Below are positions 1 through 64,000 of a stretch of DNA of 64,000 bases, piece by piece. The stretch lies in IMG/VR virus record IMGVR_UViG_3300009073_000002. One strand, 5' to 3'. The translations under genes and the position numbers were made by a program. Numbering within the stretch: position 1 is the stretch's first letter; the number at the start of each line of letters is the position of its first letter. This DNA is from a virus. The notes beneath the pieces were generated by a model, which saw only the letters and a list, made by a program, of their open reading frames with translations, was not told the DNA's origin and made no database searches.

Positions 1-1
1 A

Positions 2-3000
2 ACAGATAAGGATATCAGTGATGTAGTAGATGCACTTGATAAGACTGGTTTCTTTAAAGACTTATCAGATGCAGTTACTCCAGATGATTTAGGATTGTCT
101 GATTTGATTGCAAAAGCAGATAGAGAGATCAATGATGATGGTACAAATAATTCTGATTTAGACAATGATGCTGAGAACGAATTTATATTTGAATCTAAGG
201 CAGTTGATCCGAGTAAGAAGCTGCGTAGAATTGTAAATATCGCATTTAATGATGCATATTTCAATAAGAGAAAGAAAGCAGGGAATAGTGACTTTTTAAG
301 AGGTAAAGACCCAATGGTTCGAATAAAAAAAGCACTAGAGACTTATTTTATACAAAAGATGCAAGGGGGATTGTTTGGTAGTGCAAATAATAACAACAAA
401 GCAGATATTAAAGAGTTTTATCGTCAATACCCGAGTGTAGCCAAGCAGATAGAAAAGCAGTATTTAAAAATGCAGAAGCAGATTGCAACTGACATTATCA
501 ATACTAAAGGAAATGCTGATCTAAAATCAATTTTACAGAGAAGTTATAAGAGTGTCAATAAGACATCTAAAGTTGTGCCGATCGATAAGTTGTTGGCTGA
601 CAGTAAGAATACTGGAAGAGTTGTTCGTGATGCCTTAGATAGATTGAGATTAAAAATGTCTTACGCTAAAGACCCAGTTGTTAGAGCAAGAATATTAGAT
701 GCGATCCAGAAATTAGAGCAGGTAAAGGCAAACTTAGTTTATGATGAATCTAAGATTGATATAAACAATCCTAAATTCTCTAGGTCTATAAACAAATCAC
801 TTAGGTCTCTTACAAAACAAGACTTAGCTGAATTGGGAATAAAGGTAGGTCAAGACATTGATCCGCAGAAGTATCCTCAGATTATCATGAGAGCAATCAT
901 GAATCAATCTAAGAGGGATAGTAATTTATCTATCACTTCACTAACTCAAAAGTTAGTTGGTTCATTCGACATGGACCCAAGACTGGCAGTTGAGTTGGCC
1001 AAGGCTATCAATGATGCTTATAAAGCAAAAGTAATCAAGAGGAAGAGAGCACAGCTCGACAGACATCTCTCTAAGCTGAAGAAAGGAGACAAGAAGAACA
1101 AGAGTTTACATGATAGGTTAGTCGCATACATTGAGGAAGGATATTTGAATGAAGAAGCAACAAGAAAAGCAGTAGCTGCGAAGTTTGGATTTAAAGGGAT
1201 TGATAATAAGACTAGAGAGAGATTAGGAACATTATTAGACCTAATGGAGAGTCCTGATCCAAGAGTGGTTTCTAGAGCAAACAGAGAGTTTAGAGCACTA
1301 ATCAACAACTTGAAGTCAAACAGAGTAAACAGAATACTCAAAGCATTGACGAAGTATAGATATATTTCTCTATTGAGTGGATTCGGTACAGCGTTAGTGA
1401 GTTTGATCTCTTCTGGTAATTTAGTTATAGGAAGGAGAATTAGTGACAATATTAAAATAGCAAAAAGAGGTAAGGAAGCAATAAAAGCTTTTAGGCGTGC
1501 AAAATCTAAAGATGCACAACTTTACGGTAGTATATTGAATAGATCTGGTGCCGCTGTACAACTTGCGAGACAGGCATTAAAGGAAGGTAGTTTGATTATT
1601 AATCATGAGGATAATCCTACAGATGCTATTTCTAATATCGATAAGAGAGTAAATGAAATACTCCTAAGAGGTATGGCTAGAATAGGTACAGCTGAGTCAA
1701 AAGCAAGAGCAGAGCAATTACTAGCTGAATCGGGATCGACTCGAGGTGAAGGTGCAGTAGAGTTTGGAAGAGATGTATTTTCTACGGCAATGTTAGTTAT
1801 TCCAACAATGATGACTAGAACACTTCAGGCAATGGATGTATTGTTCAATACAAGAGCAATTGAAAGAAGTGCCTTTTTACTTGCTTGGGATAAGACTTTA
1901 GGTGTTAATCCTGATACTGGTTCAGAAGCATTTTTCCATGAGTTATCTACGAACATGGGAACAGGAGTTGTCTTAGATGAAAATAACTTTGAGACAACAT
2001 TTGATGAGCAATTAAATTCTAAGGTTGCAGAGATTGAAGCAGCGAATGGAGGAATAAAGATGCGTCCAGGAGAGAAGTCAATATTAGCTAAGGAATTAGT
2101 ACTTCAGAACAGAAAGAGGATTGAATTACTTACAAGAGATCAAAGAGTAGAACTTGCTACAGATGAAGATGGTGTATTCAATAAAGATTTGTTTGATGTA
2201 CTCGAGAGGAATAAGAAGACAGTCAATAATATCTCATCACAAAGAGCCTTAGATGCTTCTTTATTGAATACAGATATTCGAGGATTAATGACTGGAATGT
2301 TAGGTTATGGATTAACAATGCCAAGTAGAAGCCTGAATCAAGCAGCAAATGAAGATTCTACTAAATCTATAAGTAGAGCATTGTTGCAAATACCTATGTC
2401 AATGATATTCCCAATTGTAAAGGTAGTTGTGAATAACTATTACAATTCATATGCTCACAATCCAATGAGTATTGTTCCAAGATTAGCATTGAAAGCGATA
2501 CTTGGAGTTGATGATGTTAGAAGAAGTACTAGAACAGGTGACTTGACCATAAATGGTATTGCGTTTAAAGATCTCAAAGCATTAGCCGATACTGAAGGTG
2601 GAGATGTACTTAGATTACTTAGAAACAAAGACTCTCAGGTTAGAAAGGCAGTAGAGATAATGCAGGAAGATAAAGTAAGTAAAGAAGATTACTTTATAGG
2701 TCTAGGGATGAGTACAATTGGAGGTGTGTTAGCTATTTTAGCTGCATTCGAATGGGAAGAAGATGAAGAGGGAAATACTAAGATTAAGAAGCGAGAGTCA
2801 TTCTGGAATAAACTACAGATAACAGCCGGAGGTACTGGTGATTATTGGGAGAATAAAGACATCTTTGGCAAAGAAAGAAAAGACAACACGATCTCTGTTG
2901 GTGGATTCCATACAAGGTGGACAGAAATGCCGTCTAGTGCAACCTGGGGGATGTTAGGAGTGATTGGAGATAAGTTGGACCTAAACCACCTTGAAGACGA

Positions 3001-3910
3001 TGGAACGCCTTATGGTACGTCAGGATTAATAAAAGATGCTCTGTATGGAACATATGCAGAGTTCCTAGGAGAAGGATTTGGTATTAGTACCAATTTGATT
3101 GGCCAAGTAGTAAACAGTGGATTTAAAATCAGTGAGTACGAAGGTAATATTAAAGATGCAAGATTGGAGTACTCTAAAGTCCTTCAAGACGGTAAAGCAA
3201 CTGACAGAGAAAAAAGGACAGCTGAAGTAAAGCTTAATCGAGCAGTAGAAACTAATGAGAAGTTGATAGATAGAGAGAGATCTAAGCAAGGTGTCTTTAT
3301 TGGTAGAACAGTTTCATCTCAGTTTTTCCCTCCAAATGTTTATAGGCAGTCATACAAGATGATCAAAGGTGGCCAGGAAGCACCTAAAAAGAATTTAAGA
3401 ACTGGTAGTAATTTGAATGATGTACTTGGAGAAGGTAGAACAGCATCGATATTTAATTCGATTGTAAATAACATACCATTGGTAGATGCTACTTTAGAGA
3501 ATAGAGTAGATATGTATGGTAATCCAATTCCAGAAAATTTTGATCTAATTCTTGCACCTGATAGATGGGAAGACCATATAGGTAGTTACATTAAGAATGT
3601 AGAAAGAGATCCAGATATGGACTTTATGATTAATGAATTGCCAATTGATTACAATGACATAAAGATGTCTAAAAGTGCTGCTCGTAGGACTAAAAACTTT
3701 GAGTATTATCCAAGGGAAGCACAAAAAGAATTAGATGATATCTGGCATGAGCAATTTGGAATTGAAGTCAAAAAACAAATTCCACAACTTAGACAAATGA
3801 GTGAGGATCAGCAACTTGCATGGGTCAAGTCAATTGCTAAGAGAGTCAAGGTTACAGAAGAATATAGGGCTGCGAAAGAAAGATTGAAAAAAGAAATTCC
3901 AGAAAAGTAA
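2..3910 (+). CDS. very large virion-associated protein, 5' partial (tape-measure or ejection-protein-like)
   Basis: The frame stays open from the window edge to 3910; the track start at 95 is a TTG. The protein is coiled-coil rich with hydrophobic segments (YISLLSGFGTALVSLISSG, GLGMSTIGGVLAILAAF). Function is guessed from size and composition only. Confidence 0.6.
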   Translation, partial: TDKDISDVVDALDKTGFFKDLSDAVTPDDLGLSDLIAKADREINDDGTNNSDLDNDAENEFIFESKAVDPSKKLRRIVNIAFNDAYFNKRKKAGNSDFLRGKDPMVRIKKALETYFIQKMQGGLFGSANNNNKADIKEFYRQYPSVAKQIEKQYLKMQKQIATDIINTKGNADLKSILQRSYKSVNKTSKVVPIDKLLADSKNTGRVVRDALDRLRLKMSYAKDPVVRARILDAIQKLEQVKANLVYDESKIDINNPKFSRSINKSLRSLTKQDLAELGIKVGQDIDPQKYPQIIMRAIMNQSKRDSNLSITSLTQKLVGSFDMDPRLAVELAKAINDAYKAKVIKRKRAQLDRHLSKLKKGDKKNKSLHDRLVAYIEEGYLNEEATRKAVAAKFGFKGIDNKTRERLGTLLDLMESPDPRVVSRANREFRALINNLKSNRVNRILKALTKYRYISLLSGFGTALVSLISSGNLVIGRRISDNIKIAKRGKEAIKAFRRAKSKDAQLYGSILNRSGAAVQLARQALKEGSLIINHEDNPTDAISNIDKRVNEILLRGMARIGTAESKARAEQLLAESGSTRGEGAVEFGRDVFSTAMLVIPTMMTRTLQAMDVLFNTRAIERSAFLLAWDKTLGVNPDTGSEAFFHELSTNMGTGVVLDENNFETTFDEQLNSKVAEIEAANGGIKMRPGEKSILAKELVLQNRKRIELLTRDQRVELATDEDGVFNKDLFDVLERNKKTVNNISSQRALDASLLNTDIRGLMTGMLGYGLTMPSRSLNQAANEDSTKSISRALLQIPMSMIFPIVKVVVNNYYNSYAHNPMSIVPRLALKAILGVDDVRRSTRTGDLTINGIAFKDLKALADTEGGDVLRLLRNKDSQVRKAVEIMQEDKVSKEDYFIGLGMSTIGGVLAILAAFEWEEDEEGNTKIKKRESFWNKLQITAGGTGDYWENKDIFGKERKDNTISVGGFHTRWTEMPSSATWGMLGVIGDKLDLNHLEDDGTPYGTSGLIKDALYGTYAEFLGEGFGISTNLIGQVVNSGFKISEYEGNIKDARLEYSKVLQDGKATDREKRTAEVKLNRAVETNEKLIDRERSKQGVFIGRTVSSQFFPPNVYRQSYKMIKGGQEAPKKNLRTGSNLNDVLGEGRTASIFNSIVNNIPLVDATLENRVDMYGNPIPENFDLILAPDRWEDHIGSYIKNVERDPDMDFMINELPIDYNDIKMSKSAARRTKNFEYYPREAQKELDDIWHEQFGIEVKKQIPQLRQMSEDQQLAWVKSIAKRVKVTEEYRAAKERLKKEIPEK

Positions 3911-3972
3911 ATAATAAATAAATAATTTATTTATATTTGTGATGTTGTATAATAATTAAACCATTTAGAATC

Positions 3973-4566
3973 ATGGATGACATCATATCAATAGAGTCCT
4001 GCGACTTCAGGACTGGGGTAATCGCAAGTGTGGGCCCAATTCGTAACAGTAGTGCAGGCGATGAATACAGATATTCTCGTAGCATTTATTTTAATAATGG
4101 AGATAAAGGAGTCTACTGGCATAATGACCGATTAGAGTTAGCAATGCTTGTCAAGGATGACGTATGCCATTATCAAAAAGAGATAATCACAAAGATTAAT
4201 CACGAAGACCAAAATAATCCTCATGTTTATGATAGGATTGTGAAAATCTATACAAGTGTATCACCTCATGTATTGAAGTCTCAGGAAGCATTTGTTCGGT
4301 ACAATGAATTCATGCGTGAGTCTAGAGAAATCGCAATGCAGATGATGACTTTTAAGTATGGCTCTTTGAGTGCTGCGGATAAGAAGAAGTTGAAAAACGA
4401 AACACTTATTAGTGATTTGAAGAATTTGAGTGCTGAGGCTTTCTCAGTGATGAAGTCGAATTACATCTCAGAGGATTATGGAGTTGAGGAAAAGAAGCCA
4501 TTAGAAGAGGTAGATCCGGAACTTGCAAAAGAAGTAAGTAAGAAAGAACAAGAATTAGATAGTTAA
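3973..4566 (+). CDS. hypothetical protein
   Basis: 197-aa ORF. The ATG is directly preceded by the conserved AAACCATTTAGAATC motif and a TATATTTG box at 3932. Confidence 0.65.
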   Translation: MDDIISIESCDFRTGVIASVGPIRNSSAGDEYRYSRSIYFNNGDKGVYWHNDRLELAMLVKDDVCHYQKEIITKINHEDQNNPHVYDRIVKIYTSVSPHVLKSQEAFVRYNEFMRESREIAMQMMTFKYGSLSAADKKKLKNETLISDLKNLSAEAFSVMKSNYISEDYGVEEKKPLEEVDPELAKEVSKKEQELDS

Positions 4567-4584
4567 CATTTTCAATTAAAAATA

Positions 4585-5625
4585 ATGATTGCAGAAGAAT
4601 TAAAAAGTAATGACCTGACATGGTTGAGAATTTACAATGGTGTCATAGTCCAGACCCTAGCTAAGGGGTATGAGCCGCCACAAGGATTAGCGGAGGATCA
4701 GTACATGTCAAGGAAAATAACCAAAGGGAAGTATCAGGATCAGAATGAGTATTATAAAGAATATAAAACTCTTACTGGTCTAATGAAGCCACCTCAAGTC
4801 AAAAGAGGTCAATTTGGTCTTGAAATAATGGTTTTCCTAGATTCTGGAGGTACAGACGTTTGTTTGACTTTAAGCACGAAGGATAATGCAGGTCAAGCAT
4901 TTATGAGAGCATTTAGGAACATTAGACTTAACGAACAAATTAAGTTTAATGGTCGAAGATATAATCGTAAAAGTGATGGCAAAGAGACTACTGGATTCTG
5001 GATGTATCAGAGAGGGAATGATGGAACATTTGAAGCAGGAAACTCTCAGGTAAATGATTTTCATTTGTGGGATGATTTACCAAAACCAATAAAAAGATAT
5101 GATGCTGATAAAGGTAGAGAAGTAGACGATTATGGACCTGCACAAAAGTTCTTGTTTGATTCATTGGTTGCTACGCTGACACAAGTTTATCCTGGTTGGT
5201 ATTATGATGCTCAAAGTGGTAAAGGAAAGGTTGTTAACACAAATAACAATCAGCAACAGAATTATAATCAGAATCAACAGCAACAGCAGAATCAGCAACA
5301 GAATTATAATCAGCAGAATCAGCAACAGCAGAATCAGCAGCAGAATTATAATCAGCAACAGAATCAGCAGCAGAATTATAATCAGCAGAATCAGCAACAG
5401 AATCAGCAACAGCAGAATCAGCAACAGAATTATAATCAGCAACAGAATCAGCAACAGCAGAATACTCAGCAAAATCAGCAGCATAGTTCGCAGATTAGTC
5501 AAAATCAGCCCCTGATGGGTGATCCTAATAAGCAGCAACAATATCAGCAAAATCCACCACCGCCAAGTCAGGAGCAATATGGTGAGCAGTTTAATCAAGG
5601 AGTACCTGACGACCTTCCATTTTAA
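4585..5625 (+). CDS. SSB-like protein with Q/N-rich low-complexity linker and acidic DDLPF C-terminal tip
   Basis: The C-terminus ...GVPDDLPF resembles the bacterial SSB tip DDDIPF. About 90 aa of N/Q repeats (QQNYNQ) lie before the tip. The gene sits in the replication module. The N-terminal fold is not recognisable by eye. Confidence 0.55.
   Translation: MIAEELKSNDLTWLRIYNGVIVQTLAKGYEPPQGLAEDQYMSRKITKGKYQDQNEYYKEYKTLTGLMKPPQVKRGQFGLEIMVFLDSGGTDVCLTLSTKDNAGQAFMRAFRNIRLNEQIKFNGRRYNRKSDGKETTGFWMYQRGNDGTFEAGNSQVNDFHLWDDLPKPIKRYDADKGREVDDYGPAQKFLFDSLVATLTQVYPGWYYDAQSGKGKVVNTNNNQQQNYNQNQQQQQNQQQNYNQQNQQQQNQQQNYNQQQNQQQNYNQQNQQQNQQQQNQQQNYNQQQNQQQQNTQQNQQHSSQISQNQPLMGDPNKQQQYQQNPPPPSQEQYGEQFNQGVPDDLPF
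5242..5500 (+). repeat. imperfect tandem CAG/CAA/AAT repeat tract encoding the Q/N-rich domain
   Basis: Reiterated cagcaacagaattataatcag units. The ORFs on other frames and on the opposite strand (5161..5598, 5204..5515) are repeat artefacts. Confidence 0.85.
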
Positions 5626-5644
5626 AAATCAAAATTAAAATCTA

Positions 5645-6319
5645 ATGCAAAAGAAACTATACGAATTAACAGAAGAGCAAGTCAATCTCCAATTCAAAAT
5701 CGAAAGAATTGGAGAGATACTTGCCACAGAAGAGCTTACTCCTGAATTGGAGTATGAACTTAAAGAGCTTGAAGCAGAGATGGCGTTCTCTCAAGTGAAT
5801 GCAAACTCTAAGATCATGAGTATCTGGAAAGTCATTCAGAACATGAAGCAAGACATCGATATGATCAATGGTGAGTTGAAGCCATTCAAGGATGAGGCAG
5901 CGAGACTTGGATCACGTATTAAAAAGAAGAAGAATGATATAGCTAGACTGGAAAGGTATGTTGATTCTTACTATACTGCCATAAAGCATGATAAGTCGAA
6001 GAATGTTGATCATGGATTATTTACTATCGGTTTTACACGAAAGCAGCTGTATGAGATTCCTCAGAAATTAGTTATGGGTTTAAAGAAATTGCTCAATTTC
6101 AGCACATCGATTAAGAGAGATGCCTTTAATGAATTTTGTGATGAGAATGATATCTCTGATACTGATAAGAAGTTATTGAAGAAGTTACTCAATGATGCAG
6201 TGGACAGAACATTTGATCCATCGTTGGCTAAGTCTGAGTACAATAAGATTATCAAGCCAGTTGCTACTACAAGTGATTTATGTGATTATAGTGATACACG
6301 AGTCCTTAAATTTAAGTAA
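5645..6319 (+). CDS. coiled-coil protein, Gp157-like (putative)
   Basis: The N-terminus KKLYELTEEQVNLQ..., the heptad-rich sequence and the position next to the SSB gene resemble the siphovirus Gp157 family as I remember it. Confidence 0.5.
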   Translation: MQKKLYELTEEQVNLQFKIERIGEILATEELTPELEYELKELEAEMAFSQVNANSKIMSIWKVIQNMKQDIDMINGELKPFKDEAARLGSRIKKKKNDIARLERYVDSYYTAIKHDKSKNVDHGLFTIGFTRKQLYEIPQKLVMGLKKLLNFSTSIKRDAFNEFCDENDISDTDKKLLKKLLNDAVDRTFDPSLAKSEYNKIIKPVATTSDLCDYSDTRVLKFK

Positions 6320-6633
6320 TGAAGCACGTAAAGATCATAGAAGAGGTAACTATTGATTTCGACAATGGAGTTGTAGGAAAGTATGGTCCTGGAGTTTGCA
6401 TTAAAGTAGTAGGATATTTAGCAACTCAGTTAGTTGGTCAGGGATATGCTCGATACACGTCAAAGTCTAGGTTTAAGTCTTATTGGAATGAAACGGAGAG
6501 AATGGCTAAGAATAAAAAAGCTATGGGTAAGGTTCAGGCAATGAATATGGCCAATAAGAAAATCTTAGGTGATGGCTCAGAGTATTATAAGATCAATGGA
6601 AACCTAGTTAGAACGACGAGTAAAACTTTATAG
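6319..6633 (+). CDS. hypothetical protein
   Basis: The start overlaps the upstream stop (TAATG). 104 aa. Confidence 0.6.
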   Translation: MKHVKIIEEVTIDFDNGVVGKYGPGVCIKVVGYLATQLVGQGYARYTSKSRFKSYWNETERMAKNKKAMGKVQAMNMANKKILGDGSEYYKINGNLVRTTSKTL

Positions 6634-7608
6634 ATGTGGGAAATAGATGTCGTATCATATTACCTTGGAACACCATATCGGCTTAACGAATTAGTTCGAA
6701 GTCCGATCGGGGTTAATAGAAGCGGCAAGCAGTTTCAAACACAGCTTTACGACGGCAAGTTTTACTGGAAAGATTACGGATATCAAAGTCCACATGGTCA
6801 TGATATCTATGCTCTGATAGTTGAGTTAGAACCAGGAATAACTTCTCGAGATGATGCCTACGAATTCGCAAAAGCAAAGGGTTGGGCAAAAGGGAATAGT
6901 TACAAGCCAAAGACAGTAAGTATATTCGACATGATAGGCAGCGTAAAGACGCCAACTGTTTATGAGTATGATGATCTGAGTTATGAACACTTCGGGTACT
7001 ATGAGTCCTTAATGGTGCCCGAAGATGTTCTTCATAGGTTTGCAATGAAGAAGCTGTTGAAGATATACAAGAATGATGTAGTAATCTTCGAGCATGATAT
7101 TGAGAATTATGGATTCTATTGGGAATTCTTTAAATCTAAGAAAGGATATATGCCATTCAATTACCCTTGGAAGGGAGATAAGAGAATAGCATTTAGTCAT
7201 ACAGCAATTACTGGTCTTGAAGGCTTAATGCAGATAGACTGGACGGCAAGAGACTTATGGATAACAAAGGCGATGAAAGACATCCTATGCCTTGTATCAT
7301 GTGGGTTTAATACGATAGGAGTAAGTGGAGAAGCCATGTTGAAGTATTTGAAGATATGGATGGGTTACTTTCTTTTGAAATTCGAGCGAGTAATCTTCTG
7401 GATGGACCCAGACCCCGCAGGATATAGATTAGTACATGAGATGAATAGACATTATAGAGGATTTTATGTCTGTGAGGGTAATCCGTTGATTGGTAAAGAC
7501 CCAAGTGATATCCTCCTGAGAACCGGTAATAGATTTTGGATAAACCATTTAGCAAGTAAAGTAATAGATAGTTCACAAATTCGTCTGTATGATGGCAAAA
7601 AACGATAA
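6634..7608 (+). CDS. Toprim-domain DNA primase (putative)
   Basis: Toprim-like motifs: ...CGFNTIGVSGE... and VIFWMDPDPAGYRL (DxD). Located in the replication module. Confidence 0.55.
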   Translation: MWEIDVVSYYLGTPYRLNELVRSPIGVNRSGKQFQTQLYDGKFYWKDYGYQSPHGHDIYALIVELEPGITSRDDAYEFAKAKGWAKGNSYKPKTVSIFDMIGSVKTPTVYEYDDLSYEHFGYYESLMVPEDVLHRFAMKKLLKIYKNDVVIFEHDIENYGFYWEFFKSKKGYMPFNYPWKGDKRIAFSHTAITGLEGLMQIDWTARDLWITKAMKDILCLVSCGFNTIGVSGEAMLKYLKIWMGYFLLKFERVIFWMDPDPAGYRLVHEMNRHYRGFYVCEGNPLIGKDPSDILLRTGNRFWINHLASKVIDSSQIRLYDGKKR

Positions 7609-7846
7609 ACTAACAGAAGTGCAAATAGCAAGTAGTGTTGCTAATAAGTCTAAGTGGTGTGTCCAAGGATGTCAAGAACCTAACAAAGAACCCGAACAAG
7701 TATTTTGCATGAAATGTGGAATATCAAATGAAGAAGATAGACAAGCTATTGTGATGACTGGCTATTGTAGTGAGGCGTGTTACAATTCTCAATTCATAGG
7801 CGGTGGAAAGTATATACCAAAAGAAGACAATTCAAATGAAAAATAA
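7589..7846 (+). CDS. small Cys-rich (zinc-ribbon-like) protein, paralog of 8601..8774
   Basis: Motif FCMKCG...AIVMTGYCSEACYNS is shared with the small ORF at 8601. Confidence 0.55.
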   Translation: MMAKNDKLTEVQIASSVANKSKWCVQGCQEPNKEPEQVFCMKCGISNEEDRQAIVMTGYCSEACYNSQFIGGGKYIPKEDNSNEK

Positions 7847-8261
7847 ACTAACAATACACCACTTAGCAAGAAGACTGCCTTATGGGTTGAAGTTTCAATC
7901 GTCTTTACATCAATTCAAGTATGGAGAAACAGAGGACTTGACAATGACGGGTGTTAGCAATGAGGACGATGAAATGGACTTAACGTTTCTTCGTGATGGC
8001 GACTTAACTTTTATGAGTTCTCTGAAACCTATCAAACCTTACCTAAGACCACTATCACAACTAACAGAAGAGGAATGGAATGAATTAGAGATTTGTGTCA
8101 ATATGTGGAAGTTTGATATAATGGCAGAAATTCAAGTTGCTAACGATAGTGACATTCTACCTCACAAGTTCTTTCTATACTGCTATGAAAATCACATAGC
8201 CTTAGACGAACCCGAAGGAACATACATACCCGTCACCCCTGACAATAACCCTTATAAATAA
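7836..8261 (+). CDS. hypothetical protein
   Basis: The track ORF starts at 7803. The ATG at 7836 gives a shorter overlap with the upstream gene. Confidence 0.5.
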   Translation: MKNKLTIHHLARRLPYGLKFQSSLHQFKYGETEDLTMTGVSNEDDEMDLTFLRDGDLTFMSSLKPIKPYLRPLSQLTEEEWNELEICVNMWKFDIMAEIQVANDSDILPHKFFLYCYENHIALDEPEGTYIPVTPDNNPYK

Positions 8262-8268
8262 AAAGATA

Positions 8269-8595
8269 ATGAGTAGTATAACTAGTAAGTCATTACAGAA
8301 TGCAATAGACAACAAAGGGTTTAATGCAACTAAGAGAAGAGCTCTTTGGCAATCGAAGTCATGTGATTGGAATTGGATAGGGATAAGTTGGGGATTAAGA
8401 AGAAGTAAGAAGAGACAGATTTTGCCAATATGGAATACATCAAACAACACCACAAGAAGTTTATTGTTTGGGTTTAACTTTTGGTACTTCGAGTTTAGTT
8501 ACAGTAAAAAAGGAAAGTCTTTTCAACATAAGAAAATAGCTAAGTATCTACCTAGATTCAATAGGTCTTGGAACCTTTATAATTTGATATTTTAG
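8269..8595 (+). CDS. hypothetical protein (doubtful)
   Basis: It is the only long ORF in this gap, but the composition is odd (W/K/S/F rich). Confidence 0.3.
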   Translation: MSSITSKSLQNAIDNKGFNATKRRALWQSKSCDWNWIGISWGLRRSKKRQILPIWNTSNNTTRSLLFGFNFWYFEFSYSKKGKSFQHKKIAKYLPRFNRSWNLYNLIF

Positions 8596-8600
8596 TAAAT

Positions 8601-8774
8601 ATGAGTTTCGATACAGAACCAGAACAATCATTCTGTTTAACTTGCGGATCTACTGAAGCAGAGGAAATGAAAGCCATAGTTGAATCTGGATATTGCACCG
8701 AATCATGTTACGAATCAAGTTTGCTTAAATGGAGCGATAGAGCTGAGTCAGTAAAACAAAATAAGCAAAGTTAA
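8601..8774 (+). CDS. small Cys-rich protein (57 aa), paralog of 7589..7846
   Basis: Read manually (below the track cut-off): MSFDTEPEQSFCLTCGSTEAEEMKAIVESGYCTESCYESS... Confidence 0.5.
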   Translation: MSFDTEPEQSFCLTCGSTEAEEMKAIVESGYCTESCYESSLLKWSDRAESVKQNKQS

Positions 8775-8806
8775 ATTGAAATTAAAAACCTAGAATCAAA
8801 ATCACA

Positions 8807-10375
8807 ATGAAATCCCTACAGTTAGTATTTGATATGCCTACCCACATCTTGTTTACGCAGGACGGTAAGTGGCTGCATTATAACACTCAAACTAAGGAAC
8901 TTCATACCGAAATCAAAATTGATATACAGAATTCAATTGTGGTAACATTTGATGAGAAGCTACCTTACCGAGATCATTACTATGATTTAAAGGTAGGATT
9001 CAAGCTTCTGGACTTTAATTCATGCTCTACTTTGAATTTCATGTGTATGAAGTACTTACACAAGAGATTGGATAAGCTAAACTTCAATAATTGCAGTCCA
9101 GAGGCGTATAGAGCCGAAGCGATATGGAGAATATGGGAGAAAGTATCAAGACAGATATTAAAGCTCTCTATGCTGCCTAGATTTGAATTAGAGATGTATT
9201 TTATCTCATATGCTTACAAGCTAGAGAATAGAAAGTTTAAGGTCAATAAGGACGCTATTAATGATGAGATAATTGGACTAAGGAATAAATTTAAGGGTAA
9301 GAATATTTTATCTTTGTCTGAACAGAAGGCAATACTCGATGAATTGCAAATTAATTGGAAAGACTTATATTCAGGGAAAACCAATTTTAGTCACAAATTT
9401 CTAAAAGCAAGTGGAGATCAGAGATTGATAGATCATGTAGAAGTATCAAGAGCTAAGTCGTTTAAAGACCACTTGATGGGATATGATACAGATCCTAGCA
9501 ATCCTATTTTCAGTGCTGATGAAGTAAGTTATACGATGAATACTCACCATTATATAACTGGTAGAGTCTTTTATGTCAATAAAAATATCCAAGGTCTTGC
9601 AGATAGATTTTGGGGAGAGCCTGGGTTTAAGACGTTTGACTACATTAGTCAGGAGATGTACATTTATTTAGCTGTATTTAATCCAGAGATGAGAACTATA
9701 TTTTACAGAAGTGGATATAAAGACTTCTATGCTTTTATGTATTGTCATATGAAAGGTTTGAAGGTTTCTGAGGCAGAGTACTACGAAGATCCTGCGCGAG
9801 TGAATGGAAGGAAGATGATGAAGGGCATGCTCATACCATTAATGAATGGAATGAAAGCAGATAGTATTTGTTGGAGATTAGGATTGCAGTATGAAAGTAT
9901 GATACCATTTTTCAATCGATTAGAGAAAGTAATGGAGTTCAATAAGAATCGAAATTCTATGTTGGACACATTAGCTAATGAGAAAGTTGTACTTATCTCG
10001 AGAAACCTAGGGTTTTTGAAAAGCAATAAGTTTGATCACTTTATTAAGTTGCATTCTGAAATGTTGAGAATCACTAAAAATAGAGACTTTGCCCAATATG
10101 GTGCTAGTACATTTGATCAGAATATATTAGATGAGTATGCTGAATTAAGAGAGAACATTGGAAGGAGAATTGTGGCTTTAAGAATACAATCATTAGGAGC
10201 AGCAATAATAAAAAAAGCAGTTGTAATGCTGATGGATAAAGGCTATGATGTTGTACTTTGCAAACACGATGATGTAACTGTAGCGAATAAAGGAGATTAT
10301 TCTTTGTGTCCTAAAATAATGGAGCAGGCATCAACGCAAATAATTGGTAGAGCAATACCAGTAAAAGTATCATAG
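8807..10375 (+). CDS. divergent family-A-like DNA polymerase
   Basis: Candidate motif A FDYISQEMYIY, motif B RKMMKGMLIPLMNGM and motif C LCKHDDVTV. Adjacent to the helicase. Confidence 0.55.
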   Translation: MKSLQLVFDMPTHILFTQDGKWLHYNTQTKELHTEIKIDIQNSIVVTFDEKLPYRDHYYDLKVGFKLLDFNSCSTLNFMCMKYLHKRLDKLNFNNCSPEAYRAEAIWRIWEKVSRQILKLSMLPRFELEMYFISYAYKLENRKFKVNKDAINDEIIGLRNKFKGKNILSLSEQKAILDELQINWKDLYSGKTNFSHKFLKASGDQRLIDHVEVSRAKSFKDHLMGYDTDPSNPIFSADEVSYTMNTHHYITGRVFYVNKNIQGLADRFWGEPGFKTFDYISQEMYIYLAVFNPEMRTIFYRSGYKDFYAFMYCHMKGLKVSEAEYYEDPARVNGRKMMKGMLIPLMNGMKADSICWRLGLQYESMIPFFNRLEKVMEFNKNRNSMLDTLANEKVVLISRNLGFLKSNKFDHFIKLHSEMLRITKNRDFAQYGASTFDQNILDEYAELRENIGRRIVALRIQSLGAAIIKKAVVMLMDKGYDVVLCKHDDVTVANKGDYSLCPKIMEQASTQIIGRAIPVKVS

Positions 10376-11878
10376 ATGTTGAGACCAGACTTATTTAGGA
10401 ATAATGTAGTTGAAAAGTTAATCCCAAGGGATTACCAGGAAGTGTCTGTTCGTAGTATAATTGACTATATAAAGTCTGCTACTACTTTTGATAAGAAAAG
10501 AGGCGTATATGTAGGTCCGGTAGCGTGTGGAAAAAGTTTCATAATAGCATTAGCGGCATTAGAGTTGGGAGAGCCAATATTGGTATTGCAGCCGAGTAAG
10601 GAATTGCTTGGTCAGAATTACGAGAAGTATACTGATGCAGGAGGTGTAGCGACTATATTCAGTGCTAGTATGAAAATGAAAGTATTGAGCTCTAATACCT
10701 ATGCAACTCTAGGGTCAATTAAAAATCAAGCCGCTAAACTTAAAAAATTAGGAGTAAGATATGTATTCATAGATGAATGTCATAAAGGTTATAGTCCTGA
10801 AGAGAAAGGAGTAGCTAGAATATTTTTGGAAGCATTAGATCCAACTTGTGTCGTTGGATTCACTGCGACACCAGTGAGATTAGAGTATGAAAAGAAAAAT
10901 GGTTTGCAGAAAAGCGGTATGCAGATTAAATTCATTACAAGTACTAATCCTACTTTATTTAATGATGTCATTCATATTGTTCAGATATCTGAAATCAAAC
11001 AATACTGGCCAGATATCTCTCTTTATGAATTTGACTTTGACGAATCAGCCCTAGTAACGACTAAAGATGGTACAGACTTCACAGATAAGAGTGCGTCGGA
11101 AGCAGTTGAGAAGAATAAAGTAAATCGAAATATTTGCATGCATTTGAAGTCAATTTCTAAAGAGAGGAAATCAACTTTAGTTTTTGTAGATAGTGTAGCT
11201 TCTGCTCATAAGTTTAGTAAATGGTGTAACGAATCATTAGGACTTAACACAGCAGTTGTTTATGGTGGAATGAATCTTGATCTAAGGAGTGATATTGTTG
11301 AAGAATTTAAGAACTTAGAAATTGATGTTATTTTCAATTTCGGTACATTAACTACTGGTTTCGATCACCCTGAATTGGATTGTGTTGTATTAGGTCGGCC
11401 AATGAATTCTTATAGTGACTTTTATCAAATGATAGGTAGAGGATTAAGAATTCATATAGAAAAAGAGAATTGCATGGTACTTGATTTCTGTAATAACTTT
11501 AGAAGAATGGGAGATGTAAGAAAAATGGAGATACTACATGTGCCTTACTGGGGATGGGCTATATTTGTTGGAGGAAAGCTATTGACTGATATTCCAATTA
11601 AAGGACCAAAACTTACTTTAGAACAAACTATAGTTTTAGGAAAGACTAGAGAATATAATTTGAAGAAACCTCGAATTGGATTTGGGCAGTATACAGAATG
11701 TGGATATGAAAAACTTGTAGAAGATCCGGGTTACTTGAGGTACTTACTGCCAAAAATAGAAGCTAAAATTGCAGAGGAAGGAAAGAAGATACCAAAGAAA
11801 TACATAAGATTTGTAGAAATGGGAAAATTTATTTTAAATATAGAAAAAGAATTAAAAAATGTTCGAAAAGCAGCCTAA
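10376..11878 (+). CDS. SF2 DEAD/DEAH-box DNA helicase
   Basis: Walker A GPVACGKS, DECH box (FIDECH), FTATP and motif VI QMIGRGLR. Confidence 0.8.
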   Translation: MLRPDLFRNNVVEKLIPRDYQEVSVRSIIDYIKSATTFDKKRGVYVGPVACGKSFIIALAALELGEPILVLQPSKELLGQNYEKYTDAGGVATIFSASMKMKVLSSNTYATLGSIKNQAAKLKKLGVRYVFIDECHKGYSPEEKGVARIFLEALDPTCVVGFTATPVRLEYEKKNGLQKSGMQIKFITSTNPTLFNDVIHIVQISEIKQYWPDISLYEFDFDESALVTTKDGTDFTDKSASEAVEKNKVNRNICMHLKSISKERKSTLVFVDSVASAHKFSKWCNESLGLNTAVVYGGMNLDLRSDIVEEFKNLEIDVIFNFGTLTTGFDHPELDCVVLGRPMNSYSDFYQMIGRGLRIHIEKENCMVLDFCNNFRRMGDVRKMEILHVPYWGWAIFVGGKLLTDIPIKGPKLTLEQTIVLGKTREYNLKKPRIGFGQYTECGYEKLVEDPGYLRYLLPKIEAKIAEEGKKIPKKYIRFVEMGKFILNIEKELKNVRKAA

Positions 11879-13460
11879 CAAACAGCAAGAGAAAGTACCA
11901 CCACAACCTAGAGGTGGTGCTAAAATTCCACCTACAGAGACTGAGAGTATAATTAGTCAGGCTATAGAAGTGGTTGAAAAAGTATTTGACACACTTGGTC
12001 CAAATGGAAAGAGAGTAGTTTATCAGAGTGCCGAAGGGATCGGCGCGAGTAAGGATGGTGTGACCATTTTAAAACATCTCTGGCATTACGATGAGAATGT
12101 AGACAATGCAATTGAATTGATCCGTCAAGGAAGTGAAAAGACTCTCCAAGAGGAAGGTGATGGAACAACAACAACAGCAATGTTAGCTTGTATCCTTTAT
12201 GGAATAATCACAGACAAAGCATTCGCGGAAATTCCACATCACCAGAAAGTGAAAATTGTAGAGGATTCTGAAAAAGCGATTCTGGAAGAACTTGAAGTAA
12301 TGATGCTTCCATGTGATACTGAAGAAGCATTAATCAAGATTGCTACCATCTCAGCAAATAATGATGCTGAAATAGGACAGCACATAGGATCTCTAGTCTC
12401 TAAGTACAGAGAGAATTCATTTATGATGATCAATAAGGGACGAAATCCAAAGACCATTGTAGAAGAAATGAAGGGAGTCTATTTAGATTGTTCTATTCAC
12501 AGTGATTACTTTTTAGATGATGGGCCTGCAATTAATAGGCCTCAGTCAGTATTATTGATGCTGAATGAAGCTGTTGGGTCAAGTAAAGGAATCATTGAAG
12601 ATTGTGCCGAGTATTGTATAGATAGAGGGATTAAGAGTATGATACTAATGTGTGAGTCAGTAGAGCCGACAATCTTAGAAGTATTTAAGGAATATGCTCA
12701 AACTGGATTTGACATAGTTCCAATCGGGCTACCTGATCATGGTGAGTTAAGACACCAAAAAATGGAGGATCTAGCTAGTGTAACTGGTGGAACCTACTTT
12801 CGAAGTGGAAAAGGAAAAAGCACTGATCCTGCGGATTGCTTAGGTGAAATAGCATATGCTAAGATATTGAAGTACGAAGTAGTATTGTCATTACTCGATT
12901 CAGCAGTTCCTAAAGTAAAATCAAGGACAAAGTATCTCAATGAGAAACTTGCAGAAATAGAAAAGTCAGATATTGTAAATAGAGATTTTGCAATAGATAA
13001 CATGAAGGAAAGAATCTCTTTAATCAATTCTAGTACTTGTACAATCATCGTAGGAGGACGAACTCCTGCGGAAGTAAGCGAGAAGTACGATCGGTATGAT
13101 GATGCCAAGAGAGCGACTATTAGTGCGCTGCAAAACGGTTTAGTGGTAACTTCATCTCAGGCATTGCATCAAGTGTCAGATGAATTAATCCTAAGAAAAG
13201 GGAATTCTGATTTGGAAGATGCTATTTATAATGCTCTAATAAAGCCATTTGAGTATGTCACAAAGGATTTATATGTAGAGTTTAGACCATTGAAAGGAGA
13301 AGCTTTGAATATTATTACAGATACATTAGGAGAACCACTAGAGGTAGGTGCAATCGATCCGTATGCTGTTGTGAGAAGTTGTGTTAAAAATGGATTTAGT
13401 GTAGCAAAAATGTTGATGAGTATTTCATCATTTGTGAAATTAAAGCCACATAGGAGGTAA
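11859..13460 (+). CDS. groEL: GroEL/Cpn60-family chaperonin
   Basis: LGPNGKRVV...ASKDGVTILK...EEGDGTTTTAMLA matches the GroEL equatorial-domain signature. 533 aa. Confidence 0.8.
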   Translation: MFEKQPNKQQEKVPPQPRGGAKIPPTETESIISQAIEVVEKVFDTLGPNGKRVVYQSAEGIGASKDGVTILKHLWHYDENVDNAIELIRQGSEKTLQEEGDGTTTTAMLACILYGIITDKAFAEIPHHQKVKIVEDSEKAILEELEVMMLPCDTEEALIKIATISANNDAEIGQHIGSLVSKYRENSFMMINKGRNPKTIVEEMKGVYLDCSIHSDYFLDDGPAINRPQSVLLMLNEAVGSSKGIIEDCAEYCIDRGIKSMILMCESVEPTILEVFKEYAQTGFDIVPIGLPDHGELRHQKMEDLASVTGGTYFRSGKGKSTDPADCLGEIAYAKILKYEVVLSLLDSAVPKVKSRTKYLNEKLAEIEKSDIVNRDFAIDNMKERISLINSSTCTIIVGGRTPAEVSEKYDRYDDAKRATISALQNGLVVTSSQALHQVSDELILRKGNSDLEDAIYNALIKPFEYVTKDLYVEFRPLKGEALNIITDTLGEPLEVGAIDPYAVVRSCVKNGFSVAKMLMSISSFVKLKPHRR

Positions 13461-13471
13461 TTCGTTTTGGA

Positions 13472-13516
13472 GTGTCGTGCTCGAGTTTTAGGGAGTAAGG
13501 GTGCGGCACATTTTTT
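13472..13516 (+). terminator. putative intrinsic terminator after the chaperonin gene
   Basis: GTGTCGTGC...GTGCGGCAC forms a 9-bp stem (with G-U pairs), followed by A and T6. The 20-nt loop is large. Confidence 0.4.
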
Positions 13517-13542
13517 ATCATTTAAAATCAAAAAATAATATT

Positions 13543-13881
13543 ATGGATTCAGTAATTTTAGAAGTAAAAAAAGAAAGAATGGCTCAAAATGACAAATGGG
13601 GTGTTCAAGATCATGGCCCAGTAGAATGGATGGCAATACTTATGGAAGAATTAGGCGAAGTATCGAAGGAAGCTGTAGATTTTCACTTTAAAAATCCAGT
13701 TAAGTATACAGATAAAAAAGGAGAAGGAAAGATTATGCCAAGTGATGATGATGTTCAGCATTCAAGATTATTGGCATATCGTAAAGAATTGATTCAAACT
13801 GCAGCAGTTGCTATTCAAGCTGTTGAATGCATTGATAGAAATTACTTTGACAAAACAAATGACGAAGTTATTTCTAAATAA
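13543..13881 (+). CDS. MazG-like nucleotide pyrophosphohydrolase
   Basis: EELGEVSKE (ExxGE-type) motif and all-helical small size. The ATG at 13543 is preferred over the track GTG at 13501, which lies inside the terminator. Confidence 0.65.
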   Translation: MDSVILEVKKERMAQNDKWGVQDHGPVEWMAILMEELGEVSKEAVDFHFKNPVKYTDKKGEGKIMPSDDDVQHSRLLAYRKELIQTAAVAIQAVECIDRNYFDKTNDEVISK

Positions 13882-13898
13882 TCAACACTAATAGGACA

Positions 13899-14771
13899 AT
13901 GGCATATTACGATTTTAATTCAGAAGATACAAGAGCGATACAAGAGCTTAATGAGGATCTTAATCTTGCAGAGAGTTTAAGGTTAAAAGGTCCAATGGGT
14001 GAGTTCCAGAGAGAACCATTCATGTATGAGGTAAGAAAGAATCTTGAAGGAGAGTATACTGGATTGATTTGCGAAGGAGGGGTTCTTAAAATTGATGGAA
14101 AAGAGAAGTCTGGAAAGAGTAGAGTATTAGGGGCAGCTGCATCTGCTTCATTACACACCCATGGTGGTTATTGGGATTTGCCAGATCAATATCCATTATT
14201 TAAGTATAATAAAGATCTTAATGAAGAAAAGGGATTTGGTTTATACATTGATACTGAAAATGGAGGTATTGAATTTGAAACTATTCAAAGATCAATATTA
14301 AAGTCGGCAGGATATGATGAGGCTCCTGATTTTTACAAATGCTATCCATTTAGACGGTTTACTGATTACATTGGAAAGACTAGAATGCTAGTAAAGTACA
14401 TTGAGGAATTGGCCAACAGCAGAATAGGACTTGATAATTTATTCTTAGATGTATCTACAGATTTTGTCAACAAAGTAAACGATGAAGATACAGCAAAGGA
14501 ATTCTGGGATTTGATAAGTAAATTAAGCGAGAAGTATAAGTTTTGCTGTTTAAATACAATGCATCAGAATAAAGGGAATGATAGTAGTACAGGTATTTTT
14601 GGTGGATTTGCAGATAAAAAAGCGAGTTACAATTCAAGTATCTTTTCTTCATCTATGGATGAAAGATTAAAGATTTGGACAACTAAAAATACTAGGCTAT
14701 CGGAGTCATTTAGATCAATGACATTTATTTTTGATGAAATTACTGGATTACCAGTACAACACTTTGGATAA
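13899..14771 (+). CDS. RecA-fold P-loop ATPase (DnaB-C/AAA_25-like)
   Basis: Walker A GKEKSGKS; Walker B-like NLFLDVSTD. Confidence 0.5.
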   Translation: MAYYDFNSEDTRAIQELNEDLNLAESLRLKGPMGEFQREPFMYEVRKNLEGEYTGLICEGGVLKIDGKEKSGKSRVLGAAASASLHTHGGYWDLPDQYPLFKYNKDLNEEKGFGLYIDTENGGIEFETIQRSILKSAGYDEAPDFYKCYPFRRFTDYIGKTRMLVKYIEELANSRIGLDNLFLDVSTDFVNKVNDEDTAKEFWDLISKLSEKYKFCCLNTMHQNKGNDSSTGIFGGFADKKASYNSSIFSSSMDERLKIWTTKNTRLSESFRSMTFIFDEITGLPVQHFG

Positions 14772-15289
14772 TGGGAATACCTGCCAGAAAAAAAGAATGT
14801 AAAGGATATGGTAGAGAGTCACATCATGCTTATCTGTTTAGTCATGGTTTGTGTAAGAACTGTAACAATGCTAGGATACTAGATGAAAGAAAAGAATTGC
14901 CAATTGAGCAACAAGCACCATTCCGAAAGACATATATTAAAACCACTCCGAGTAAAAAGCAGGTCAGTAGGAAAAAAGATGAGATGGAATCCGGACGTAA
15001 GTACTGGGAATCGATGGCGAATGAGAAGGGCGAGGTACATTGCGAAGAGTCGGGAGTATACCTTGGTCGTTCAGATGAATACAACCACGCCTGCCTTGCT
15101 CACATACTGGGCAATAAAGGACACCAGAGATTCAGAACCGACCCTAGGTGTTTTATCCTTTTGACGTTTGTATTGCATAATGTATTGGATACAGTAGGCG
15201 ACGCGGAGTATAAGGAGAAGATGCTGCCTAATACTTGGGAAAGAATAGAAGAAATGAGAATGCTATTAAATAGAGAAAGTCACACTTAA
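14771..15289 (+). CDS. Cys/His-rich nuclease-like protein (NinG/HNH-like, tentative)
   Basis: N-terminal CKGYG...CKNC cluster and C-terminal HCEESG...CLAHILGNKGH. Confidence 0.4.
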   Translation: MGIPARKKECKGYGRESHHAYLFSHGLCKNCNNARILDERKELPIEQQAPFRKTYIKTTPSKKQVSRKKDEMESGRKYWESMANEKGEVHCEESGVYLGRSDEYNHACLAHILGNKGHQRFRTDPRCFILLTFVLHNVLDTVGDAEYKEKMLPNTWERIEEMRMLLNRESHT

Positions 15290-15300
15290 AATTTAGAATT

Positions 15301-15486
15301 ATGATAATTATGTATTTTGCCTTATTCCTAATGTTAATTACAGCTTTGGAATGGCTTTATTTAGTAGGTAAACAGATTCATGCTTATGTCACAAAAGTAC
15401 AAAGTGATGCTATGAATATTATTGCAAATAGAAGGTATCGAGTTACTATGATTCTTGCTTTATTGTTAATCGTTTATTATGCGTAG
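15301..15486 (+). CDS. small membrane protein
   Basis: Two hydrophobic helices (ALFLMLITALEWLYLV, MILALLLIVYY). Confidence 0.5.
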   Translation: MIIMYFALFLMLITALEWLYLVGKQIHAYVTKVQSDAMNIIANRRYRVTMILALLLIVYYA

Positions 15487-15988
15487 AGAGATGAAAACAT
15501 TTGATCAGAATATAGCAGAAGCTAAGGAAAAGCTGAAGCATTATCTAACAGAGAGAACACAGAGGATACAGGAATGTGAAAATATGGGTGGAAATAATAC
15601 CGCTTACAAAGTTGCAATTTACGTTTATGGTCATCGATCAAAAAGACCAAGTGATGCTGAATATGACGTAACTAAGTATGGTCGTAAAGAACCTATAAAA
15701 TGGACGAATTACTTCTCTTTTCATAATTCTCTTATAACTGGTATTGGTAGAGGTGGAATACCTGCAATATTTGTATTGGAAAGAAAGCATTTTAATATGG
15801 ATTATCATGTTGATTCAAGTCATTGGAAAGCATCAGATAGTCTAGACTCGTATGAGGATTGGAAGAAGCAATTATCTGGACATCACCCTACTAATCAAAT
15901 GCAAATATTAGGATTGGATGTAATATCGGTAGATATTCCTGAGTTGAAAATTAAGGATTGGATAATCATACAACCAGAAGAAAATTAA
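15479..15988 (+). CDS. hypothetical protein
   Basis: 169-aa ORF in a tight plus-strand array. Confidence 0.6.
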   Translation: MRREMKTFDQNIAEAKEKLKHYLTERTQRIQECENMGGNNTAYKVAIYVYGHRSKRPSDAEYDVTKYGRKEPIKWTNYFSFHNSLITGIGRGGIPAIFVLERKHFNMDYHVDSSHWKASDSLDSYEDWKKQLSGHHPTNQMQILGLDVISVDIPELKIKDWIIIQPEEN

Positions 15989-15990
15989 TT

Positions 15991-16386
15991 ATGGAGCCAT
16001 TTGCAGTATTTGAAAAAATAATAGACCAAGTAGAGAAGCTTCAAGACCAAGGTATAGATGTTACAGTCTCTAAGTTTGATAAAGACTATGATCCAAATGA
16101 AACTAGGTGTTTACCTAGAGCATTATGGAGAAAGATAGAGTTTAGGTGTGCTAATAAGGCTGAATGCGCTGCCGTTTATGCTGCTTTGAGAGCCTTGGGG
16201 ATGCTTTGTATCTATTTTTACGTAGGAGGCAACTCAGACGGCGTAAGAGCCTGGAGTGTGGATTGGAGCACCTACACTACAAAAGAAGAAGATGCAGAAC
16301 GAATGCTAGGATTAGAACAATTTGAGAGAATAACAATGGGTGAAGAAACTATTGATTTGAGTAATGATCTAGAAGAAGAGCTATGA
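15991..16386 (+). CDS. hypothetical protein
   Basis: The ATG at 15991 sits just after the upstream stop. The track start at 15958 overlaps the upstream gene. Confidence 0.55.
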   Translation: MEPFAVFEKIIDQVEKLQDQGIDVTVSKFDKDYDPNETRCLPRALWRKIEFRCANKAECAAVYAALRALGMLCIYFYVGGNSDGVRAWSVDWSTYTTKEEDAERMLGLEQFERITMGEETIDLSNDLEEEL

Positions 16387-16658
16387 TAAAGATAGATCCA
16401 GATAAATACTATACTGTTGATGGTAAAGGTAAAATTCGAATTAAGAATGTAGGGAATAGAGGGAATCAGATACTAATTAAGTTTTTAGAAAAAGGGAAAC
16501 TTAGAACATCAACTTATGATAAAGAAGATATTGCTTTTGTAAACCCTGATTCATTACAAGAATGGGTAGAGCCTGAGAAGAAAAATGAAGATAAGAAAGT
16601 AAGAAATACGAAAGGATTATCTACTAATGATTTATACGAAATAATTAATGATGACTGA
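16383..16658 (+). CDS. hypothetical protein
   Basis: ATGA-type overlap with the upstream gene. Confidence 0.55.
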   Translation: MIKIDPDKYYTVDGKGKIRIKNVGNRGNQILIKFLEKGKLRTSTYDKEDIAFVNPDSLQEWVEPEKKNEDKKVRNTKGLSTNDLYEIINDD

Positions 16659-16938
16659 TAATCAATATATCAATGCGTGTATTAAGAAGTTAAGATCAAT
16701 ACGATTTTCACTTAAAACACATAGCTTAACTATTGAGCAATTTAAGGAGCTGATAGAAGCTTTTGAGAACTCTAATAATAAGGGAGTATCTAAAGCGATG
16801 AAAGAGAATGATGCGAACATAGAGTTTCTTAATTCATTTGAAGAGAACGCAGTAAAAATAAGAGCGTTTTGGACCGATAGAATAGATCAAATTGTAGACC
16901 ATTTAAAAGAAAAGAAAAATGAATTCTGTGAAAGTTAG
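16648..16938 (+). CDS. hypothetical protein
   Basis: Tight array. Confidence 0.55.
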   Translation: MMTDNQYINACIKKLRSIRFSLKTHSLTIEQFKELIEAFENSNNKGVSKAMKENDANIEFLNSFEENAVKIRAFWTDRIDQIVDHLKEKKNEFCES

Positions 16939-17194
16939 TAAAGAACAAAAAACGAAAATCAATAACCTATTAAAAGAAGTCGCTACAGACTTTACCTTTA
17001 GAGTTGAAGATAACTGTATTAAAATAAAATGCCGTAAAGTATCAAAGAGATGGATGGACATAGTAATTGATGTTAGTAACATCTTAGATGGAGTGTTTCC
17101 TAATATCGCTAAGATTATCAATACGGAGGGGAACTACTACGTAAAGAAAGTGCCTTTGAATTCACCTAAGAAAAAAGAAAAGCAAACCATTTAA
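16919..17194 (+). CDS. hypothetical protein
   Basis: Tight array. Confidence 0.55.
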   Translation: MNSVKVSKEQKTKINNLLKEVATDFTFRVEDNCIKIKCRKVSKRWMDIVIDVSNILDGVFPNIAKIINTEGNYYVKKVPLNSPKKKEKQTI

Positions 17195-17205
17195 AATTAA
17201 TATTT

Positions 17206-17664
17206 ATGTACTTTAAGGTAAAACCAAATTCAGATACTCACCGTAAGATTGATGAGTACTTTGAGAAAGAAAAAGATGCTCGAGAGAGGTTGAAAGTAAT
17301 CTTAGATGAAATCGGCGCAAAAAGATATGCTGTAGCAGACAACTGGGGATTCAGAACATTTGCTTTTGAATTTAAGGAAAAGCCAAAAGGATTTAAAATC
17401 TATAATAAGCATCGAAACTTATATACTCCTAGAAAGAATAATCCATTAAATTTAAGATTAGAATCATTAGGTTATCCAAGGAGAGATGATCTCAATAAGA
17501 TATTAGGATTCATTGAAGGGCAGGTAGGCAGGGCTATTACTATGAATGCCGGGATATTTAAGGCAGATGAAGTGTACTATGTTACTACTGGTAATGGTAG
17601 CACTGATAATTCTGACTTAATTGAAATACTTACATCAGAATATTTAAAGGCAAAAGGAGAGTAA
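17206..17664 (+). CDS. hypothetical protein
   Basis: 152-aa ORF. Confidence 0.6.
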   Translation: MYFKVKPNSDTHRKIDEYFEKEKDARERLKVILDEIGAKRYAVADNWGFRTFAFEFKEKPKGFKIYNKHRNLYTPRKNNPLNLRLESLGYPRRDDLNKILGFIEGQVGRAITMNAGIFKADEVYYVTTGNGSTDNSDLIEILTSEYLKAKGE

Positions 17665-17666
17665 AT

Positions 17667-17972
17667 ATGAGGAATTATTATAAATGTGGTATATGCGGAA
17701 CATATCATTGGACTGATGGAAATTGTCCTCCTGTGTACGAAGTTAATTATCCTGAATATATGGGAGAGGATGAATGGCATGAAGTCCGAGCGAGTAGTTT
17801 TGAGTCTGCTGCTGAAAAGTATGGGAGATACTATAACCAAGATTTTGAATTAATGAATGAGACTATAGAAGTCCAAGTTAGGTATAAAGATGAGATTCAA
17901 TACTTTAAGGTTTCAGCTGAGCCAGATATTCATTACGCAACACAATCAATTGAAAAATTTACAGAAGAATAA
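17667..17972 (+). CDS. hypothetical protein (N-terminal CxxC...C zinc-ribbon-like)
   Basis: YKCGICGTYHWTDGNCPP. Confidence 0.55.
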   Translation: MRNYYKCGICGTYHWTDGNCPPVYEVNYPEYMGEDEWHEVRASSFESAAEKYGRYYNQDFELMNETIEVQVRYKDEIQYFKVSAEPDIHYATQSIEKFTEE

Positions 17973-17974
17973 TC

Positions 17975-18208
17975 ATGGACTCTAAACTAGAAGAAGCAGT
18001 AGATCTCATTTTAGAAATGGGTTACTGCAGTGTATCAGCTATTCAAAGGAATTTAATGCTTGGTTATAATCGAGCATGTGGGATTATTGCTGAAATGGAA
18101 AAGCTAAAAATAGTTGGTCCGGCCAGAGGAACAAGACCTAGGGATGTGCTGATAGTAAGTAAAGACGAATTAGGTGAACTACCCACCCACGCCAGAGGCG
18201 ATGGGTGA
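17975..18208 (+). CDS. FtsK-gamma (winged-helix) domain protein; 3' end runs into the TnpB element
   Basis: LEEAVDLILEMGYCSVSAIQRNLMLGYNRACGIIAEMEKLKIVGPARGTRPRDVLI matches the FtsK gamma domain. The last ~10 codons are antisense to the tnpB 3' end. Confidence 0.8.
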   Translation: MDSKLEEAVDLILEMGYCSVSAIQRNLMLGYNRACGIIAEMEKLKIVGPARGTRPRDVLIVSKDELGELPTHARGDG

Positions 18209-18300
18209 GGCTTCAGGAGTCATCACTCCAACTAACGTCGGCAGTTCGTCCTGATTTTCAGTATCTATCCCAGACACCGTTTTATTTAAAGCAAAAGATT
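18159..18300 (-). ncRNA. predicted TnpB omega/right-end RNA (extent approximate)
   Basis: In known TnpB systems the guide RNA derives from the tnpB 3' end plus the right end of the element. Here a CACCCACGCC-AGA-GGCG-A-TGGGTG hairpin abuts the stop codon. Confidence 0.35.
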
Positions 18301-19440
18301 TAATATTTATGGCAGCATTAACATCACGATCAAGAACAGTAGAGCAACTGTTACAAGTCCACTCTCTATCCGAAAGTTGGAGGTCGTTGTTTATGCTACC
18401 ACAATTTGAGCACGTTTTACTTGAAGGAGCAAATCGACCTATGCGAAGAATATTATTCCCATACCATTCGGCTTTATATTCAAGCATATTCACAAAAGTA
18501 GACCAACTGGCGTCGGTTATCGCTTGTGCTAAGTTGTGGTTCTTAACCATATTTTTTACTGCAAGAGTTTCTAAAGCTATCGTTTGGTTCTCACGAATTA
18601 ACTTAGTCGAAACTTTGTGTAAAAAATCTTTTCTTTTATTTACTACATCTTCATGGAGTTTGGCAAGGCGTAGCCTTGACCTCTTTCCTTTATGTTTTGA
18701 ATACCTACGTTGTGCAAATCTTAATCTAGATTGCGCTTTACGTAAATACGTAGGGTTTTCAAATACTTGGCCATCTGAAGTGATAGCAAAATCTTTAATT
18801 CCAAGATCAATACCTATTGTAGATTCAGATTTTACTTTAGATTTGGCAGGAATCGATTCACCAGTATCGCAGAGGATAGAAGCAAAATACTTACCAGTAG
18901 GAGTTACACTAATAACAGCACTTTTAATTAATCCTTTGGTTGGTCTATGTAGAATTATCTTAATACCTTTCTTTCCAAACTTAGGTATAATCAATCGGTC
19001 TTTTTTTATTTTTAGATACTGCGGTACAGCAAATGATCCTCGATTGGACTTCTTTTTGAATTTAGGAAATCCTTCACCTTTAAAGAACCTTTTAAAAGCA
19101 ATATCCATATTTTGGATTGATTGTCCTAAAGATTGCGAGTTTACTTCTTTTAGAAATTCAAATTCTTTCTTTAAATCTGGGAACTGCTTAATTAAATCGA
19201 ATGCAGATAAATTCACTTTATTTCCTAAGTATGCAGAATTCTTAGTCTCTAAAGCTAGATTATACACTAATCTACAACATCCAATATGTTTATGGATGAG
19301 AACCTTTTGAGATTCAGTAGGATATATTCTGTATTTGAAAGATTTATACATTAAATATTATAACTATAATGTTTTGAGAAAAGTTTCAGTATCTCAAAAT
19401 TATTTTAAATATAAGATTAAAAGGAGTCGTGTAATAAATA
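18170..19440 (-). mobile_element. TnpB-only IS200/IS605-family (IS1341-like) element; ends approximate
   Basis: A TnpB ORF with a GC-rich hairpin at its 3' end (18184..18207) and an imperfect palindrome TTTTGAGA...TCTCAAAA upstream (19371..19398). No tnpA gene is present. Confidence 0.6.
18179..19351 (-). CDS. tnpB: TnpB RNA-guided endonuclease (OrfB_IS605 + zinc ribbon)
   Basis: YRIYPTESQKVLI...CCRLVYN, RuvC-I IGIDLGIKDFAITSDG, E in ALETLAVKNM, CSNCG...CNSC...DRDVNAAINI. Confidence 0.9.
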   Translation of the reverse strand: MYKSFKYRIYPTESQKVLIHKHIGCCRLVYNLALETKNSAYLGNKVNLSAFDLIKQFPDLKKEFEFLKEVNSQSLGQSIQNMDIAFKRFFKGEGFPKFKKKSNRGSFAVPQYLKIKKDRLIIPKFGKKGIKIILHRPTKGLIKSAVISVTPTGKYFASILCDTGESIPAKSKVKSESTIGIDLGIKDFAITSDGQVFENPTYLRKAQSRLRFAQRRYSKHKGKRSRLRLAKLHEDVVNKRKDFLHKVSTKLIRENQTIALETLAVKNMVKNHNLAQAITDASWSTFVNMLEYKAEWYGNNILRIGRFAPSSKTCSNCGSINNDLQLSDREWTCNSCSTVLDRDVNAAINIKSFALNKTVSGIDTENQDELPTLVGVMTPEASPIASGVGG

Positions 19441-19447
19441 AAAAGTT

Positions 19448-19455
19448 TATATTTG
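19448..19455 (+). promoter_or_regulatory. Bacteroidota-type -7 box TATATTTG upstream of the structured RNA candidate
   Basis: TATATTTG, then 8 nt, then GGGGG at 19464. Confidence 0.45.
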
Positions 19456-19463
19456 TAATATAT

Positions 19464-19875
19464 GGGGGCGAATTGAATCGACTGGAAGCAGTTGGGTGTT
19501 GGTCGTAGCAAGATGGAAACTATCTGTAAAAGTTTCAAACCTTAATTGGAAACGATTATACAAACTCAAGCAAGGATCTCCAGGAGGTTGTTGCAAGTGA
19601 GGCAGATTTCGCGATAGCTGATCTGTTAGAAGGTACTGGCGTTGCCTCTTCATTCGTGAAGGAAAATGCACAGTTGGAGTTAGTCTAACCAAACATCCTG
19701 CATCGGGAGAAATAATAGATGATGGTGGAGCTGCCATTGGCAGCCTTTAGAGGAAAGCTTTATACAAACCTATGCTACTAAAAAGACTGATATTAAACGC
19801 TTAGCAGGACCTCGGGTCGTACCGAGCGCTTCCACGAAGCACTCTTTAGCAAATAGCTAGAGAGTGCCATTATTC
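19464..19875 (+). ncRNA. orphan structured RNA candidate (about 410 nt) with a tmRNA-like 5' end
   Basis: ORF-free and visibly more GC-rich than its surroundings. It has a UUCG-capped hairpin (19647..19662), a 12-bp terminal hairpin (19839..19867) and long-range pairing TGGAAGC (19483) with GCTTCCA (19828). Confidence 0.4.
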
Positions 19876-19894
19876 TTAATTAAATCATATTATT

Positions 19895-20128
19895 ATGCCA
19901 AAAAAAATGGGTAAAAAAACATCTTATGGTAAAGATGTAAAAGGAGCTGAGAAGAGAGGAACAGGAGGTGGAGCGAGAAGAAAGATTGCATCTTTAATGA
20001 AGAAAGGATGGACACAATCTAAAATCGGTAAAAGAGTCGGTAGATCAGCTAGTACTATCTCTCAAATTCACACAGGAGCAATTCAGGATGTACCTGCAGG
20101 TCTCGCTGCTAAGCTAAGAAAGATTTAA
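19895..20128 (+). CDS. small basic helix-turn-helix protein
   Basis: GWTQSKIGKRVGRSASTISQIHTG looks like an HTH. Confidence 0.55.
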   Translation: MPKKMGKKTSYGKDVKGAEKRGTGGGARRKIASLMKKGWTQSKIGKRVGRSASTISQIHTGAIQDVPAGLAAKLRKI

Positions 20129-20332
20129 AGTGACTTTAGATCAAAGATTAATGGAGTCTAAGCAAATATGGTTAGACTCCATTAAAAAATACAAACCATA
20201 TAAAGTGAGATCAGTAATAAGTAATTAATAACCATTTAAAATCAAATAATAATCAAATCAACAACAACAATATCTAATTTAAAAAAAGAGAATGTTTTTG
20301 TATCGTTTTCAGGAGGTAGAACATCAGCTTAT

Positions 20333-21124
20333 ATGTGCCAGTATTTGCTTAAAAATCATCCTGATAATAACTATCAATTTTTATTTGCTAATACAGGTAA
20401 AGAAAAGAAAGAGACTTTAGATTTTGTACATAATTGTGATGTGGAAATGGGGCTTAATTTATCTTGGATAGAGTATGATCCCCAAGACGAATATGGAAAG
20501 AAAAACTGGTTTAAATTAGTTGACTATGAAACTGCTTCAAGAAATGGAGAGCCATTTGCTAAATTCATAAAGAAGGAAAGAATACCTAATTCGGCATACC
20601 CTAATTGTAGTGGTAGACTTAAATCTTTACCAATGCATAATTATATAAAATATCACCTTAAATGGGAAGATTATTATACATGTATAGGTATCAGATATGA
20701 TGAAAGGAAAAGGGTTAGAAATTGGGTTAAAGCTAATGAGAAAAAATACTTATATCCTTTAATAACTGATCATCGAATTGATGAAATGTTTGTAAGGAAT
20801 TATTGGGCCAAACAAGATTATGATTTGAACTTGAAAGATTATCAAGGTAATTGTGATTTTTGTTACAAAAAATCATTTAGAAAACTACTTACTTTAGCAA
20901 GTGAAGATCCAGATGGTTTAGATTGGTGGTCAGAAATGGAGGAAAAACACGGTGACGGATATACTTTCTTTAGGGATAATATTAGTGCAAATGAAATAAG
21001 AGAGTTATCTAAAAATAAGAGATTTGAAAAAGTTAAGGACTTACATCAACAAAGAAATATCAGTAATTATTTGTTCGATATGGATGCAGAAGCCACTTGT
21101 TTCTGTAACTTAGATGAATATTAA
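20333..21124 (+). CDS. PAPS-reductase/PP-loop ATP-pyrophosphatase family protein (true start unresolved, upstream of 20333)
   Basis: The PP-loop motif VSFSGGRTSAYM is encoded in frame at 20300..20335, before the first in-frame ATG. See the finding for 20151..20335. Confidence 0.7.
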   Translation: MCQYLLKNHPDNNYQFLFANTGKEKKETLDFVHNCDVEMGLNLSWIEYDPQDEYGKKNWFKLVDYETASRNGEPFAKFIKKERIPNSAYPNCSGRLKSLPMHNYIKYHLKWEDYYTCIGIRYDERKRVRNWVKANEKKYLYPLITDHRIDEMFVRNYWAKQDYDLNLKDYQGNCDFCYKKSFRKLLTLASEDPDGLDWWSEMEEKHGDGYTFFRDNISANEIRELSKNKRFEKVKDLHQQRNISNYLFDMDAEATCFCNLDEY

Positions 21125-21147
21125 TAACCATTTAAAATCATAAATCA

Positions 21148-21507
21148 ATGGATTTATTTAATCAACAAATTGCAAGACAAAACGCAGAAGAAGGAATCGC
21201 TAGAGCCGTTGGCCATGCCAATAAGGTAAGCGAGAAATGGTCAGTTAGAGTAAAGAAACTCTTTCACCAGTATCTGATTCAAACACCAGGAGAATTCTTT
21301 ATGGAAGACTTTCGAGTGTTTGCAAAGGGAAGGATAGAAGATCCACCAAGCAATAGAGCCTTTGGAGGTGTGTCTAGGTCATTTTCTCATAAAGGGTATA
21401 TTACTAGAATTAGAATAGATAAAACAACTGGGATAACTGCTCATGGGGCAAATGCAACAGTTTGGCAGCGAACACCAAAATTCATTGAGGAATGCCGGAA
21501 TAAATGA
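21148..21507 (+). CDS. hypothetical protein
   Basis: Preceded by the 19-mer TAATAACCATTTAAAATCA. Confidence 0.6.
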   Translation: MDLFNQQIARQNAEEGIARAVGHANKVSEKWSVRVKKLFHQYLIQTPGEFFMEDFRVFAKGRIEDPPSNRAFGGVSRSFSHKGYITRIRIDKTTGITAHGANATVWQRTPKFIEECRNK

Positions 21508-21526
21508 CCGTAGGGAATTGAGTATT

Positions 21527-21634
21527 ATGAAACATGAACTGAGTCCTCTTTATGTCAAAGAAAACAAATTAGAAAGGCTAAAAATCAGATTAAAGAAACT
21601 GGAAATAGCGATTATCACTCGTCTCATTGCGTAG
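21527..21634 (+). CDS. small hypothetical protein (35 aa)
   Basis: An internal ATG of track ORF 21443..21634 that avoids overlapping the upstream gene. The 3' end lies inside the hairpin at 21611..21663. Confidence 0.3.
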   Translation: MKHELSPLYVKENKLERLKIRLKKLEIAIITRLIA

Positions 21635-21663
21635 GCTTTGAGATGGGCGATATGAGTGATAAT
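21611..21663 (+). repeat. GC-rich hairpin closed by ATTATCACTC/GAGTGATAAT (10 bp)
   Basis: Perfect 10-bp outer stem. Member of the ATTATC...GATAAT hairpin family. Confidence 0.7.
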
Positions 21664-21733
21664 GGATTGAGTGCATACGTCTTCTTTTTCTTCCTGCGGG
21701 GAGGGCATTACTTAAACTAAAATATTTATTAAA

Positions 21734-22039
21734 ATGACAATACTATTAGAAGACAGAATCAATAAGATATTCGATGAATTATACGAGATCAGATATAGCG
21801 AAGTAGAAGCTGACAAATATTACATACAAATAGATGTGTGGGACAAAAAAAGCCAAAGTGTACACTCATCATTACTTACAAGGCAAAAAGAGAATCTTTA
21901 TCTATCTGAGGTCAAGGCTCAAGTAATAATACAGGCTTGTGGATTTGTAATAGATAAGTACGAAAGAATGAAACACGAGAAACAATCTTCTATAAACGCA
22001 ATAAAAAAAGCGTTGGCAAAAGAGGAAGAAAAAATATGA
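21734..22039 (+). CDS. hypothetical protein
   Basis: 101-aa ORF. Confidence 0.55.
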   Translation: MTILLEDRINKIFDELYEIRYSEVEADKYYIQIDVWDKKSQSVHSSLLTRQKENLYLSEVKAQVIIQACGFVIDKYERMKHEKQSSINAIKKALAKEEEKI

Positions 22040-22130
22040 CGTTATGCACTCTATTATCAGTAAGCGAAGGGATTGAGTATAATGGAGTAGCCGATATGTG
22101 GAGTTTATTTTTTTTAATTGAGCAGAGCAA

Positions 22131-22364
22131 ATGACAGACAAATCATTCTTACAAAGCAAATGGAAGCCTTTCGAGATAGTTAGGTTTAAATGCAGTCACT
22201 TCAATAGAGAAATAGAAGCCATCATAGTGGGGATGGATTTTGAAGATAGAACATTCAATATTAGACCACTGGATGTAGAAATGTATGAAGATGAATTAGT
22301 GACAGTAAATATGAGCGAAATAAAACGTGGAGGCATACCAAAGCTGAGGGTGGTAAAAAAATAA
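22131..22364 (+). CDS. hypothetical protein
   Basis: 77-aa ORF. Confidence 0.5.
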   Translation: MTDKSFLQSKWKPFEIVRFKCSHFNREIEAIIVGMDFEDRTFNIRPLDVEMYEDELVTVNMSEIKRGGIPKLRVVKK

Positions 22365-22382
22365 ATTCCATCATATCGGCTT

Positions 22383-22414
22383 ATTATGTGGAGTCCGTAG
22401 GATTACACCATAAT
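22383..22414 (+). repeat. hairpin ATTATG...CATAAT
   Basis: Member of the hairpin family. Followed by ATAATAGAAAATGATAAC. Confidence 0.5.
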
Positions 22415-22483
22415 AGAAAATGATAACGATAGTCGCTATCATCAAATGGAAAACAAATCTTAAACAACAGTAAAATATAAAGA

Positions 22484-22750
22484 ATGAAATACTTAAAATC
22501 AATATCCACAAAAGCGATTATCTGTTATCTATTGTTATCTATAGTATCCTGCTCAAATGTTTGTTTAAACCCCGACTGCCGTTTTGAGCAATTGGAAGCC
22601 CCAATTACATTGACATCTAAAAGCTTCAATACAATAATCCTGACGGACAGCAATGGTAAAATATGGCAATCATCAACGGGCTGGAATATTGCTCAAAACA
22701 TTCTAACAGATGGATATCAAATCGGAGATACAATAGGATATTATAGATAA
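22484..22750 (+). CDS. putative lipoprotein
   Basis: Signal peptide with a lipobox-like LSIVSC. Confidence 0.55.
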   Translation: MKYLKSISTKAIICYLLLSIVSCSNVCLNPDCRFEQLEAPITLTSKSFNTIILTDSNGKIWQSSTGWNIAQNILTDGYQIGDTIGYYR

Positions 22751-22864
22751 TGGGCGTCGCGTATGCGACTGTTTGAATTGCGTCATACGCGTAATTATCC
22801 TCTGCGGTCACGCTGCGACGCCCATTATCCACCACAACAGGTCATCAGACCGTGGTGGATAATG
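22747..22864 (+). repeat. 118-bp double-hairpin palindromic element, copy A (MITE-like)
   Basis: Nearly identical to 23551..23666. A 14-bp stem ATAATGGGCGTCGC/GCGACGCCCATTAT plus a 12-bp stem ATTATCCACCAC/GTGGTGGATAAT. Confidence 0.85.
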
Positions 22865-22959
22865 GAAAATGATATACGATGCGACTGAAAGGAGTAGCGT
22901 TATATCTATAATTATCTGATGGAACGAAGTGAAATGAACTGTTAAAATAAATCAAAATC

Positions 22960-23271
22960 ATGTACAATAAAGACTTAATCGAAGTACGACAAAAAGCAAT
23001 TCTTAACGAAGATACTTCATGTGTACGAAAGTTAGAAAATGTAGGTAGACTTAAAGGAGGTGCTACCATAGGAATCAAGTGGAAAGACTACGATCAGAGT
23101 GACATAGGTTACTTATTCCAAATGCCAGAAATGGAAGATGATGTATATGACTACTATATTCATGTACCACAACCACAGAATCCAATCGGAATGGACACTG
23201 CACCTCCTGTATGGACTCACTTAATAGAATTGCTTTCTAACGAGATGGTTGTTAAAATCACGGTGCTTTGA
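22960..23271 (+). CDS. hypothetical protein
   Basis: 103-aa ORF between the two repeat copies. Confidence 0.55.
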   Translation: MYNKDLIEVRQKAILNEDTSCVRKLENVGRLKGGATIGIKWKDYDQSDIGYLFQMPEMEDDVYDYYIHVPQPQNPIGMDTAPPVWTHLIELLSNEMVVKITVL

Positions 23272-23349
23272 TTTATTTTAATTGCAGATAATGAAAAATG
23301 ATAACTCTCGTCTATCTCGTGTGGGTGGGCGAACTAACTATAAATAAAA

Positions 23350-23490
23350 ATGAAGATTACAATATCGATAATGTATATAATAAGCGGAACACTATTCTTT
23401 CTTGCAGACAATATAGGACTAAGCGTAGCCTGTTGTGGTATGTCAATATGGTATGGATACGAAGCTGAAAGAGGGATGAGAGATATATGA
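23350..23490 (+). CDS. small membrane protein (46 aa)
   Basis: Read manually: MKITISIMYIISGTLFFLADNIGLSVACCGMSIWYGYEAERGMRDI. Confidence 0.35.
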   Translation: MKITISIMYIISGTLFFLADNIGLSVACCGMSIWYGYEAERGMRDI

Positions 23491-23550
23491 GATGTTATCT
23501 ATTATTATACAGAGTCCTATGGGTGGGCTTTGTGTAGTGCTGGATTCTGT

Positions 23551-23666
23551 ATAATGGGCGTCGCGTATGCGACTGTTTGAATTGCGTCATACGCGTAATT
23601 ATCCTCTGCGGTCACGCTGCGACGCCCATTATCCACCACGCGGTCATCAGACCGTGGTGGATAATG
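23551..23666 (+). repeat. 116-bp double-hairpin palindromic element, copy B
   Basis: Differs from copy A only at CAC-GC-GGTC versus CAC-AACA-GGTC. Confidence 0.85.
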
Positions 23667-23734
23667 TAGTTGTGATAAGATGAGTTAAATCCTACCTTGA
23701 GGGTAGGCAAATTAGTAAACAATAAATTAGAAAT

Positions 23735-23932
23735 ATGAAAGTATACAAAGCATTACAATACTCAATATTAAAACTTGGTCCAATACCAATAGAATTTCAA
23801 GAAGAAGCTATTTTTCACACAGCTACAGACTTATTAGAGGTAGAACTTAATTTAGACTTTTCAAGATTTGAGCAACTTATAGACGACGAATGGATATTAT
23901 TAGAGGACTTGAAAAAACGAAGAACTTTATAG
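23735..23932 (+). CDS. hypothetical protein
   Basis: 65-aa ORF. Confidence 0.5.
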   Translation: MKVYKALQYSILKLGPIPIEFQEEAIFHTATDLLEVELNLDFSRFEQLIDDEWILLEDLKKRRTL

Positions 23933-23969
23933 AAGCGTTGGCGTAGGATTTCATTCATTCTTATCACGT

Positions 23970-24025
23970 ATTATCATCTGTCCTTCGTGGGTGGATTTTG
24001 AGACGTGGTAAGGATGGATGATAAT
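23970..24025 (+). repeat. hairpin closed by ATTATCATC/GATGATAAT (9 bp)
   Basis: Member of the hairpin family. Followed by ATAATTACTTGATAAA. Confidence 0.65.
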
Positions 24026-24078
24026 TACTTGATAAACATACCCAATGTAGAACCACCACTGACAACCAATAACTTAAC

Positions 24079-24300
24079 ATGGTTACAAAAGAAATAATAA
24101 GTAAATGGAAGTGCGAATCAATACTGATTACCTCAGATAACCAAGTATATAATCAAAGAGGTGTTAAATTAAAAATGCAGCTCAAAGGATCAAGTAAAGG
24201 GTATTACATTAATAGAAGATTTAGAACGCTTAAATGGATCAAAAATAATTGTATTTTAGCTTCTGTATTAATTAAGCAAGACATCTTATGTCCTTTTTAA
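24079..24300 (+). CDS. hypothetical protein
   Basis: 73-aa ORF. Confidence 0.5.
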   Translation: MVTKEIISKWKCESILITSDNQVYNQRGVKLKMQLKGSSKGYYINRRFRTLKWIKNNCILASVLIKQDILCPF

Positions 24301-24312
24301 ATTAAAACAAAT

Positions 24313-24699
24313 ATGCAAGAATTTGACGGATTAAAAAATCCAATAGAAAAAACAGAGGTTCAAGAAAAGAAAAAGAACCAGAAGCATGTAGGTCGCATTA
24401 ATATGAGGCCAGGGATGAAGGTATTTAAGTGGTTTGATGGCGACGTCAAGGAGCTCAAAGATGACGACTATGAATACTTGCCAGTAGAGATAAGACAGAC
24501 TACATCTCTTATTCCGAGAAAGGAAGGTCGGATGCTTCGCTATGATCCTAAGACAAAGTTAGTTCCAAAAAGAAAGGTGAAGGTTACTCAGCATGAGTTG
24601 AATAATGGAGTCTTATTTATAGAAGCGCTGAACAGAAAGAATGCAGTAAAGAAATTTCAAAAAAAAGGCAAGTATATAAAGCCGAAGAACTTGGTTTAG
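24313..24699 (+). CDS. hypothetical basic protein
   Basis: 128-aa, K/R-rich. Confidence 0.6.
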   Translation: MQEFDGLKNPIEKTEVQEKKKNQKHVGRINMRPGMKVFKWFDGDVKELKDDDYEYLPVEIRQTTSLIPRKEGRMLRYDPKTKLVPKRKVKVTQHELNNGVLFIEALNRKNAVKKFQKKGKYIKPKNLV

Positions 24700-24729
24700 A
24701 CTATATTTGTGTCATCTTAAAGTTGATTC

Positions 24730-24758
24730 ATCCCCTCTCCGGGGATATTTTGATTTTT
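24730..24758 (+). terminator. intrinsic terminator
   Basis: ATCCCC-TCTCC-GGGGAT followed by ATTTTGATTTTT. Confidence 0.5.
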
Positions 24759-24772
24759 GATTCTAAATGGTT

Positions 24773-24800
24773 GGGGTTAAGGCGTGATTTCCTTAGCCCC
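24773..24800. terminator. 10-bp hairpin between convergent genes
   Basis: GGGGTTAAGG...CCTTAGCCCC (one G-U pair). Confidence 0.4.
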
Positions 24801-24808
24801 CATTTTAT

Positions 24809-25318
24809 TCACAGTTGAGAAGCAATTACAATACTTGCAACAATAGCTGCTCCTGCAATACCAACAACTTTAGTAGTGATATCTTTTCTCTTTATTCTCT
24901 TCAGTTCTTTCTTATAATCTTCAATCTCTTTATTCTTACCTCTTAACTCCTTGTCCAGTTCTTTAGTGTGAACGGCTAATAGATTTAGTTTAGATCTCAT
25001 TCTCTCCATATCTAATGCACTCTGATCAACTACATCCTGATAGTCCTGTATAGTCTTCTGGTAAGTCACTATAATCGCGTCAGTTTGCTCTCTCTGTGTC
25101 TCATATTGCTTCATAGCATCTAACTTCAACTGATTGTGAGTTCTACTCAGATCATTCTCTATGACAAAGTTTACGATATTCTGCATCGCTTCATACTTCT
25201 CGTATGGAAGTACGTAGGAGTCAGTCATTGTAGTGAAGTTCTCTCCTGGTAAAAGCCTTTGAGCATTGAGAGAGAATCCAATTAAGCAAAGGAATAGGGT
25301 GATTTTTAGATTATTCAT
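24809..25318 (-). CDS. secreted/tail-anchored coiled-coil protein (spanin-like, tentative)
   Basis: Signal peptide ...GFSLNAQ, a long coiled coil, and a C-terminal TM segment VVGIAGAAIVASIVIA. Confidence 0.55.
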   Translation of the reverse strand: MNNLKITLFLCLIGFSLNAQRLLPGENFTTMTDSYVLPYEKYEAMQNIVNFVIENDLSRTHNQLKLDAMKQYETQREQTDAIIVTYQKTIQDYQDVVDQSALDMERMRSKLNLLAVHTKELDKELRGKNKEIEDYKKELKRIKRKDITTKVVGIAGAAIVASIVIASQL

Positions 25319-25667
25319 ATTTTTGATATTCTTCGATTAGGTAATTTAATTGATCTGCTTCTTTGATAGCTTCGTCAAAAGATTGAGAGTTGAAAGAATT
25401 GACTAAGTTAGTTAGACTGTCAAGGTCTTTTTTGTTTCGATACATTAAGTTTGCAAGCTTTTTGTTAGATTCATCAATCTTTAGAGTTATAGCTTCAATA
25501 GCATCTATGTTAGACTCAGTAGAATCGATGTGCTCAACAAAGCCCTCATCCTCCGCGAGTCTGAAGTTGTTGTAGTTCCACTTAAAGAGTAAAAACGACT
25601 CAACAATTACAGCAATTACCGTTATAATAAGGAGTAAATTGAGAGTCTTATTATTTAATTTGATCAT
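25311..25667 (-). CDS. N-terminally anchored membrane protein
   Basis: TM segment LLLIITVIAVIVESFLLF. Overlaps the downstream gene by 8 nt. Confidence 0.55.
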   Translation of the reverse strand: MIKLNNKTLNLLLIITVIAVIVESFLLFKWNYNNFRLAEDEGFVEHIDSTESNIDAIEAITLKIDESNKKLANLMYRNKKDLDSLTNLVNSFNSQSFDEAIKEADQLNYLIEEYQKYE

Positions 25668-25700
25668 GATTTACAGTATTTTAATCCAAAAATAAGCAAA

Positions 25701-28700
25701 ATGCCTCAGATAGAAGCGAGATTTGATCACATGTACACCGATGGTATTCCCCAAGAGTCACCATCAATGAAGTATAGAAACGCATACGGATGGTCTAAAT
25801 TGCAAGATGCAGTACGTACTGGATACATCTCAACAGAGACTGCAAATAACATCAAAGCAAGCCTACCGTCAGGCTCAGATATTAGAGGATGGTACTACAT
25901 AGAAGAAAGAGATTGGCACATATTTCTCAATCAAGTAGGTGGTACTGATGAAATAGGAGTCTACAAAGAATTAGAATGCAAGTACTATCGAGTTGTTAGA
26001 GATGGTGACCTAGATTGCCCATTAGAATTATCATCTTGTAGATGGTTCCAGATGGCAGTTAATGTCCATGGAAATTGCAATAGAATCAAAATCCATTATT
26101 CAGATAATAAGAATATGTATCGAGTGGTTGATATCACTGATCCATGTTGTGAGCTTAAAGAAGGCTCTCTGAACGATACAAAGCTACTGAAGTGCACTTG
26201 TATACCAACTTTAAAGAAAACAGTACTCAATGGCCATGGACGACTGCCAAATGGATCGTATAGAGCCGCGCTGATGTTGTTTGATGAAGATGGTAATGAT
26301 ACAAACTACTCTATCACTACTCATTCAATGGTTGTCAGTGATAATAGCCATAGAGTAGGTGAAGTAAGTGATTCAGCTATTTTGATAGAAGCATATGGAC
26401 TCCCAGAGGGATATACTTTCGGAAGATTAGTTATTGTCGAGGTAGTAAATGGAGCAGAGAGATATCGAGTGATAGATAGAATCGGTATCGGACAGGGGAG
26501 ATTAAAATTCACGTACACAGGAAACGAGGGGTACTATGAGGAAGGTATAGCTGAAGATATTCGATTAAGAAAGAGAAGATGGTTTAAGGGTGCAGGCATT
26601 CACAATCATAATGGAATTCCTATTTTCTATAACATTGAACCTGAGAGAAATTGGGATCTACAAAGATTAGTCAATACTTTCAAGGTTAGATACTATCGAT
26701 ATGCAGTTCCTGCTAATGAAGCTAAGTATTATGAAGGATTTAGACCAAATGAGATCCTTTCTTTTTCTATTAATTTCAATCTTAAAGGTGGTAGAAAAAC
26801 TAAAGCTTTTATTCTTTCAAATGACAATGTAGTAACTGGTGGTGAAGTTGTTACTACTTGTGATGGATGTAAGATTCCTTTCTGGTTTGCAAATGATACT
26901 TCTAAAAGAATAAATGGATACAGTACAGTAGAAGAAGCTATAGAGGCTCAAGAAAGAAAGAGTCAAGGAGTTAACCAAGATTTTAAAGTTAGTGCCTCTC
27001 CAACAATGAAAATCACTAAGACTGATGGGAAAGCATCATCTAGTGGATATGGTCCTACTATGAATTATTGTGAGTGTTTTGAATGCATTAATACGCTTCA
27101 GAAGTGCTACAAAGAGTTCATGCTTCAAATTATTATCTTCTTAAATTGTATTACTTCTGCTATTAATTTTGTTTTAGATTTTATATCAGGAGATGATGGC
27201 TCAGGTTGGAGCTGCCCAACATTGGCTTTGACTGATGCTACTGACGATTGCTCATGTGACAAAGTATCTAAATGTGCTAGTTTACGTGCTGAAGCAAATG
27301 CTAGAAGTACTGTTGATAGAATAGTTGACGAGACCTACCTTGACAATAATGAAGACATCATTGAGTTTAGAGAAGGCGAAAGAAACAATCCTGCTGCGTC
27401 TGGTGCTGATGAAAGTCAGTTTACTTACCTTAAATCTGAATGGAAATGTGGACCTGACTATAAAGATGGAGACTTCCTAGTCCACAATCAGATTACTTTT
27501 AAATGTATTGGTGGTTATTGGCATTACGTAAATGGTAGCCACATCTTCGAACCACATCCTGCCGTTAATTTTGACAATAAAAATATTCCTTTAGCTCTTA
27601 AAGAAAGAGCTCTTGGCCGTAATGGTAACTCCCATGTCGCAGGAGATGAAAACGATGAAGACTGTATCCCAATCAGAACAAAGCCTATTTACTTTAGTCA
27701 TGGTTGCTTTGGATATGCTGAATCAGAAGAATTGTATCCTGAAACGATCAGTCGATTAGATTGTGAGAAGATGTATGGAGATCTAGCAGGAAAGCCAGTT
27801 CGACACTTCAGAGTGCCATCTAGTACTAAAGAGGTTCATTTTGCTTCTACTGGATCAAATGTAGAAAGTCATCTAAACCCTGCAAATAATGTACTGGATA
27901 ATACATGGGTTATACTAACAGGTCTTAGTGTTGAAGGGATTGAAATTCCAGATGAATTACAACCTTACCTTTGTGAGAATCAACCATTTGATATCAATCA
28001 AGCGCCATTATTAGAAGCTGAAAAAACAGTACTTAATAGTGGAATACTTCATGGAACATTCGAAGGTCCAATATATGGAGAGACGCATTTACATCCTAAA
28101 CATGGAGTTAATAGTCCTGAGTTTTATGATCCTGCAATACAAAGGGCATTCAACAACTCATTCAGGCGAGGATCTGCAAGTACTGTTCCTGCATATATTT
28201 TGCAGTCACCTGATGTTATGCTCTATAGAAATAGAATGGATGCTCACTTCTGGATTACAGAATTGGAAGTTTATGGACAAGGAATCAGGTACGGACATTA
28301 TGCAAATGGATTAGAGCCAGAAAAATCAACTATTCCAAGATTTAATCAGGCAGGAGTAAGGCAAGGAGTCAATCTTAATAAGTCTACAACGGCAGCAATT
28401 GGCGAGACACCTATATTTAGATGTATCAAAGGAATGCAGTTTGTAGAAGCTGATGGTAGTGTTGGTACAACAGGTGAGTTTACATATAGATTTAACAATA
28501 AGTGGAGAGAGTCAGGAATGTATATTGAATTTGAAGGTGATAAAGATGGGTTTAGTGATCCTTTTGCCTTCGAATATGGAAGTACAAATGGAGGAGATGA
28601 TGAAAGTGATACAAGCTTCATTGGTGATGGGATTGATCATTTTGCTTTAATTCCAGATGCTAGAGCTTGGTATGGTTCATCATTGAGATTCTTACCAAGA

Positions 28701-31145
28701 CAATATGGTGCAGTGGCCAACAGAACTTATGTTCCGCTCGGTTTATCTGGTACTAAGTTAGATTATCATCAAAAAACAGGTATTGTAGTTCAAGGGATAG
28801 TTGGTTCTTCTAGTGTTGGTGATTATAGCTATAAGAGAACTTCTGTTTTGTCAGATAAAGTTCATGAAGAGATCAGTACTAATCCTTCATTTGGAATAGT
28901 TGCTAATTTCTTAGATAATCTAGGGATAGAGATACCAGACTTTATGAATCCTTTTATTGAAGCTTTAGATGCGTTCTTCAATAATCTACTTGGGAATATA
29001 GGATTTATAGATTGTGGTACCGTACCACACACAGGAGATGAAAATGATGTAAGGAATAGATTTAACCTAAGACCTGGAATGCGTGGTATTACGGATACTA
29101 CAGGCTATACTGTTACTGCTCCTGCTCAGGGCGAATGGGCTGATGTGTTCTTTCCTAGTGCTCTTTCTACATTCGTTAATATCTTCGTGCCATCAGATGC
29201 TAAGTTAGGATATCGAGGTACTGGAAGTATTCAACTTCGAGAATCAATAGAAGACCCTTCAAGTATAGCTGAAGTATTTTATCGTAAGCTTAAAACCCTA
29301 TTCCTTGACAGTAGCTTCCCTAATGGAGCGAATTGGAGACTATCTTGGATGAATCGATTCTTTAAGAAACTAATCGAACCACCTAGATGGAAAGTTTTAC
29401 TTAGAGTTCTTCTGAATATACTTTGGAAATTCGGCATAGGATTTTATTTAATAATTGAAGGTATTGATCATCTTAGTGAGAATTTAGCCAATACTGTATT
29501 AGGTCCTGGATCTACTTCAGTTACATCGGCTATTGGAATTGCAATAGGTGTATTCTTAATTTTACTCGGTCTTGCTTGGATTATTTTTTGGGCTGGTAAT
29601 GATCTAATGACCAAAGTGTTTGACAGACTCCTTCAGTTAGATGGTTGCTATCCAGATATTGAGAACGGTCAACACGTAACGGCTGCAGGTGGTAGTAAGT
29701 GGCAAATGAAGCTAGGAGAGCACCTCAGAGGACTCGAAGACAACTATTATTACTATAATATTGATTACAATGTAGTTAATTGGTTAGAAGTGATATTTGG
29801 CATACCTGTGAATTACGATACTGAATGGTGTCCAGAAGAATACAGTACTGATATCATTGCAGGACAGATGCAGAATCCAAAGAGTCATATTAATGCTTGG
29901 AGGAATGTAAGAACAGATGAAAATTTTAGTATTCCTAGAACTAGAGGCGCTATTACAAGAATGGTTACTCGAGGGGATAGATTATTTGCTCACACTACAG
30001 ATTCGTTGATTCAAATTAGAATTGATAAGAATGGTAGGTTTATTGATAACACTGATTTATTTGGAGGTGTAGAGACTGGTTATGCAGGGAACAAAGACCC
30101 GAATGCGTCCGCTAATTTGCCTGATGGTTATTGGTGGTGGGATAGAGATGCTAGAAGACCATACCGAATGTCTAATGGTATCCAAGAGCAACCATTCACA
30201 GGAATGGAGGATTACTTTGATTGTAACTGGGGGCTGAACATCTTGGAGCATTGGCCAGACTTCGACAAAGTTGATCAGAAATGTAAATCAGGAGTACACT
30301 ACGATATTGCATTCGATAAAAAGAATGACATACTCTACTTGTATAAGAAAGATTACAAGCTGAAAGAAGGTGTTCATAAAGATAACAATGGTAAGTGGGT
30401 TTATCAGAAACAGAATTGTGATATCAAGAATCTTGATTTCTGGGAAGAAGATAATTTGTTGATCTCATTTGACACTAAGAGAAATGAGCAGCAATACATA
30501 TCAAAGCATTGTTGGGATGCTGAGGTATTTATCTGGAATAGGTTTGATATGATGACAATTAAGAATGATAAGATTGCTAGTCATTGGACCAAAGGTAGAT
30601 TCAATAATTTCCATGGAACTCAGTATCATTCGTATATTGATGTAACAATACCGATTGCTTTAAAGAATAGATCTGTTTCTAAGATTAATTCTGTGAGAAT
30701 AGTTGGTGAATTGATTGAGCACTTACCAGGAGGAATCAAAAGAGAGCTTATCGATGAGAGATTGGTAGAGAGAATCATGCTTTACAATGGATATCAGTCT
30801 ACTGGATGGATGTCTGTGAGGTATAGTGATGAAGAAGACCAGTACAGTACATCAGCTGAGTCTAAGGATGGTGAGTGTGAGATTAAGGTAGAAAATAAGG
30901 TCAATGGATTTAAGATTACTAAAATCAAAAATGCAGTTCCTAAAGGAAGCCCAGTATTTGATCGATATAATCCTGAGATTAAGGATTATGATAACAACTA
31001 CAAGATTACAAGTGTTACAGAATCAGATACATTGACAGATGATTTTGTAGGTGTAAGGATGATTGTAAAGAAGGCTGCAAACAAGCAAGTCATACTTCGG
31101 GCTGCCATGGTTGACTATGATCCCTTAGAGACTGGAGTGGAATAA
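25701..31145 (+). CDS. giant (1814 aa) Cys-rich structural protein with internal TM helices
   Basis: An uninterrupted 5.4-kb ORF. Hydrophobic helices are encoded at about 29390..29600. Function is inferred from size only. Confidence 0.7.
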   Translation: MPQIEARFDHMYTDGIPQESPSMKYRNAYGWSKLQDAVRTGYISTETANNIKASLPSGSDIRGWYYIEERDWHIFLNQVGGTDEIGVYKELECKYYRVVRDGDLDCPLELSSCRWFQMAVNVHGNCNRIKIHYSDNKNMYRVVDITDPCCELKEGSLNDTKLLKCTCIPTLKKTVLNGHGRLPNGSYRAALMLFDEDGNDTNYSITTHSMVVSDNSHRVGEVSDSAILIEAYGLPEGYTFGRLVIVEVVNGAERYRVIDRIGIGQGRLKFTYTGNEGYYEEGIAEDIRLRKRRWFKGAGIHNHNGIPIFYNIEPERNWDLQRLVNTFKVRYYRYAVPANEAKYYEGFRPNEILSFSINFNLKGGRKTKAFILSNDNVVTGGEVVTTCDGCKIPFWFANDTSKRINGYSTVEEAIEAQERKSQGVNQDFKVSASPTMKITKTDGKASSSGYGPTMNYCECFECINTLQKCYKEFMLQIIIFLNCITSAINFVLDFISGDDGSGWSCPTLALTDATDDCSCDKVSKCASLRAEANARSTVDRIVDETYLDNNEDIIEFREGERNNPAASGADESQFTYLKSEWKCGPDYKDGDFLVHNQITFKCIGGYWHYVNGSHIFEPHPAVNFDNKNIPLALKERALGRNGNSHVAGDENDEDCIPIRTKPIYFSHGCFGYAESEELYPETISRLDCEKMYGDLAGKPVRHFRVPSSTKEVHFASTGSNVESHLNPANNVLDNTWVILTGLSVEGIEIPDELQPYLCENQPFDINQAPLLEAEKTVLNSGILHGTFEGPIYGETHLHPKHGVNSPEFYDPAIQRAFNNSFRRGSASTVPAYILQSPDVMLYRNRMDAHFWITELEVYGQGIRYGHYANGLEPEKSTIPRFNQAGVRQGVNLNKSTTAAIGETPIFRCIKGMQFVEADGSVGTTGEFTYRFNNKWRESGMYIEFEGDKDGFSDPFAFEYGSTNGGDDESDTSFIGDGIDHFALIPDARAWYGSSLRFLPRQYGAVANRTYVPLGLSGTKLDYHQKTGIVVQGIVGSSSVGDYSYKRTSVLSDKVHEEISTNPSFGIVANFLDNLGIEIPDFMNPFIEALDAFFNNLLGNIGFIDCGTVPHTGDENDVRNRFNLRPGMRGITDTTGYTVTAPAQGEWADVFFPSALSTFVNIFVPSDAKLGYRGTGSIQLRESIEDPSSIAEVFYRKLKTLFLDSSFPNGANWRLSWMNRFFKKLIEPPRWKVLLRVLLNILWKFGIGFYLIIEGIDHLSENLANTVLGPGSTSVTSAIGIAIGVFLILLGLAWIIFWAGNDLMTKVFDRLLQLDGCYPDIENGQHVTAAGGSKWQMKLGEHLRGLEDNYYYYNIDYNVVNWLEVIFGIPVNYDTEWCPEEYSTDIIAGQMQNPKSHINAWRNVRTDENFSIPRTRGAITRMVTRGDRLFAHTTDSLIQIRIDKNGRFIDNTDLFGGVETGYAGNKDPNASANLPDGYWWWDRDARRPYRMSNGIQEQPFTGMEDYFDCNWGLNILEHWPDFDKVDQKCKSGVHYDIAFDKKNDILYLYKKDYKLKEGVHKDNNGKWVYQKQNCDIKNLDFWEEDNLLISFDTKRNEQQYISKHCWDAEVFIWNRFDMMTIKNDKIASHWTKGRFNNFHGTQYHSYIDVTIPIALKNRSVSKINSVRIVGELIEHLPGGIKRELIDERLVERIMLYNGYQSTGWMSVRYSDEEDQYSTSAESKDGECEIKVENKVNGFKITKIKNAVPKGSPVFDRYNPEIKDYDNNYKITSVTESDTLTDDFVGVRMIVKKAANKQVILRAAMVDYDPLETGVE

Positions 31146-31149
31146 AAAA

Positions 31150-31177
31150 CCCCAACTGCCAATCAAGACAGTTGGGG
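31150..31177. terminator. bidirectional terminator hairpin
   Basis: CCCCAACTG...CAGTTGGGG (9 bp), with an A-run upstream (= T-run on the minus strand). Confidence 0.65.
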
Positions 31178-31200
31178 AAATTCAATGAAGAAAAGTATGG

Positions 31201-31488
31201 TTATTTATCACTCATACCTCGCATAAACCCTCTATTGTATCCATCTTTGTATGACTCTTCTCCAAAATTAGGAAAAGGACATAATGGAGGAAAAGGTGCA
31301 TTGCAAAACTGCTGACCGTAACAGTATCCCTCTTTGTATCCATGGTCCCAACCATCGCAGAATACTGAACTTGGGGCTTCTATTTCATAGCACTCTGTTT
31401 GAATTTCTTCAAATATTACAGGTGCAGTCTCAACGGTTGGAGTTGAGATCATAAAAAGGAAACTGATGAAAAATGTTTTGATAATCAT
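31201..31488 (-). CDS. secreted Cys-rich small protein
   Basis: N-terminal signal peptide. Six Cys residues. Confidence 0.55.
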   Translation of the reverse strand: MIIKTFFISFLFMISTPTVETAPVIFEEIQTECYEIEAPSSVFCDGWDHGYKEGYCYGQQFCNAPFPPLCPFPNFGEESYKDGYNRGFMRGMSDK

Positions 31489-31664
31489 AATACTGATTTA
31501 ATAGTTAAAAATTTGTAACATATTATTTTTTATTTTTATCAAATGTGTCTTTGAAAAATTGAAAAAACTTACTTCTGTATTCTTGTTGTACTCTCATTCT
31601 GGCCACTAAGCCTAAATTTTCTGCTAGTCCAGTCCAAAATTTGTCCATTCTAATTTGTTTTAAT

Positions 31665-32081
31665 TTATGTATTAATTCCTTCTTCTATTATTGAAAAATG
31701 ATCAAATGCAAGATCTGGCAGGTCATTTACTTTAAACCATTTAACCTCTTTCGCATCATCTCCGGCCTTTATTGCAGTATTCTTAGGTATTTCTCCTATA
31801 AAGGGTACTGATATCACTTGCTCTCTTGGGTCTCTATTAGGATCACTTTTTATAGTAAGTTGTCTAAGCTTGAGATTATGGACACCCGTTTCTTCTTTTA
31901 ATTCTCTAAAAGCTGATTCAATAAGAGTCTCACGTACATCATGAAATCCGCCAGGCAGCGCCCATTTGTCTTTGAAGGGTTCATTCTTCCTCTTAATTAG
32001 CAATACGCGAAGAAAGTTAAGATCAAAAATTGCAAGATCTACAGCTATTGCTGCTCTTGGATGTTTGTAAGTGTAACTCAT
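31665..32081 (-). CDS. Nudix hydrolase
   Basis: Nudix box GGFHDVRETLIESAFRELKEETGV. Confidence 0.85.
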   Translation of the reverse strand: MSYTYKHPRAAIAVDLAIFDLNFLRVLLIKRKNEPFKDKWALPGGFHDVRETLIESAFRELKEETGVHNLKLRQLTIKSDPNRDPREQVISVPFIGEIPKNTAIKAGDDAKEVKWFKVNDLPDLAFDHFSIIEEGINT

Positions 32082-32084
32082 AAT

Positions 32085-32372
32085 CTAAATAAATTTAATC
32101 ACTTTTTGTATTTGAATCCTATCTGAAATGTCAGGACTCTTTATTGTACCATCATCAGGAGATATCCAATCATGTACAAACTTGCCATCTACTAAAGGTT
32201 CTCTTCTGTTAATGTCTCCATTTTCAAAGCTCCAAGACCAAGACTCAGGGATAGAAGATATCCTACTTGGTTCTTCAGTAGTGTACGCAGAGTCAATGAA
32301 TGCTAGTCCATGGTTAGTCATTATGATGTCACCAGTTTCTAACTTCTGTCCTTTAAATTTTTTCCATCTCAT
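32085..32372 (-). CDS. hypothetical protein
   Basis: Tight minus-strand array. Confidence 0.55.
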   Translation of the reverse strand: MRWKKFKGQKLETGDIIMTNHGLAFIDSAYTTEEPSRISSIPESWSWSFENGDINRREPLVDGKFVHDWISPDDGTIKSPDISDRIQIQKVIKFI

Positions 32373-32638
32373 ACTTGATATGTTTCTTCACAAAGTTTGA
32401 TAATATAATCTCTGAGCATTCTAGGCATAGTCGATTTACCTGCCTTGACAAGCTCTAATTCTTCCAGTACAGTCCTTTTACCGTCAATATGGTCTATTAG
32501 GCGGTTATATAGCCTTGCTTCCCTTCTCTGCGACGGATATGGCTCTGAAGACCACCGAGTAGGGTCGTTGGGATCTGTATAAGCCCCTCGTGCCACTCTA
32601 ATGTCTTCACCTTCTCTTGATGATCCAGTATAAATCAT
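32369..32638 (-). CDS. hypothetical protein
   Basis: 4-nt overlaps with both neighbours. Confidence 0.55.
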   Translation of the reverse strand: MIYTGSSREGEDIRVARGAYTDPNDPTRWSSEPYPSQRREARLYNRLIDHIDGKRTVLEELELVKAGKSTMPRMLRDYIIKLCEETYQV

Positions 32639-33786
32639 GTTTTACAAATTTGATATGTATTACCTGATTGTACTGACCCTATATATTTTACTTCGTGAGA
32701 AAAGCTATTATGTGTATGGATTCGCCCTTCAGTTATTGTCTCCCAATCTCCAAATTTTGTTCCTACATCAACTTTGCAGTCTAATACAATATGAGTTTTT
32801 CTTGTTATAATATCAAATACCCTTACTTTACCAAGAGTATGCTCCACTTGTTCTCCTACTTTAATTTCAGACGGGTCTTGATGAACTTTTAGGTCGCATG
32901 ATACTGGGGCTATTTGACCTCTTTGTTGAGAATCTACATATTGAGTGCTAATGACTTCAGGTGTATAGTCATCGTCTGGCACTTTAAAATGTCTAACTGT
33001 TTGATTGGATAGGCCGCCATACATTCCAGATGGTGCATCTGGATATTTACCATCTTCGAGATCCTTTCTAGTTATTCGCTCTTTTACTTCTGCTGTTCTA
33101 ACATCTAATCCTGGTTTGCTCTTATATCCTGCTTTTAACCATTCTTCATCATTTACTTTGAAAGCCGGATCTACTTTACCTCTTTCTGTCCATTGTTCAG
33201 GAGTTGTTTTCGCCAAGTACTCATCTCTTGCTCTTAGACTGTCCTCGATTACTTCTTTCTCAACTTTATCAAAATCAATCTTTTGCCTTTGAGGGTTTCG
33301 GATACCTCTACCTATTGATTGAAAGTGAAGATTGTAAGGAAACATTTTTATTAATGCTTCTGGTGATAAACCTGCATGCTCTCTAATATCTTTTTCAGTC
33401 CATGGACCATTGCCGGGTCTTATCTTTTGTAATCTCTGAATAACTTCAACATATACTGCTCCTAAATTATCAGTCAAAAAATTTTTCAATAGATCGTAAA
33501 TGTCTTGACATGTATATCGTTTAACATTTTCAAATGGTTGTGTAGGTCCAAATACGCCACCAATTTTTGAATGAAACTTAATTTTGCCTGCAGTAGGATC
33601 ATCCATCTCTCCGATTAAATTAATTACTCCTTTTTGGGCAGTGTAATTTTTACCTTCATAAGTAACCTCAAATCCACTATCTCTCATGCAAATAGAGATA
33701 GTCTCTCCAGAGTTAGTTTCTAAGGTTAATCCACTATATACTTCTTTCAGTACGATGTGTCCTTTTTCTGTTGTTTCGATTTTCAT
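32635..33786 (-). CDS. hypothetical protein (383 aa)
   Basis: Long ORF with no motif I can recognise. Confidence 0.65.
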   Translation of the reverse strand: MKIETTEKGHIVLKEVYSGLTLETNSGETISICMRDSGFEVTYEGKNYTAQKGVINLIGEMDDPTAGKIKFHSKIGGVFGPTQPFENVKRYTCQDIYDLLKNFLTDNLGAVYVEVIQRLQKIRPGNGPWTEKDIREHAGLSPEALIKMFPYNLHFQSIGRGIRNPQRQKIDFDKVEKEVIEDSLRARDEYLAKTTPEQWTERGKVDPAFKVNDEEWLKAGYKSKPGLDVRTAEVKERITRKDLEDGKYPDAPSGMYGGLSNQTVRHFKVPDDDYTPEVISTQYVDSQQRGQIAPVSCDLKVHQDPSEIKVGEQVEHTLGKVRVFDIITRKTHIVLDCKVDVGTKFGDWETITEGRIHTHNSFSHEVKYIGSVQSGNTYQICKT

Positions 33787-33787
33787 T

Positions 33788-34291
33788 CTAATATGTTCTT
33801 CTTATTAAATCTAATTTTTTTCGATGCTCTATTTCTCTTTTTTTATTTAAATCGTATTTTTTTTGAAATTGCGATAAAATTGATTTTTTAATTAAAAACT
33901 CTTCTCCATCGATGCAATTTGTTCCATATAATTTTTTTCTTGTTATGTATTTACATAACACATGGTCTTTGTCATATTCACCTACTACATAAACAACACC
34001 TTCTGAACTTATTCCACAATTATTAGAACCGCTTTCTGTTAATTCGCTGTGGACCCATATCCATTCTGGAATATTATAATAGCCTCCTATTTTTACATCT
34101 GAGGTGATTAATTTATCGTCAACTAAGCTATCTATTTTTACATTAGAGTGTTTTAATTCTGATGATTTTTTATGTAATTTTTTTTCAGTAAACTCTGTGT
34201 CATTTTTTTTGTTTTGACAGTAAATTCCTATTCTTGAAATAGAAATTAATAAAATTCCTAAAATCATTAATTTTACAGGTAAATTTTTCAT
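33788..34291 (-). CDS. putative lipoprotein/secreted protein
   Basis: Signal/TM segment LMILGILLISISRIGIYC. Confidence 0.55.
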   Translation of the reverse strand: MKNLPVKLMILGILLISISRIGIYCQNKKNDTEFTEKKLHKKSSELKHSNVKIDSLVDDKLITSDVKIGGYYNIPEWIWVHSELTESGSNNCGISSEGVVYVVGEYDKDHVLCKYITRKKLYGTNCIDGEEFLIKKSILSQFQKKYDLNKKREIEHRKKLDLIRRTY

Positions 34292-34302
34292 TTTGATTAT
34301 TT

Positions 34303-34563
34303 TTATTTTGGAAATACGTTTTCAATTTCAATATTAAAATGCTCACAGATATCATTCATTTCGAAGACTGTATGTCCTCCGTGAGTCAATGTTACTTCGA
34401 GTCCACCATCATCAAAGAATCCATAACCTAGCATATTTTCACACCATTCGCCTAATGTACCTGGTGATATCCAAATAAAGACATCTTGGCCGTTATCAGT
34501 CTCTCTCCAATGCCACTCAATGTTATTCTCTTGGATGAATTTGTATAGTTGTAATTCTGTCAT
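34303..34563 (-). CDS. hypothetical protein
   Basis: 86-aa acidic ORF. Confidence 0.55.
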   Translation of the reverse strand: MTELQLYKFIQENNIEWHWRETDNGQDVFIWISPGTLGEWCENMLGYGFFDDGGLEVTLTHGGHTVFEMNDICEHFNIEIENVFPK

Positions 34564-34640
34564 TATTCTTCTTCTGTTGATACTAATCTAAGTGGATTAA
34601 AATCCCTTCCTGATGGTGCTAGTGCATATCTATGTGCTTT

Positions 34641-35222
34641 TTAGACGCTCTGATGAAATGGATAGTAGCCTTCGGCTTCATCACTGTCTGGCGCGGATAA
34701 AGTCTCTTCAGGCACCTCATATGCACCTCCAGTCATGTATTTAAGGATATTTAAGTTCTTATCTCCATTAATATAAGCTATATCAACAAAATCAGAACTA
34801 TGACCAGTACCCTCATATGTTACTTCTTCTTCTTTAATTTCAAAAGTTAATCCTAATTTTAGAATAAGATCAATAGCATGCTGCCCTTTCGCTAAGTAAA
34901 AGTTACTATCCTCTTTACTGTATAATACAAGAGTATTGGTGAAATTAAGGTAACTAATTGATTGAAATGTTAATTCAACTGATGTGTGATGGATGCTCAG
35001 ATAAACTCCTATTTTTATCCAAATGTCATTATGAGGGAATCTGTTCCTTAAAGGTTTTGCGTAACCTCTAAAATATACAATATTGTTCTTCAGCATTTTC
35101 CTACCTAACTCTAATCCAAAGAACTCAGAACTAGCTGTTACTCTTTCTCCGTTCTCAACTCTCTTTAATCCAGATGGAGTTAAATGACTTTCGTTTAATA
35201 CTAATACTTTGATTTCTGACAT
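34641..35222 (-). CDS. hypothetical protein
   Basis: The ATG at 35222 lies just downstream of the CCAAACCATTTAAAAT motif, which the longer track ORF (to 35288) would contain. Confidence 0.55.
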   Translation of the reverse strand: MSEIKVLVLNESHLTPSGLKRVENGERVTASSEFFGLELGRKMLKNNIVYFRGYAKPLRNRFPHNDIWIKIGVYLSIHHTSVELTFQSISYLNFTNTLVLYSKEDSNFYLAKGQHAIDLILKLGLTFEIKEEEVTYEGTGHSSDFVDIAYINGDKNLNILKYMTGGAYEVPEETLSAPDSDEAEGYYPFHQSV

Positions 35223-35300
35223 TGATTGTAATTTTAAATGGTTTGGTAAAAAGGGCAACGCAAGATCCCTCTGCGCTGCCCAAAGCATTAAATCGAAGTA

Positions 35301-36080
35301 CTAAACTTCTTCAACAAAGTATCTATGTACCAGTTGGTCTATCTCTCTTGCTCCAATAGAGCTTTCTTCGTAAACTTCTGCTAACTTCTCTTTTACCCAC
35401 TTTCTAACTGTCTTAGATTCAATACTGTAAAGTTCACAATACTGATCAAGTGTAGGTGAAACATCTACAATTTGATTTAATTCATCGAGTTTAAGCTTCT
35501 TCAATGTAAAGACAATAGGAACTCTACCAATAAATTCTGTTTTGACTCCAAGGCCTGCAAGTCTAGTTCTTGTAATTCCCTCTTCTCCATTAAATGCTCC
35601 TGCAAATACGAATAAACACTTGCTAATATTGATTTTAGCAAACTTACCGTAGTCGGCCATGATTGAAACTTCAGAACCTTCTAAAGCATTCAAAAACTCA
35701 TTCTGAACACCGGTAGTAGTTTCATGTGCTAATTCAGAATTTGAATTTCCTGCAATCAATAGTTTGTCGAACTCATCAACAAATATTACTGTAAGCTTAT
35801 TCTGAAAATTCTTGAGCTCTCCAAAAGCTTTAGAGAGTGAATTACCAGAAGTACCTTCTTTGGTTAATCCTGCACCATCTATTGATACAAAATTAATTCC
35901 CATTCGATTTGCTAACTCCTTAATGATAGAGGTCTTACCAGACCCACTTGGACCAATTGTAAATGAATGTGGCTTGATCTTACCATTAGACTCAGAGAAT
36001 ATCTCTAAGATTTTAGTGAACCCTTGGACAAATTTCTCCTGACCAATGATTTTCATTTTTTGAACTTCTACTTTCGACAT
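35301..36080 (-). CDS. AAA+ ATPase (ClpX/HslU-like nucleotide-binding module)
   Basis: Walker A GPSGSGKTS; Walker B VIFVDEFDKL. Confidence 0.8.
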   Translation of the reverse strand: MSKVEVQKMKIIGQEKFVQGFTKILEIFSESNGKIKPHSFTIGPSGSGKTSIIKELANRMGINFVSIDGAGLTKEGTSGNSLSKAFGELKNFQNKLTVIFVDEFDKLLIAGNSNSELAHETTTGVQNEFLNALEGSEVSIMADYGKFAKINISKCLFVFAGAFNGEEGITRTRLAGLGVKTEFIGRVPIVFTLKKLKLDELNQIVDVSPTLDQYCELYSIESKTVRKWVKEKLAEVYEESSIGAREIDQLVHRYFVEEV

Positions 36081-36129
36081 AATACTTTGATTTTGATTTT
36101 GATTTAAAATGACATAATACTTTCGACTA

Positions 36130-36137
36130 CAAATATA
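36130..36137 (-). promoter_or_regulatory. -7 box TATATTTG (minus strand)
   Basis: About 50 nt upstream of the AAA+ gene start. Confidence 0.4.
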
Positions 36138-36152
36138 AAATAAATTTTTTAT

Positions 36153-36905
36153 TTATTCTCTATTTTTTCTGTATGACATTGCATCTCCTACATTTGCTGC
36201 AAACTTATATCGATCCTTAGTTCGCCAGAACATACCATCCCAATCATTGAACTCTCTAGACAGTTCTACGTGTTCACTCTGGAGCTTGGCTAAGTCTATT
36301 CTAAGGTTAGCTTTCGTCTTTAATGCTTCTTGATATAACTCACTGGATTTAAATGTTTTACGTGCTTTGGAATCGGATATACTGGCACTCAATTTATACT
36401 CTCCTTCTTTATCGTAATACTCATCAAATAGTCTTTTATACTCAGTGCCTTCAGCTTTTAAAACCTCGATATCAGCTGCTTCAATCTTACCATACATAGC
36501 TTTTATTTCAGCGTCTTTCTGCTGCATATCAAACATAAATTTATTTTTGTTTCTTTCTAAAATAGGTAGATCTATCTCTAAACTTCGATAAGCTACGGTG
36601 CTAATATCTTCTCTTAGGGAGCATGCTTCATCATTGGTAATCATCCGTTTTGTTTCTTCATATTCGGATATCTTGTTACCTAACTTCTGAATGTGATAGT
36701 TTTCTTCTTTAGCTTCGGATATCTCCATACAGCTCCTGATCGTCTCCATCAGTAGTATCCTGGTCTTTTCATTTGGAAAGACTATTTGATCTATAGCTAC
36801 TGGAGCAGTTATAGAGTTAGTTTCGATATGATTCAAAGCTTGTGAAAGCTTGGCTAATAGTCCTTCTGACATTTCCATTAGTGTTGATTTTGAGTATGAG
36901 TACAA
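36153..36905 (-). CDS. coiled-coil protein
   Basis: 250 aa, heptad-rich. Confidence 0.6.
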   Translation of the reverse strand: MYSYSKSTLMEMSEGLLAKLSQALNHIETNSITAPVAIDQIVFPNEKTRILLMETIRSCMEISEAKEENYHIQKLGNKISEYEETKRMITNDEACSLREDISTVAYRSLEIDLPILERNKNKFMFDMQQKDAEIKAMYGKIEAADIEVLKAEGTEYKRLFDEYYDKEGEYKLSASISDSKARKTFKSSELYQEALKTKANLRIDLAKLQSEHVELSREFNDWDGMFWRTKDRYKFAANVGDAMSYRKNRE

Positions 36906-37315
36906 TTCTGGCAGACTAGCCAGTTTACTTTGCCTGCGACAAATTTATCACAGACTTCTTTTCTTTCACAGTAGTTATTATTTCCGCAATGCTTCTTACA
37001 TCGTCCATTTCTGCCCTGAGATTCCATGTAGCAAGTGTAAGGGATGTGTTCATTAGGCACTAGGTCTTCAATTACTCTCATTTTATGTAGAAAATGCCTG
37101 ATAACGTGTCTCTCAGAGCCATTTACGTACCATTCTTTGCCATAAGTGTGACAGGCCATTATTCTGCCGTTACCTTCTCTTTTCATGTCAAATAGTACAA
37201 TCTCAGTAGGTATAGGATCATATCCCTCTTCGTCTTCATCAGGTCCGGGAACAAATCGATAGATTGGCTCACCGTGTCTTTTGATTATTTCGTCTAGGTT
37301 ATCCCTGGCTGTCAT
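36878..37315 (-). CDS. Cys/His-rich protein
   Basis: CKKHCGNNNYCERKEVC cluster. Confidence 0.55.
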   Translation of the reverse strand: MTARDNLDEIIKRHGEPIYRFVPGPDEDEEGYDPIPTEIVLFDMKREGNGRIMACHTYGKEWYVNGSERHVIRHFLHKMRVIEDLVPNEHIPYTCYMESQGRNGRCKKHCGNNNYCERKEVCDKFVAGKVNWLVCQNCTHTQNQH

Positions 37316-37784
37316 CTTCTTCTTCGTATTGATTACTCCAATTTTTTTTGTATTTTTCTATTAATTCAATGTCCTCTTTTGTTACGAAATTCTCACCTCT
37401 TTCTAGTTTAGGTATTTGCAATAAAAACTCCATTAATATCTTGCCTTCAACCATTACTTTAATTATACCTGAAGACAATGGATATCCCTTATAGATAATT
37501 GGATTAATTAAAGAATCATTGTCAAGTTCTAGATTGTGTTTAAGCTTAAATGGAAATTCAGCAAAAAAGAAATCCAAACTATCCGCAGGAAAAGACATCG
37601 TTTTAAATACGAATGCAAATTCTTTTTCCCTCATAAATCTTTGGATATTCCTTATTCCAATTGATCCACAAATAAGTGAAGTCTCTACTTTTCGTCTTGA
37701 CTGTTTCACAAGATTTAATATCTCACTGAAAACAGTATTCATATCATCAGGATTGTACCTTCTAATTATTGTTTGGGTTTGCAT
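37299..37784 (-). CDS. hypothetical protein
   Basis: 161-aa ORF. Confidence 0.6.
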   Translation of the reverse strand: MQTQTIIRRYNPDDMNTVFSEILNLVKQSRRKVETSLICGSIGIRNIQRFMREKEFAFVFKTMSFPADSLDFFFAEFPFKLKHNLELDNDSLINPIIYKGYPLSSGIIKVMVEGKILMEFLLQIPKLERGENFVTKEDIELIEKYKKNWSNQYEEEDDSQG

Positions 37785-37939
37785 AATTCTATTTTTATAA
37801 AGTCAATAAGACTGTTAGATATTTTGTTTACACTACATTCCTGGTGTTCATGTATGTCCGTGTAAGGATTCCAGATATTCATTTGTTTTCTACAGATCCT
37901 ACACTTAGGTGGTTCTGTGTATTTGAATCGAATATTCAT
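37766..37939 (-). CDS. small zinc-ribbon-like protein (57 aa)
   Basis: Read manually: MNIRFKYTEPPKCRICRKQM...HEHQEC. ATGA overlap with the upstream gene. It fills a gap that would otherwise be empty. Confidence 0.45.
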   Translation of the reverse strand: MNIRFKYTEPPKCRICRKQMNIWNPYTDIHEHQECSVNKISNSLIDFIKIELCKPKQ

Positions 37940-38133
37940 GTTATATCTTTTTTGGATACAACAACAATTCTAGCTTCAGTGGTGTCTATATCAGCTGAAT
38001 TACATAAATTGCATTCTAAGCTAATATCTTTACTTTCTACTGTTAATCCCTTGGTAGTCGAAAGATATCTAGATATTGCATCTCTTATTTCGCTCTCATT
38101 GAGCCTGTATTCATTTGTTTGAATATGTTTCAT
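37936..38133 (-). CDS. hypothetical protein
   Basis: 65-aa ORF with a 4-nt overlap upstream. Confidence 0.5.
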   Translation of the reverse strand: MKHIQTNEYRLNESEIRDAISRYLSTTKGLTVESKDISLECNLCNSADIDTTEARIVVVSKKDIT

Positions 38134-38504
38134 AGGCCTTCTCTTTTAATTATCAATCCTCTACTGTCTGAAACTCTTAAATACTTAGAAGCATCTAATC
38201 CTTTTCTTCTGTAGAGTTTAATTGTGTTGACTAGATGTCCGTTAGTCATCTCATTAATTAGCATATACTCTCCATTTCTTCTATTGTGGAGATACTGTTC
38301 GTTCCTTTGTCTTTGGTATTTAAGAATAATCTTCAGAAAGTAATTACCTCCTTCTAGTATCCATACAGATCCTATAACTCTTATGATTATAGGCTTTACG
38401 GTCTCGGGCGAGACAACAAGGTGGATGCCTGCTGCGATAGCAAAAAAGCAGTAGATGACTAGCTTTAAGTATGACTTGTTGAATTTTGATATTAGTTTTT
38501 TCAT
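38130..38504 (-). CDS. membrane protein
   Basis: Two TM helices at the N-terminus. Confidence 0.55.
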   Translation of the reverse strand: MKKLISKFNKSYLKLVIYCFFAIAAGIHLVVSPETVKPIIIRVIGSVWILEGGNYFLKIILKYQRQRNEQYLHNRRNGEYMLINEMTNGHLVNTIKLYRRKGLDASKYLRVSDSRGLIIKREGL

Positions 38505-38737
38505 TGCTCTAATGTATATGTATTTGTGATTGTAATAGGAATCAATACAGCATCCTTTAATTGTTCGAATTGGAAACTAGGTGCCATGTCTGTAGCTTTC
38601 TTACAAAACTCAGGATCAGAAACTTTAGCATTTTTCAGTGGACCAAAATCATAGTGTTTAGACCGACCATCATCATACTGTAATCCCCAGTACTTACCAT
38701 CTTTCATGGCTACTACACCTTTCTTAATTGTATTCAT
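38501..38737 (-). CDS. hypothetical protein
   Basis: 78-aa ORF. Confidence 0.55.
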   Translation of the reverse strand: MNTIKKGVVAMKDGKYWGLQYDDGRSKHYDFGPLKNAKVSDPEFCKKATDMAPSFQFEQLKDAVLIPITITNTYTLEQ

Positions 38738-38765
38738 GGTTTATTAGTTGTTTAGTTAAAAAAAA

Positions 38766-38915
38766 TAGAGAGCCAACAGTGTGGATGTAATTTGTGGGTT
38801 TCCAGAGCCATACAGGAGCTTATTCAAAGGCAGTTGTGCCTGCGGTAGTCCAGTCCTGACGTGTACACCTCACCTGCGTCGAATTCAGCTTCCTGCTCGC
38901 TTCCTCAAGGCTCTC
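38766..38915 (-). ncRNA. GC-rich structured intergenic RNA / attenuator candidate
   Basis: GAGAGCC (38915..38909) pairs with GGCTCTC (38774..38768), followed by TA and T8. Contains the palindrome GTGTACAC and direct repeats AGGAAGC. Confidence 0.35.
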
Positions 38916-38918
38916 ATA

Positions 38919-39491
38919 TTATCTTAATCCTATTCTGTTTTCGACCACATCAATTAATAGTATTATCTGATGATTAACAAATAGAACTGCTGCCAATACA
39001 TATAAAAAAGGATCAGCTATAAAGCTATTATCAACTGCTCCTAATCTACAAATAAAACATACAAAAGCAAATATTAAAGATATTGCAAAGTATTCATCAA
39101 ACTTTTTTGCTACGTGTCTTATATTCAAAAGAGCTGTACGAATGAAAGGTAATTTCTCAGGAGCAACTGGGCTACTCTTAATTTCTTTAGACTCATCATA
39201 GAAAGAGCTGTCTGCTACGCCTCTTATCTGTACATTATAACATCTAGATATTCCATCTACAAGTTCATCAAATAGAAATTGGTTGTTATTTTCTATCCCA
39301 TATATCTTAGCTGATGTATCCTTGAAGAAATCTCTATAAGTGTATGGTTTGGGTATTTTCAATCCTATTTCTAGAGCCTGCATCTTAATTCTATCTGGGT
39401 CGCGGCATACAATTGGGATTTGCCCTTTCCATGAGAGAATTATTAATGATCTTGTCTTTCCTGATCTTGGTTTACCTATGAATGCTTTCAT
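38919..39491 (-). CDS. mini P-loop NTPase with C-terminal TM helices
   Basis: Walker A GKPRSGKT; Walker B-like FLFDEL. Hydrophobic C-terminus. Paralog of 61144..61590. Confidence 0.6.
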   Translation of the reverse strand: MKAFIGKPRSGKTRSLIILSWKGQIPIVCRDPDRIKMQALEIGLKIPKPYTYRDFFKDTSAKIYGIENNNQFLFDELVDGISRCYNVQIRGVADSSFYDESKEIKSSPVAPEKLPFIRTALLNIRHVAKKFDEYFAISLIFAFVCFICRLGAVDNSFIADPFLYVLAAVLFVNHQIILLIDVVENRIGLR

Positions 39492-41014
39492 TATTTTGTA
39501 TTTATTAAATAGATGCTATCGTGATTAACTAAAAGGATTCCTCCTGTGCTAAAATGCAAACTACTATGTGAGTTACATTTAGGGCACTCTATCTCTGAAA
39601 CTACTTGCATATCTTTGATTCTGTAAACTATTATTTTACCGTCTGCAGGCTCAAATACAAAATCTTTGTTCATACATGATGATTTAAATTCATCAATTTC
39701 TAACTTTTTCTTTCCACCTCCTTTAAGTTCGAAGTAGGCATATTTTATTTCGGTTCCTTCTTTGTATTTGAATACAGCCATTGATCCAAACGTCTTTGCG
39801 TCAAGTATTCTAAATCCATATTCAAAAGATGCTAGATTATCATTTACATTAGAAAACACAAAAGAAGTCTTAGATGTATTAAAAATCATACCTGATCCAA
39901 ATGTCAATGCTTTCCTAAAGATATCCCTAGATCTCCTATATAGTATTCTATTGCCGGATTTATTTAAGGTGTAAATGTTCATTTTGTCACCTATAACTTC
40001 TATAAGGTTCGATCCAGTTTTGTGTTGAAATATAGCTAAAGGCATTTCTTTATTTGTGAATATTTTCTTATCAGAAAAATATCTCCCCTTACCAATTTCT
40101 TCAACCCAACGAACTCCTTTTATTTCAAAAACATTGCCATTAACTTGAAATCTATTCCCGTTAAAATGAAAGTCTATAATGTCACCTGTATAAACTAATT
40201 TTTCATGTATTTTATCAGATGATAGATCAATCTTAACAACTGGGGCCATTACAACCTTAGATAATGAAGGAAAAACTCTTAATCCTTCTTCCATTATTTT
40301 AAAGTAAATATCTTTTTGGTGACCGGTAAATTCTCTGTATGATTTGTGTATTTTAAGACCTGCATTTTTTCTCATTACAGAGAATTTATCAATCATTCTG
40401 TTTTTCAGTTTATCAGCACCTTTATAATTAGGATGCTGACCCTTATATGGGTGAGTATGAGTCATTGCTTCAAACATAATAATTGACAATGCAAACCAAT
40501 CTGATTCTTTCGATACTTTAGCGTTGTAATACCAATCAGTGATTTCGGGCTGCAAAACTTGGTTATGTCTGCCTCCTGGTGTTTGATATGAGGCTGTATC
40601 AATGAATCTTATCTCTTTTCCGTTAGTAAGTATGTTCTCAGGATTTAAGTCGCCTATAACGAATCCTATGTTGTGAGCTTCTTGAACTAACGAACTTACT
40701 TTCTCGAGCAGTATTACTTTCTGTTTATCTGATATTTTCTTTTTAGTGCAGAAAGATTGGTATTTAAGTCCAGAAATAGGATAGTAGCTTTGATCTACAT
40801 AATCCATTGTATGACCAATTATAACTCCTGATTTGTCAATCGTATCAAGTGGCTTAATGAATTCAGAAGGTAGTTTCCTAAAATCATTGATAGTTGTTTT
40901 TAGATGAGCACATCTTTTAGGGTCGTGATATATCTTAGCTACTAAGCTAGGATTGTTTGCTACTTCATAGATTGTTCCTTCCCCACCTCCGTTGATTTCT
41001 TTGCCTAATTGCAT
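39491..41014 (-). CDS. Ser/Thr protein kinase with about 250-aa uncharacterised C-terminal domain
   Basis: G-loop GGGEGTIYEV, VAKIY, catalytic loop IGDLNPENIL, FIDTASY. Confidence 0.75.
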   Translation of the reverse strand: MQLGKEINGGGEGTIYEVANNPSLVAKIYHDPKRCAHLKTTINDFRKLPSEFIKPLDTIDKSGVIIGHTMDYVDQSYYPISGLKYQSFCTKKKISDKQKVILLEKVSSLVQEAHNIGFVIGDLNPENILTNGKEIRFIDTASYQTPGGRHNQVLQPEITDWYYNAKVSKESDWFALSIIMFEAMTHTHPYKGQHPNYKGADKLKNRMIDKFSVMRKNAGLKIHKSYREFTGHQKDIYFKIMEEGLRVFPSLSKVVMAPVVKIDLSSDKIHEKLVYTGDIIDFHFNGNRFQVNGNVFEIKGVRWVEEIGKGRYFSDKKIFTNKEMPLAIFQHKTGSNLIEVIGDKMNIYTLNKSGNRILYRRSRDIFRKALTFGSGMIFNTSKTSFVFSNVNDNLASFEYGFRILDAKTFGSMAVFKYKEGTEIKYAYFELKGGGKKKLEIDEFKSSCMNKDFVFEPADGKIIVYRIKDMQVVSEIECPKCNSHSSLHFSTGGILLVNHDSIYLINTK

Positions 41015-41712
41015 TGGTAAATTATTAATGAAATATCGTCTTGATTAATTATCTTTTCGTAACCTGGGAATATTCCCTTGCTCAGCATTTTCAACTTGCG
41101 ACTAAGGCAGGTTTTGTTTTCATTCCTCCATCTGTCATTGATAAACAATTCAGATAGATTAAATTTCTCGGTATTACTTCTAAATGATTCTAGTCCATCC
41201 GTACTTAAAGCAACTTGATCTGTATACGCGAATAAATCAATGGTTAGAGATTCTTTAAAATCATTCCAGTCCTGATATTGAGAAATATACTTAGGTTGAT
41301 TGTTTTGATCAATTGATACTATATTGTGATCGATAGCATATATCCCATCTCCTGAGAAGACTACTATAGCATTCTTTGTATATTTATCTATTACGCATAT
41401 TCCAATTGTTGCTTCCAATTCATTTTTCTCTAGAGATAAATTTTTTCTGTATATTCTTAGATCTTCAAATAACTCTCTCATTATATAAAGAGCTTCTTCC
41501 TTTGGCTGTTTTAAAAAGATACCCATGTTCTTTTTGTCAATGAGTATCTTTTTGAACATCTTTTTGAATAGACCTGATGCGAATGCGCTGTCAAGTCCTC
41601 CGCTGCACCCATCTGAGACGAATAAATAAAGATAGCGTTCCGTATCAGATACGTACTGGCTATCTTCATTCGTCTTATGAGTGGAACCTATTTTACTGAG
41701 TTCCTTAATCAT
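41005..41712 (-). CDS. PP2C-family Ser/Thr phosphatase
   Basis: HKTNEDS, FVSDGCSGG, FSGDGIY, LSTDGL. Confidence 0.7.
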   Translation of the reverse strand: MIKELSKIGSTHKTNEDSQYVSDTERYLYLFVSDGCSGGLDSAFASGLFKKMFKKILIDKKNMGIFLKQPKEEALYIMRELFEDLRIYRKNLSLEKNELEATIGICVIDKYTKNAIVVFSGDGIYAIDHNIVSIDQNNQPKYISQYQDWNDFKESLTIDLFAYTDQVALSTDGLESFRSNTEKFNLSELFINDRWRNENKTCLSRKLKMLSKGIFPGYEKIINQDDISLIIYQCN

Positions 41713-42401
41713 TAGAATGTAACATTTGCGATGTTCGCGGTACTTCCAGACGATACTGACTGAGAAGCAACTGTAATCATTCCTCTGATCTTCTTTCCGA
41801 TTGGAGTTGGATCACTTGGGTCATCTACAGCCACTTTAGTGATTCCCATCTGTTGTGCTGCACCTTTGAAGTAAGATGGGTCATTAAGACCAAATAATAC
41901 TAAGTCAAAGTTTCCGAAATTCTCTTCATTTGAGTAAATCTCATCTAGCTTCTTTTTTACATCAGAAGGATTTTTAGATGAACTATTGTCATCTCCATCA
42001 GTGAAGACGAAAATCATTACTTTACAATCAGCACCAGAGCTTACGATACTTTCGTAGTAGCTTCTACTGTTTTCAAGAGCTGTGTAAACTCCATCATACA
42101 ATGCAGTCATTCCTCTTGGACTTACATCAATATGATCTACTGAAGCAATTGGAGTGAATCCATGAACTACTTCTACTGAAGAATCAAAATCAACTCTTGA
42201 ATACATTATTTTGTCTGAATGATGAGATCCTTTCCACTCTTTAAGAGTTTCAGACATTGCATCATTCATATCATTGACATAATTAGAGATAGAACCACTT
42301 CTATCTATGACGAATGTTACTAACATTACATCATCTACCTGAATGTCATCAGGGTTAAAATTAGGCTTCCCAAAGGATACGCCAAAATCTAAACTTTCCA
42401 T
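41712..42401 (-). CDS. von Willebrand factor A (TerY-like) protein
   Basis: MIDAS motif DRSGS, TALYDG, FTDGDDN. Confidence 0.8.
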   Translation of the reverse strand: MESLDFGVSFGKPNFNPDDIQVDDVMLVTFVIDRSGSISNYVNDMNDAMSETLKEWKGSHHSDKIMYSRVDFDSSVEVVHGFTPIASVDHIDVSPRGMTALYDGVYTALENSRSYYESIVSSGADCKVMIFVFTDGDDNSSSKNPSDVKKKLDEIYSNEENFGNFDLVLFGLNDPSYFKGAAQQMGITKVAVDDPSDPTPIGKKIRGMITVASQSVSSGSTANIANVTF

Positions 42402-42429
42402 TCTTTTTGGATTTTAGTTGTGATAAAAA

Positions 42430-43227
42430 TTATTTCAAAAATTGAGCTGTTGCTGTTGTACAAAGAACAACTCCTTTGCTTTCAGCTTCAGCAAAAATAG
42501 AGTCAGCCATACCTTCGAATCCTGCAACGTCACTCATAGCATCAGTAACCACATTCAACTTAGGTAATAAGTCTGGACAGTAATTAAGCATTTGCTTCAA
42601 TGTGTTTCCAACACAGTGACTTTTAGCTTGACCCATTAAAAATACTTTAGAGTACTTATTCAGCTTTGCATATAGTCCGTGATTGAACTCTGTTGACTCT
42701 TGACCAGGATAAGGTACATTTGCTCTTAATGCTCCAAAGTGTTCACTCAATGGGAATTCTCCTTTTTGCACTATTTCGTACAGAGACATTGTTTTTTCTT
42801 GCCAGTTAAGAACAGCATTCATAAGCTCAGGAACTATAGCTGCTCCCGACGAACCAATGATGCAGTGCTTTGGCCAGATACAATGCTTATACTCTCCATT
42901 CTTTTCAAGTTCTTCAATGTATGAAATTGATTCCCTTACATATAGTTGTGGAGTCCAAATTCCGTCTTTAATGTCTTGACTAGAAATCAAAGTGAATGGA
43001 GGTGGATTGCTTCCATCTTTGCCTTTCCACCATACTGGATGAGCGATGTGTAGAGATTGGTGACTGTCTTGTGTTAACGAGATGTAGTCAATGTGATCTG
43101 CATTGTCCTCTATTAGCTTAACAGTCCTCTGTGTGTCTTCCTCAGCTCCTTGGACAAACAAGGCTCCTTTAGGGTCACAGAAATCGACTTGACCATCGAT
43201 AATTAAAATAGCATTTCTTTTGTTCAT
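42430..43227 (-). CDS. isochorismatase-family hydrolase, nicotinamidase (PncA)-like
   Basis: ILIIDGQVDFCDPKGALFV and the catalytic-Cys context GQAKSHCV. Confidence 0.7.
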   Translation of the reverse strand: MNKRNAILIIDGQVDFCDPKGALFVQGAEEDTQRTVKLIEDNADHIDYISLTQDSHQSLHIAHPVWWKGKDGSNPPPFTLISSQDIKDGIWTPQLYVRESISYIEELEKNGEYKHCIWPKHCIIGSSGAAIVPELMNAVLNWQEKTMSLYEIVQKGEFPLSEHFGALRANVPYPGQESTEFNHGLYAKLNKYSKVFLMGQAKSHCVGNTLKQMLNYCPDLLPKLNVVTDAMSDVAGFEGMADSIFAEAESKGVVLCTTATAQFLK

Positions 43228-43261
43228 TACGTGTAGATTTAAAAGTGAAAAATTATTGTTG

Positions 43262-44761
43262 TTAAATATTATGCAAGTTAGCTTTCCCCATACTGTTAGA
43301 GATTGCAGTGATTAATTGAGGTGGAATACTGTTTCCGATCCCCTTAGTTTGCTGTGCTTTAGTGCCAGTTAAAATGTAATCCTCTCCAAATCCCTGACAC
43401 ATAGCCAATTCCCTAGGATTTAGCCATCTCATTTTTACATCTAGCAAGTATGTACCGTCACCAATATAGCAAGATATCAGAGTATTATGATCTTTGGTTG
43501 TAATGGTGTGCAATGGCTTATCCAGACTGCTCGCGTGATTACCTCCAAAATGCTTAGAGATGAACTGAAGTAACTCTACTGATACCTCTTTCTCAAATGG
43601 TCCTCTTACGATATCACAAGTCACAAGATTAGACTTTGTATTCGTTGTAATCGTTCCTAACGGCTTATCTATCGATGAGACGTTGTACTCCCCAGAAAAG
43701 TATTTATCTATGAACTGTAGCTTCTCAACAGTCACCAGAGCCTTCTCATCCTTGGTTACAATAGTCTTTAGCGGCTCGTCAATGCTTCCGTAGTTGCTCG
43801 CCCCATGATAATGTTGGGTGTAGAAGGTTTCTGTAGTAATCAATGCGTGTCTATCCTTAGTTGTAATCGTATGTAGTGGATCATCAATTGAAGATACATT
43901 TTGCTCTGATCTATAAGACTTGGCTATGAAGGGTACACCCGGACCATATTTTTTGATTCCGTATGCGATTCTCTTTAGCGTGTTTTCCACTAATGGATTA
44001 GGGTCGCCATTTTTTCGAGTACGTCCAAAGATTGAATTACCATGATTATTTAGATCGATACATTCCCTACATGGAATCCAAGGCTCAAGACCAAACATAC
44101 CAGGCTTTTCAGTATGTGTTGGCTCTGGCCATTCAATCTCCCAACCTTCTTTAGTAAACAATAAGAATAATCTTTTCCTAGAAGTTGGAGCACCATAGTC
44201 AGCTGCATTGAGAACTCTCTTGCTGTAATTCTTAAAACCGTAATCATACTGCATTTTGTAGCACCACTTATGAAAGTATTGACCTTTCTTTTTAGGGTCA
44301 GGAATCATTACTGGCTTCCCTTGATTCTTACCTCGAGTAATTTTAATTATTTTGCCATCTGAATCTCTCTTAGGAATAAGAGGACCCCAATCTAAAAACT
44401 CAACTACATTTTCAATGATTACGATGTTAGCTCCTGTGTACTTGATGTATCTAAAAATCTCATTAGCCATTGCTCGACTGTCAGGATCTCGCGATGAACC
44501 TCCTTTGGCTTTAGAATGATTCGTACATTCAATCCCTGCAGCTAGTACATCGGCTTTCTTAATTACAGCTTCATTGGACTTGTAGAGGTCTGCTATTACA
44601 AATTCTACATCTTTATGATTTCTGGAATTAGTCTCTATTGCATGTTGGTCATGATTAAGACCTTGGATTACTGTAAAGTAATCGCTGCGATGCATCCCTT
44701 CTGTCATGCCGCCTGATCCGCAAAGTAAGTCTACTGCTTCGAATTGTTGATTTGATTTCAT
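43262..44761 (-). CDS. DNA (cytosine-5) methyltransferase with four tandem repeat modules
   Basis: Motif I DLLCGSGG, IV-like GIECT, VI ENVVEF, QGF, X GIGNSIPP. Four repeats of SxDxPLxTIxTxxxxxL. Confidence 0.85.
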   Translation of the reverse strand: MKSNQQFEAVDLLCGSGGMTEGMHRSDYFTVIQGLNHDQHAIETNSRNHKDVEFVIADLYKSNEAVIKKADVLAAGIECTNHSKAKGGSSRDPDSRAMANEIFRYIKYTGANIVIIENVVEFLDWGPLIPKRDSDGKIIKITRGKNQGKPVMIPDPKKKGQYFHKWCYKMQYDYGFKNYSKRVLNAADYGAPTSRKRLFLLFTKEGWEIEWPEPTHTEKPGMFGLEPWIPCRECIDLNNHGNSIFGRTRKNGDPNPLVENTLKRIAYGIKKYGPGVPFIAKSYRSEQNVSSIDDPLHTITTKDRHALITTETFYTQHYHGASNYGSIDEPLKTIVTKDEKALVTVEKLQFIDKYFSGEYNVSSIDKPLGTITTNTKSNLVTCDIVRGPFEKEVSVELLQFISKHFGGNHASSLDKPLHTITTKDHNTLISCYIGDGTYLLDVKMRWLNPRELAMCQGFGEDYILTGTKAQQTKGIGNSIPPQLITAISNSMGKANLHNI

Positions 44762-44784
44762 TGATCTGATTTTAAATGGTATTG

Positions 44785-44792
44785 CAAATATA
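44785..44792 (-). promoter_or_regulatory. -7 box TATATTTG (minus strand) upstream of the methyltransferase
   Basis: Followed by CAATACCATTTAAAATCAGATCAATG. Confidence 0.45.
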
Positions 44793-44854
44793 CGTAAATA
44801 AATTATTTATTTTACAAATGACATGGATAAGTTGTGAGTCCACCCTGCTGTTAG

Positions 44855-45052
44855 TTAATTATAATTTAAAGTGATATCAATCCCATTAATGGTTTTTACT
44901 TTGGTTAGTGTGTTGATATGTACAAACTGAACTATATCATGTAGTCCAACAGTAAATATCATTCTAGTGCATCCGTCTGGATCATTGTAGATGAACAATT
45001 CTGCATCTTCAAGTCGATCTCGGTTTTTGGTTTGTAGTTTTCTTCTTTTCAT
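44855..45052 (-). CDS. hypothetical protein
   Basis: 65-aa ORF. Confidence 0.5.
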   Translation of the reverse strand: MKRRKLQTKNRDRLEDAELFIYNDPDGCTRMIFTVGLHDIVQFVHINTLTKVKTINGIDITLNYN

Positions 45053-45071
45053 GATTTTGGAATTTGGTTAT

Positions 45072-45359
45072 CTATAAATTTAATTTATTAGCTAGGTACT
45101 TTCTATCTAATCCGTATTTGAATATACGTCTGGTTATTGGTCCATTTATTCTGCATTCCTTTAAGGTTTCGTCGTAATCTAATCTTAACCATGCAAAAAT
45201 ATCTTGATGTAAATAAATATCATCTATACATTCTCCGTCGATATCAATACTCAAATACCAAATCATTTCGTCACCATAGATACTAGGCTCTCCGTACTTC
45301 CAATCGTAGTCAACTGAGATTGTTACTTTGTAAAATAAAAATGCTATAATTCTTTTCAT
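45072..45359 (-). CDS. hypothetical protein
   Basis: The ATG at 45359 forms an ATGA overlap with the upstream stop. The track start is 45380. Confidence 0.5.
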   Translation of the reverse strand: MKRIIAFLFYKVTISVDYDWKYGEPSIYGDEMIWYLSIDIDGECIDDIYLHQDIFAWLRLDYDETLKECRINGPITRRIFKYGLDRKYLANKLNL

Positions 45360-45670
45360 GATTGTTTTCTTCTTTCGCATTGTTCGTTACACATTGGCTT
45401 TTCTTTAAATTGTTCCTTGGTCATTGAGATTACATCAGCATCCATTTCTGCAGCTCCTACCATAAATTCTTTTTTGTCTTCGGCATCCATCATCTCCCAG
45501 GCCGCGGCAGCAACCCATCCTTTGCATGAGGGACACACGGTTATCTTAACCTCTCTCTGTTCGTTATCAGCTTTAGACTTTTCTTTGTCTGCCTTCATTT
45601 TTGCTTTAATGTGATCAGGTAATGCATCTTGACCTGCTTTGTCGAATGTAAGTGATTTTGTGTTTTCCAT
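45356..45670 (-). CDS. hypothetical protein (CxxC-containing)
   Basis: 104-aa ORF. Confidence 0.55.
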   Translation of the reverse strand: MENTKSLTFDKAGQDALPDHIKAKMKADKEKSKADNEQREVKITVCPSCKGWVAAAAWEMMDAEDKKEFMVGAAEMDADVISMTKEQFKEKPMCNEQCERRKQS

Positions 45671-45672
45671 AA

Positions 45673-46200
45673 TTAATCTGAATAGTAATATTGAATAAAT
45701 TCTTTTGGTGTCTTCAGTTGGTATCCTCTCTCTTTGAAAAAGTCATTCATAATGATGTGTTCATTTCCGTAAAGTTCTTTTTCATCATCAGGAATACTCT
45801 CATCAAACAATATTTCGTAAAAGTTTCTTTCATCTTGGTACTTGTCGGTTACAAACCTCCAGGCTTGAAAGTTTACTTTTCCGTCTCTAACGGCTCGACG
45901 ATAGTCTCTAGGACTAATCTTATCACCGTACAGTAAATGATAATTATTAGTGACTGCAAGTCCTATATATCCATAATCTTCAATATGTACGTGAAATGTT
46001 ATCCAGTCGTAATGCACTCTAACTTCACAGTCATAATCTTCGTACTGGTTTTTAACTAATCCATCGATAGTTCTCACTTCTTTTCCTTTCATCCATTGCT
46101 CAGGCATTTTGGGATGATACAGTTTTAGTAGATCCTTTAAGGTTTGAGGGTCGTTTAGTAACTGGTTTTGAAATACTGATTTGATTTTGACTCTTTCCAT
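45673..46200 (-). CDS. hypothetical protein
   Basis: 175-aa ORF. Confidence 0.6.
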   Translation of the reverse strand: MERVKIKSVFQNQLLNDPQTLKDLLKLYHPKMPEQWMKGKEVRTIDGLVKNQYEDYDCEVRVHYDWITFHVHIEDYGYIGLAVTNNYHLLYGDKISPRDYRRAVRDGKVNFQAWRFVTDKYQDERNFYEILFDESIPDDEKELYGNEHIIMNDFFKERGYQLKTPKEFIQYYYSD

Positions 46201-46202
46201 TA

Positions 46203-46910
46203 TTAAGGCTTATTGAACATTGATTCTATATCTTTTTTAAGTTCTGGATTCAACTCCATTACCTCTTTTGAACCATCTTGATATTTGAATATAATATGAC
46301 TCACTTCTGTCTTTGGTTTTTTTATTTGACCATAATTAAACTCTTCATCTTCTGGTGGAATAAAAGTATTTTTCAAATTATAAAAGTAAGTACACATTTG
46401 TTCGTGAAATAGAATAAGATTTTCATACTCTCGAGTAAATTTCTCTCCGATCATATGCCACGGTTCTTCGAATGTAAGTACTTTCTTAATTTCAGATCTT
46501 TCTATACTGTCATCTATAAGATAGTAAGGTAAGTTGGTAAATAGATTCTGGAACGAAGCAACAAAAGAATCAGATGAGTTACAATTAGATTGGAATCGTT
46601 TTATTTCTTCTCTCATTTCTTTTTGAAACTCAGTATGCATATACCAAGGGAATCTATCCTTTATCTCTTTCCTTAAATTGGCAAATGTTTTCTTTCGATC
46701 AAACTGATAGCAGCTTACTGGACCAAGTAGCTTTTCTGCAAAGTAGCTACAGTCAGTTTGAGGTAGAAAGTCCTTTAGCGTGGACTCCTTACCCATTGCT
46801 CCCCAGAAGAAAGAGTATGTCTTGTCAAATGTTTCGACAATAATCTTGCCTTTTCCTACTTTAAAGTCTTCCAGATAAAGTATTCCTGATTTGAGTTTAA
46901 TATTTTCCAT
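46203..46910 (-). CDS. hypothetical protein
   Basis: 235-aa ORF. Confidence 0.6.
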   Translation of the reverse strand: MENIKLKSGILYLEDFKVGKGKIIVETFDKTYSFFWGAMGKESTLKDFLPQTDCSYFAEKLLGPVSCYQFDRKKTFANLRKEIKDRFPWYMHTEFQKEMREEIKRFQSNCNSSDSFVASFQNLFTNLPYYLIDDSIERSEIKKVLTFEEPWHMIGEKFTREYENLILFHEQMCTYFYNLKNTFIPPEDEEFNYGQIKKPKTEVSHIIFKYQDGSKEVMELNPELKKDIESMFNKP

Positions 46911-47233
46911 TACAGCTTTATTTCTTCAAATTGTGATTTAAGGTTTGCCAATTGTTCAGCTGCATCAGTGGTTAGGATGTCCATGATCTTAGCCAGTTCT
47001 TTACCTGAGACTCTTAATGGTCTATCAGGCTTTCCTTTTTGACCTACAGTAACAAATACATCTTGCTCAATGTCTAATTCAATTATTGATTTTTGATGAT
47101 TTTGAATGTATCGTATTTCAGATAATATTTTTGCTGCCTTATCAACTTCTTCGTTTGTTGATTGCTCTGACTCTGGATTATTCTTCGCATGAAGGAATCT
47201 CATAAAGTCTTCTAAATTAGTGAATTGAAACAT
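46910..47233 (-). CDS. hypothetical protein
   Basis: 1-nt overlap. Confidence 0.55.
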   Translation of the reverse strand: MFQFTNLEDFMRFLHAKNNPESEQSTNEEVDKAAKILSEIRYIQNHQKSIIELDIEQDVFVTVGQKGKPDRPLRVSGKELAKIMDILTTDAAEQLANLKSQFEEIKL

Positions 47234-47235
47234 AG

Positions 47236-47565
47236 TTATTGGATTTTATTTGGGTTTGCGTATTCTTTCCTTCCTTTGTGTTTGATCCACTCAGAGTCGT
47301 CTGGGTCGCCTTCAATGGTCTTTCCCTGCGCTGAGAGTTCTTCCCACTTTTTAAGTGCTCTCATAGCATCAGAATGACCTTGATAACAATATCTACCTTT
47401 ATATCCATCTAAGGATAGACCATAGACTAAGCCTACTGTAAAAGCCATTCTCCTGAGTCCTACATATCCTTTACCTAAGATGAATTTCACAAATAGATAT
47501 CCTTCATTTTCCAGGAGTAGTTCAAGTTCAATGTTTTTGGTTCTTTTTCTTGTTGTTGTTTGCAT
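47236..47565 (-). CDS. hypothetical protein
   Basis: 109-aa ORF. Confidence 0.55.
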   Translation of the reverse strand: MQTTTRKRTKNIELELLLENEGYLFVKFILGKGYVGLRRMAFTVGLVYGLSLDGYKGRYCYQGHSDAMRALKKWEELSAQGKTIEGDPDDSEWIKHKGRKEYANPNKIQ

Positions 47566-47975
47566 TAGTTTTTAATTATTAATTTATTTGATTCTATTTT
47601 CTTTAAATGACTTCCAACTGAAATCCATCCTTTTGTACGTCTCTTAACTGGGGTAACATATCCTCCTTTAAGCCAATACAATCTAGTTCCATGCAGTCTT
47701 GCATGTACTGGTATCCTTTCCCCTCGTCCGTTGTAATCTGCCATTACTTCAATTTTTTCAACTAATACTATACCTGCTGACGAATAAACAATATCACCTT
47801 TTTTGAATTGGATTTTAGAGGCTAATTTTTGCTTTAATTTTCGAATCTTATGTTCCTTTATTCGGTTTAATGCCTCTAATGTCTTTTTGTAGTCATCGTC
47901 AAAATCTCTTAATGCTTTTTCTATTGGGACTACTCTCGAATCATTTTTTATTAATCTATTCATGAATTTTTGCAT
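47565..47975 (-). CDS. hypothetical protein
   Basis: 136-aa ORF. Confidence 0.55.
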   Translation of the reverse strand: MQKFMNRLIKNDSRVVPIEKALRDFDDDYKKTLEALNRIKEHKIRKLKQKLASKIQFKKGDIVYSSAGIVLVEKIEVMADYNGRGERIPVHARLHGTRLYWLKGGYVTPVKRRTKGWISVGSHLKKIESNKLIIKN

Positions 47976-48462
47976 TAGTTTTTTGATTTATAATTTTTCT
48001 TTCTTGTCTCATTTTAATTTTAGCTTCTCTGTCACACCACTCGTTAGCGTATGATCTTTTGTTTTCTATTCCTGAATGTGCTTTGACGTGTCTAAATTCA
48101 AGCACCTGGCATTTGTTCCTTATTTTCTTGAGAATATTTATTGCTTTACCTAGATTTTTATTCTTATGCTTTTTCAATCCTTTATATGTCCAATTCATTC
48201 TACCTATCGATACTGTAGAGTCAGTATTGACAATGATATACTTTGCTTTTGCATTATTCTCTCTCATTGTTTTCAAGAGAGTGAACAGTGCATTTATTAT
48301 GCAGTATGTCTCTGCGTCGTCTGCGCTCCTTACTGTACGTTTAAAGTTTCCAGACCTATTGATATCAAACTTATTAGATTTGATTCTAAAAGCCCATCCA
48401 GATGCCTTGGTATGATGGCAAAATGAAGCATCAGTAGTAATAGTTATGCAAATTAGATACAT
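47956..48462 (-). CDS. rnh: ribonuclease H
   Basis: DEDD-type residues in ITTDAS, ETYCIINAL, VNTDS and HVKAHSG...NEWCDREAK. Confidence 0.75.
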   Translation of the reverse strand: MYLICITITTDASFCHHTKASGWAFRIKSNKFDINRSGNFKRTVRSADDAETYCIINALFTLLKTMRENNAKAKYIIVNTDSTVSIGRMNWTYKGLKKHKNKNLGKAINILKKIRNKCQVLEFRHVKAHSGIENKRSYANEWCDREAKIKMRQERKIINQKTNAKIHE

Positions 48463-48464
48463 GA

Positions 48465-48728
48465 CTACTTCTTTTTGATAAACTGGCTCAGATCGTCTAA
48501 TTTGGAGTCTTCTAGCATAATTGTACCTAACAAAGTGTCACCACTCATGATATCAAAGTAAGTGCCTATGTTTGACTTACCAATGATCCAGACTCCATTA
48601 TGTACAGCCATTTCATTACGAACTATTAATCGACATTGAAAACCTGCAAAGAATAGTTTTCCTTTGTGTAGATTTAATTCGTGATGGTACTGGACTCGAA
48701 TATCTTTAAAAATCGTTGTTTCTGACAT
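48465..48728 (-). CDS. hypothetical protein
   Basis: Preceded by AACCATTTAAAATCAATT. Confidence 0.55.
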   Translation of the reverse strand: MSETTIFKDIRVQYHHELNLHKGKLFFAGFQCRLIVRNEMAVHNGVWIIGKSNIGTYFDIMSGDTLLGTIMLEDSKLDDLSQFIKKK

Positions 48729-48864
48729 AATTGATTTTAAATGGTTAGGTAAGAGGGAGTCGACTAAACTCCCTCCTAAATGAAATTGCGACTCACCGTA
48801 TTGAAATCAAACGAATACGGTAAGCAAATATCTCCATCGTTATGGCAGATGTTACAGGACATCG

Positions 48865-49077
48865 TTATGCTCCTGCCATTATCTTTTTGTAGATTGACAA
48901 CGCAGATAGTGATCCAAACCATCCAAGGCCAAAATAGAATGAAGGAAGGTTTTCCGATGAGATAAATTGTTGACCAACTTCAAATAAAATTATAATTAAA
49001 ATTGACCAAAACAATCCAAATAATATTGTTTTCATTAGTTGTAATTTGATTATCCAAAGATATTTTCGGGTAGCCAT
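48865..49077 (-). CDS. small membrane protein
   Basis: Two TM helices. Confidence 0.5.
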   Translation of the reverse strand: MATRKYLWIIKLQLMKTILFGLFWSILIIILFEVGQQFISSENLPSFYFGLGWFGSLSALSIYKKIMAGA

Positions 49078-49183
49078 CCTCTTTGTAAAGGCATGATTTT
49101 GATTTTAAATGGTTTGGTAAAATCGGGGACAGTCTTACACTTTTGCAGACTGCCCCGACAATTCCTATTGACTTACATCTTTA

Positions 49184-50677
49184 TTAGCCATTGACATCCA
49201 TTACTGGCATAACAAGTCTAATTTCATCTTTGTCATCATTCTCAATAATGAGACATTTATTTGCTGATATGTACTGTATAGTAGATACACTATCAGTAGG
49301 ACTTAGAGTTGCAGCCATAAACTTAGCTGATACAGATAATTGGCGTACATCGTTTTTAAACTGGGATGAACAGTTAATCAGCTTAGTCGCGGACGTATTA
49401 TGGTCGATGTCGTGTGCTGTGATTCTAACTTCTGAGTCACTAATATTAAGTACTACTTGGTTAGTAGTCTTATTAGCAAAAAAGGCAGTTTGAGTTAATG
49501 CACTTTTAAAGCGGTCTGTAGCTACTTTAAAGGAATTACCCTCTTTAGCATAGTTTGTTGGTAATACTGCATCTACATTGGGAAACTTCTCATCTTTAAG
49601 TCTACATTGATAAGTTAATTGACCCTCTGTACAAAGTATGAACTTCTTACCTAATACCTTTAGAGTAAATCTTTCAGAGAAAGAAGACAGTACAGACATT
49701 AGAAGTTTCTTTGGTACAATGATATCAAAAGGATTACCAGTATAGTCTATTGTTTTTTTGATTAGAATTTGTGCATCTGTAGACTCTATCACTAATTTAC
49801 CTTTTTTAGCATATATATGGACTCCACACATAGCCGATCTCAATTCATCTTCGCTACAAAAACTAATTGACTCTGTTAGAATCTTTCTGAGTCTTGTATC
49901 AATTGTGAGTGCTGCTACTTGTTTATCTGTGCATAGATCGTGACAGTCTTCTTGTGGTTCATCCAATGGTATCTTACAGTTTACATCTTGACCACTGATT
50001 TTGAGCATTTCTCTTTGACCTTTAAGAATCTCAAACTTATGCGTACTATCACTAAATTTAGATATCTCTCTAATTCCTGCATCTACTGATACATCAAAGT
50101 CATCACAACCGATGTAAGTAGAAACGATTGCAGTTGAGTCAATATTGGTAGCCATTATTTCCAATGTACCGTTTGTGGCTTTAAATCTGAAGTCGTCTAG
50201 AGTTGATATAACTGAGTTAACAGATCTTGCAGTATTTACTTTATCGAGCATATCCGCTAAGACCTTCATTTCAAGCTTAAAACTTGCACCCTTGGTTGTA
50301 CTAGCTTTTTTCTTTTTGTTCTGTTGTACTGGCTTTACTGACTCCACAGAGTCAGTTTGAGAGTTGTCTTTTGTAGATTTCACCACATCCGCGGCAGCCC
50401 CTTTAGTTGTTGACTTCTGCTTAGATTTCTGCTTCTCTACTACTAACGATTCTACATAAGAAGAATAAGACTCTTCTGTTAGTAGTTCTTCTCCTACATT
50501 TACATAAAAAACTTTACCTCTCTCACTAAGCAAATAAGCATCTGGAAACATCTCCAATACTACTTCTTTACCAATACCTTTAGTAGATAACTTCACTCTA
50601 CCCTTAATCGGTTCTACTTTACTCTTCTGTAGTATCTTCTTACCCTCTACTACATTACTAATGTTAATTGAATTCAT
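49184..50677 (-). CDS. dnaN: DNA polymerase sliding clamp (DnaN-like) with about 130-aa N-terminal extension
   Basis: LADMLDKVNTARSVNSVISTLDDFRFKATNGTLEIMATNIDST resembles the start of DnaN domain I. About 365 aa follow it. Confidence 0.65.
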   Translation of the reverse strand: MNSINISNVVEGKKILQKSKVEPIKGRVKLSTKGIGKEVVLEMFPDAYLLSERGKVFYVNVGEELLTEESYSSYVESLVVEKQKSKQKSTTKGAAADVVKSTKDNSQTDSVESVKPVQQNKKKKASTTKGASFKLEMKVLADMLDKVNTARSVNSVISTLDDFRFKATNGTLEIMATNIDSTAIVSTYIGCDDFDVSVDAGIREISKFSDSTHKFEILKGQREMLKISGQDVNCKIPLDEPQEDCHDLCTDKQVAALTIDTRLRKILTESISFCSEDELRSAMCGVHIYAKKGKLVIESTDAQILIKKTIDYTGNPFDIIVPKKLLMSVLSSFSERFTLKVLGKKFILCTEGQLTYQCRLKDEKFPNVDAVLPTNYAKEGNSFKVATDRFKSALTQTAFFANKTTNQVVLNISDSEVRITAHDIDHNTSATKLINCSSQFKNDVRQLSVSAKFMAATLSPTDSVSTIQYISANKCLIIENDDKDEIRLVMPVMDVNG

Positions 50678-50732
50678 AACTTAAAATTTGATTTGATTTA
50701 AAATGGTTTATAATTAAAATTCCTATTCTTTA

Positions 50733-51101
50733 CTATTCTATACTAAACAGTCTCCATCGACTATATTCAGTTTCATATATAAATACTCCTATCATCTCAT
50801 TCATCTTATAGAAGTACATTATCTCTTCTGAGTGTAAATCCCTCAACACCCAGTAACTTGTATAAATGATGCCCTCAGCATCATTTTCATCTTCATACAA
50901 TTGTATTTGATTCCTTTTATTTATGATCCCTAAAAAATCATAATTGTCATTCACCACATAATCTACACCAGTTAATGAATATACATATACCTCTCCGTTC
51001 ATCTGAGCATTACACCTAACACACCAAAAACCTATTAACATCATCACTAAAAAAAATGTCAATAATCTTATCTCTTCTACCTTCTTCTCTCTATTACTCA
51101 T
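50733..51101 (-). CDS. secreted/membrane protein
   Basis: Signal peptide ending CNAQ. Confidence 0.55.
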   Translation of the reverse strand: MSNREKKVEEIRLLTFFLVMMLIGFWCVRCNAQMNGEVYVYSLTGVDYVVNDNYDFLGIINKRNQIQLYEDENDAEGIIYTSYWVLRDLHSEEIMYFYKMNEMIGVFIYETEYSRWRLFSIE

Positions 51102-51108
51102 ATCTATT

Positions 51109-51414
51109 CTATTTAATGGCTCTATCTACTAAACTTGTAAAATACATCAGCACTCCAACAATCATCGCAAATACATAACATTTCAAATACAATACATCCA
51201 CAATAACTATAATCGCATAAAACACCATCAATATCCAATTCACTCTCCTATCTCTCGGATATCTAAAATGCTTTATCCTATTCAACTCTTTCCACTCCAC
51301 ATGGTCCCTCATCTCGTCTCTCTCCTGAATACTCATCTCTCCCCTTCTCATCCCTCTCTCCGCTATCCACCTATTCTCCCAATCCCTTAAACTCTTTACT
51401 TTCTTTAATCTCAC
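51109..51414 (-). CDS. membrane protein
   Basis: Two C-terminal TM helices. Confidence 0.55.
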   Translation of the reverse strand: MRLKKVKSLRDWENRWIAERGMRRGEMSIQERDEMRDHVEWKELNRIKHFRYPRDRRVNWILMVFYAIIVIVDVLYLKCYVFAMIVGVLMYFTSLVDRAIK

Positions 51415-51439
51415 TTCCTTTTCTTTAATTTAAACTCTA

Positions 51440-51447
51440 CAAATATA
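51440..51447 (-). promoter_or_regulatory. -7 box TATATTTG (minus strand)
   Basis: 26 nt upstream of the ATG at 51414. Confidence 0.4.
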
Positions 51448-51612
51448 AATAAAATTTTTTTTGTAATACCTCCAATCTCTTATCAATCGCGGTTCTCTCA
51501 GCCGTTTTTAGCACTTTTTTAACTCTTTTAACATCAAATATTTTTGTCGACAAAGGTTGTTTTGCTCAATGTTTACGGGTGTTCAGCGATTTTTTGAGAT
51601 AAAAAATGAAGG

Positions 51613-52074
51613 TTATAAAATGTTAGTAGTTAATTTAGAATTATTAATAACATTTCTTTCTTTTTTTGATCGTGCATAGAATGAATCTAGTGTAAGATTT
51701 TTGAATTTGGCTTTAAAAAGATTTTCTAAAAATTGAGTAGATTGATAGAGGACATATTGAGTTAGATCAAGATTGACTTCACTTATGGAGTAATAGATAT
51801 GTTTGTGTTGTCGTCGAGAGTTGACGATTCCAAGTAGTTTGAGTCTATTAAGTTTCTGCGAGACGTTAGATTGTGTATCTCTAATAGTGGTGTAGATGGT
51901 AGTGACATCGATATCAGGTTTTTCCTTTAGGAGTTGAATTATTTTGTATCCAGTATTGGTAGGATTATAGATATAACCGTTTAGTTCTTTGATAATGGAT
52001 GCAGCCTTATCGTGTTTAGTGATAGGGAAAGATCGTTGTTTTTTGATTTGGTTTAGTTTTTTAGGTTTAGGCAT
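51613..52074 (-). CDS. winged-helix (ArsR-like) DNA-binding protein
   Basis: TIRDTQSNVSQKLNRLKLLGIVNSRRQHKHIYYSI. Confidence 0.45.
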   Translation of the reverse strand: MPKPKKLNQIKKQRSFPITKHDKAASIIKELNGYIYNPTNTGYKIIQLLKEKPDIDVTTIYTTIRDTQSNVSQKLNRLKLLGIVNSRRQHKHIYYSISEVNLDLTQYVLYQSTQFLENLFKAKFKNLTLDSFYARSKKERNVINNSKLTTNIL

Positions 52075-52312
52075 GAGTTTTGTTTTTAGAGGTTAGATAT
52101 TCTTTTCTAGCTTTATCAAATATGGTACTGGCGTTTGTTCCTTCGGGGTGTCTTACGGTTATGTAGTAAGAAATAGGAGTATCTAATGAGGATTCAATTA
52201 CTTGTGTTTCCTCATTGCTTTTGAAGTGCTTAATGTAGACCTTATGAGAGTGGTTGTTGAATAGTTCTAACATATTGTTAGGTGTTATTCTTCTTCTTAT
52301 AGTTGTGTGCAT
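52067..52312 (-). CDS. hypothetical protein
   Basis: Tight array. Confidence 0.5.
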   Translation of the reverse strand: MHTTIRRRITPNNMLELFNNHSHKVYIKHFKSNEETQVIESSLDTPISYYITVRHPEGTNASTIFDKARKEYLTSKNKTHA

Positions 52313-52316
52313 GGTA

Positions 52317-52622
52317 TTAAGAGTTTTGGTTGTTATGAAAAAGGATTAAGTTGTCTTCAAATGACATGTTATCAAAGTCTAATGTATTTCTTTCGTACTG
52401 GTATTTAATTAGGCTTAGTTCTGTTCCTTTGTTTATCGCGCAATGAATAAAAGCATTAACTATGTGGACGTTATAGTTCTTATGAGTAGGCTCTATTAAG
52501 TCTTCTATATTTTTGTGTCTGTATAGGCTTCTTATATTTAGAGGTATATCATTTCCTTTAAAGTAATTATTTAGGTATTTTCTTTTTACTATGTATACCA
52601 TGATATTTTCTAATGTATTCAT
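52317..52622 (-). CDS. hypothetical protein
   Basis: 101-aa ORF. Confidence 0.55.
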   Translation of the reverse strand: MNTLENIMVYIVKRKYLNNYFKGNDIPLNIRSLYRHKNIEDLIEPTHKNYNVHIVNAFIHCAINKGTELSLIKYQYERNTLDFDNMSFEDNLILFHNNQNS

Positions 52623-52691
52623 TTTTGATTTAGTTTGTAGGCTTCGCTAATATTCCTTTGGTGCTTCGCCCAGGTTAGGTGATAGTTTGAT

Positions 52692-53294
52692 TTAAGATTC
52701 TAATTCATTTGAGTAATCCCAAATAACATTGAAAGAGATAGAGCAATTTTCACATTTATGTAATGATCGTTCGTGTCCTTCTTTGGTGTTCTTCTTCCAT
52801 TTACGGAATTCAATAGAGTTAAAATGATTTCGGGGATCGTCTACTCCTTGTGTCTCCCAGTTATCACATGATGGACATTGAATTTGTATATCTGTCTTGT
52901 TACTTCTGATTGTAGTTGAGAGTCGTTTACCTTCCTTTAGTAGTTGTTTTACTTCTTCCTTTTTTTGATTGTCAATAGCTAAGTTATATTTATCAAAAAA
53001 TTCTTGTAGTTCGTCTATAATAACGTCAGGAGTTGGTAATTTAAAATCTTCTTTTAGTGTTTGACCTTCCTTGTTTTCTATTTTAACATAGAAGTTATTG
53101 CTTTGTGTTGTTGTAAATGGGATAGTAGTATCTGGACTATAAATTATTACATTAAATCCATCTATTGTATGGCTTACATTCTCACGGCCTGCATTTTCAT
53201 CATGCTTTACACTTCCTTTGATTGTAAAGTGTTGTTTTAACTTGTGGTATACCTCATTGAGGATTAATACTTGGATTGCTTTTGATAGTTTCAT
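52692..53294 (-). CDS. hypothetical protein with C-terminal zinc ribbons
   Basis: CPSCDNW...HKCENCS. Confidence 0.6.
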   Translation of the reverse strand: MKLSKAIQVLILNEVYHKLKQHFTIKGSVKHDENAGRENVSHTIDGFNVIIYSPDTTIPFTTTQSNNFYVKIENKEGQTLKEDFKLPTPDVIIDELQEFFDKYNLAIDNQKKEEVKQLLKEGKRLSTTIRSNKTDIQIQCPSCDNWETQGVDDPRNHFNSIEFRKWKKNTKEGHERSLHKCENCSISFNVIWDYSNELES

Positions 53295-53296
53295 AA

Positions 53297-53623
53297 TTAG
53301 AATAGTGTTAATTGATTTTTGATTAAAAATGGTTTGATCTTATTAATTGTGTCTTCGTGTCCGTTTCTTTTAAGGAATCTCAAAGCTTGTTTTCTGTAGT
53401 GTGCATCAGCATCATTGACCGTCGCGAAATAGTTGTCGTGGTCTACGCTAACTGATCCGCATACTCCTGAGCATACACCTTTCTCATTCACTATGAAAGA
53501 TTTTGACGAATAGATCCTGCCTTTATGCTCTATGTACTCGTATCTAAAATAGCTTTTGCCATTGTCGTAAAGAGATACTTCTGTGCATCCCTCTAGGACT
53601 ACACCATGTTCGTTTACTCTCAT
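53297..53623 (-). CDS. hypothetical protein
   Basis: 108-aa ORF. Confidence 0.55.
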   Translation of the reverse strand: MRVNEHGVVLEGCTEVSLYDNGKSYFRYEYIEHKGRIYSSKSFIVNEKGVCSGVCGSVSVDHDNYFATVNDADAHYRKQALRFLKRNGHEDTINKIKPFLIKNQLTLF

Positions 53624-53859
53624 AGTATTTGATTGATTTTTATTGATTCTAATGTGTATTTAATGCTATTTACTTGTTCTACATTGTGATGTTCAAGCAT
53701 TTTGATTGCAGTTTCTAAAGCTTCTTTATTTACTATGTTAGTCATCTTCTCTTTAAAGCATTGTAGAGCCTTATCTTTATTGCTGAATACACCCATTAGA
53801 TAAGAGGTACCATCTGAATAGATTTTTTTCATTACTGTCAAGGTTTCTAAATGTTCCAT
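53620..53859 (-). CDS. hypothetical protein
   Basis: 4-nt overlap. Confidence 0.5.
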   Translation of the reverse strand: MEHLETLTVMKKIYSDGTSYLMGVFSNKDKALQCFKEKMTNIVNKEALETAIKMLEHHNVEQVNSIKYTLESIKINQIL

Positions 53860-53861
53860 GA

Positions 53862-54101
53862 TTATAAATTTTCAGTTAGATAAAGTAATGAATCAGTATC
53901 AAATGAGCATCTAGAAAGAACAGTCTTTTTGCTTATCTTCTTAAATCTGTTCTTTGCTCTGTCGAATTCCTTAAAGCCTTTGACTTGCCTTTGCCCTAAG
54001 TTAGGAATCAGATCACTAAAATCTTGCCAAGATTGGAAGATTAAAGAGTCTTTGGTATTGTGAAATTCTACTAAGTAGATGTGTATGCCAGTGTTTAACA
54101 T
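53862..54101 (-). CDS. hypothetical protein
   Basis: 79-aa ORF. Confidence 0.5.
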   Translation of the reverse strand: MLNTGIHIYLVEFHNTKDSLIFQSWQDFSDLIPNLGQRQVKGFKEFDRAKNRFKKISKKTVLSRCSFDTDSLLYLTENL

Positions 54102-54105
54102 GATG

Positions 54106-54261
54106 TTATTTTTTAAGTGATTTAATCCAAGATTCGACCTTTCTAACTTGCTTGTTAGTAGCTACTAATTTGGCTTTATTACCTCCAATTTTTTGAAGGG
54201 ATGCGACATCCTTTAAAAGTTCGTCGCGTCTATTATTTAAAATGATGAGATCGTTTGACAT
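54106..54261 (-). CDS. small coiled-coil protein (51 aa)
   Basis: Read manually: MSNDLIILNNRRDELLKDVASLQKIGG... It fills the gap between 54101 and 54264. Confidence 0.4.
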   Translation of the reverse strand: MSNDLIILNNRRDELLKDVASLQKIGGNKAKLVATNKQVRKVESWIKSLKK

Positions 54262-54263
54262 GA

Positions 54264-54650
54264 TTAAAATGATTTAGTTGAATTTTTGATATCCTTAATA
54301 ACTAAGGGTTTTATTTCTTCTAATAACTGGATTTTGGTTTCTTCTGTTAGTATTTCGTTACCCTTGTATCTGTTTACAGAATTGCAGCAACAACAATATA
54401 TCAATTTGCCTTGTGGCATAATTTTAATGTGTGCTTTACTTCGCTTTGATTCGCTGCCCTTTACGATGTCTATTTCTAGCCTTATAAACCATCCTGACCA
54501 CTCAACCCGAAAGTCAAGACCTAACGATTTTAGATAGATGCAGACTTCGTTATATTTTATGTCTCTCTGAAAATTAGCTAATGTGATCGCTTCTTTCTTT
54601 TTGATTTCCTCAGATTTAATCTGAGTTTGTACTTGGTTATAAATATCCAT
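54264..54650 (-). CDS. hypothetical protein
   Basis: 128-aa ORF. Confidence 0.55.
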   Translation of the reverse strand: MDIYNQVQTQIKSEEIKKKEAITLANFQRDIKYNEVCIYLKSLGLDFRVEWSGWFIRLEIDIVKGSESKRSKAHIKIMPQGKLIYCCCCNSVNRYKGNEILTEETKIQLLEEIKPLVIKDIKNSTKSF

Positions 54651-54744
54651 TGATTTGTGATTTTATGATTCTAAAAATGTGAAGTTAATAATAAAATTAA
54701 TATGTCGGGCAACAACTGATTAAGAAGTTGCCCGACTAAATAGA

Positions 54745-55311
54745 TTAAGCCTTTTTAAACGCTTCTGCATCTTCTTTGATCCATCCAATATGCTTAAAGA
54801 GAGGAATCCAATGTTGATTGTAAAAATTATATCCTGCACCTGCTATGAATAGGTAGTTTTCTCCACTCTCGTGATGCTCTATTACTCCAATTCCCATTCT
54901 GTATAAATCATCAGTATCGCAGTACTCCGAATCAGTCCAAAGGTCACTACATCTCCAAATCGTATTCCACATAGGATACCATTCTCTTTCGTCTCTCCAT
55001 TCTTCAAATTCTGACTTCTCAGATACCCACTCAACAAAATCTTCATCCTCTATTGCTGCGTCAATATTTACTGCGTCAAAATCCTCGTCCATTTCTTCCT
55101 CGTAGTCTTGAAGTAATGTTTCGAAGTCCATTCTGTCAAACTCTCTGACTAACTCAGAATTTGAAGGCTGTATTATATCCCAATCTTCGGGATAATTGCC
55201 AAGAGTCTCAAAGTGACTTAACGCGTTAAATTCTCTGTTGAAATAATACTCAGCTTGTGATTTTGCTGAATTAAGATTAATTGTAATTGGCTTTACTTTA
55301 GATTGATTCAT
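54745..55311 (-). CDS. acidic hypothetical protein
   Basis: 188 aa, D/E/W-rich. Confidence 0.6.
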   Translation of the reverse strand: MNQSKVKPITINLNSAKSQAEYYFNREFNALSHFETLGNYPEDWDIIQPSNSELVREFDRMDFETLLQDYEEEMDEDFDAVNIDAAIEDEDFVEWVSEKSEFEEWRDEREWYPMWNTIWRCSDLWTDSEYCDTDDLYRMGIGVIEHHESGENYLFIAGAGYNFYNQHWIPLFKHIGWIKEDAEAFKKA

Positions 55312-55347
55312 AACTTTAATAATTTGATTTGATTTAAATGGTTTGAT

Positions 55348-55662
55348 TTAAAATGTTTGATTTATCCAATAGCGCATGATCGGTTGCTTTTTGTTTTGGA
55401 CTGTCCAATAAATTGTAAGAATATTATCTTTTATTTCGTATTCATCAGACTTTGGGTAATGCATCCAACTATCAATCGTTTTACCCTCTCTTTCTACTTT
55501 ACGTGTAAATGCATTCGTTTGAATGATCCCTATTTTTGCGCTCTCTAAAGTGACCCAATTTCCATTAATAAACCTTTGCGCCTCAATGAATGCGGAATCT
55601 TTTAAAACTCTCTTAAATTGTGCCAATGATTTGAATACTTTCTTTTCGATAACTCTGTTCAT
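55348..55662 (-). CDS. hypothetical protein
   Basis: Preceded by AAACCATTTTAAATCAAATTATC. Confidence 0.55.
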   Translation of the reverse strand: MNRVIEKKVFKSLAQFKRVLKDSAFIEAQRFINGNWVTLESAKIGIIQTNAFTRKVEREGKTIDSWMHYPKSDEYEIKDNILTIYWTVQNKKQPIMRYWINQTF

Positions 55663-55802
55663 GATAATTTGATTTAAAATGGTTTAAAAAAAGTGAGTCG
55701 GTCAAAGGTTATATAAATTTCTCAGGTCTATTCTAACAGTACACGACCGACCCACAATACAAATGTAATATAAATTCTACAATTAATATGACATTAAAGG
55801 TT

Positions 55803-56114
55803 TTATTCTTCCAATTTGCGAAGAATTAATTTCAATACTTGTTCCTTGTCTAGATTCCATATTCTAAAACGTCTACTTCCTAATTTGGTCGCGCCTGCTC
55901 TTCTCTGGAGTTGCACCCTTGTAACTGTAGGCATTTCAAATACTTTTGCCTTTACGGTTTTTTCTGCTCCTACTGACTCAATAATAAACCTTTGGAGTGC
56001 TTCCAAGTCGGCACTATCAATAGTGATACTTTTACTCGTTTTCTTTCCAATTGATTCGGTTGATAAGATTACGGTTATACATTCTATTCCGTTCCTTTCC
56101 TTCTTTAACTTCAT
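55803..56114 (-). CDS. hypothetical protein
   Basis: 103-aa ORF. Confidence 0.55.
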   Translation of the reverse strand: MKLKKERNGIECITVILSTESIGKKTSKSITIDSADLEALQRFIIESVGAEKTVKAKVFEMPTVTRVQLQRRAGATKLGSRRFRIWNLDKEQVLKLILRKLEE

Positions 56115-56162
56115 AATAATTTTATTTTTTTGATTTTTAATAACTGGTTTGATCCTTGGATT

Positions 56163-56393
56163 TTATCCAAAAATGAAATTTACTTTTCTAAGATTCTTCA
56201 TTGAATTCTGTAGGAACATAAGACTCTGATATGTCTTTTGTAGTTCATCCTGAGAGACTTCTTCGTCTCTAATTATTGATTTTTGAGTCATCAATATATC
56301 TAGATACTTATCAAATGTCTTATCACAGTCATGCGTGTAAAAATCATTTAATAGCGTGTGAATTGCTCGTAGTACTTGGTCTTGTGTCTTCAT
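56163..56393 (-). CDS. hypothetical protein
   Basis: 76-aa ORF. Confidence 0.5.
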   Translation of the reverse strand: MKTQDQVLRAIHTLLNDFYTHDCDKTFDKYLDILMTQKSIIRDEEVSQDELQKTYQSLMFLQNSMKNLRKVNFIFG

Positions 56394-56396
56394 GGT

Positions 56397-56621
56397 TTAA
56401 AAATGATTTTTGATTAAGAATTTATTTAATGCGCTTAACATTTGAACCCTCGCAGCTAGTGGCGAAAGTACATTATATGGGTCTACATCTTTGACAAAAT
56501 AATTCCAAATCTCTTGGAAGTCTTCGCCTGAAGACTTAACATAGTTGTTCAATCTGTTTACACAACTTTTATTGTAGTCTGATAAGTTGTCAATGATGTG
56601 CTGCAAGTGGTTATCTAACAT
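56397..56621 (-). CDS. hypothetical protein
   Basis: 74-aa ORF. Confidence 0.5.
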   Translation of the reverse strand: MLDNHLQHIIDNLSDYNKSCVNRLNNYVKSSGEDFQEIWNYFVKDVDPYNVLSPLAARVQMLSALNKFLIKNHF

Positions 56622-56692
56622 GGTAATTTTTCATTTAATGGTGTGAAAATTGGCGAACGTCTTAGTCTGGTGAAGGTCGCCTAAATGATTAT

Positions 56693-57010
56693 CTACAATT
56701 CTTTAGCATAAGATAAAAACAACTCCATCTCATGCTCTTTATCTTCTTCAGATAGACTATTCCAGTCATTAATTGATTCGGCTAAAACTTCTGTTATACT
56801 TTCATCTCCATCATAAACAATAGGATAGCCTCCGCTATTTGTCACATTTATGTACGAAATAAAAACATTCGATGTAGACCAGTAATCTAATAGGTAAACT
56901 TTTAATTGATTTCTTTTAGTCCTCAATTGAGAAACTGTAAAGTAAGTATTTTCTAAAATAGCTTCAATAAATTGTGCCGTCGTTGGTTTGTTTATTTGAT
57001 AAAAGTCCAT
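56693..57010 (-). CDS. hypothetical protein
   Basis: Preceded by AACCATTTATATCAAAATC. Confidence 0.55.
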   Translation of the reverse strand: MDFYQINKPTTAQFIEAILENTYFTVSQLRTKRNQLKVYLLDYWSTSNVFISYINVTNSGGYPIVYDGDESITEVLAESINDWNSLSEEDKEHEMELFLSYAKEL

Positions 57011-57134
57011 AACTTAAATTTTGATTTTGATATAAATGGTTAAACAATAATTCAAAGGTAATACAATTATTTGAATTATTCAAGTATTGGAATAAATAGG
57101 GATTAATATTTTTACTTATCACTATCAATTCATT

Positions 57135-57230
57135 ATCTCTTTCTTACTCTCTCCCTCTCTCTCGTACTCTCTCCTGACTCTCCTTCCATCTCCTGACTCT
57201 GGTACTCACTCTCTCTTCTTGCTCTCTCTC
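57135..57230 (+). repeat. about 95-nt polypyrimidine (CT-rich) tract
   Basis: ctctttcttactctctccctctctctcgtactctctcctgactct..., with TCTCCTGACTCT occurring twice. Confidence 0.8.
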
Positions 57231-57459
57231 AGGAGGTCCTACTTCATCGGGTGGCTCTTGCCGTATGGTTACATTTACTAATACCCCGCGCGACGCCTGG
57301 CACTGACTTGACCGGGGGGTATTCGAAAGTCCGAGAGGACAACCCCCGATATATTATACATGACCCCCAGACCGAGCAATGTGGTTGTTAAAGCATGAAT
57401 GGTAAATAAGTATTATCTTAGTATAGATAATTACTTTTTTAAGATTTGGAAGTCTATGA

Positions 57460-57487
57460 GGTCGGTCCAGGAGGTACCGGCCTTTTT
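57460..57487 (+). terminator. intrinsic terminator
   Basis: GGTCGGTCC...GGTACCGGCC followed by TTTTTA. Confidence 0.5.
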
Positions 57488-57570
57488 ATTGATAAGAATC
57501 AGGGTTTTATTGATCTCCAAGGGTTTCGTTGGATGCAATGGAATGAGGTTGGTATTAACTCATGTTGGTT

Positions 57571-57603
57571 GGGGCAGTCTTTTAGGTTAGACTGCCCCTT
57601 TTT
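57571..57603 (+). terminator. intrinsic terminator
   Basis: GGGGCAGTC...GACTGCCCC (9 bp) followed by TTTTTATTT. Confidence 0.7.
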
Positions 57604-58256
57604 ATTTGGTTATTAGTGTTCATAAATCTTTTTATGTTAGAAAGGTCGTGTTGGAGACTTATTAATTTGGATTCCATAAGCATCACAATCATAGCGCAGA
57701 CATGGAGATCTTTATGTGTTTTAGCTAGTCCATTTAATTGATATCTAGTTCCCTCGACTGAGAGTATAAGAGGTTTGATAGACAATGTAATTTTTTTGCT
57801 AGAATCTGTAATATCTATTGAATGTTTGATCACCTCGTATATATCTAGATCATCTTCTATTCTTTGGCCTACTATTTTGTCTCCAGAGAAGTGTTTTACT
57901 TCAGTTCTGAGTCCGACGTAAGCTTTGTAAGCAAGTATTAAGTCTTTGAACTCTTTATCGATGTCAATTTCGTCGATACCTTGTTCTTTTATTGATACAT
58001 TATCCATTTGGAAGCACATCTTCTCAAATTCTTTATTAGTGAGAACAGAGATCTCAAGATTAGCATCTTTAATGATCCAATCATTTTCATTTAATAGGTT
58101 CATAGTTTCATTCAATCCAATTATTCGAGGATCTTCAGCTAGAGTACATTTGAACCTATACTCTGTTCCTCTTAGGAAATTGTTTATTCTATCGAATTTA
58201 ATAGCTGTTCTTTGCCACTGCATTGCTTCGATTTCTTCTTTTCTTGTGTATTTCAT
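57582..58256 (-). CDS. hypothetical protein
   Basis: The ATG at 58256 lies after the upstream stop at 58270. The track start at 58373 overlaps the upstream gene by about 100 nt. Confidence 0.55.
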   Translation of the reverse strand: MKYTRKEEIEAMQWQRTAIKFDRINNFLRGTEYRFKCTLAEDPRIIGLNETMNLLNENDWIIKDANLEISVLTNKEFEKMCFQMDNVSIKEQGIDEIDIDKEFKDLILAYKAYVGLRTEVKHFSGDKIVGQRIEDDLDIYEVIKHSIDITDSSKKITLSIKPLILSVEGTRYQLNGLAKTHKDLHVCAMIVMLMESKLISLQHDLSNIKRFMNTNNQIKRGSLT

Positions 58257-58269
58257 AGATCGTTGTGTT

Positions 58270-59304
58270 TTAGTATGAGAAATTAGGTGTGATATTGATA
58301 TTGTAGTTGTGTTTAAAGAAAGCCTTAGTAGCTTTTTTGGAAGAGTAGTCTTTATCGGAGCAGACAATGCCATTTTCCATGTAAGAGCAGAATAGGCATC
58401 CTAGGATCTTTTTATCTTGAATAAAGGTTCCGGCTAGAGGTTGTTCGGAAGCACATTGAGGGCAGAAGCCTTTGATTCTAGTAGGATCTGATATACGACC
58501 ACCTGCGTAGTAGTTTATAGTATCAGGACAGATAACAAAATGGTTTTCATCTGGGATGTTTGATACTTCCGAGAGATCGAGGTTAAAATAGATCATAGAA
58601 TCCCTCATAGGCATAGCAGGGAATAGATATCCTGGTGTTTTGAGTTCATGAGTACACTTTTGATCTTTCTTGTTGATATTTTGTGTGATTTGCTTGAATC
58701 CATGGTCAAGCATGATTATTTTTAGTCTAGTGGCCATAGCATCGTTGTAGCCGTATATTTTATCGAAATAAATCTGTCTAGAGTCCTTATCTATCCAAGT
58801 AAGGCTTCTGGCAAGTAGCACTTCGCCGCGTTTCACCCTTTTAGAGATACAAGCAGCAGTGATCATCTGTCTATCGTACCAGTTAGCAGAATCTATTTTA
58901 GCCTGACTCTCTACCATGCAAGTCCATAATCCATTTTTATTATGCTGTCTGTATTTGTAGAAGTTTTGAGGTCTAAAGAGATAAGAAGGGCTATTAGTGT
59001 AGAAGTAATCGATATTAGTAAGCGAGCAAGCTTTGATTATGTCCAGAGCCTTGTTAGTAGTAAGAGAAGAGTATTTACCTACTCTGGCGATGAGTTTACC
59101 CGGCTTTACCTTACGATTATGCTTATCTAGCAGCATAGGAGAGCCAGGAATAGACTTTAGCGGTTGTTTTCGCATAATCTTAGCCAAAGGAGCTGAAAGT
59201 CGCTTCACGGAGCTTAAATCGTGCATTCCAAGGGTCTCTTGGTACTTAGAAATAGGGGAATAGAAGATAGAATCTTGTATAGATCGTCGCTTAAATCGTT
59301 GCAT
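58270..59304 (-). CDS. hypothetical protein (344 aa, C-terminal Cys cluster)
   Basis: Long ORF. CPQCASE...CLFC. Confidence 0.65.
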   Translation of the reverse strand: MQRFKRRSIQDSIFYSPISKYQETLGMHDLSSVKRLSAPLAKIMRKQPLKSIPGSPMLLDKHNRKVKPGKLIARVGKYSSLTTNKALDIIKACSLTNIDYFYTNSPSYLFRPQNFYKYRQHNKNGLWTCMVESQAKIDSANWYDRQMITAACISKRVKRGEVLLARSLTWIDKDSRQIYFDKIYGYNDAMATRLKIIMLDHGFKQITQNINKKDQKCTHELKTPGYLFPAMPMRDSMIYFNLDLSEVSNIPDENHFVICPDTINYYAGGRISDPTRIKGFCPQCASEQPLAGTFIQDKKILGCLFCSYMENGIVCSDKDYSSKKATKAFFKHNYNINITPNFSY

Positions 59305-59351
59305 AATGTAAAATTAAAGAAATTTATTATGTATTAGTTGAAAAATTGTCT

Positions 59352-59359
59352 TAGATTTG
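59352..59359 (+). promoter_or_regulatory. -7 box TAGATTTG upstream of the plus-strand tRNA cluster leader
   Basis: Matches TAnnTTTG. Confidence 0.4.
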
Positions 59360-59495
59360 TTTCGAATTAAGAAGTTAGCAATAGACAATACATTAAAGTG
59401 AAAACAAAAATTCAACAAAGGCATCCTCGCAACTATCACACTCGTGATGGAGTAGACGCTATTTGACCTTTTGTAAAGAACTATTAGTGTAGATG

Positions 59496-59530
59496 CCCCT
59501 CATGAGTGAAAGCTTATGAGGGGTTTTTTT
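59496..59530 (+). terminator. intrinsic terminator immediately upstream of tRNA-Pro
   Basis: CCCCTCAT...ATGAGGGG followed by T7. Confidence 0.7.
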
Positions 59531-59544
59531 ATTTTGATCAATAT

Positions 59545-59617
59545 AGGGATGTAGCTTAGTGGCCAGAGCGCGTATTTTGGGAATACGAAGGCGAGTGTTC
59601 AAATCACTCCATCCCTA
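59545..59617 (+). tRNA. tRNA-Pro (UGG); CCA encoded at 59618..59620
   Basis: Manual cloverleaf: acceptor AGGGATG/CATCCCT, anticodon loop TTTGGGA, T-arm GAGTG-TTCAAAT-CACTC. Confidence 0.85.
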
Positions 59618-59625
59618 CCAATTAT

Positions 59626-59699
59626 GGTAGCCTTGTGCTGTTTTGCAATGCAGCCGGACTGTGGATCTGGTGCGACGGGTTGGATTCCCGAGGTTTACC
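59626..59699 (+). tRNA. tRNA-His (GUG) with encoded G-1; atypical D and T loops
   Basis: Anticodon arm CCGGA-CTGTGGA-TCTGG. G-1 lies opposite C73. One acceptor mismatch. The D loop lacks GG and the T loop is TTGGATT. Confidence 0.55.
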
Positions 59700-59706
59700 C
59701 AATAAT

Positions 59707-59779
59707 AGCCATGTAGCTCAACTGGCAGAGCGCTTCCCTACGAAGGAAGGGGTTGGGAGTTCGACTCTCTCCATGGTTA
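59707..59779 (+). tRNA. tRNA-Arg (ACG)
   Basis: Acceptor AGCCATG/CATGGTT, anticodon loop CTACGAA, T-arm GGGAG-TTCGACT-CTCTC. Confidence 0.85.
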
Positions 59780-59823
59780 CTAAAATTTTAAAAATCGACG
59801 GCGCTTCGCGCCTAGATACACAT

Positions 59824-59903
59824 GGTCAGGTAGCCACCCTCCTCTTCTAAAGGAGTAAGTGTAATTGGAGCTGAAAATCGGGGTTCGAATCCCTGTCTGA
59901 TCA
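59824..59903 (+). tRNA. atypical tRNA-like gene, anticodon-like loop UCU (Arg)
   Basis: 7-bp acceptor GGTCAGG/TCTGATC and T-arm CGGGG-TTCGAAT-CCCTG. The hairpin CTCCT-CTTCTAA-AGGAG starts only 8 nt after the acceptor strand and is followed by 23 nt. Confidence 0.4.
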
Positions 59904-59928
59904 CTATTAAATAATAAATTTATTATTG

Positions 59929-59936
59929 TATATTTG
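59929..59936 (+). promoter_or_regulatory. -7 box TATATTTG
   Basis: 17 nt upstream of the ATG at 59954. Confidence 0.45.
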
Positions 59937-59953
59937 TAAAAAATATATTAATT

Positions 59954-60220
59954 ATGACAGCATCGGAATTGTTAAATAAAGTACTGACTAAAGTATTTGC
60001 ACTTCAATCTTTATCTGGTAAAATCAGGATAAAGACTGAAGAAAATAAAATGCAAGAACTAAATCTGTTTATTGTCTACTCTAATCATCCTGTTCAGTAT
60101 AACAATAAAATAAGTATTCTGAATTCTGATGATCATGATCTTGAAGAAATTTGGGAACAATTCAAAGAAGATGTTGATACCAATATAAGAGCAATTGATC
60201 ATATCGTTAATATGCCTTAA
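59954..60220 (+). CDS. hypothetical protein
   Basis: 88-aa ORF between tRNA genes. Confidence 0.55.
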   Translation: MTASELLNKVLTKVFALQSLSGKIRIKTEENKMQELNLFIVYSNHPVQYNNKISILNSDDHDLEEIWEQFKEDVDTNIRAIDHIVNMP

Positions 60221-60229
60221 ATTACACAA

Positions 60230-60302
60230 TGATGGTTAGCATAACTGGTTAGTGCATCGGGTTTTGGTCCCGAGGGATGGAGTTCGAGTCTCCGACCGTC
60301 AT
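60230..60302 (+). tRNA. tRNA-Gln (UUG)
   Basis: Acceptor TGATGGT/ACCGTCA, anticodon loop TTTTGGT, T-arm TGGAG-TTCGAGT-CTCCG. Confidence 0.85.
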
Positions 60303-60317
60303 CTAAATTACTGTTTT

Positions 60318-60614
60318 ATGAATGATACAAACATACCTGGTCCTTCCTTTACGGACTTTCTATATGCTGATATACCTACATTTACATCAGGTGAAGGTGT
60401 AGATACTCTTGAATATTTCAAACCTATCATACCAGATCCTGGTCCTAGACAGTTTAATTTATTTGTAGGCACCGAAGGATTCTTTCTTATTAGTGACGGG
60501 TTTAAAGATGAAAGAGATCGATCAGAACGTAAACACTGGCTAGCTCAAAGAATAGCTTACAGGAACCTGATCGATGGTAGAGAATATTACTCACGATTTA
60601 ATAGCCCAGTATGA
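60318..60614 (+). CDS. hypothetical protein
   Basis: ATG at 60318. The longer track ORF (60252) would overlap tRNA-Gln. Confidence 0.55.
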   Translation: MNDTNIPGPSFTDFLYADIPTFTSGEGVDTLEYFKPIIPDPGPRQFNLFVGTEGFFLISDGFKDERDRSERKHWLAQRIAYRNLIDGREYYSRFNSPV

Positions 60615-60784
60615 GAAGATTTATAGGTCAGGAGATAGATGTCGGATCATTCTATACTTTAAGATACAGGTGGGTTTACCTGCCAAATGAGGCCTACATC
60701 GAAGTTCCGCGGCAAATCCGACCATCAGTGCACTCAAACAAACAAAACATCCTCTACAGCGGCCAAAAACTACTTATCCGATGA
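60611..60784 (+). CDS. small hypothetical protein (57 aa)
   Basis: Read manually. ATGA overlap with the upstream stop. Confidence 0.4.
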   Translation: MRRFIGQEIDVGSFYTLRYRWVYLPNEAYIEVPRQIRPSVHSNKQNILYSGQKLLIR

Positions 60785-60906
60785 ATAAATACTACAAACA
60801 AGCTATTATTGAAAGATATCAAAGCCACAATGGATGCTTATCATGCTTTATATTTATTATCTGGATTTTAGTAATGCTTATTGCATTGATACTTTCTTAC
60901 TCATGA
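60781..60906 (+). CDS. small membrane protein (41 aa)
   Basis: Read manually. ATGA overlap. TM segment FIFIIWILVMLIALIL. Confidence 0.35.
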   Translation: MNKYYKQAIIERYQSHNGCLSCFIFIIWILVMLIALILSYS

Positions 60907-61151
60907 AAAAACAAGAAATAAATCCAAGCACCAATAAATAAAAGTACAGGTATAAAACCAAAAATGAAATAACGAAATTTTCTATAGTATATCATTTTCT
61001 TCTCCTTTATTATAAGCTGATCATAATAGTAGTTAATAGCTTTGGGAATAGAACTACTCCAATAACCAAATGATATAGAAGATTCCTCGTAGTGCTCGAG
61101 AGCTCTTTTCCTCAAATCTTCTAGTGGTGTTTGTGCTGCTTGATTATCCAT
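60897..61151 (-). CDS. tail-anchored membrane protein
   Basis: C-terminal TM segment FIFGFIPVLLFIGAWIYFLFF. Confidence 0.55.
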   Translation of the reverse strand: MDNQAAQTPLEDLRKRALEHYEESSISFGYWSSSIPKAINYYYDQLIIKEKKMIYYRKFRYFIFGFIPVLLFIGAWIYFLFFHE

Positions 61152-61590
61152 TGTCTAATTTTATTTTAGCATCTATTTCTAAACCAATTATATCATGCAA
61201 CTCTTTCCTCAGATTCTTAGCTGTCTTTTCTGCTTCCAGTATCCCAGATATCAATTTCTTATGTCTTAATTTAGGATCGTGAATCCTTTTATCTCTAGGC
61301 TTGCTAATTGCAACCGAAGCCAAATCAAAACCTAAATTAGCTATTGCAACATTCAAATCATCTAGATATAAATCTCTAGGAAAACCAAATGCATTTCCAT
61401 CAGTTAATTGCTTGAAAATAATCATTTGAGGAACTGGATTGATTTCATGCTGTTCGCAGATTATTTTAGCCTCTTCTAAGCTTTGCTTGCTGTATCCAAC
61501 ATAAGTGCCTCCAGTCCTAGAAGCACATTTTAAAAGATGTATGGTTTTACCACTTCTTCTTGATTTATATAGTATTTGTACATTATTCAT
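61144..61590 (-). CDS. mini P-loop NTPase, paralog of 38919..39491
   Basis: Walker A KSRRSGKT; Walker B-like LYLDDL. Confidence 0.6.
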   Translation of the reverse strand: MNNVQILYKSRRSGKTIHLLKCASRTGGTYVGYSKQSLEEAKIICEQHEINPVPQMIIFKQLTDGNAFGFPRDLYLDDLNVAIANLGFDLASVAISKPRDKRIHDPKLRHKKLISGILEAEKTAKNLRKELHDIIGLEIDAKIKLDNG

Positions 61591-61771
61591 TTTTTGATTT
61601 TATTTGTTCTTTAAGCCATAAAAAAGCTATTTCTTTTGATTCAAAATCAGAGCTTGCATCTGATACATATACACCAACTCTTTGTTTAGTGCTTTTAGCT
61701 ATAAATGATACATAATGCTCTGTTCCATTATGCTCTACCTCTGTTAATTCTATAAATCTATCTAAAGTCAT
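61583..61771 (-). CDS. hypothetical protein
   Basis: 62-aa ORF. A TATATTTG box ends 4 nt before the ATG, so the mRNA may be leaderless. Confidence 0.5.
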   Translation of the reverse strand: MTLDRFIELTEVEHNGTEHYVSFIAKSTKQRVGVYVSDASSDFESKEIAFLWLKEQIKSKNE

Positions 61772-61801
61772 AAATCAAATATACAAAAAATTTTTATTTA
61801 G

Positions 61802-61876
61802 TACACCAGGTGGGCTACGATCCCACGATCCCTCGATTAAAAGTCGAGTACTTTAGTCCAACTAAGCTACTGGTGC
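61802..61876 (-). tRNA. tRNA-Lys (UUU), unusual T loop
   Basis: Acceptor GCACCAG/CTGGTGT, anticodon loop CTTTTAA, T-arm GTGGG-ATCGTAG-CCCAC. Confidence 0.7.
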
Positions 61877-61881
61877 ATTGG

Positions 61882-61954
61882 AGAACGTAGACGGGCTCGA
61901 ACCGTCGTATCCGGATTTGCAGTCCGGCGCCTATGCCATCTCAGCCATACGTTC
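61882..61954 (-). tRNA. tRNA-Cys (GCA); CCA encoded
   Basis: Acceptor GAACGTA/TACGTTC, anticodon loop CTGCAAA, T-arm GACGG-TTCGAGC-CCGTC. Confidence 0.85.
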
Positions 61955-61959
61955 ATTAG

Positions 61960-62027
61960 CACAGGATGAATGAGTCGAACACTCTCGTAAGGGTTTGGAA
62001 TCCTTTTAGCTCCACAGCCTATCCTGC
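61960..62027 (-). tRNA. tRNA-Trp (CCA), short D arm
   Basis: Acceptor GCAGGAT/ATCCTGT, anticodon loop TTCCAAA, T-arm GAGTG-TTCGACT-CATTC. 68 nt. Confidence 0.65.
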
Positions 62028-62033
62028 ATAAAT

Positions 62034-62113
62034 GATTGATCCTCGGATTCGAACCGACCTCTGCCATTGCCACTCACTTTTCAGCGCGGGAGGAATCGAA
62101 CCTCAAAATCAAT
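62034..62113 (-). tRNA. degenerate/atypical tRNA-like element (no assignable anticodon arm)
   Basis: Acceptor ATTGATT/GATCAAT, a 3' T-arm GTCGG-TTCGAAT-CCGAG, and a second T-arm-like hairpin GAGG-TTCGATT-CCTC where the D arm should be. Confidence 0.3.
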
Positions 62114-62118
62114 CATAG

Positions 62119-62190
62119 CGACAATGGACAGATTCGAACTGCCGTCCTCGGAACTTCACCCCGATGCTAAGCCACCTCAGCTACATTGTC
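62119..62190 (-). tRNA. tRNA-Phe (GAA)
   Basis: Acceptor GACAATG/CATTGTC, anticodon loop GTGAAGT, T-arm GGCAG-TTCGAAT-CTGTC. Confidence 0.85.
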
Positions 62191-62193
62191 AAA

Positions 62194-62230
62194 TAAAAAA
62201 AGCCTCGCAAAATTAATTACGAGGCTTTTT
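62194..62230. terminator. bidirectional terminator hairpin (stronger on the minus strand)
   Basis: A7-AGCCTCG...CGAGGCT-T5. Confidence 0.65.
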
Positions 62231-62316
62231 CATATGATCTAATCACATAGGTTTAGCAATCTCGCAATTCATGCAAAGAGAAACAAAACCATTTTTTTGT
62301 AATTAAAATCATAATG

Positions 62317-62336
62317 CAAATATAGTGTTATATTTG
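62317..62336. promoter_or_regulatory. divergent pair of TATATTTG -7 boxes
   Basis: CAAATATA (minus strand, 62317..62324) and TATATTTG (plus strand, 62329..62336). Confidence 0.45.
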
Positions 62337-62348
62337 TTAAAAAATAAC

Positions 62349-62675
62349 ATGATATCAAAACTTTCTTCAGAAGTAATCGATTTCGTAGCTAAAGTAGAAG
62401 CCAAATATCTTGAATACATGCAGGAGAGATTCCCTAATAATCGTATTGAGGAATTTGAAGTAACTGAAAACAAAAAGTACGTTAAGGTTATTCAATCAGG
62501 TGCCTTCTGCTTTATCAATAGAGAAAATGGGGATATCTATATGGCTAAAACATTTAGTTCTCCATCATTAAAAAATCCTCGAGGTAATTTATTCTCTAAA
62601 CAACTGGGAATGGAAGCGATATCTGAAAGATCTGCAGGAGGTAGAATCCATCCCCATATTAGGTATCTAAGATAA
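62349..62675 (+). CDS. hypothetical protein
   Basis: ATG at 62349, 12 nt after the -7 box. The track start at 62325 lies inside the promoter. Confidence 0.55.
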   Translation: MISKLSSEVIDFVAKVEAKYLEYMQERFPNNRIEEFEVTENKKYVKVIQSGAFCFINRENGDIYMAKTFSSPSLKNPRGNLFSKQLGMEAISERSAGGRIHPHIRYLR

Positions 62676-62679
62676 AAAG

Positions 62680-62750
62680 CGGGCCATCCCGGGCTCGAAC
62701 CGAGGATAACGGAGAGACAGTCCGTCGTATTACCACTATACTAATGGCCC
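62680..62750 (-). tRNA. tRNA-Asp (GUC)
   Basis: Acceptor GGGCCAT/ATGGCCC, anticodon loop CTGTCTC (U at position 37), T-arm CTCGG-TTCGAGC-CCGGG. Confidence 0.8.
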
Positions 62751-62754
62751 ATTG

Positions 62755-62828
62755 AGCCTAAGCAGGGATTCGAACCCCGGACATCTTCATTACAAATGAA
62801 GCGCTCTGACCAGCTGAGCTACTTAGGC
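62755..62828 (-). tRNA. tRNA-Thr (UGU)
   Basis: Acceptor GCCTAAG/CTTAGGC, anticodon loop TTTGTAA, T-arm CGGGG-TTCGAAT-CCCTG. Confidence 0.9.
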
Positions 62829-63265
62829 AAGTTTTTATTTAAATGAGACATTTTACCTCCACATCTTCGGCTACATGTAGGTGTTTTTCCCATTGATAGT
62901 TTATGATTTATATTTTTACAGTCTTTTGAAAATTCATTTTTACAAATTGGACAAATTAAGGTTATCATTGTTTTAGATTTCCCAATATGCTTATTGTGCT
63001 TCACTATATTCTCTTTTCTGGAAAGGATTTGAAGATTTGATATAGAATCATTCATTTTATTTTCATCTATATGATCTACATGCTCTTCTGGCCTTAAATA
63101 CCTTCTTACATGACAACTCATTATATATCTAGCATATGAAGTCGAAGTTTTTGTCCCATCTCTCCGAACCAATGCGACAACTCTTCTTGGTTCTTTGTTT
63201 GTATTTACATATCCTGCGATGTAATCTTTATAATATGGCCATCTTAATACTATTTTTGTTGACAT
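62819..63265 (-). CDS. HNH homing-type endonuclease
   Basis: EHVDHIDENKMNDSISNLQILSRKEN (H-N-H) plus a C-terminal CPIC...CSRRC zinc motif. Embedded in the tRNA array. Confidence 0.8.
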   Translation of the reverse strand: MSTKIVLRWPYYKDYIAGYVNTNKEPRRVVALVRRDGTKTSTSYARYIMSCHVRRYLRPEEHVDHIDENKMNDSISNLQILSRKENIVKHNKHIGKSKTMITLICPICKNEFSKDCKNINHKLSMGKTPTCSRRCGGKMSHLNKNLPK

Positions 63266-63285
63266 ATAAATTTATTTACTTAATG

Positions 63286-63362
63286 TATCTGCGGAGAGAC
63301 TTGAACTCTCATGTGACCAATTACGCTTTCGACAAGATATAAGCTTGAGGCGATACGCAGAC
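63286..63362 (-). tRNA. atypical tRNA-like gene, anticodon-like loop UAU (Ile)
   Basis: Acceptor GTCTGCG/CGCAGAT and T-arm GAGAG-TTCAAGT-CTCTC. The hairpin CAAG-CTTATAT-CTTG starts 8 nt after the acceptor strand and is followed by 22 nt. Confidence 0.4.
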
Positions 63363-63374
63363 AATATAACATTG

Positions 63375-63445
63375 TAGTTCTGGCAGGACTTGAACCTGCG
63401 TCCATGGTATGTAACACCACTGCTCGGCCACTGAGCTACAGAACT
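63375..63445 (-). tRNA. tRNA-Val (UAC)
   Basis: Acceptor AGTTCTG/CAGAACT, anticodon loop GTTACAT, T-arm GCAGG-TTCAAGT-CCTGC. Confidence 0.85.
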
Positions 63446-63518
63446 AGAGCCGCTTTCATTTATAACGCGCCAACGTCACCTTCTAAAAAGGCAGGTCATT
63501 ACAAGCGGGACCTGTTTG

Positions 63519-64000: not shown

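Follow-up and report, generated by a model that had tools for sequence, protein, structure and literature searches.

We have found that positions 19464-19834 (+ strand) of the window, that is, of the whole stretch of 64,000 nucleotides of viral DNA analysed here, very probably constitute a phage-encoded one-piece tmRNA (ssrA) gene. tmRNA, or transfer-messenger RNA, is the rescuer of stalled ribosomes. The gene is of a known kind, in a copy so divergent that both standard detectors miss it; it stands apart through its T loop of only 6 nt, its G4·U69 pair, the absence of an encoded CCA and a tag of 46 codons ending in …LELV. The RNA is full length, with both halves of the tRNA-like domain present, and extends over 371 nt to the discriminator A (RNA position 1 corresponds to window position 19464). 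The unconstrained minimum-energy fold contains the acceptor stem (1-7/364-370), the T arm (348-363) and a long P2 helix (19-47/310-344). In the original prediction the region was suggested to be a truncated or diverged tmRNA relative, or else a different RNA; divergence is borne out, truncation is not.

The silence of the standard tools counts against a tmRNA. ARAGORN, whose use had been proposed together with an Rfam scan, called no tmRNA at the locus, and RF00023, the main tmRNA model of Rfam, gave no match to the window even at E <= 10. The RNA stays below the gathering score of every Rfam family (47-50 for the tmRNA models with weak matches here). RF04321 (tmRNA_permuted, with tight bounds) aligns 19464-19621 to its coding piece with 16.2 bits and 19776-19838 to its acceptor piece with 16.1 bits, and RF01849 (alpha_tmRNA) scores 13.1 bits (E 0.044). 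These three weak matches are colinear, fall on both ends of the RNA and lie in the register of the proposed tmRNA, and they speak in its favour. Detection by Rfam or ARAGORN is an operational criterion and not a biological one.

The analysis of the two ends of the RNA reveals a complete tRNA-like domain. The 5' strand of the acceptor stem, GGGGGCG (19464..19470, +), had been thought to lack a complementary 3' strand; it pairs at 7/7 positions, two of them G·U, with CGCUUCC (nt 364-370; 19827-19833), which together with the discriminator A at 19834 forms the acceptor 3' strand (19827..19834, +) according to pairing, alignment and the R1 model described below. The acceptor 3' strand CGCCCCCA was also sought elsewhere in the window and nothing relevant appeared. 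A G3·U70 wobble is found in the stem, as in 19/19 aligned sequences, so that both AlaRS identity features, this wobble and the discriminator A, are present; the pair 4-69 is G·U here versus G-C in the other 18 aligned sequences (1/19). A T loop, said earlier to be absent, is there as well: the R1 and Rfam alignments place a 5-bp T arm, CUCGG / GUCGUA / CCGAG with 6 nt in its loop, at 19811..19826 (+), where it abuts the acceptor 3' strand without a spacer and is preceded by GGAC. The D-loop analogue AAUUGAAUC and the GAC that follows it, which at the base of P2a supplies the 5' half of the tandem G·A motif, occupy 19471..19482 (+), a segment identical in the Rfam-confirmed tmRNAs L004, L187 and L188 and aligned to the tmRNA_permuted consensus. 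The P2 helix is formed in the unconstrained fold by a 5' strand at 19482..19510 (+; nt 19-47) and a 3' strand at 19773..19810 (+; up to nt 344 in the fold, and also placed by alignment and R1), which ends in the conserved GGAC (19807-19810), and both motifs of the UCGAC…GGAC tandem G·A are present. Among the 82 GGGG starts on both strands of the window, 19464 alone is followed by a 7/7 downstream acceptor strand, then A, with an abutting 5-bp T arm and GGAC before that arm.

The elbow of this domain deviates from the canonical one. The T loop GUCGUA lacks U54/A58 and does not conform to the 7-nt UUCRANN consensus, and the D-loop analogue, UUGAAUC, has a single G instead of the canonical GG. 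Deviant T loops accompany the same UUGAAUC analogue in Rfam-confirmed tmRNAs (CUCGCUA in L004, CUCAAUA in L187, UUCGUUA in L188). The canonical T loop and the GG of the D loop are typical of tmRNA, not universal.

Several sequence motifs had been correctly located in the original prediction and some of them have to be interpreted differently. The positions given for TATATTTG (19448-19455, 8 nt before GGGGGCG at 19464), for TGGAAGC (19483) and GCTTCCA (19828), and for the repeats GGAAAC (19515 and 19548) and GTTTC (19532) are right, and the UUCG-capped hairpin around 19647-19662 is confirmed. The long-range helix suggested between TGGAAGC and GCTTCCA, however, reaches 7/7 pairs here only, the homologues having 2-6/7, and a fold with this helix (19483/19828) imposed is 5.6 kcal/mol less stable than the tmRNA fold. 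Likewise GTACCGAG, taken as an ssrA motif, corresponds here to the T loop and T stem, and E. coli ssrA contains it by coincidence.

In order to compare the RNA with relatives, as the original prediction had recommended, we used 23 tmRNA loci (20 distinct sequences) of viral or MAG origin, fetched by the 5' motif only. All 18/18 IMG/VR candidates searched score between 67 and 159 bits with RF00023, L004 scores 73.5, two MAG copies reach 119-122 bits and the metagenome contig L028 gives 29.4 bits (E 1e-8). ARAGORN finds 10/23 of these related tmRNAs and misses 13/23, including every one with a long tag. When the tRNA-like domain is aligned together with P2a (19 sequences), 95.7% of the cells pair, and the acceptor, T and P2 helices covary, with a score of 0.42 versus 0.106 for shuffled alignments (0/500 shuffles reach 0.42); the pair 20/343 of P2, for instance, is AU in 13, UA in 5 and GC in 1 of the sequences. 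No acceptor or T-stem position of this alignment is unpaired in the window RNA, and of the 5/5 pairs of its T stem 3 differ from the commonest pair, all 3 being compensated.

It is extremely improbable that the region encodes a structured RNA of a kind other than tmRNA, whose tmRNA-like 5' end would be a coincidence, for example one belonging to the neighbouring TnpB/IS605-family element (as its left end or as a guide-type RNA) or a new ncRNA of the phage. Only 112 nt separate the RNA from the start codon of tnpB, which is divergently oriented, and the lack of any Rfam family at gathering score would fit such a reading; against it, the 3' end matches the tRNA-like domain of tmRNA independently. 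Model R1, built solely from 18 other tmRNA 3' ends, finds its best match in the 64 kb (both strands, filters off) at 19795-19834, with 17.4 bits, E about 0.02 and full length, its second-best match in the window being a tRNA-Ala, and the joint motif of both ends is unique to this locus. The G·U pairs work on the + strand only. Homologous RNAs occur in unrelated contigs, and no TnpB-sized ORF stands beside the L028 copy, which excludes both the 'different RNA' and the left end of the IS as put forward originally. Displacement of a 3' portion of the RNA by the IS had also been envisaged; it has not taken place. The neighbouring TnpB has 390 aa with Pfam domains OrfB_IS605 and Cas12f1-like_TNB. 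TnpB guide RNAs sit at the tnpB 3' end, which is here near 18180 on the other strand, and we rejected a TnpB ωRNA or IS200-IS605 end as the identity of the RNA, which lies on the 5' side of tnpB and on the other strand, has homologues in unrelated contigs and carries a tRNA-like domain. A search for a second copy of the IS found none, so the ends of the IS are not definable.

Similarity between the RNA and its relatives is confined to the ends. MAFFT aligns just the two ends, nhmmer profiles recover the 5' end alone (E 1.6e-4) and not the 3' end, and local blastn against all loci returned the same phage only. An exact 22-mer of the 5' motif had no match in IMG/VR, nothing was found there for the flanking PAPS-reductase-like, HTH and GroEL proteins, and blastn against 50,697 GenBank phages gave nothing with the window RNA or with L140 and L028. 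Exact-protein look-ups led to the same phage only (100% identical). PAPS-reductase homologues (52-60% identity) belonged to temperate phages that are unrelated and have no tmRNA near the gene, and no tmRNA was seen in the 100 kb examined of phage csAssE-Sib, the best helicase match. The best matches of the window helicase belong to Cellulophaga and Bacteroides phages, and the window likely derives from a Bacteroidota phage. In pattern scans of metagenomes and genomes, most of the matches listed fell on a coding sequence of Faecalibacterium and the human gut and not on a tmRNA.

Between the P2 strands the RNA shows the layout of a tmRNA messenger region. Pseudoknot PK1 (AGAUG-GAAAC-UAUCU-GUAAAA-GUUUC; 19511..19536, +; nt 48-73) is laid out as in most homologues, its start position (nt 46-48) and GUAAAA loop being in line with them and its hairpin part aligning to Rfam tmRNA_permuted; its canonical assignment is a prediction from position and layout, not from covariation within the lineage. 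An 11-nt spacer AAACCUUAAUU follows (19537..19547, +), whose …UAAUU end matches the Rfam consensus AAAAAAUAAuU and the …UGUUAAUU of L004. The tag reading frame at 19548..19688 (+) has no start codon; it runs from the resume codon GGA, which encodes Gly as in related viral tmRNAs, over 46 codons (GNDYTNSSKDLQEVVASEADFAIADLLEGTGVASSFVKENAQLELV) to the stop UAA (19686-19688). The tag, through which proteins would carry AGNDYTNSSKDLQ (AGNDYTNSS…) at their C-termini, ends in …LELV instead of Ala-Ala, in agreement with the earlier remark that no tag ORF ends in ALAA. The length of the tag alone is not significant, the chance of at least 46 open codons being 0.06. Long tags occur in Rfam-confirmed viral tmRNAs (40 aa in L168), a tag family of 23-24 aa is conserved in L140, L143, L144 and L146, and tag peptides matched no Pfam family. 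The frame crosses three predicted hairpins at the usual site of helix 5 and PK2. PK2-PK4 are not recognisable in the RNA, for which fold prediction gives hairpins only (102-138, 139-163, 172-211 and 267-281); PK2-PK4 are dispensable or replaced in some tmRNAs. Because the searches yielded no close relative, neither covariation nor conservation supports the internal helices or the tag.

These features bear on a further explanation, which we regard as unlikely, namely that the RNA is a tmRNA homologue without normal trans-translation, either a decaying gene that has lost its tag stop or a decoy that titrates SmpB or AlaRS. An in-frame CAG (118-120) is placed in the apical loop of hairpin 102-138, the usual stop site in helix 5, and a single UAG-to-CAG change would turn an 11-codon tag into the 46-codon one, while the open frame itself is compatible with chance; the degenerate T loop, the 4-69 G·U pair, the tag without an Ala-Ala end and the silent RF00023 point in the same direction. 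There is moreover a precedent in mycobacteriophage DS6A, whose ssrA consists of the TLD only, a non-canonical tmRNA derivative that may act on SmpB and for which an inhibitory role is described (PMC4131195). On the other hand, the acceptor (7/7), the T stem (5/5), P2a (3/4 counted pairs) and the tandem G·A are intact, as are the PK1/spacer/resume-codon layout, the promoter box and the terminator, and the deviant T loops of L004, L187 and L188 are found in Rfam-strong tmRNAs with UUGAAUC. The T stem is intact though 3/5 positions differ from the commonest pair, which points to compensatory change under selection. The window RNA also differs from the DS6A derivative in being full length, with P2, PK1, resume site and reading frame retained.

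Upstream of the gene, at a distance of 8 nt from its 5' end, TATATTTG (19448..19455, +) is a Bacteroidota-type -7 box (TAnnTTTG) and a putative promoter, and similar boxes precede the related viral tmRNAs L137, L178 and L144. A 12-bp terminator-like hairpin at 19839..19867 (+), the only such site in the region, would belong to a 3' trailer removed on maturation, and in related viral tmRNAs the equivalent position is likewise occupied by a hairpin. The earlier assignment of an own promoter, the + strand and a terminator stands, with promoter function deduced from the box, and the terminal hairpin is corroborated. The length of about 410 nt attributed to the RNA would be that of the primary transcript; the mature RNA is predicted to have 371 nt plus CCA (~374 nt), with the discriminator at 19834 and a 3' end …CGCUUCCA-CCA. 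The raised G+C content was also verified (0.42 versus 0.26-0.33 in the flanks), and folding exceeds that of shuffled sequences with z = -3.8 on the + strand and z = -2.5 on the minus strand. As claimed before, there is no credible ORF: the + strand has none of at least 60 aa in the RNA region, and an ORF on the minus strand (19447-19737), which begins with ATG and has 96 codons, matches no Pfam family, lacks a gene call in the ENA contig and spans just part of the G+C-rich block. A protein-coding region based on this ORF has next to no likelihood, all structural and homology evidence being on the + strand.

The RNA shares with bacterial one-piece tmRNA (RF00023) the 7-bp acceptor with G3·U70 and discriminator A, the T arm abutting the acceptor, the UCGAC…GGAC tandem G·A motif and long P2, PK1 directly before an 11-nt A/U-rich spacer, a tag frame without start codon and the overall size (371 nt). 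It differs in the T loop (GUCGUA versus UUCRANN), the single G of the D-loop analogue, the tag (46 codons ending LELV versus ~10 codons ending ALAA), G4·U69, the unencoded CCA, the unrecognisable PK2-PK4 and the missing RF00023 match. Also related are the IMG/VR viral tmRNAs with the 5' motif GAAUCGAC (L004, L126, L137, L140, L144, L146, L168 and L178) together with L028. They share the 5' 22-nt motif of the window RNA (L004 and L028 are identical in AAUUGAAUCGAC), a Gly resume codon after …AAU(U), in many cases the lack of an encoded CCA, and in several cases a TAnnTTTG box and a terminator hairpin that directly follows the discriminator. Their tags are long (21-40 aa), most still ending in A-A or V-A. 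Unlike the window RNA, the viral ones pass Rfam; L028, like it, is below the gathering score, and its tag ends in …QLQKV versus …QLELV here. Beyond the two ends neither the viral tmRNAs nor L028 have detectable sequence similarity to the window, and in tblastx the L028 flanks tested showed no protein-level match to it, the sole match being on a tRNA.

Phage tmRNAs have been described in the mycobacteriophage Bxz1 group, Bacillus phage G, huge phages and, as a two-piece form, the OM43 phage Melnitz (PMC4131195, PMC7162821, PMC9004378), and about 2.3% of sequenced phages carry their own ssrA (PMC9004378). As in those cases, a phage with tRNA genes also has its own ssrA; the described ones were found by ARAGORN or Rfam, whereas the present copy is invisible to both, is one-piece and likely comes from a Bacteroidota phage. 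A two-piece (permuted) tmRNA was considered and rejected: the coding-type end is 5' and the acceptor-type end last, and no CGCCCCC-type strand lies upstream.

While homology, the tRNA-like domain, P2, the PK1 layout and the reading frame are shown by the analysis, expression, charging, SmpB binding, trans-translation and the fate of tagged proteins are inferred, and every step of the following proposal is modelled on tmRNA biology. Transcription would start at the RNA's own promoter of Bacteroidota type, after which the 3' trailer and the hairpin in it would be trimmed off and CCA added by a CCA-adding enzyme. Host AlaRS would charge it with alanine through G3·U70 and discriminator A73. The charged RNA would then bind SmpB, probably that of the host, and enter ribosomes stalled on broken or non-stop mRNAs. 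No SmpB was found by tblastn of the window with an approximate E. coli SmpB query, nor by Pfam on 20 window ORFs of 126-200 aa, in a phage genome of at least 132 kb. Translation would resume at GGA (19548) and stop at UAA (19686), releasing the stalled ribosome, with the nascent chain carrying Ala and the 46-residue tag ending …LELV. A more specific proposal, that phages of Bacteroidota type have a class of tmRNA that has mostly escaped detection and of which this RNA is an active member, the class having a remodelled tRNA elbow (a D-loop analogue with one G combined with non-canonical T loops) and long tags, in which the window/L028 peptide (36-46 residues, …QLxxV) replaces the Ala-Ala degron of ssrA, is possible and we put it forward as tentative.

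Counts of phage tmRNAs usually rest on ARAGORN and Rfam; this gene escapes both and 13/23 relatives are missed by ARAGORN, and thus the frequency of tmRNA in phages, especially in Bacteroidota phages, is probably underestimated. Positions 19464-19834 should be labelled ssrA in the annotation. With its altered D-loop/T-loop pair the RNA is a naturally occurring variant in which the reading of the tmRNA elbow by SmpB and the ribosome can be studied. The unusual tag of such an RNA, provided that it is active, raises the question of whether phage trans-translation only recycles ribosomes or also re-routes the tagged proteins; and if the reading of the unusual tag is true, the phage would rescue ribosomes while the tagged proteins would meet a fate other than degradation by ClpXP.

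The RNA at 19464-19834 (+) of the window is almost certainly a tmRNA homologue. Its outer architecture is already present in the unconstrained minimum-energy fold of nucleotides 1-371 (RNA position 1 being 19464), in which the acceptor stem GGGGGCG/CGCUUCC (1-7/364-370, with G3·U368 and G4·U367) is directly abutted on its 3' strand by a T arm CUCGG/CCGAG (348-352/359-363, loop GUCGUA), so that the tRNA-like domain is intact and contains the AlaRS identity pair. The long irregular helix 19-47/310-344 of the same fold represents P2, and G17-A18-C19 lie opposite G344-G345-A346, in agreement with the UCGAC…GGAC motif conserved at the P2a base. The acceptor strand runs into A371 (19834) and then CGAA, thus CCA is not encoded. 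Upstream of the reading frame, nucleotides 48-73 show the PK1 layout AGAUG-GAAAC-UAUCU-GUAAAA-GUUUC (stem 1, stem 2, stem 1', loop, stem 2'), separated by the 11-nt spacer AAACCUUAAUU (Rfam consensus AAAAAAUAAuU) from the resume site GGA at 19548, where a tag frame of 46 open codons begins (peptide GNDYTNSSKDLQEVVASEADFAIADLLEGTGVASSFVKENAQLELV; UAA at 19686-19688). PK2-PK4 were not recognisable in the RNA.

Every motif listed in the original prediction was found in its place: the promoter-like box TATATTTG (19448-19455, +) 8 nt upstream of GGGGGCGAATTGAATCGACTGGAAGC at 19464, GGAAAC at 19515 and 19548, GTTTC at 19532, GCTTCCA at 19828 and the 12-bp terminator-like hairpin at 19839-19867 (+), the sole such site within 19300-19950. 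The duplicated GGAAAC is accounted for by this architecture, the two copies being PK1 stem 2 and the resume codon with its next codon, respectively. The proposed long-range helix UGGAAGC/GCUUCCA (20-26/365-371) did not hold. It pairs 7/7 here but just 2-6/7 in homologues, forcing it costs stability (-108.5 kcal/mol vs -114.1 for the tmRNA fold), and it competes with two conserved pairings, the acceptor stem and P2a; we therefore treat it as a coincidence.

The G+C content of the RNA block is 0.42 vs 0.26-0.33 in the flanks, and no + strand ORF of at least 60 codons covers it. The predicted fold of the + strand reaches -133.9 kcal/mol (z = -3.8 with none of 100 shuffles equally stable); for the minus strand z is -2.5 against shuffles. 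A minus-strand ORF of 96 codons had no Pfam match and is absent from the gene calls of the ENA contig of the same phage. The combination of elements was evaluated with a joint motif. It demands a GGGG start and, 200-510 nt downstream, a 7-nt strand able to pair at 7/7 positions with the initial seven nucleotides; an A has to follow this strand immediately, and a 5-bp stem closing a 6-8-nt loop has to abut it on the 5' side. Only one of 82 GGGG starts on both window strands passes, and this is 19464, whose 3' part is additionally preceded by GGAC. A relaxed version (GGG start, GGAC optional) gave six A/T-rich matches in 100 kb of unrelated phage, and neither GGAC nor UCGAC occurs in any of the six.

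The Rfam and ARAGORN searches suggested in the original prediction were run. At gathering thresholds Rfam reported only 13 tRNAs (59.5-64 kb) and ARAGORN a not identical set of 13 tRNAs, with no tmRNA from either; an Rfam search of 19300-20000 at E <= 10 also gave no tmRNA match. Weak matches surfaced once the Rfam search was bounded to 19464-19838, namely the coding and acceptor pieces of RF04321 (tmRNA_permuted) against 19464-19621 (16.2 bits, E 0.24) and 19776-19838 (16.1 bits, E 0.27), and RF01849 (alpha_tmRNA) against 19757-19838 (13.1 bits, E 0.044). In these alignments GGGGGCG, the UCGAC motif, the PK1 hairpin, the spacer and the GGA AAC GAU codons have consensus counterparts on the 5' side, as does GGAC-CUCGG-GUCGUA-CCGAG-CGCUUCC-A on the 3' side. 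The element order along the DNA is that of a one-piece tmRNA and not of a permuted one.

Assemblies from JGI, ENA and Logan contain the same phage at 100% identity and therefore carry no comparative information. The JGI 3300005647 assembly of this phage breaks within the tmRNA gene (loci L001 and L194), one contig ending at 19545 and another starting at 19571; the gene caller annotated the end of the tag frame on the latter as a partial gene of 38 aa, closing at the stop codon of the tag. Relatives were fetched by pattern scans with the 5' motif alone (GGGGNNGANNNGAATCGACNGG and variants), so their 3' halves played no part in their selection. These scans yielded 20 IMG/VR loci, at least one metagenome contig (L028) and two MAG contigs (L187 and L188), all with a complete tRNA-like domain when tested with the joint motif. 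The main Rfam tmRNA model, RF00023, scored 67-159 bits for all 18 IMG/VR candidates searched, 73.5 bits for L004, 122 and 119 bits for L187 and L188, and 29.4 bits (E 1e-8, under the gathering score) for L028; the fetched relatives are thus genuine tmRNAs. Similarity between the window RNA and each relative is restricted to the two ends, which explains the failure of RF00023 on the window RNA. ARAGORN recovers just 10 of 23 related tmRNAs, missing all the long-tag ones and L004 and giving a wrong tag for L143, so that its silence here counts for little.

The comparison with relatives revealed covariation in the tRNA-like domain and P2a. For 19 distinct sequences, the first 22 nt were aligned together with the tRNA-like part at the 3' end, and 16 pairs were scored (acceptor, first four P2a pairs and T stem): 95.7% of cells pair vs 79.8% in shuffles, seven pairs show changes on both sides, and the covariation score of 0.42 (0.106 for shuffles) is reached by 0/500 shuffles; all slid registers score far lower than the proposed one. 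The window sequence pairs at all acceptor and T positions, and the three of its five T-stem positions that differ from the commonest pair are all compensated. Among the pairs that covary is 20/343 (AU:13, UA:5, GC:1). R1, a covariance model covering the final 41 nt, was built from 18 related tmRNAs excluding the window and L028 and searched, with filters off, against both strands of the entire window. It has a full-length top match at 19795-19834 (+) (17.4 bits, E about 0.02), followed by the T arm and acceptor strand of a tRNA-Ala (63912-63936), as should be expected for a model of a tRNA-Ala mimic.

The tRNA-like domain is unusual. The 6-nt T loop GUCGUA is without the usual U54/A58, and the D-loop analogue UUGAAUC has one G in place of GG. 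The window, L004, L028, L187 and L188 share UUGAAUC, and all five have deviant T loops (GUCGUA, CUCGCUA, UUCGUAG, CUCAAUA, UUCGUUA); the 14 aligned GGAAUC sequences keep UUC[G/A]A. A joint change of the two loops is plausible, since in tRNA the first D-loop G stacks beside T-loop residue 58. Pair 4-69 is G·U in the window vs G-C in the 18 other aligned sequences, and CCA is unencoded in 15/24 loci, the window included.

The window tag, ending LELV, is the longest of the set. At least 46 sense codons arise in 5.9% of dinucleotide shuffles of the region, therefore the open frame alone is without significance. Long tags are nevertheless real in this tmRNA group: L140, L143, L144 and L146 have a common conserved tag of 23-24 residues (GENPFF[AVI]LAGL…VALA(V)A), L126, L137 and L178 one of 21 (G[ND]VLN[KN]MAA…SV[VL]A), and the L168 tag has 40 codons and ends YAYAA. 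The L028 tag (36 codons) ends VQLQKV, resembling AQLELV of the window, two sequences being too few for a motif. The window frame crosses three predicted hairpins (102-138, 139-163 and 172-211) occupying the usual site of helix 5 and PK2. The main rival explanation builds on the speculation that a UAG-to-CAG change extended an 11-codon tag, which could have happened because the in-frame CAG 118-120 forms the apical loop of the first hairpin. The long-tag IMG/VR set (L126, L137, L140, L143, L144, L146, L154, L168, L178) passes Rfam and is missed or, for L143, mis-tagged by ARAGORN; several members have TAnnTTTG boxes upstream. L188 (CAYPEN010000002.1, 407 kb) and L187 have nearly identical 5' halves and tags of 29 and 15 aa ending AAFA and YAFA, and their MAG labels, Gammaproteobacteria and Candidatus Levyibacteriota, look mutually inconsistent.

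The divergent neighbour of the tmRNA is TnpB of an IS605-family element (390 aa, 18179-19351, minus). The guide RNA of TnpB is expected at the 3' end of tnpB itself, here near 18180, and tmRNA homologues occur in unrelated contigs, with no TnpB-sized ORF beside that of L028; the window RNA thus lies outside the IS. A convergent FtsK_gamma-domain ORF (17975-18208) runs at its 3' end into tnpB, overlapping the final 30 nt of that gene, so the IS right end and guide-RNA scaffold must sit within the G+C-rich 3' part of tnpB. A left end of IS608 type is suggested by a minus-strand TTAC (19434-19431) and a hairpin (19374-19401). It would lie some 30 nt from the -7 box of the tmRNA, whose upstream promoter element may have been removed by the insertion. 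No second IS copy was found, thus these ends are putative.

The genome of this phage spans at least 132 kb and includes a helicase gene, a GroEL-like gene and a tRNA array. In GenBank the helicase best matches phage csAssE-Sib, Cellulophaga phages and one Bacteroides phage; such matches and the TAnnTTTG box point to a Bacteroidota host. SmpB was not found in the window, a weak test covering about half of the genome. A PAPS-reductase-like gene has no canonical in-frame start codon in its 5' region (20285-20340). Its homology (PHROG 424; homologues of 272-280 aa) starts at 20294 (NVFVSFSGGRTSAY), the first in-frame ATG is at 20333, and ATG 20292, right before a T5 run, lies in the adjacent frame, where one added T would give MFFVSFSGG. 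The 263-aa call is identical in the JGI, ENA and Logan assemblies, and the start may reflect a genuine frameshift, ribosomal slippage or a non-canonical start. In the tRNA array, 59826-59905 (+) and 62030-62117 (-) are tRNA-like with perfect GGTTCGAATCC T-loop motifs and are called by neither ARAGORN nor Rfam. The former has a drawable acceptor GGUCAGG/UCUGAUC and anticodon loop CUUCUAA (UCU) without a normal D arm, the latter an acceptor UGAUUGA/UCAAUCA and two T-arm-like hairpins.

Besides being a homologue, the window RNA is quite probably active in trans-translation. Following established tmRNA biology, it would be transcribed and its trailer trimmed, CCA would be added and the RNA alanylated, and SmpB would bring it into stalled ribosomes. 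Translation would resume at GGA and terminate at UAA, releasing the ribosome and leaving the protein with Ala plus 46 residues. In the literature, phage tmRNAs are proposed to keep the hijacked translation apparatus running or to tag proteins selectively (PMC9004378; PMC7162821), and a phage copy consisting of the TLD only was suggested to inhibit host tmRNA by SmpB titration (PMC4131195). About 2.3% of sequenced phages carry a tmRNA (PMC9004378), therefore this type of element as such is not new; the window RNA is a clearly divergent representative of it, unseen by current annotation tools.

Follow-up and report, generated by a model that had tools for sequence, protein, structure and literature searches.

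The DNA analyzed here raises the question of why a series of small phage genes between 21.6 and 24.0 kb is punctuated by hairpins that share the same AT-rich stem base. All scans were carried out on a window of 64 kb, the whole stretch of DNA available to us, from a contig that totals at least 132 kb; coordinates refer to the plus strand unless stated otherwise. The source of the array is probably a new crAss-like phage with a host from the Bacteroidota. In the window, it encodes a crAss muzzle-like protein, and no close relatives of the phage were found in any searchable collection. The segment at 21.6 to 24.7 kb is, in our best reading, an accessory block of ORFans composed of six autonomous expression modules (units A to F); none of the array ORFs was found in three distant relatives, and none matched a Pfam family.

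Inventory, covariation, and strand bias of the hairpins

An earlier note on this DNA had listed five hairpins with a conserved A/T stem base and distal stems that differ in sequence but stay complementary. All five are present, a comparison of the stems confirmed both properties, and the observation is real and understated. H1 (21611 to 21663; ATTATCACTCGT/ATGAGTGATAAT; RNAfold z-score of -3.96) has the base ATTATC/GATAAT and covers the stop codon of an ORF of 35 to 63 codons that ends at 21634; its loop contains GGCTTTGAG. The short and weak (-8 kcal/mol) hairpin H2 (22383 to 22414; z-score of -2.66) has the base ATTATG/CATAAT, with a compensatory G-C pair at stem position 6. H3 (22824 to 22863) is a local hairpin formed by ATTATCCACCAC/GTGGTGGATAAT, and H4 (23628 to 23665; ATTATCCACCAC/GTGGTGGATAAT) is a copy of it with a 2-nt indel in the bulge. 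H5 (23970 to 24025; z-score of -3.45) has a 16-bp stem (ATTATCATCTGTCCTT/AAGGATGGATGATAAT) and carries TTGAGA in its loop, 16 nt upstream of GATAAT. Ha and the two copies of Hb had been missed. Ha (23504 to 23555; ATTATACAGAGTCC/GGATTCTGTATAAT; z-score of -3.6) has an A-T pair at stem position 6 and GGGCTTTGTG in its loop. Hb is an 84-nt, GC-rich inverse hairpin, GATAAT-GGGCGTCGC...GCGACGCCC-ATTATC, located at 22746 to 22829 (z-score of -6.15) and at 23550 to 23633 (z-score of -5.97), the ends of which are 15-bp perfect terminal inverted repeats. The first copy has its ATTATC in common with H3, and the second has TATAAT in common with Ha and ATTATC in common with H4. Together, Hb and H3 make up the first copy of a 118-nt direct repeat (22747 to 22864) that is 97% identical to 23551 to 23666, the identity starting and stopping at an ATAAT. 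Stems in the array measure 12 to 20 bp, loops 4 to 30 nt or larger, and the z-scores of the hairpins range from -2.7 to -6.2. The statement that the hairpins lie at or just after a stop codon did not hold for H3 and H4, which are found 74 and 138 nt past the stop, respectively, because Hb and Ha intervene.

Hairpins consisting of ATTAT, at least six more pairs, and ATAAT were observed five times, all inside 2.4 kb. When the 64-kb window was shuffled 300 times with dinucleotide content preserved, such hairpins numbered 0.24 on average and never more than 2. The observed hairpins amount to four independent cases, plus H2, since H3 and H4 stem from one duplicated 118-nt repeat. The same 2.4 kb contain eight (G/C/T)ATAAT boxes, and all eight end a helix closed by ATTAT(C/G/A), with the box forming the 3' end of the helix except in Hb, where it forms the 5' end. 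The stems do not vary at positions 1 to 5, have a C-G, G-C, or A-T pair at position 6, and differ at positions 7 to 12 while pairing is kept. The plus strand folds more stably than the minus strand in six of the eight hairpins (H5, -20.6 versus -12.6 kcal/mol), and the plus-strand folds contain 18 G.U pairs versus 2 in the minus-strand folds, counts that derive from few independent stems. That G.U pairs are almost confined to the sense strand points to RNA as the acting form.

Intrinsic (rho-independent) terminators are GC-rich stem-loops followed at once by a U-run. As had been noted before, no array hairpin has such a run: none was called as an intrinsic terminator, and their tails read GGAAAATG, AGAAAATG, GTAGTTGT, TACTTGAT, and GGATTGAG. 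Classical hairpins with a T-run occur in the same phage at 19839 to 19867, 24730 to 24746, and 24773 to 24800, the last two (24730 to 24800, plus strand) at the end of the array, facing convergent minus-strand genes. Since T-run terminators are present elsewhere in the phage, the U-less hairpins of the array represent a distinct class.

Promoter-like boxes and long-range stems around ORFs

The ORFs of the array had been described as promoterless-looking, which is contradicted by the finding that each unit has its own conserved promoter-like box. All six units open with (G/C)ATAAT-N4-7-TGA(T/G), 59 to 102 nt 5' of the first ATG. The ATAAT...TGATAA motif reported downstream of the hairpins is indeed a feature of this region, since ATAAT-N4-8-TGATA occurs six times in 64 kb, five of them in the array. 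A second palindrome, GATA...TATC, had been proposed to follow; units B and C show it clearly and unit D weakly, whereas in unit E it is long-range. Unit A begins at H1 and comprises the ORFs at 21734 to 22039, 22036 to 22134, and 22131 to 22364. The unit B box (22409 to 22427; CATAAT-AGAAAA-TGATAAC) lies 75 nt upstream of the ATG at 22484, and the segment that starts with its TGATAAC (22421 to 22437) pairs with 22513 to 22529. The unit C box (22858 to 22876; GATAAT-GGAAAA-TGATATA), 102 nt upstream of the ATG at 22960, is followed by a 5'-untranslated region (5'-UTR) hairpin, GATATA...TATATC (22871 to 22906). The unit D box (23287 to 23305; GATAAT-GAAAAA-TGATAAC) precedes by 63 nt the ATG at 23350, where the first ORF, a 46-aa membrane peptide, begins; it has no local hairpin, and its ATTATC partner, missed earlier, is found 375 nt upstream at 22911. 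The boxes of unit E (23660 to 23679; GATAAT-GTAGTTG-TGATAAG) and unit F (24020 to 24036; GATAAT-TACT-TGATAAA) are located 75 nt upstream of the ATG at 23735 and 59 nt upstream of that at 24079, respectively, with unit F containing ORFs at 24079 to 24300 and 24313 to 24699.

In three units, the box is near-identical across 17 to 19 nt, unpaired linker included, and conservation that reaches into an unpaired linker argues for sequence-specific recognition. A -35-like element, (C/T)TTTGA(G/T), is present 14 to 17 nt upstream of four of the eight boxes and absent at the short hairpins H2, H3, and H4. The boxes at 22746 and 23550 are followed by Hb and not by an ORF. The Bacteroidota-type element TAnnTTTG precedes none of the six unit-first ORFs and was not found between 19448 and the array. 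It was found at most 120 nt upstream of 10 of the 65 other genes, mostly at -27 to -57, and none of these other genes has the array box; this host-type element is also present in promoter P070 of phi14:2. The primary sigma factors of Bacteroidota are not known to use a TATAAT-type -10 element, so that a promoter at these boxes would need a phage factor or polymerase.

Pairing also extends across genes, and two long-range ATTATC...GATAAT stems around whole ORFs add to the hairpins listed earlier. A 5'/3' complementarity score of at least 11 (11 to 16 nt) was obtained for 4 of the 10 array ORFs and for none of the 64 controls (Fisher P value of ~2e-4). The long-range stems measure 16 to 24 bp and span 200 to 380 nt. 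In units B and C they are seen in both the minimum free energy (MFE) fold and the centroid fold, and in unit E they are seen in the centroid fold; three of their four mismatches are plus-strand G.U pairs. ORF B (22484 to 22750) encodes an 88-aa lipoprotein with a signal peptide plus Cys, and its TAA stop lies within a GATAAT box. Of the array ORFs, it alone has homologues, namely 16 small proteins of at most 60% identity. Most of it is spanned by a 17- to 18-bp stem (22534 to 22751; z-score of -4.0) with the arms GTTATCTATAGTATCC (22534 to 22549) and GGATATTATAGATAAT (22736 to 22751). ORF C (22960 to 23271; 103 aa) is a strict ORFan, with no homologue among 5.8 billion proteins. A giant hairpin (22911 to 23292; z-score of -3.1), seen in both MFE and centroid folds, encloses it entirely by means of an outer stem, ATTATCTG (22911 to 22918)/CAGATAAT (23285 to 23292), and a perfect inner stem of 15 bp, TTAAAATAAATCAAA (22942 to 22956)/TTTGATTTATTTTAA (23267 to 23281). 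ORF E (23735 to 23932; 65 aa) lies within a stem of the centroid fold (23672 to 23967) that is formed by GTGATAAG-ATGAGTTAAATCCTAC (23672 to 23695) and GTAGGATTTCATTCATTCTTATCAC (23943 to 23967) and the 5' end of which is the TGATAA box. In unit A, the ORF at 22131 to 22364 is bracketed (22099 to 22370) by TGGAGTTTATTTTTTT (22099 to 22114) and AAAAAAATAAATTCCA (22355 to 22370) with one mismatch, a plus-strand G.U; this bracket is unrelated in sequence to that of the ORF at 21734 to 22039.

Proposed expression boundaries and competing explanations

We tentatively favor, with a confidence somewhat below even, the explanation that hairpins and boxes are gene-by-gene expression boundaries, a functional analogue of the PeSLs of T4-type phages. 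Each boundary would be a structured element working in the sense-strand RNA and would consist of (i) at least one helix closed by 5'-AUUAU(N)...(N')AUAAU-3', (ii) a single-stranded, mostly purine-rich linker of 4 to 7 nt, and (iii) UGAUAA, which would open the first helix of the next module. The latter helix would often pair with the far end of its module, so that the ORF would be placed inside a long-range stem. The upstream helix may serve as a stop or attenuator that needs no U-run, forming and protecting the 3' end of the mRNA before it, and the DNA box (G/C/T)ATAAT-N4-7-TGATAA may create the 5' end of the following mRNA, which would put the RNA ends in the linker. The favored route to this 5' end is re-initiation at a compact, phage-specific promoter, the -10-like element of which would be the 3' arm of the hairpin. 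Short mRNAs with paired 5' and 3' ends (panhandles) would be stabilized and perhaps limited in translation. As a secondary role, the common motifs could provide short homologies for module-shuffling recombination. Endonucleolytic cleavage in the linker would yield the same RNA ends, so that promoter and processing are inseparable by sequence.

It is conceivable, if rather doubtful, that processing alone accounts for the array. One or a few polycistronic transcripts would then be made without internal promoters, and the helices would be endoribonuclease substrates, with either the long stems being attacked by RNase III or the linker being cut by a sequence-specific nuclease beside the AU-rich helix end; cleavage would free single mRNAs with hairpin-protected ends, as in T7 early mRNAs or rRNA processing stalks. 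The sense-strand G.U wobbles, the lack of U-runs, and the 16- to 24-bp stems around whole ORFs, similar to rRNA processing stalks, agree with such a scheme. GAUAAU and UGAUAA are both helical, placing the boundary in the linker, and the ORF-less boxes at 22746 and 23550 are easier to understand as structure than as promoters. However, no upstream promoter for a long transcript was identified, TAnnTTTG being absent from 19448 to the array, H2 is too short and weak to be a good RNase III substrate, and the only phage ribonuclease found in the window is an RNase H-like ORF; an invariant ATAAT preceded by a free base also suits a -10 element. We consider it very improbable that the hairpins are promoters for a virion RNA polymerase, extruding from DNA to recruit an injected crAss-type enzyme in an N4-like manner and start early transcripts downstream. 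This proposal draws on the crAss-like polymerase gp66, which transcribes single-stranded and not double-stranded DNA and whose early promoters have no common linear motif (bioRxiv 10.1101/2020.03.07.982082). The muzzle-like protein, the absence of host-type promoters from the array genes, and the AT-rich stem bases, which ease extrusion, are also in its favor. On such a view, which we likewise regard as unlikely, box plus hairpin would be the class of early promoters that has long been sought for the crAss-type virion RNA polymerase. Yet the hairpins are less stable on the template (minus) strand, extrusion as cruciforms is impossible for stems spanning 200 to 380 nt, hairpins of this kind are missing from the early region of phi14:2, and the window yielded no polymerase gene. 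N4-type hairpin promoters have a 5- to 7-bp stem and a 3-nt loop on the template strand and are used by an N4-like virion RNA polymerase; the array was rejected as a member of this class on account of its 12- to 20-bp stems and 4- to 30-nt loops, the weaker template strand, and the failure to detect an N4-like polymerase in the window.

At the DNA level, the hairpins could be recombination signals at which cassettes are inserted, excised, or swapped by a site-specific recombinase or by homologous recombination on short repeats, which we judge unlikely. We are similarly skeptical of the notion that the ATTATC...GATAAT and GATAA...TTATC helices are recognition and crossover structures by which a crAss-like phage exchanges gene cassettes in a hairpin-guided manner. 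Under this scheme, cassette insertion into hairpin loops would explain the location of ORFs B, C, and E, "empty" hairpins such as Hb plus H3 would be ORF-less cassettes, and the mechanism would be integron-like, with other sites and another enzyme. An array of small ORFs followed by an inverse core, a variable stem, and a core is an attC-like arrangement, the 118-nt duplication has ATAAT at both edges, ORFs B and C lie between arms of family-type stems as if inserted into a loop, and the array ORFs are ORFans. Against these points, a scan of ~50 ORFs in the window turned up no integrase, invertase, or HUH enzyme, in agreement with the earlier remark that no recombinase is visible; the cores are unlike those of attC, the better fold is that of the sense and not the bottom strand, and the unrelated brackets of the two unit A ORFs fit RNA pairing better than a common site. 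The sole transposon-type gene in the window, tnpB (18179 to 19351, minus strand), is 2.3 kb from the array, and homology to the tnpB copy of relative L010 stops no more than 40 nt from the gene. IS200/IS605 ends are subterminal hairpins contiguous with the tnpA/tnpB element; with homology stopping at the gene ends and the array 2.3 kb away, the hairpins were rejected as ends of such an element. Selfish or neutral palindromic repeats, a REP- or MITE-like family spread locally by duplication and with no role in expression, are a quite improbable explanation. The near identity of the two 118-nt copies, the perfect 15-bp inverted repeats of Hb, and the restriction of the elements to intergenic space would fit, but the diverged stems still pair, with three pair types at position 6, indicating selection, and their placement relative to stops, starts, and the downstream box is regular. 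REP/BIME and MITE families have many dispersed genomic copies, a RAYT or transposase, and target-site duplications. We rejected membership here, since copies were found within 2.4 kb of the 64-kb window only and in none of the public collections scanned, with no RAYT and no target-site duplication.

Comparison with known systems

attC sites have the cores R'' (RYYYAAC) and R' (GTTRRRY) and recombine as a folded bottom strand with extrahelical bases; in integrons, the IntI tyrosine recombinase is adjacent, together with attI and Pc. The array elements are similar to attC in being imperfect palindromes of variable sequence and length between an inverse core and a core, arranged in arrays 3' of small ORFs. 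The analogy proposed in the earlier note nevertheless fails, because the conserved ends are ATTAT(C/G/A) and (G/C/T)ATAAT, no integrase domain is present in the ~50 ORFs of the 64-kb window (at least 68 kb of the contig lie beyond), neither attI nor Pc was found, and the bottom strand is the wrong one, minus-strand folds being weaker in six of eight hairpins and wobbles lying on the sense strand. The array units, unlike attC cassettes, also have their own promoter-like boxes.

T7-type RNase III sites are hairpins between early genes at which RNase III cuts both in vivo and in vitro, and the predicted folds and position of the array elements are compatible with such sites. Like those of T7 and T3, they are elements without a U-run between short genes that would define mRNA ends and leave protective hairpins, and the long-range stems surround a functional RNA as 16S and 23S processing stalks do. 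They differ in that several hairpins are below the typical substrate length and the invariant AU-rich helix end with a conserved single-stranded box is not a known RNase III determinant. The array also resembles phage morons in that small accessory genes, among them those for a lipoprotein and a membrane peptide, each have a signal upstream and a hairpin downstream and form a block inserted between conserved modules. Morons, however, normally occur as scattered single genes under host-type promoters and with ordinary terminators, whereas the six array units use one private signal set. In hok mRNA, pairing between the 5' leader and the 3' end stabilizes the message and silences translation. The array resembles hok/sok-type mRNAs in short units with a 5' leader paired to the 3' end around the ORF, but no antisense RNA or toxin family was identified in it, and the pairing partners differ in sequence from unit to unit.

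[quoted passage not shown] Their hallmarks are a stable stem-loop adjoining a complete sigma70-like promoter (-35, ~17 nt, -10, AT-rich upstream), indel or replacement junctions of closely related phages within the motifs, with formation of mini-circles, and demonstrated promoter and terminator activity (PMC2839356, PMC4122927). In the array, the hairpin itself supplies the -10-like box as its 3' arm, whereas the PeSL promoter is complete and stands beside the stem-loop; only some copies have a -35-like element, the box is not of the host (Bacteroidota) promoter type, TGATAA is a second conserved element, and some stems are long-range, around entire ORFs. The phage is probably crAss-like and not T4-like, and promoter, terminator, and recombination activities of its array are putative. 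The earlier comparison with stem-loops of phage hyperplastic regions is nonetheless supported, as this is an ORFan block with a hairpin and a promoter-like box per unit and a duplicated 118-nt module. All copies are concentrated at 21.6 to 24.0 kb among ORFans, and the ATAAT-to-ATAAT duplication is the outcome that motif-mediated recombination would give. The array shares with PeSLs small composite cassettes of a stable stem-loop and a conserved promoter-like box, repeated between the small ORFans of a hyperplastic region, with stem sequences that vary by copy and a tie to module duplication and, putatively, shuffling.

Hairpins, boxes, and long-range stems of the small-ORF array

The block of small ORFan genes consists of six units (A to F), with ORFs at 21734-22364 (A), 22484-22750 (B), 22960-23271 (C), 23350-23490 (D), 23735-23932 (E), and 24079-24699 (F). 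The five hairpins that the earlier note had described here were all located at the stated positions, namely, H1 (21611-21663), H2 (22383-22414), H3 (22824-22863), H4 (23628-23665), and H5 (23970-24025), with fold z scores from -2.7 to -6.2. As the note had stated, no T-run follows any of them, and they are thus not intrinsic terminators; classical terminators are used elsewhere by the same phage (19839, 24730, and 24773). We then counted hairpins in which an ATTAT/ATAAT base continues into at least six more contiguous pairs. Five were present in the window, all within 21611-24025; H3 and H4 lie in one 118-nt repeat (97% identity), which leaves four independent cases, plus H2. In 300 dinucleotide-preserving shuffles of the window, a mean of 0.24 and a maximum of 2 such hairpins were obtained, and no other A/T pentamer pair exceeded two. 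According to the pair table, stem positions 1 to 5 are invariant (A-T, T-A, T-A, A-T, T-A), position 6 is mostly C-G (G-C in H2 and A-T in Ha), and positions 7 to 12 differ in each element with pairing kept.

Two further types of hairpin were found. Ha (23504-23555, ATTATACAGAGTCC/GGATTCTGTATAAT) was absent from the earlier note. Hb is a GC-rich hairpin of 84 nt in opposite orientation (GATAAT-GGGCGTCGC...GCGACGCCC-ATTATC), present at 22746-22829 and 23550-23633. Its terminal hexamers are shared with the neighboring hairpins, so that no spacer separates the members of Ha-Hb-H4 and of Hb-H3. The hairpin feature is real, statistically robust, and more elaborate than initially reported. The Hb copies are 100% identical over ~89 nt, and the adjoining H3 and H4 differ from each other by an indel and a substitution. 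Hb, for which no Rfam or tRNA match was found, could itself be a small structured RNA gene. The 118-nt duplication spans exactly from one ATAAT to the next and is the only hint of motif-mediated recombination; a peptide encoded by this repeat was rejected, since a 2-nt indel shifts the frame between the copies. No match in the array was obtained with Rfam, either across the whole window at the gathering threshold or across 17.9-25.8 kb at E ≤ 1, or in the tRNA/tmRNA scan.

Every unit (6/6) starts with a box, (G/C)ATAAT-N4-7-TGA(T/G), located 59 to 102 nt upstream of the first ATG, in which the hexamer forms the 3' arm of a stem with an ATTAT base. The downstream motif of the earlier note was recovered: ATAAT-N4-8-TGATA occurs 6 times in 64 kb, with 5 of the 6 in the array. 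The box is found at no gene outside the array, and the Bacteroidota -7 box TAnnTTTG is found in none of the six units; host-type promoters in the array were rejected because of this absence. Three boxes are nearly identical over 17 to 19 nt, including the unpaired purine-rich linker, which speaks for a protein that recognizes the sequence specifically. The sequence (C/T)TTTGA(G/T) is present 14 to 17 nt upstream of the hexamer in the loops of H1, Ha, and H5 and upstream of box D, is missing from the short hairpins, and in one case is a 10/12 match to a sigma70 promoter. The array ORFs are accessory-type: one encodes an 88-aa lipoprotein with 16 distant homologues, and the others comprise a 46-aa membrane peptide and strict ORFans.

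Several pairings enclose ORFs. The box at 23287, seemingly without a hairpin, pairs with ATTATCTG at 22911; this outer pairing and a perfect 15-bp inner stem (22942-22956/23267-23281) form a giant hairpin whose loop is the whole of ORF C, present in both the MFE and the centroid structure of the 427-nt unit (z = -3.1). Similarly, GATAAT at 22746 pairs with GTTATCTATAGTATCC at 22534, enclosing most of ORF B (z = -4.0). In units B, C, and E, the TGATAA element is the 5' arm of the next helix: it pairs with 22513-22529 in unit B and locally in unit C, whereas in unit E GTGATAAG... (23672-23695) pairs with ...CTTATCAC (23943-23967), just before H5, and encloses ORF E. In a blind test of 5'/3' complementarity around each ORF, a score of at least 11 was reached by 4 of the 10 array ORFs versus 0 of the 64 other ORFs of the window (Fisher p about 2e-4). 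The same test gave only background in the relatives and in the crAss-like model phage phi14:2.

Source phage, relatives, and flanking region

The window has a G+C content of 35%, with genes on the plus strand until ~31 kb and on the minus strand beyond; the contig of the source phage measures at least 132 kb. Four observations bear on its origin. (i) The 1814-aa ORF at 25701-31145 (+) belongs to a lineage without relatives in IMG/VR and with three detectable homologues (35 to 42% identity) among 5.8 billion proteins; two of the three faintly match Pfam crAss_MUZ (crAss muzzle protein), by which the ORF appears to be related to muzzle proteins. (ii) GroEL and other matches lead to phages of Flavobacteriia (~26% identity). 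(iii) Leaders at gene starts are A-rich and devoid of a Shine-Dalgarno sequence. (iv) TAnnTTTG is present within 120 nt upstream of 10 of the 65 genes, mostly at -27 to -57, in the form of the mapped phi14:2 promoter P070, TTGACT...TATTATATTTG. For these reasons, the source is taken here to be a novel phage, probably related to crAss phages, with a host from the Bacteroidota. No common motif was found in phi14:2 early promoters (bioRxiv 10.1101/2020.03.07.982082), and the phi14:2 early region has no comparable hairpins.

No close relative was found in any collection searched. Neither DNA similarity searches against 50,697 phage records nor pattern scans for Hb and its inverted ends in IMG/VR, JGI metagenomes, and GTDB genomes gave a match, and profile scans of IMG/VR and JGI provided no further relatives. 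Two contigs were retrieved by exact-protein look-ups; where compared, they match the window at 100% identity and thus offer no variation. Look-ups with ORFs close to the window ends brought no extension. The environments of JGI 3300005647, SRR5754787, and ERZ27241782 carry this phage. Searches for loci that encode ORF B homologues yielded none. The contexts of PAPS-reductase homologues were unrelated phages, and those of the muzzle homologues contained no ATTAT/ATAAT hairpins, array ORFs, or gene brackets.

A tnpB gene at 18179-19351 (-) encodes IS605 OrfB/Cas12f-like TNB domains, with no tnpA. In the nearest relative, its copy (L010 8354-9532) encodes a 62.5% identical protein in opposite orientation, just upstream of the muzzle gene; this relative (L010, region 1-2026 noted) also carries, further upstream, a 5249-aa ORF without Pfam annotation. 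DNA homology between both copies ends within 40 nt of the gene ends, and this comparison led us to reject the tnpB element as the origin of the hairpins. A short ORF at 17975-18209 (+), by eye like an FtsK-gamma/winged-helix domain, converges with tnpB, and the two overlap at their 3' ends. The ~400-nt non-coding stretch at 19440-19870 (+) exceeds its surroundings in G+C, has a Bacteroidota-type -7 box (TATATTTG, at 19448) before it, and ends in a classical terminator (19839-19867) with a T-run. Its 5' end (GGGGGCGAAUUGAAUCGAC) and T-arm/acceptor-like 3' end look tmRNA-like; ARAGORN called a tmRNA at the 80% threshold only, and there was no Rfam match or homologue in the loci fetched. A 500-nt gene-free stretch of higher G+C upstream of the small-ORF block of a distant relative (L011 7130-7636) has no sequence similarity to it. 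The 20-mer TTAATAACCATTTAAAATCA, which may be another intergenic signal, has two copies. One (20226-20245) precedes the listed start of the PAPS-reductase-like ORF by ~90 nt; the other (21122-21141) overlaps the stop codon of that ORF just upstream of a 119-aa ORF. Elsewhere, ORF 4585-5625 contains a Q/N-rich tandem repeat (5248-5480; 27/42/72-nt periods), and 13 tRNA genes are clustered on both strands at 59.5-64 kb (59545-63984), with small ORFs between them; two of these, at 61144-61590 and 62819-63265, are 148 aa long, and the second has a weak HNH_3 match.

Folding strand and possible origin of the RNA ends

The plus-strand RNA folds contain 18 G.U pairs versus 2 in the minus-strand folds. 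Base composition does not account for this bias, given that both strands have nearly the same product of G and T frequencies. The plus strand is more stable in 6 of 8 hairpins, by 3 to 8 kcal/mol, 3 of the 4 mismatches in long-range stems are plus-strand G.U, and stems spanning 200 to 380 nt cannot be cruciforms. The simplest reading is thus that the structures belong to the sense transcript.

By these data, an RNA boundary would fall within the 4-7-nt linker, because GAUAAU and its upstream partner need to share one RNA, as do UGAUAA and its downstream partner. Tentatively, we favor that the helix would stop or attenuate transcription at the end of the preceding unit and that the next mRNA would be re-initiated from a compact promoter with GATAAT as a -10-like element. 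This possibility is suggested by the -10-like conservation (a variable first base before a fixed ATAAT), the incomplete -35-like element, and the strict mutual exclusion of the box and the host-type promoter box. Endonucleolytic cleavage of a longer transcript would make the same ends, but no upstream promoter was identifiable for the long precursor, and we consider cleavage less likely than re-initiation. Either route would produce several short mRNAs whose ends are paired. If real, the putative promoter differs from the host type and would thus need a phage factor or polymerase. The only nearby candidate is the 77-aa ORF at 19895-20128, which matches sigma70 region 4 just above the Pfam cut-off (24.9 versus 24.1 bits) and also other HTH families.

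Significance and comparison with known systems

Crassvirales and related phages rank among the most abundant, and, to our knowledge, the mode of expression of their small accessory and early genes is largely unknown. The signal set of the array is compact and comprises a box of 17 to 19 nt and a helix whose AU base is invariant. These signals are confined to one ORFan block, and they and the host-type promoter box exclude each other. A promoter function of the box would point to a transcription class specific to the phage; a cleavage function would mean that a Bacteroidota phage punctuates its mRNAs in the manner of T7. The panhandle design, with the ORF in the helix, would be an unusual packaging of short mRNAs.

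Sense-strand folding argues against mechanisms that require the template or bottom strand to fold. N4 promoters, REP/MITE elements, and IS605 ends all failed on the defining features tested, and in the case of N4 promoters the template strand folds less well. The resemblance to integron attC sites proposed in the earlier note did not hold on the defining features tested either; here, too, the sense and not the bottom strand folds better. Its other suggestion, the stem-loops of phage hyperplastic regions, fared well. The promoter-early stem-loops (PeSLs) of T4-type phages combine a stem-loop terminator with an early promoter, flank ORFans in hyperplastic regions, and mediate shuffling (PMC2839356, PMC4122927). 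PeSLs are the closest known system, alike in logic and in their ORFan context, and we read the array as PeSL-like expression-boundary modules working through sense-strand RNA helices. Such modules would extend the idea of regulatory cassettes that double as recombination handles past T4-type phages. In contrast to PeSLs, the array has its box embedded in the stem, a second conserved element, some long-range stems that enclose ORFs, and a motif of non-host type, and it belongs to a different phage lineage.

Follow-up and report, generated by a model that had tools for sequence, protein, structure and literature searches.

Organization of the locus

The 64-kb stretch of DNA analyzed here (hereafter, the window) comes from an uncultured marine crAss-like phage and covers about one half of its genome of roughly 132 kb. 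The window includes a variable region in which small plus-strand open reading frames (ORFs) alternate with hairpin-containing intergenic cassettes, and which harbors two near-identical copies of a GC-rich double-hairpin element, A (22747-22864) and B (23551-23666), both on the plus strand. The core of the cassette is a 52-56-nt hairpin with the feet ATTAT...ATAAT. Three such hairpins were identified in the window, all on the plus strand, namely, h1 (21611-21663), h6 (23504-23555; ATTATACAGAGTCC...GGATTCTGTATAAT) and h7 (23970-24025), along with five in other phage contigs; 7 of the 10 ATTAT...ATAAT hairpins in the 64 kb fall within 21.6-24.0 kb. Both h1 and h7 are empty sites in the window, and copy B of the element starts directly 3' of h6, such that the 3' ATAAT of h6 is also the first ATAAT of copy B. 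The 56-nt leader of a 73-aa gene, through its ATG (24026-24081, plus strand), adjoins h7. A degenerate cassette unit (ATTATCAGTAAGCGAAG...TATAAT) is located on the plus strand at 22054-22084, its first 17 nt being identical to a unit in contig L248 (1774-1790). The hairpin h6 is 96% identical to positions 7328-7380 of contig L249, and the block 23950-24025, which includes h7, is 96% identical to positions 3423-3498 of contig L256, with the homology ending at ATAAT. Among the cultured phages searched, the native hairpin blocks were absent.

Examination of the hairpin family alignment (8 members from five contigs) showed 96.7% pairing, compensatory double changes in 8 of the 15 pairs, and a G·U at pair 11 that is invariant in all 8 members; the covariation score was reached by none of 500 shuffles. 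The native hairpins fold more stably on the plus strand (-19 to -21 kcal/mol) than on the minus strand (-12 to -15 kcal/mol). This sense-strand folding bias, together with the G·U pairs, suggests that the native hairpin works as RNA; under this model, it would be selected on the sense strand and hence act in the transcript. The most likely function would be a role at the 3' end, as a terminator, or in processing, possibly overlapping a -10-like box of the next gene. The native hairpins have no U tract. The feet themselves resemble a -10 box ([G/T]ATAAT), with TTGAGA or TTTG present in the loops at a spacing of 14-16 nt. As a genome-wide sigma-70-like promoter, the combination of loop TTGAGA and foot ATAAT is unsupported: TTGAGA-N13-18-[G/T]ATAAT is not enriched across the window (6 found vs 8.6 expected). 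The hairpin family represents a new candidate RNA motif with covariation support.

Structure of the double-hairpin element

Copy A, which is 118 nt long including the ATAATG at each end, consists of two hairpins. Hairpin 1 (22747-22828; 23551-23632 in copy B) has a perfect 14-bp outer stem, ATAATGGGCGTCGC/GCGACGCCCATTAT, in which 22747-22760 pairs with 22815-22828, and a structured 54-nt interior. Hairpin 2 (22824-22863; 23628-23665 in copy B) consists of a 12-bp stem, ATTATCCACCAC/GTGGTGGATAAT (22824-22835 pairing with 22852-22863), followed by a bulge, a 4-bp stem and a loop. The central ATTAT is common to both hairpins. The 116-nt copy B differs from copy A only in having GC (23640-23641) in place of AACA (22836-22839) in the bulge, so that the pairing is kept. 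The covariance model R1 scores 144.5 bits against copy A and 138.7 bits against copy B. The first ATAAT of copy A includes the TAA stop codon of an 88-aa ORF (22484-22750), and the 686-nt plus-strand segment between the copies (22865-23550) contains ORFs of 103 and 46 aa. Thus, the original prediction of two copies identical except for AACA versus GC, each starting and ending with ATAATG and folding into 14-bp and 12-bp stems that both need the central ATTAT, with two small genes in between, is borne out and holds in both copies. As direct repeats, the copies could let recombination delete the 686-nt segment; no deletion variant or mini-circle was observed, in data that would hardly have revealed a deletion.

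Excluding the ATAAT that it has in common with its site, the element is a 111-113-bp non-coding module. A search of a protein database with the peptide encoded across it returned only that peptide itself. The GC content of the copies is 56-58%, compared to 34% in the surrounding region. Predicted folding is far stronger than that of shuffled sequences (z = -5.1 and -4.8 on the plus strand and -5.5 on the minus strand; 0 of 200 shuffles as good), and the fold includes 6-7 G·U pairs on the plus strand against one on the minus strand.

These features raise the possibility that the element is a functional RNA, such as a small non-coding RNA, or a structured leader or terminator of the neighboring genes. 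The two copies would then stem from duplication of a regulatory unit and be kept identical by selection or be of recent origin, with no mobility of their own. The stability, the G·U pairs confined largely to the plus strand, the restriction of the only difference between the copies to a bulge where pairing is kept, and the high GC content all fit this explanation, as does the abundance of early non-coding RNAs produced from the long intergenic regions of phi14:2, another crAss-like phage (bioRxiv 10.1101/2020.03.07.982082). Nevertheless, conservation would be expected in related phages and is not seen: searches of phi14:2 and of the relatives L237-L239 with model R1 yielded no structural homologue, and no related repeat was detected in the long early non-coding regions of phi14:2. 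In the Rfam search, only tRNAs reached the gathering score, and at E-values up to 10 over 22300-23900, only two chance-level matches were obtained. Near-identical copies give no covariation signal to read, and the unrelated flanks described below argue against simple duplication. We consider this explanation quite unlikely.

Boundaries of the element and empty sites

The 60-nt flanks of the two copies match at only 16 of 60 positions on one side and 10 of 60 on the other. The near identity of the copies combined with unrelated flanks implies a sharply bounded insertion rather than a segmental duplication. Duplication of a segment of about 800 bp, with subsequent divergence of the flanks, could be suggested by the arrangement of A and B as direct copies that are separated by 804 bp and belong to one strand of a single gene cluster. 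However, the similarity immediately outside the otherwise identical copies is at chance level, the ORFs that follow them are unrelated, and in metagenome contig L069 (see below), the element is joined to a third, different sequence. This explanation is practically untenable, being refuted by the flank comparison.

Counterparts lacking the element were identified for both sites. Upon removal of the element, site A aligns at 46 of 73 positions with an empty paralogue on the plus strand at 22385-22427, where a weak hairpin is followed by CATAAT and AGAAAATGATAAC; site B without the element aligns at 62 of 103 positions with the h7 unit. In contig L249, which belongs to another phage, the h6-like hairpin is followed directly by AGTTGGAG..., without the element, and thus represents an empty counterpart of site B. 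Another empty site on the plus strand, at 23282-23305, has the motif GATAAT followed by GAAAAATGATAAC. Empty sites, both among the window paralogues and in L249, have a single ATAAT, and filled sites have two. The two strands of the window contain 364 ATAATs in total, yet all the insertions are at cassette feet.

The uninterrupted copies of the target motif that had been reported at 22410 and 23290 both exist, the second one starting at 23288. Likewise, the proposed insertion with duplication of ATAATG stands with respect to the sharp insertion and the single repeat at empty sites, but the repeat common to all three known right junctions is the 5-nt ATAAT, given that L069 has T at the next position. 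One ATAAT when empty and two when filled is exactly what a 5-bp duplication or an insertion of the IS200/IS605 type yields. All three junctions fit insertion 3' of ATAAT and, equally, duplication or recombination. Furthermore, hairpin 2 uses the right ATAAT in its 3' arm, and a native hairpin has the left one as its foot, so the repeat may be built in rather than duplicated.

Further copies, contig L069 and exchange junctions

The search for additional copies recovered a single further context. With up to 3 mismatches allowed, two words taken from the element, an 18-mer and a 21-mer, have exactly two occurrences apiece in the window (0 expected), and searches of the window with this tolerance, with short-word blastn and with nhmmer yielded only the A/B pair. 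In IMG/VR, scanning for the outer stem gave 56 matches, all by chance and in GC-rich phages, and scanning for the 21-mer gave none. Blastn against INPHARED found nothing. A 17-mer scan produced 107 loci in metagenomes (241 million records) and 64 loci in genomes (185,579 species, one genome per species), and among these, the only true match was the metagenome contig L069. Hence the wider comparison that had been suggested as a check added a third context and no further copy in the window, IMG/VR or the 185,579 genomes. In the search for syntenic relatives, those identified through the muzzle protein (L237-L239) proved too distant and do not contain the element; the phages that encode homologues of the PAPS-reductase-like gene are temperate and unrelated; and the 12 contigs that were looked up represent either window-identical DNA or distant relatives.

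Contig L069 contains a recombinant joint. In this contig, window sequence 22766-22863 is fused at GATAAT to window sequence 24026-24081 and is unrelated to the window beyond that point; the 56-nt leader of the 73-aa gene, 100% identical in L069, follows the ATAAT of the element instead of that of h7. The h7 leader and the L069-type downstream sequence had 0 matches in IMG/VR scans. The L069 copy is partial, its left flank lying outside the contig, and could have originated either by insertion at h7 or by deletion between copy A and h7. The predicted left flank is GGATGGATGATAAT joined to GGGCG in the case of insertion at h7, and TATAGATAAT joined to GGGCG in the case of derivation from copy A.

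The 3' foot recurs as a junction between phages. In three pairs of otherwise unrelated contigs, window/L249, window/L256 and L237/L248, homology stops exactly at ATAAT. Positions 22724 and 24081 are break points of assembly contigs. Exchange of hairpin blocks takes place at the left edges, too, with no common motif seen there.

Lack of a link to tnpB and the transposon explanation

The original prediction had described the element as similar to MITEs or PATEs and had pointed to tnpB, located at 18179-19351; a homologous tnpB occupies a different place in the relative L237. The Pfam scan, which covered window ORFs of at least 70 aa except for some of 70-130 aa in 53-62 kb, confirmed that TnpB, unaccompanied by TnpA, is the only transposition-related gene among the ORFs scanned, these containing no Y1 (PF01797-type) or other transposase, no integrase, no tyrosine or serine recombinase, and no reverse transcriptase. 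In contrast, the claimed resemblance between hairpin 2 and the hairpin at the 3' end of tnpB found no support: short-word blastn of the element against the window gave chance matches of 9-11 nt near tnpB, and the best common word is an 11-mer inside the tnpB coding sequence. Words similar to GTGGGTGGG occur 6 times against 2.4 expected, a number reached in 4 of 100 shuffles, and are found in the loops of native hairpins, not in the element. A link between the element and tnpB was rejected given that there is no sequence similarity and that the GTGGGTGGG-like words are outside the element.

The element could still be a non-autonomous transposon, either a MITE that generates a 5-bp ATAAT duplication or an IS200/IS605-type PATE inserted 3' of ATAAT on single-stranded DNA, with the transposase supplied by the other half of the phage genome or by the host. 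The ATAAT direct repeats that flank the element and the single ATAAT at empty sites are compatible with such an origin, and so are the three contexts with sharp bounds, the presence of hairpins at both ends, and the tnpB genes in the window and in L237. The pentanucleotide at the end of the element is that of the target, as is possible for IS200/IS605-like elements. A PATE of the IS605 type is expected to have a similar hairpin on the left and on the right, to resemble an IS copy in its ends, and to depend on TnpA. In the element, the partner of the left end in the 14-bp inverted repeat is the center (22815-22828), not the right end; the left end, ATAATGGGCGTCGC, does not match the reverse complement of the right end, CATTATCCACCACG, and the terminal inverted repeats of at least 10-15 bp that characterize MITEs are not found. 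The stems of hairpin 1 (GGGCGTCGC) and hairpin 2 (CCACCAC) are unrelated in sequence, with only the ATAAT/ATTAT feet in common, and neither similar left and right hairpins nor IS-related ends, in particular similarity to the tnpB flanks, nor a Y1 (HUH) TnpA were detected within the data scanned. Instead of a dispersed family or a transposase-bearing parent, there are two copies 804 bp apart in 64 kb and the partial copy in L069, with none in the 185,579 genomes or IMG/VR, and all the sites belong to one paralogous cassette family despite the 364 ATAATs available. Thus, the sharp insertion and the empty sites of the MITE/PATE description stand, and the terminal inverted repeats, tnpB-like ends, TnpA and dispersed family find no support in the data scanned. 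Transposition is unlikely; MITE or IS605-type PATE is a weaker explanation than the copying of a module at the cassette foot.

Proposed copying of a module at the cassette foot

Because ATAAT is the 3' foot of a conserved cassette family, cassette recombination is at least as likely as transposition. Rather than a classical transposon, the element looks like a module that was copied through recombination at the foot of the hairpin. At least two, and probably three, members of the cassette family appear to have received it, each at the same junction. By analogy with T4-type phages, we infer, tentatively and with a little less than even confidence, that the element is an ORF-less structured module that is copied or shuffled at the ATAAT foot of terminator- or promoter-like cassettes. 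Against this explanation, the element ends are identical to the target cassettes only over a very short stretch of 5-7 perfect bases, in addition to degenerate similarity, and ordinary homologous gene conversion does not readily account for three identical boundaries.

Under the proposed mechanism, the cassettes would serve to separate the small plus-strand genes of the phage, and the module would be joined just 3' of ATAAT. This short common foot would be the place where recombination or strand switching, helped by hairpin formation, spreads and reshuffles the double hairpin; neither TnpA/TnpB of the IS605 type nor a transposase acting on terminal inverted repeats is likely to move it. The element would be transcribed within the intercistronic RNA, contributing two very stable stems, and the ATAAT(G) direct repeats could favor the precise loss of the element and of the 686 bp that separate the copies.

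The closest parallel is with the promoter-early stem-loop (PeSL) cassettes of T4-type phages, which function as exchange points (Arbiol et al. 2010, PMC2839356; Comeau et al. 2014, PMC4122927). In both cases, a variable region contains small non-essential ORFs bordered by intergenic cassettes that are short, conserved and structured; here, such stem-loops are h1, h6, h7 and the five others. In both, copies of the cassette are common to phages with differing neighbor genes and exchange occurs at the cassette, the differences between phages in our case being accounted for by the L069 joint and the three homology stops; and in both, direct copies can loop out the intervening genes. Unlike the PeSL hosts, the phage analyzed here is crAss-like rather than T4-like; its promoter is only a candidate; the exchange point is a 5-6-nt foot as opposed to a longer promoter region; and the cassette bears the extra 111-113-bp GC-rich double hairpin, which is without a described PeSL counterpart.

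The native hairpins also resemble integron attC sites, which are defined by structure and have fixed extrahelical bases. The ATTAT...ATAAT hairpins might accordingly be attC-like sites of a hairpin-directed, site-specific cassette system that acts on folded single strands, with crossover just after ATAAT and the double hairpin being an ORF-less cassette. The features shared with attC include structure-defined hairpins with conserved feet and covarying stems, a single mispair (G·T in DNA) that is invariant in 8 of 8 members, small ORFs that precede and alternate with the hairpins, and junctions at the 3' foot, where homology stops in three phage pairs and where the L069 joint is located. However, in place of the attC cores RYYYAAC/GTTRRRY, the feet are ATTAT/ATAAT; no IntI or other integrase, nor a tyrosine or serine recombinase, was detected among the window ORFs scanned, and no attI was found. 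Moreover, homology is expected to stop at the border of a conserved functional block even without site-specific crossover, no common motif was seen at the left edges where hairpin blocks are exchanged, and an RNA role accounts at least equally well for the G·U pairs of the sense strand. Such a system seems very improbable. A broader version, in which marine crAss-like phages practice hairpin-directed cassette exchange by chemistry analogous to that of attC or IS200, with no recognizable recombinase, and the element is an ORF-less cassette or a parasite, is distinctly improbable. Readings of the repeats as a DGR, retron, attC or CRISPR system proper were dropped, with no reverse transcriptase or integrase among the ORFs scanned and an unfit repeat geometry.

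Other known systems share parts of this anatomy. According to the definition of prokaryotic MITEs (PMC11602168), the element is MITE-like in being small, non-coding, intergenic and hairpin-forming, with short direct repeats and empty sites that retain one repeat, but differs in having no end-to-end inverted repeat and no detected parent transposon or transposase, and in its occurrence as two copies, with all sites in one cassette family, rather than as a dispersed family. The hairpins near both ends, insertion 3' of a fixed pentanucleotide and a nearby tnpB are reminiscent of IS200/IS605 PATEs and of REP/BIME/REPIN elements, and the chain of h6, hairpin 1 and hairpin 2, which alternate in polarity, is BIME-like; the distinctions are that the hairpins are unrelated, tnpB-like ends and a Y1 transposase or RAYT were not found, and the copy number is tiny. 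The GC clusters and double-hairpin elements in AT-rich fungal mitochondrial genomes (PMC4478555; Paquin et al. 2000, as cited there) are likewise GC-rich, intergenic double hairpins formed by merging hairpin units, with short target repeats and no known enzyme. These reside in an unrelated type of genome, show no sequence relation to the element, are much shorter (GC42 is 42 nt long) and reach tens to hundreds of copies.

The crAss-like phages are abundant, and the gain and loss of small genes in their variable regions are poorly understood. The locus combines a conserved hairpin family that has a recurrent 3'-foot junction with a young ORF-less module present at two or three sites. Should a directed process underlie the junctions, they would represent a new route of gene shuffling in crAss-like phages; if not, they would extend the PeSL concept from T4-type phages to a very different lineage.

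The junction in an empty allele is predicted to be TATAGATAAT joined to GGAAAATG, or CTGTATAAT joined to GTAGTTG, and deletion between copies A and B would produce a junction in which ...AACAGGTCATCAGACCGTGGTGGATAATG is followed by TAGTTG.

Structure of the double hairpin

The two copies of the double hairpin, A (22747–22864, 118 nt) and B (23551–23666, 116 nt), are near-identical, as originally described: they differ only in the bulge of hairpin 2, which reads AACA in A and GC in B, and each copy starts and ends with ATAATG. Pairing is perfect in both stems, one of 14 bp (ATAATGGGCGTCGC/GCGACGCCCATTAT) and one of 12 bp (ATTATCCACCAC/GTGGTGGATAAT), and the central ATTAT is common to the two. 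The folds are far more stable than those of shuffled controls, with z-scores of −5.1 and −4.8 for the + strand and −5.5 for the − strand, and window searches with 18- and 21-nt words from the element at ≤3 mismatches gave exactly two hits each (0 expected). The GC content of the element core is 56–58% vs 34% in the surrounding region. Because copy B is 2 nt shorter, the reading frame is shifted, and the ORFs crossing the element differ between A and B. An alternative, smaller stem-loop (GTCGC-GTAT-GCGAC, then TGTTTGAATT) is also present inside hairpin 1 (22756–22769 and 23560–23573); it is terminator-like by a simple scan and competes with the long stem.

No Rfam family matched the element, and a covariance model built from the two copies (R1) found nothing in the relatives or in the crAss-like phage phi14:2. 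Hairpins 1 and 2 are unrelated in sequence. The element lacks the main structural hallmark of a MITE (PMC11602168), in that its two ends are not mutual inverted repeats. The proposed resemblance to the tnpB flanks was not found anywhere in the element. Among the ORFs of the 64-kb window (genome ~132 kb), Pfam scans detected TnpB, an HNH endonuclease, an FtsK-gamma protein and other enzymes of various kinds, but neither a Y1 transposase nor an integrase or reverse transcriptase. Less probably, the element may be moved by a transposase that acts 3′ of ATAAT; the ATAAT repeats are compatible with such activity, but every other defining feature of this process that could be tested is absent.

Insertion sites and the native hairpin family

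Segmental duplication was rejected given that the flanks of the two copies (60 nt on each side) match at only 16/60 and 10/60 positions, which is the chance level, and the adjoining ORFs are unrelated. Printing every spacer of the small-ORF cluster and listing the hairpins with feet ATTAT...ATAAT revealed that these are concentrated around the element, with 7 of the 10 such hairpins in the 64 kb falling within 21.6–24.0 kb. Three native hairpins among these, h1 (21611–21663), h6 (23504–23555) and h7 (23970–24025), span 52–56 nt, and the 3′ ATAAT of h6 is the start of copy B. The element is an insertion/deletion difference among members of one cassette family, always located directly after ATAAT, because the element-excised sites align with cassette paralogues: site B, read through the junction, with the h7 unit (62/103) and site A with the spacer 22385–22450 (46/73). 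The element-free motif described originally, ATAAT-G/A-AAAATGATA, is present at 22410, and the second site exists as well, at 23288 rather than 23290. ATAAT occurs 364 times on both strands of the window, so the pentamer alone does not account for the choice of site. The segment 22523–22550, in the signal-peptide coding part of an 88-aa lipoprotein-like ORF, resembles the h6 5′ arm region (23493–23515; 83% over 23 nt) and is complementary to 22735–22750, just before copy A, 184 nt away; these likenesses may be due to chance in AT-rich DNA or may be what is left of a cassette hairpin that the ORF has split.

Homologues of the native hairpins were identified in several marine phage contigs: one in the relative L237, where it follows a small gene (15615–15666, − strand), and four more, detected by two IMG/VR pattern scans and checked with a second covariance model (R2), in L248 (1365–1416 and 2195–2248), L249 (7329–7380) and L256 (3443–3498). 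These hairpins are intergenic, 52–56 nt long, with ATTAT/ATAAT feet and the loop motif GGGTGG-(N)-TTTG. Across the eight sequences, 96.7% of the cells are paired and 8 of the 15 pairs show compensatory double changes; the observed covariation score was reached in 0 of 500 shuffles, and pairing drops to 27–53% in slid registers. All eight carry G·U at position 11. As RNA, the native hairpins fold at −19 to −21 kcal/mol on the + strand vs −12 to −15 on the − strand, and the wobble pairs are all on the + strand, which points to a function in the sense RNA or, possibly, in one of the DNA strands. Stop codons precede the hairpins by 8–60 nt. The hairpins have no U tract; a canonical terminator is located elsewhere in the window (24730–24746). 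The family has no Rfam match and may represent a new motif of RNA (or single-strand DNA). Conceivably, the native hairpins could also be sites of directed, attC-like or IS200-like cassette exchange.

Module junctions and probable exchange at the ATAAT foot

Comparison with other contigs shows ATAAT to be a recurrent module junction. The h6 hairpin is 96% identical to L249 over 53 nt, with the homology ending at ATAAT, after which L249 continues with AGTTGGAG... and has no element; 23950–24025 is 96% identical to L256 over 76 nt, up to ATAAT; and L237 and L248 share 86 nt at 95%, likewise ending at ATAAT. In each pair, the neighbouring sequence is unrelated.

The only further copy of the double hairpin found in exact-word scans of public data is in contig L069 (Ga0114957_1100392), where window 22766–22863 (100%) is joined at GATAAT to window 24026–24081 (100%), the leader and ATG of a 73-aa gene, with unrelated genes beyond. 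The joined segments are non-adjacent in the window, and the genes that follow include a lipoprotein-like ORF; this mosaic shows that modules were exchanged very recently within the population of this phage. L069 begins within the element and so lacks a left flank; of the element it retains precisely the final 98 nt, ending at ATAAT, which looks like a repeat-induced assembly break. The ENA contig L058 covers 22724–24081 and shares its last 141 nt with the beginning of contig L240, suggesting a branching of variants at the same ATG at which L069 departs from the window. The post-hairpin leaders also form conserved families (for example, TCTC..GGGTGGGCGA..TAA before ATG, in window 23315–23334 and L248:1828–1856), so that the spacers seem to be assembled from several reusable blocks.

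In the best-supported reading, the double hairpin would be a structured module, young and devoid of ORFs, that belongs to a cassette system resembling the promoter-early stem-loops (PeSLs) of T4-type phages in its behaviour (PMC2839356, PMC4122927). In such a system, small genes lie between structured, conserved spacers at which modules are swapped; here the joint is at the ATAAT foot. Copying could occur by recombination or strand switching at this short shared foot, with hairpin formation helping. Deletion of the 686-bp segment between the two direct copies, as originally proposed, is a reasonable possibility; no deletion variant appeared in the available assemblies, which were poorly suited to reveal one.

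Parts of the element resemble native cassette sequences, which is suggestive of local assembly of the module from cassette parts. The 5′ part of the element, ATAATGG-GCGTCGCGT-ATGCGACTG, is similar to sequence that follows native hairpins: ATGCGACTG, a 9-mer, is found again 15 nt past copy A, and the first hairpin of L248 is followed by ATAATGGACTGCGTATAAAATGAGTGCGAC. Similarly, AGACCGTGGTGGATAAT, the 3′ arm of hairpin 2, is like AGACGTGGTAAGGATGGATGATAAT in the 3′ part of h7. A local origin would fit the absence of the element from public data.

Phage and genomic setting

The phage is a divergent crAss-like phage, given that the distant homologues of its 1814-aa protein (25701–31145) bear the crAss muzzle domain. 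Its longest recorded contig is 132 kb; the window is matched identically by contigs from JGI 3300005647, ENA ERZ27241782 and Logan SRR5754787, and no near relative was found among cultured phages and IMG/VR. Small + strand ORFs form a run at 19.9–24.7 kb, between tnpB and the muzzle gene, and the element is located within it. The tnpB gene (18179–19351, − strand; IS605 OrfB type, 390 aa, by Pfam scan) has no adjoining TnpA, and its 3′ end overlaps the end of the + strand FtsK-gamma ORF; the JGI assembly breaks ~200 nt upstream (19546–19570). A homologous tnpB (~63–70% amino acid identity in aligned segments, tblastx) has a different location in L237 (8354–9532), just upstream of the muzzle gene.

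Proteins unusual in a phage include a Cpn60/GroEL-like chaperonin, a protein kinase beside a PP2C-like phosphatase, a DNA polymerase III beta clamp and a C5 cytosine methylase (11859–13460, 39491–41014, 41005–41712, 49184–50677 and 43262–44761). The C-terminal half of a 346-aa ORF (4585–5625) contains a long Q/N-rich repeat (QQNYNQQ units). The window DNA is AT-rich (~35% GC), with a 13-tRNA cluster at 59.5–64 kb; these tRNA genes (59545–63984) are mixed with small ORFs, one of which is an HNH endonuclease (62819–63265), and part of the cluster (63693–63956) shows 75–78% DNA similarity to L256.
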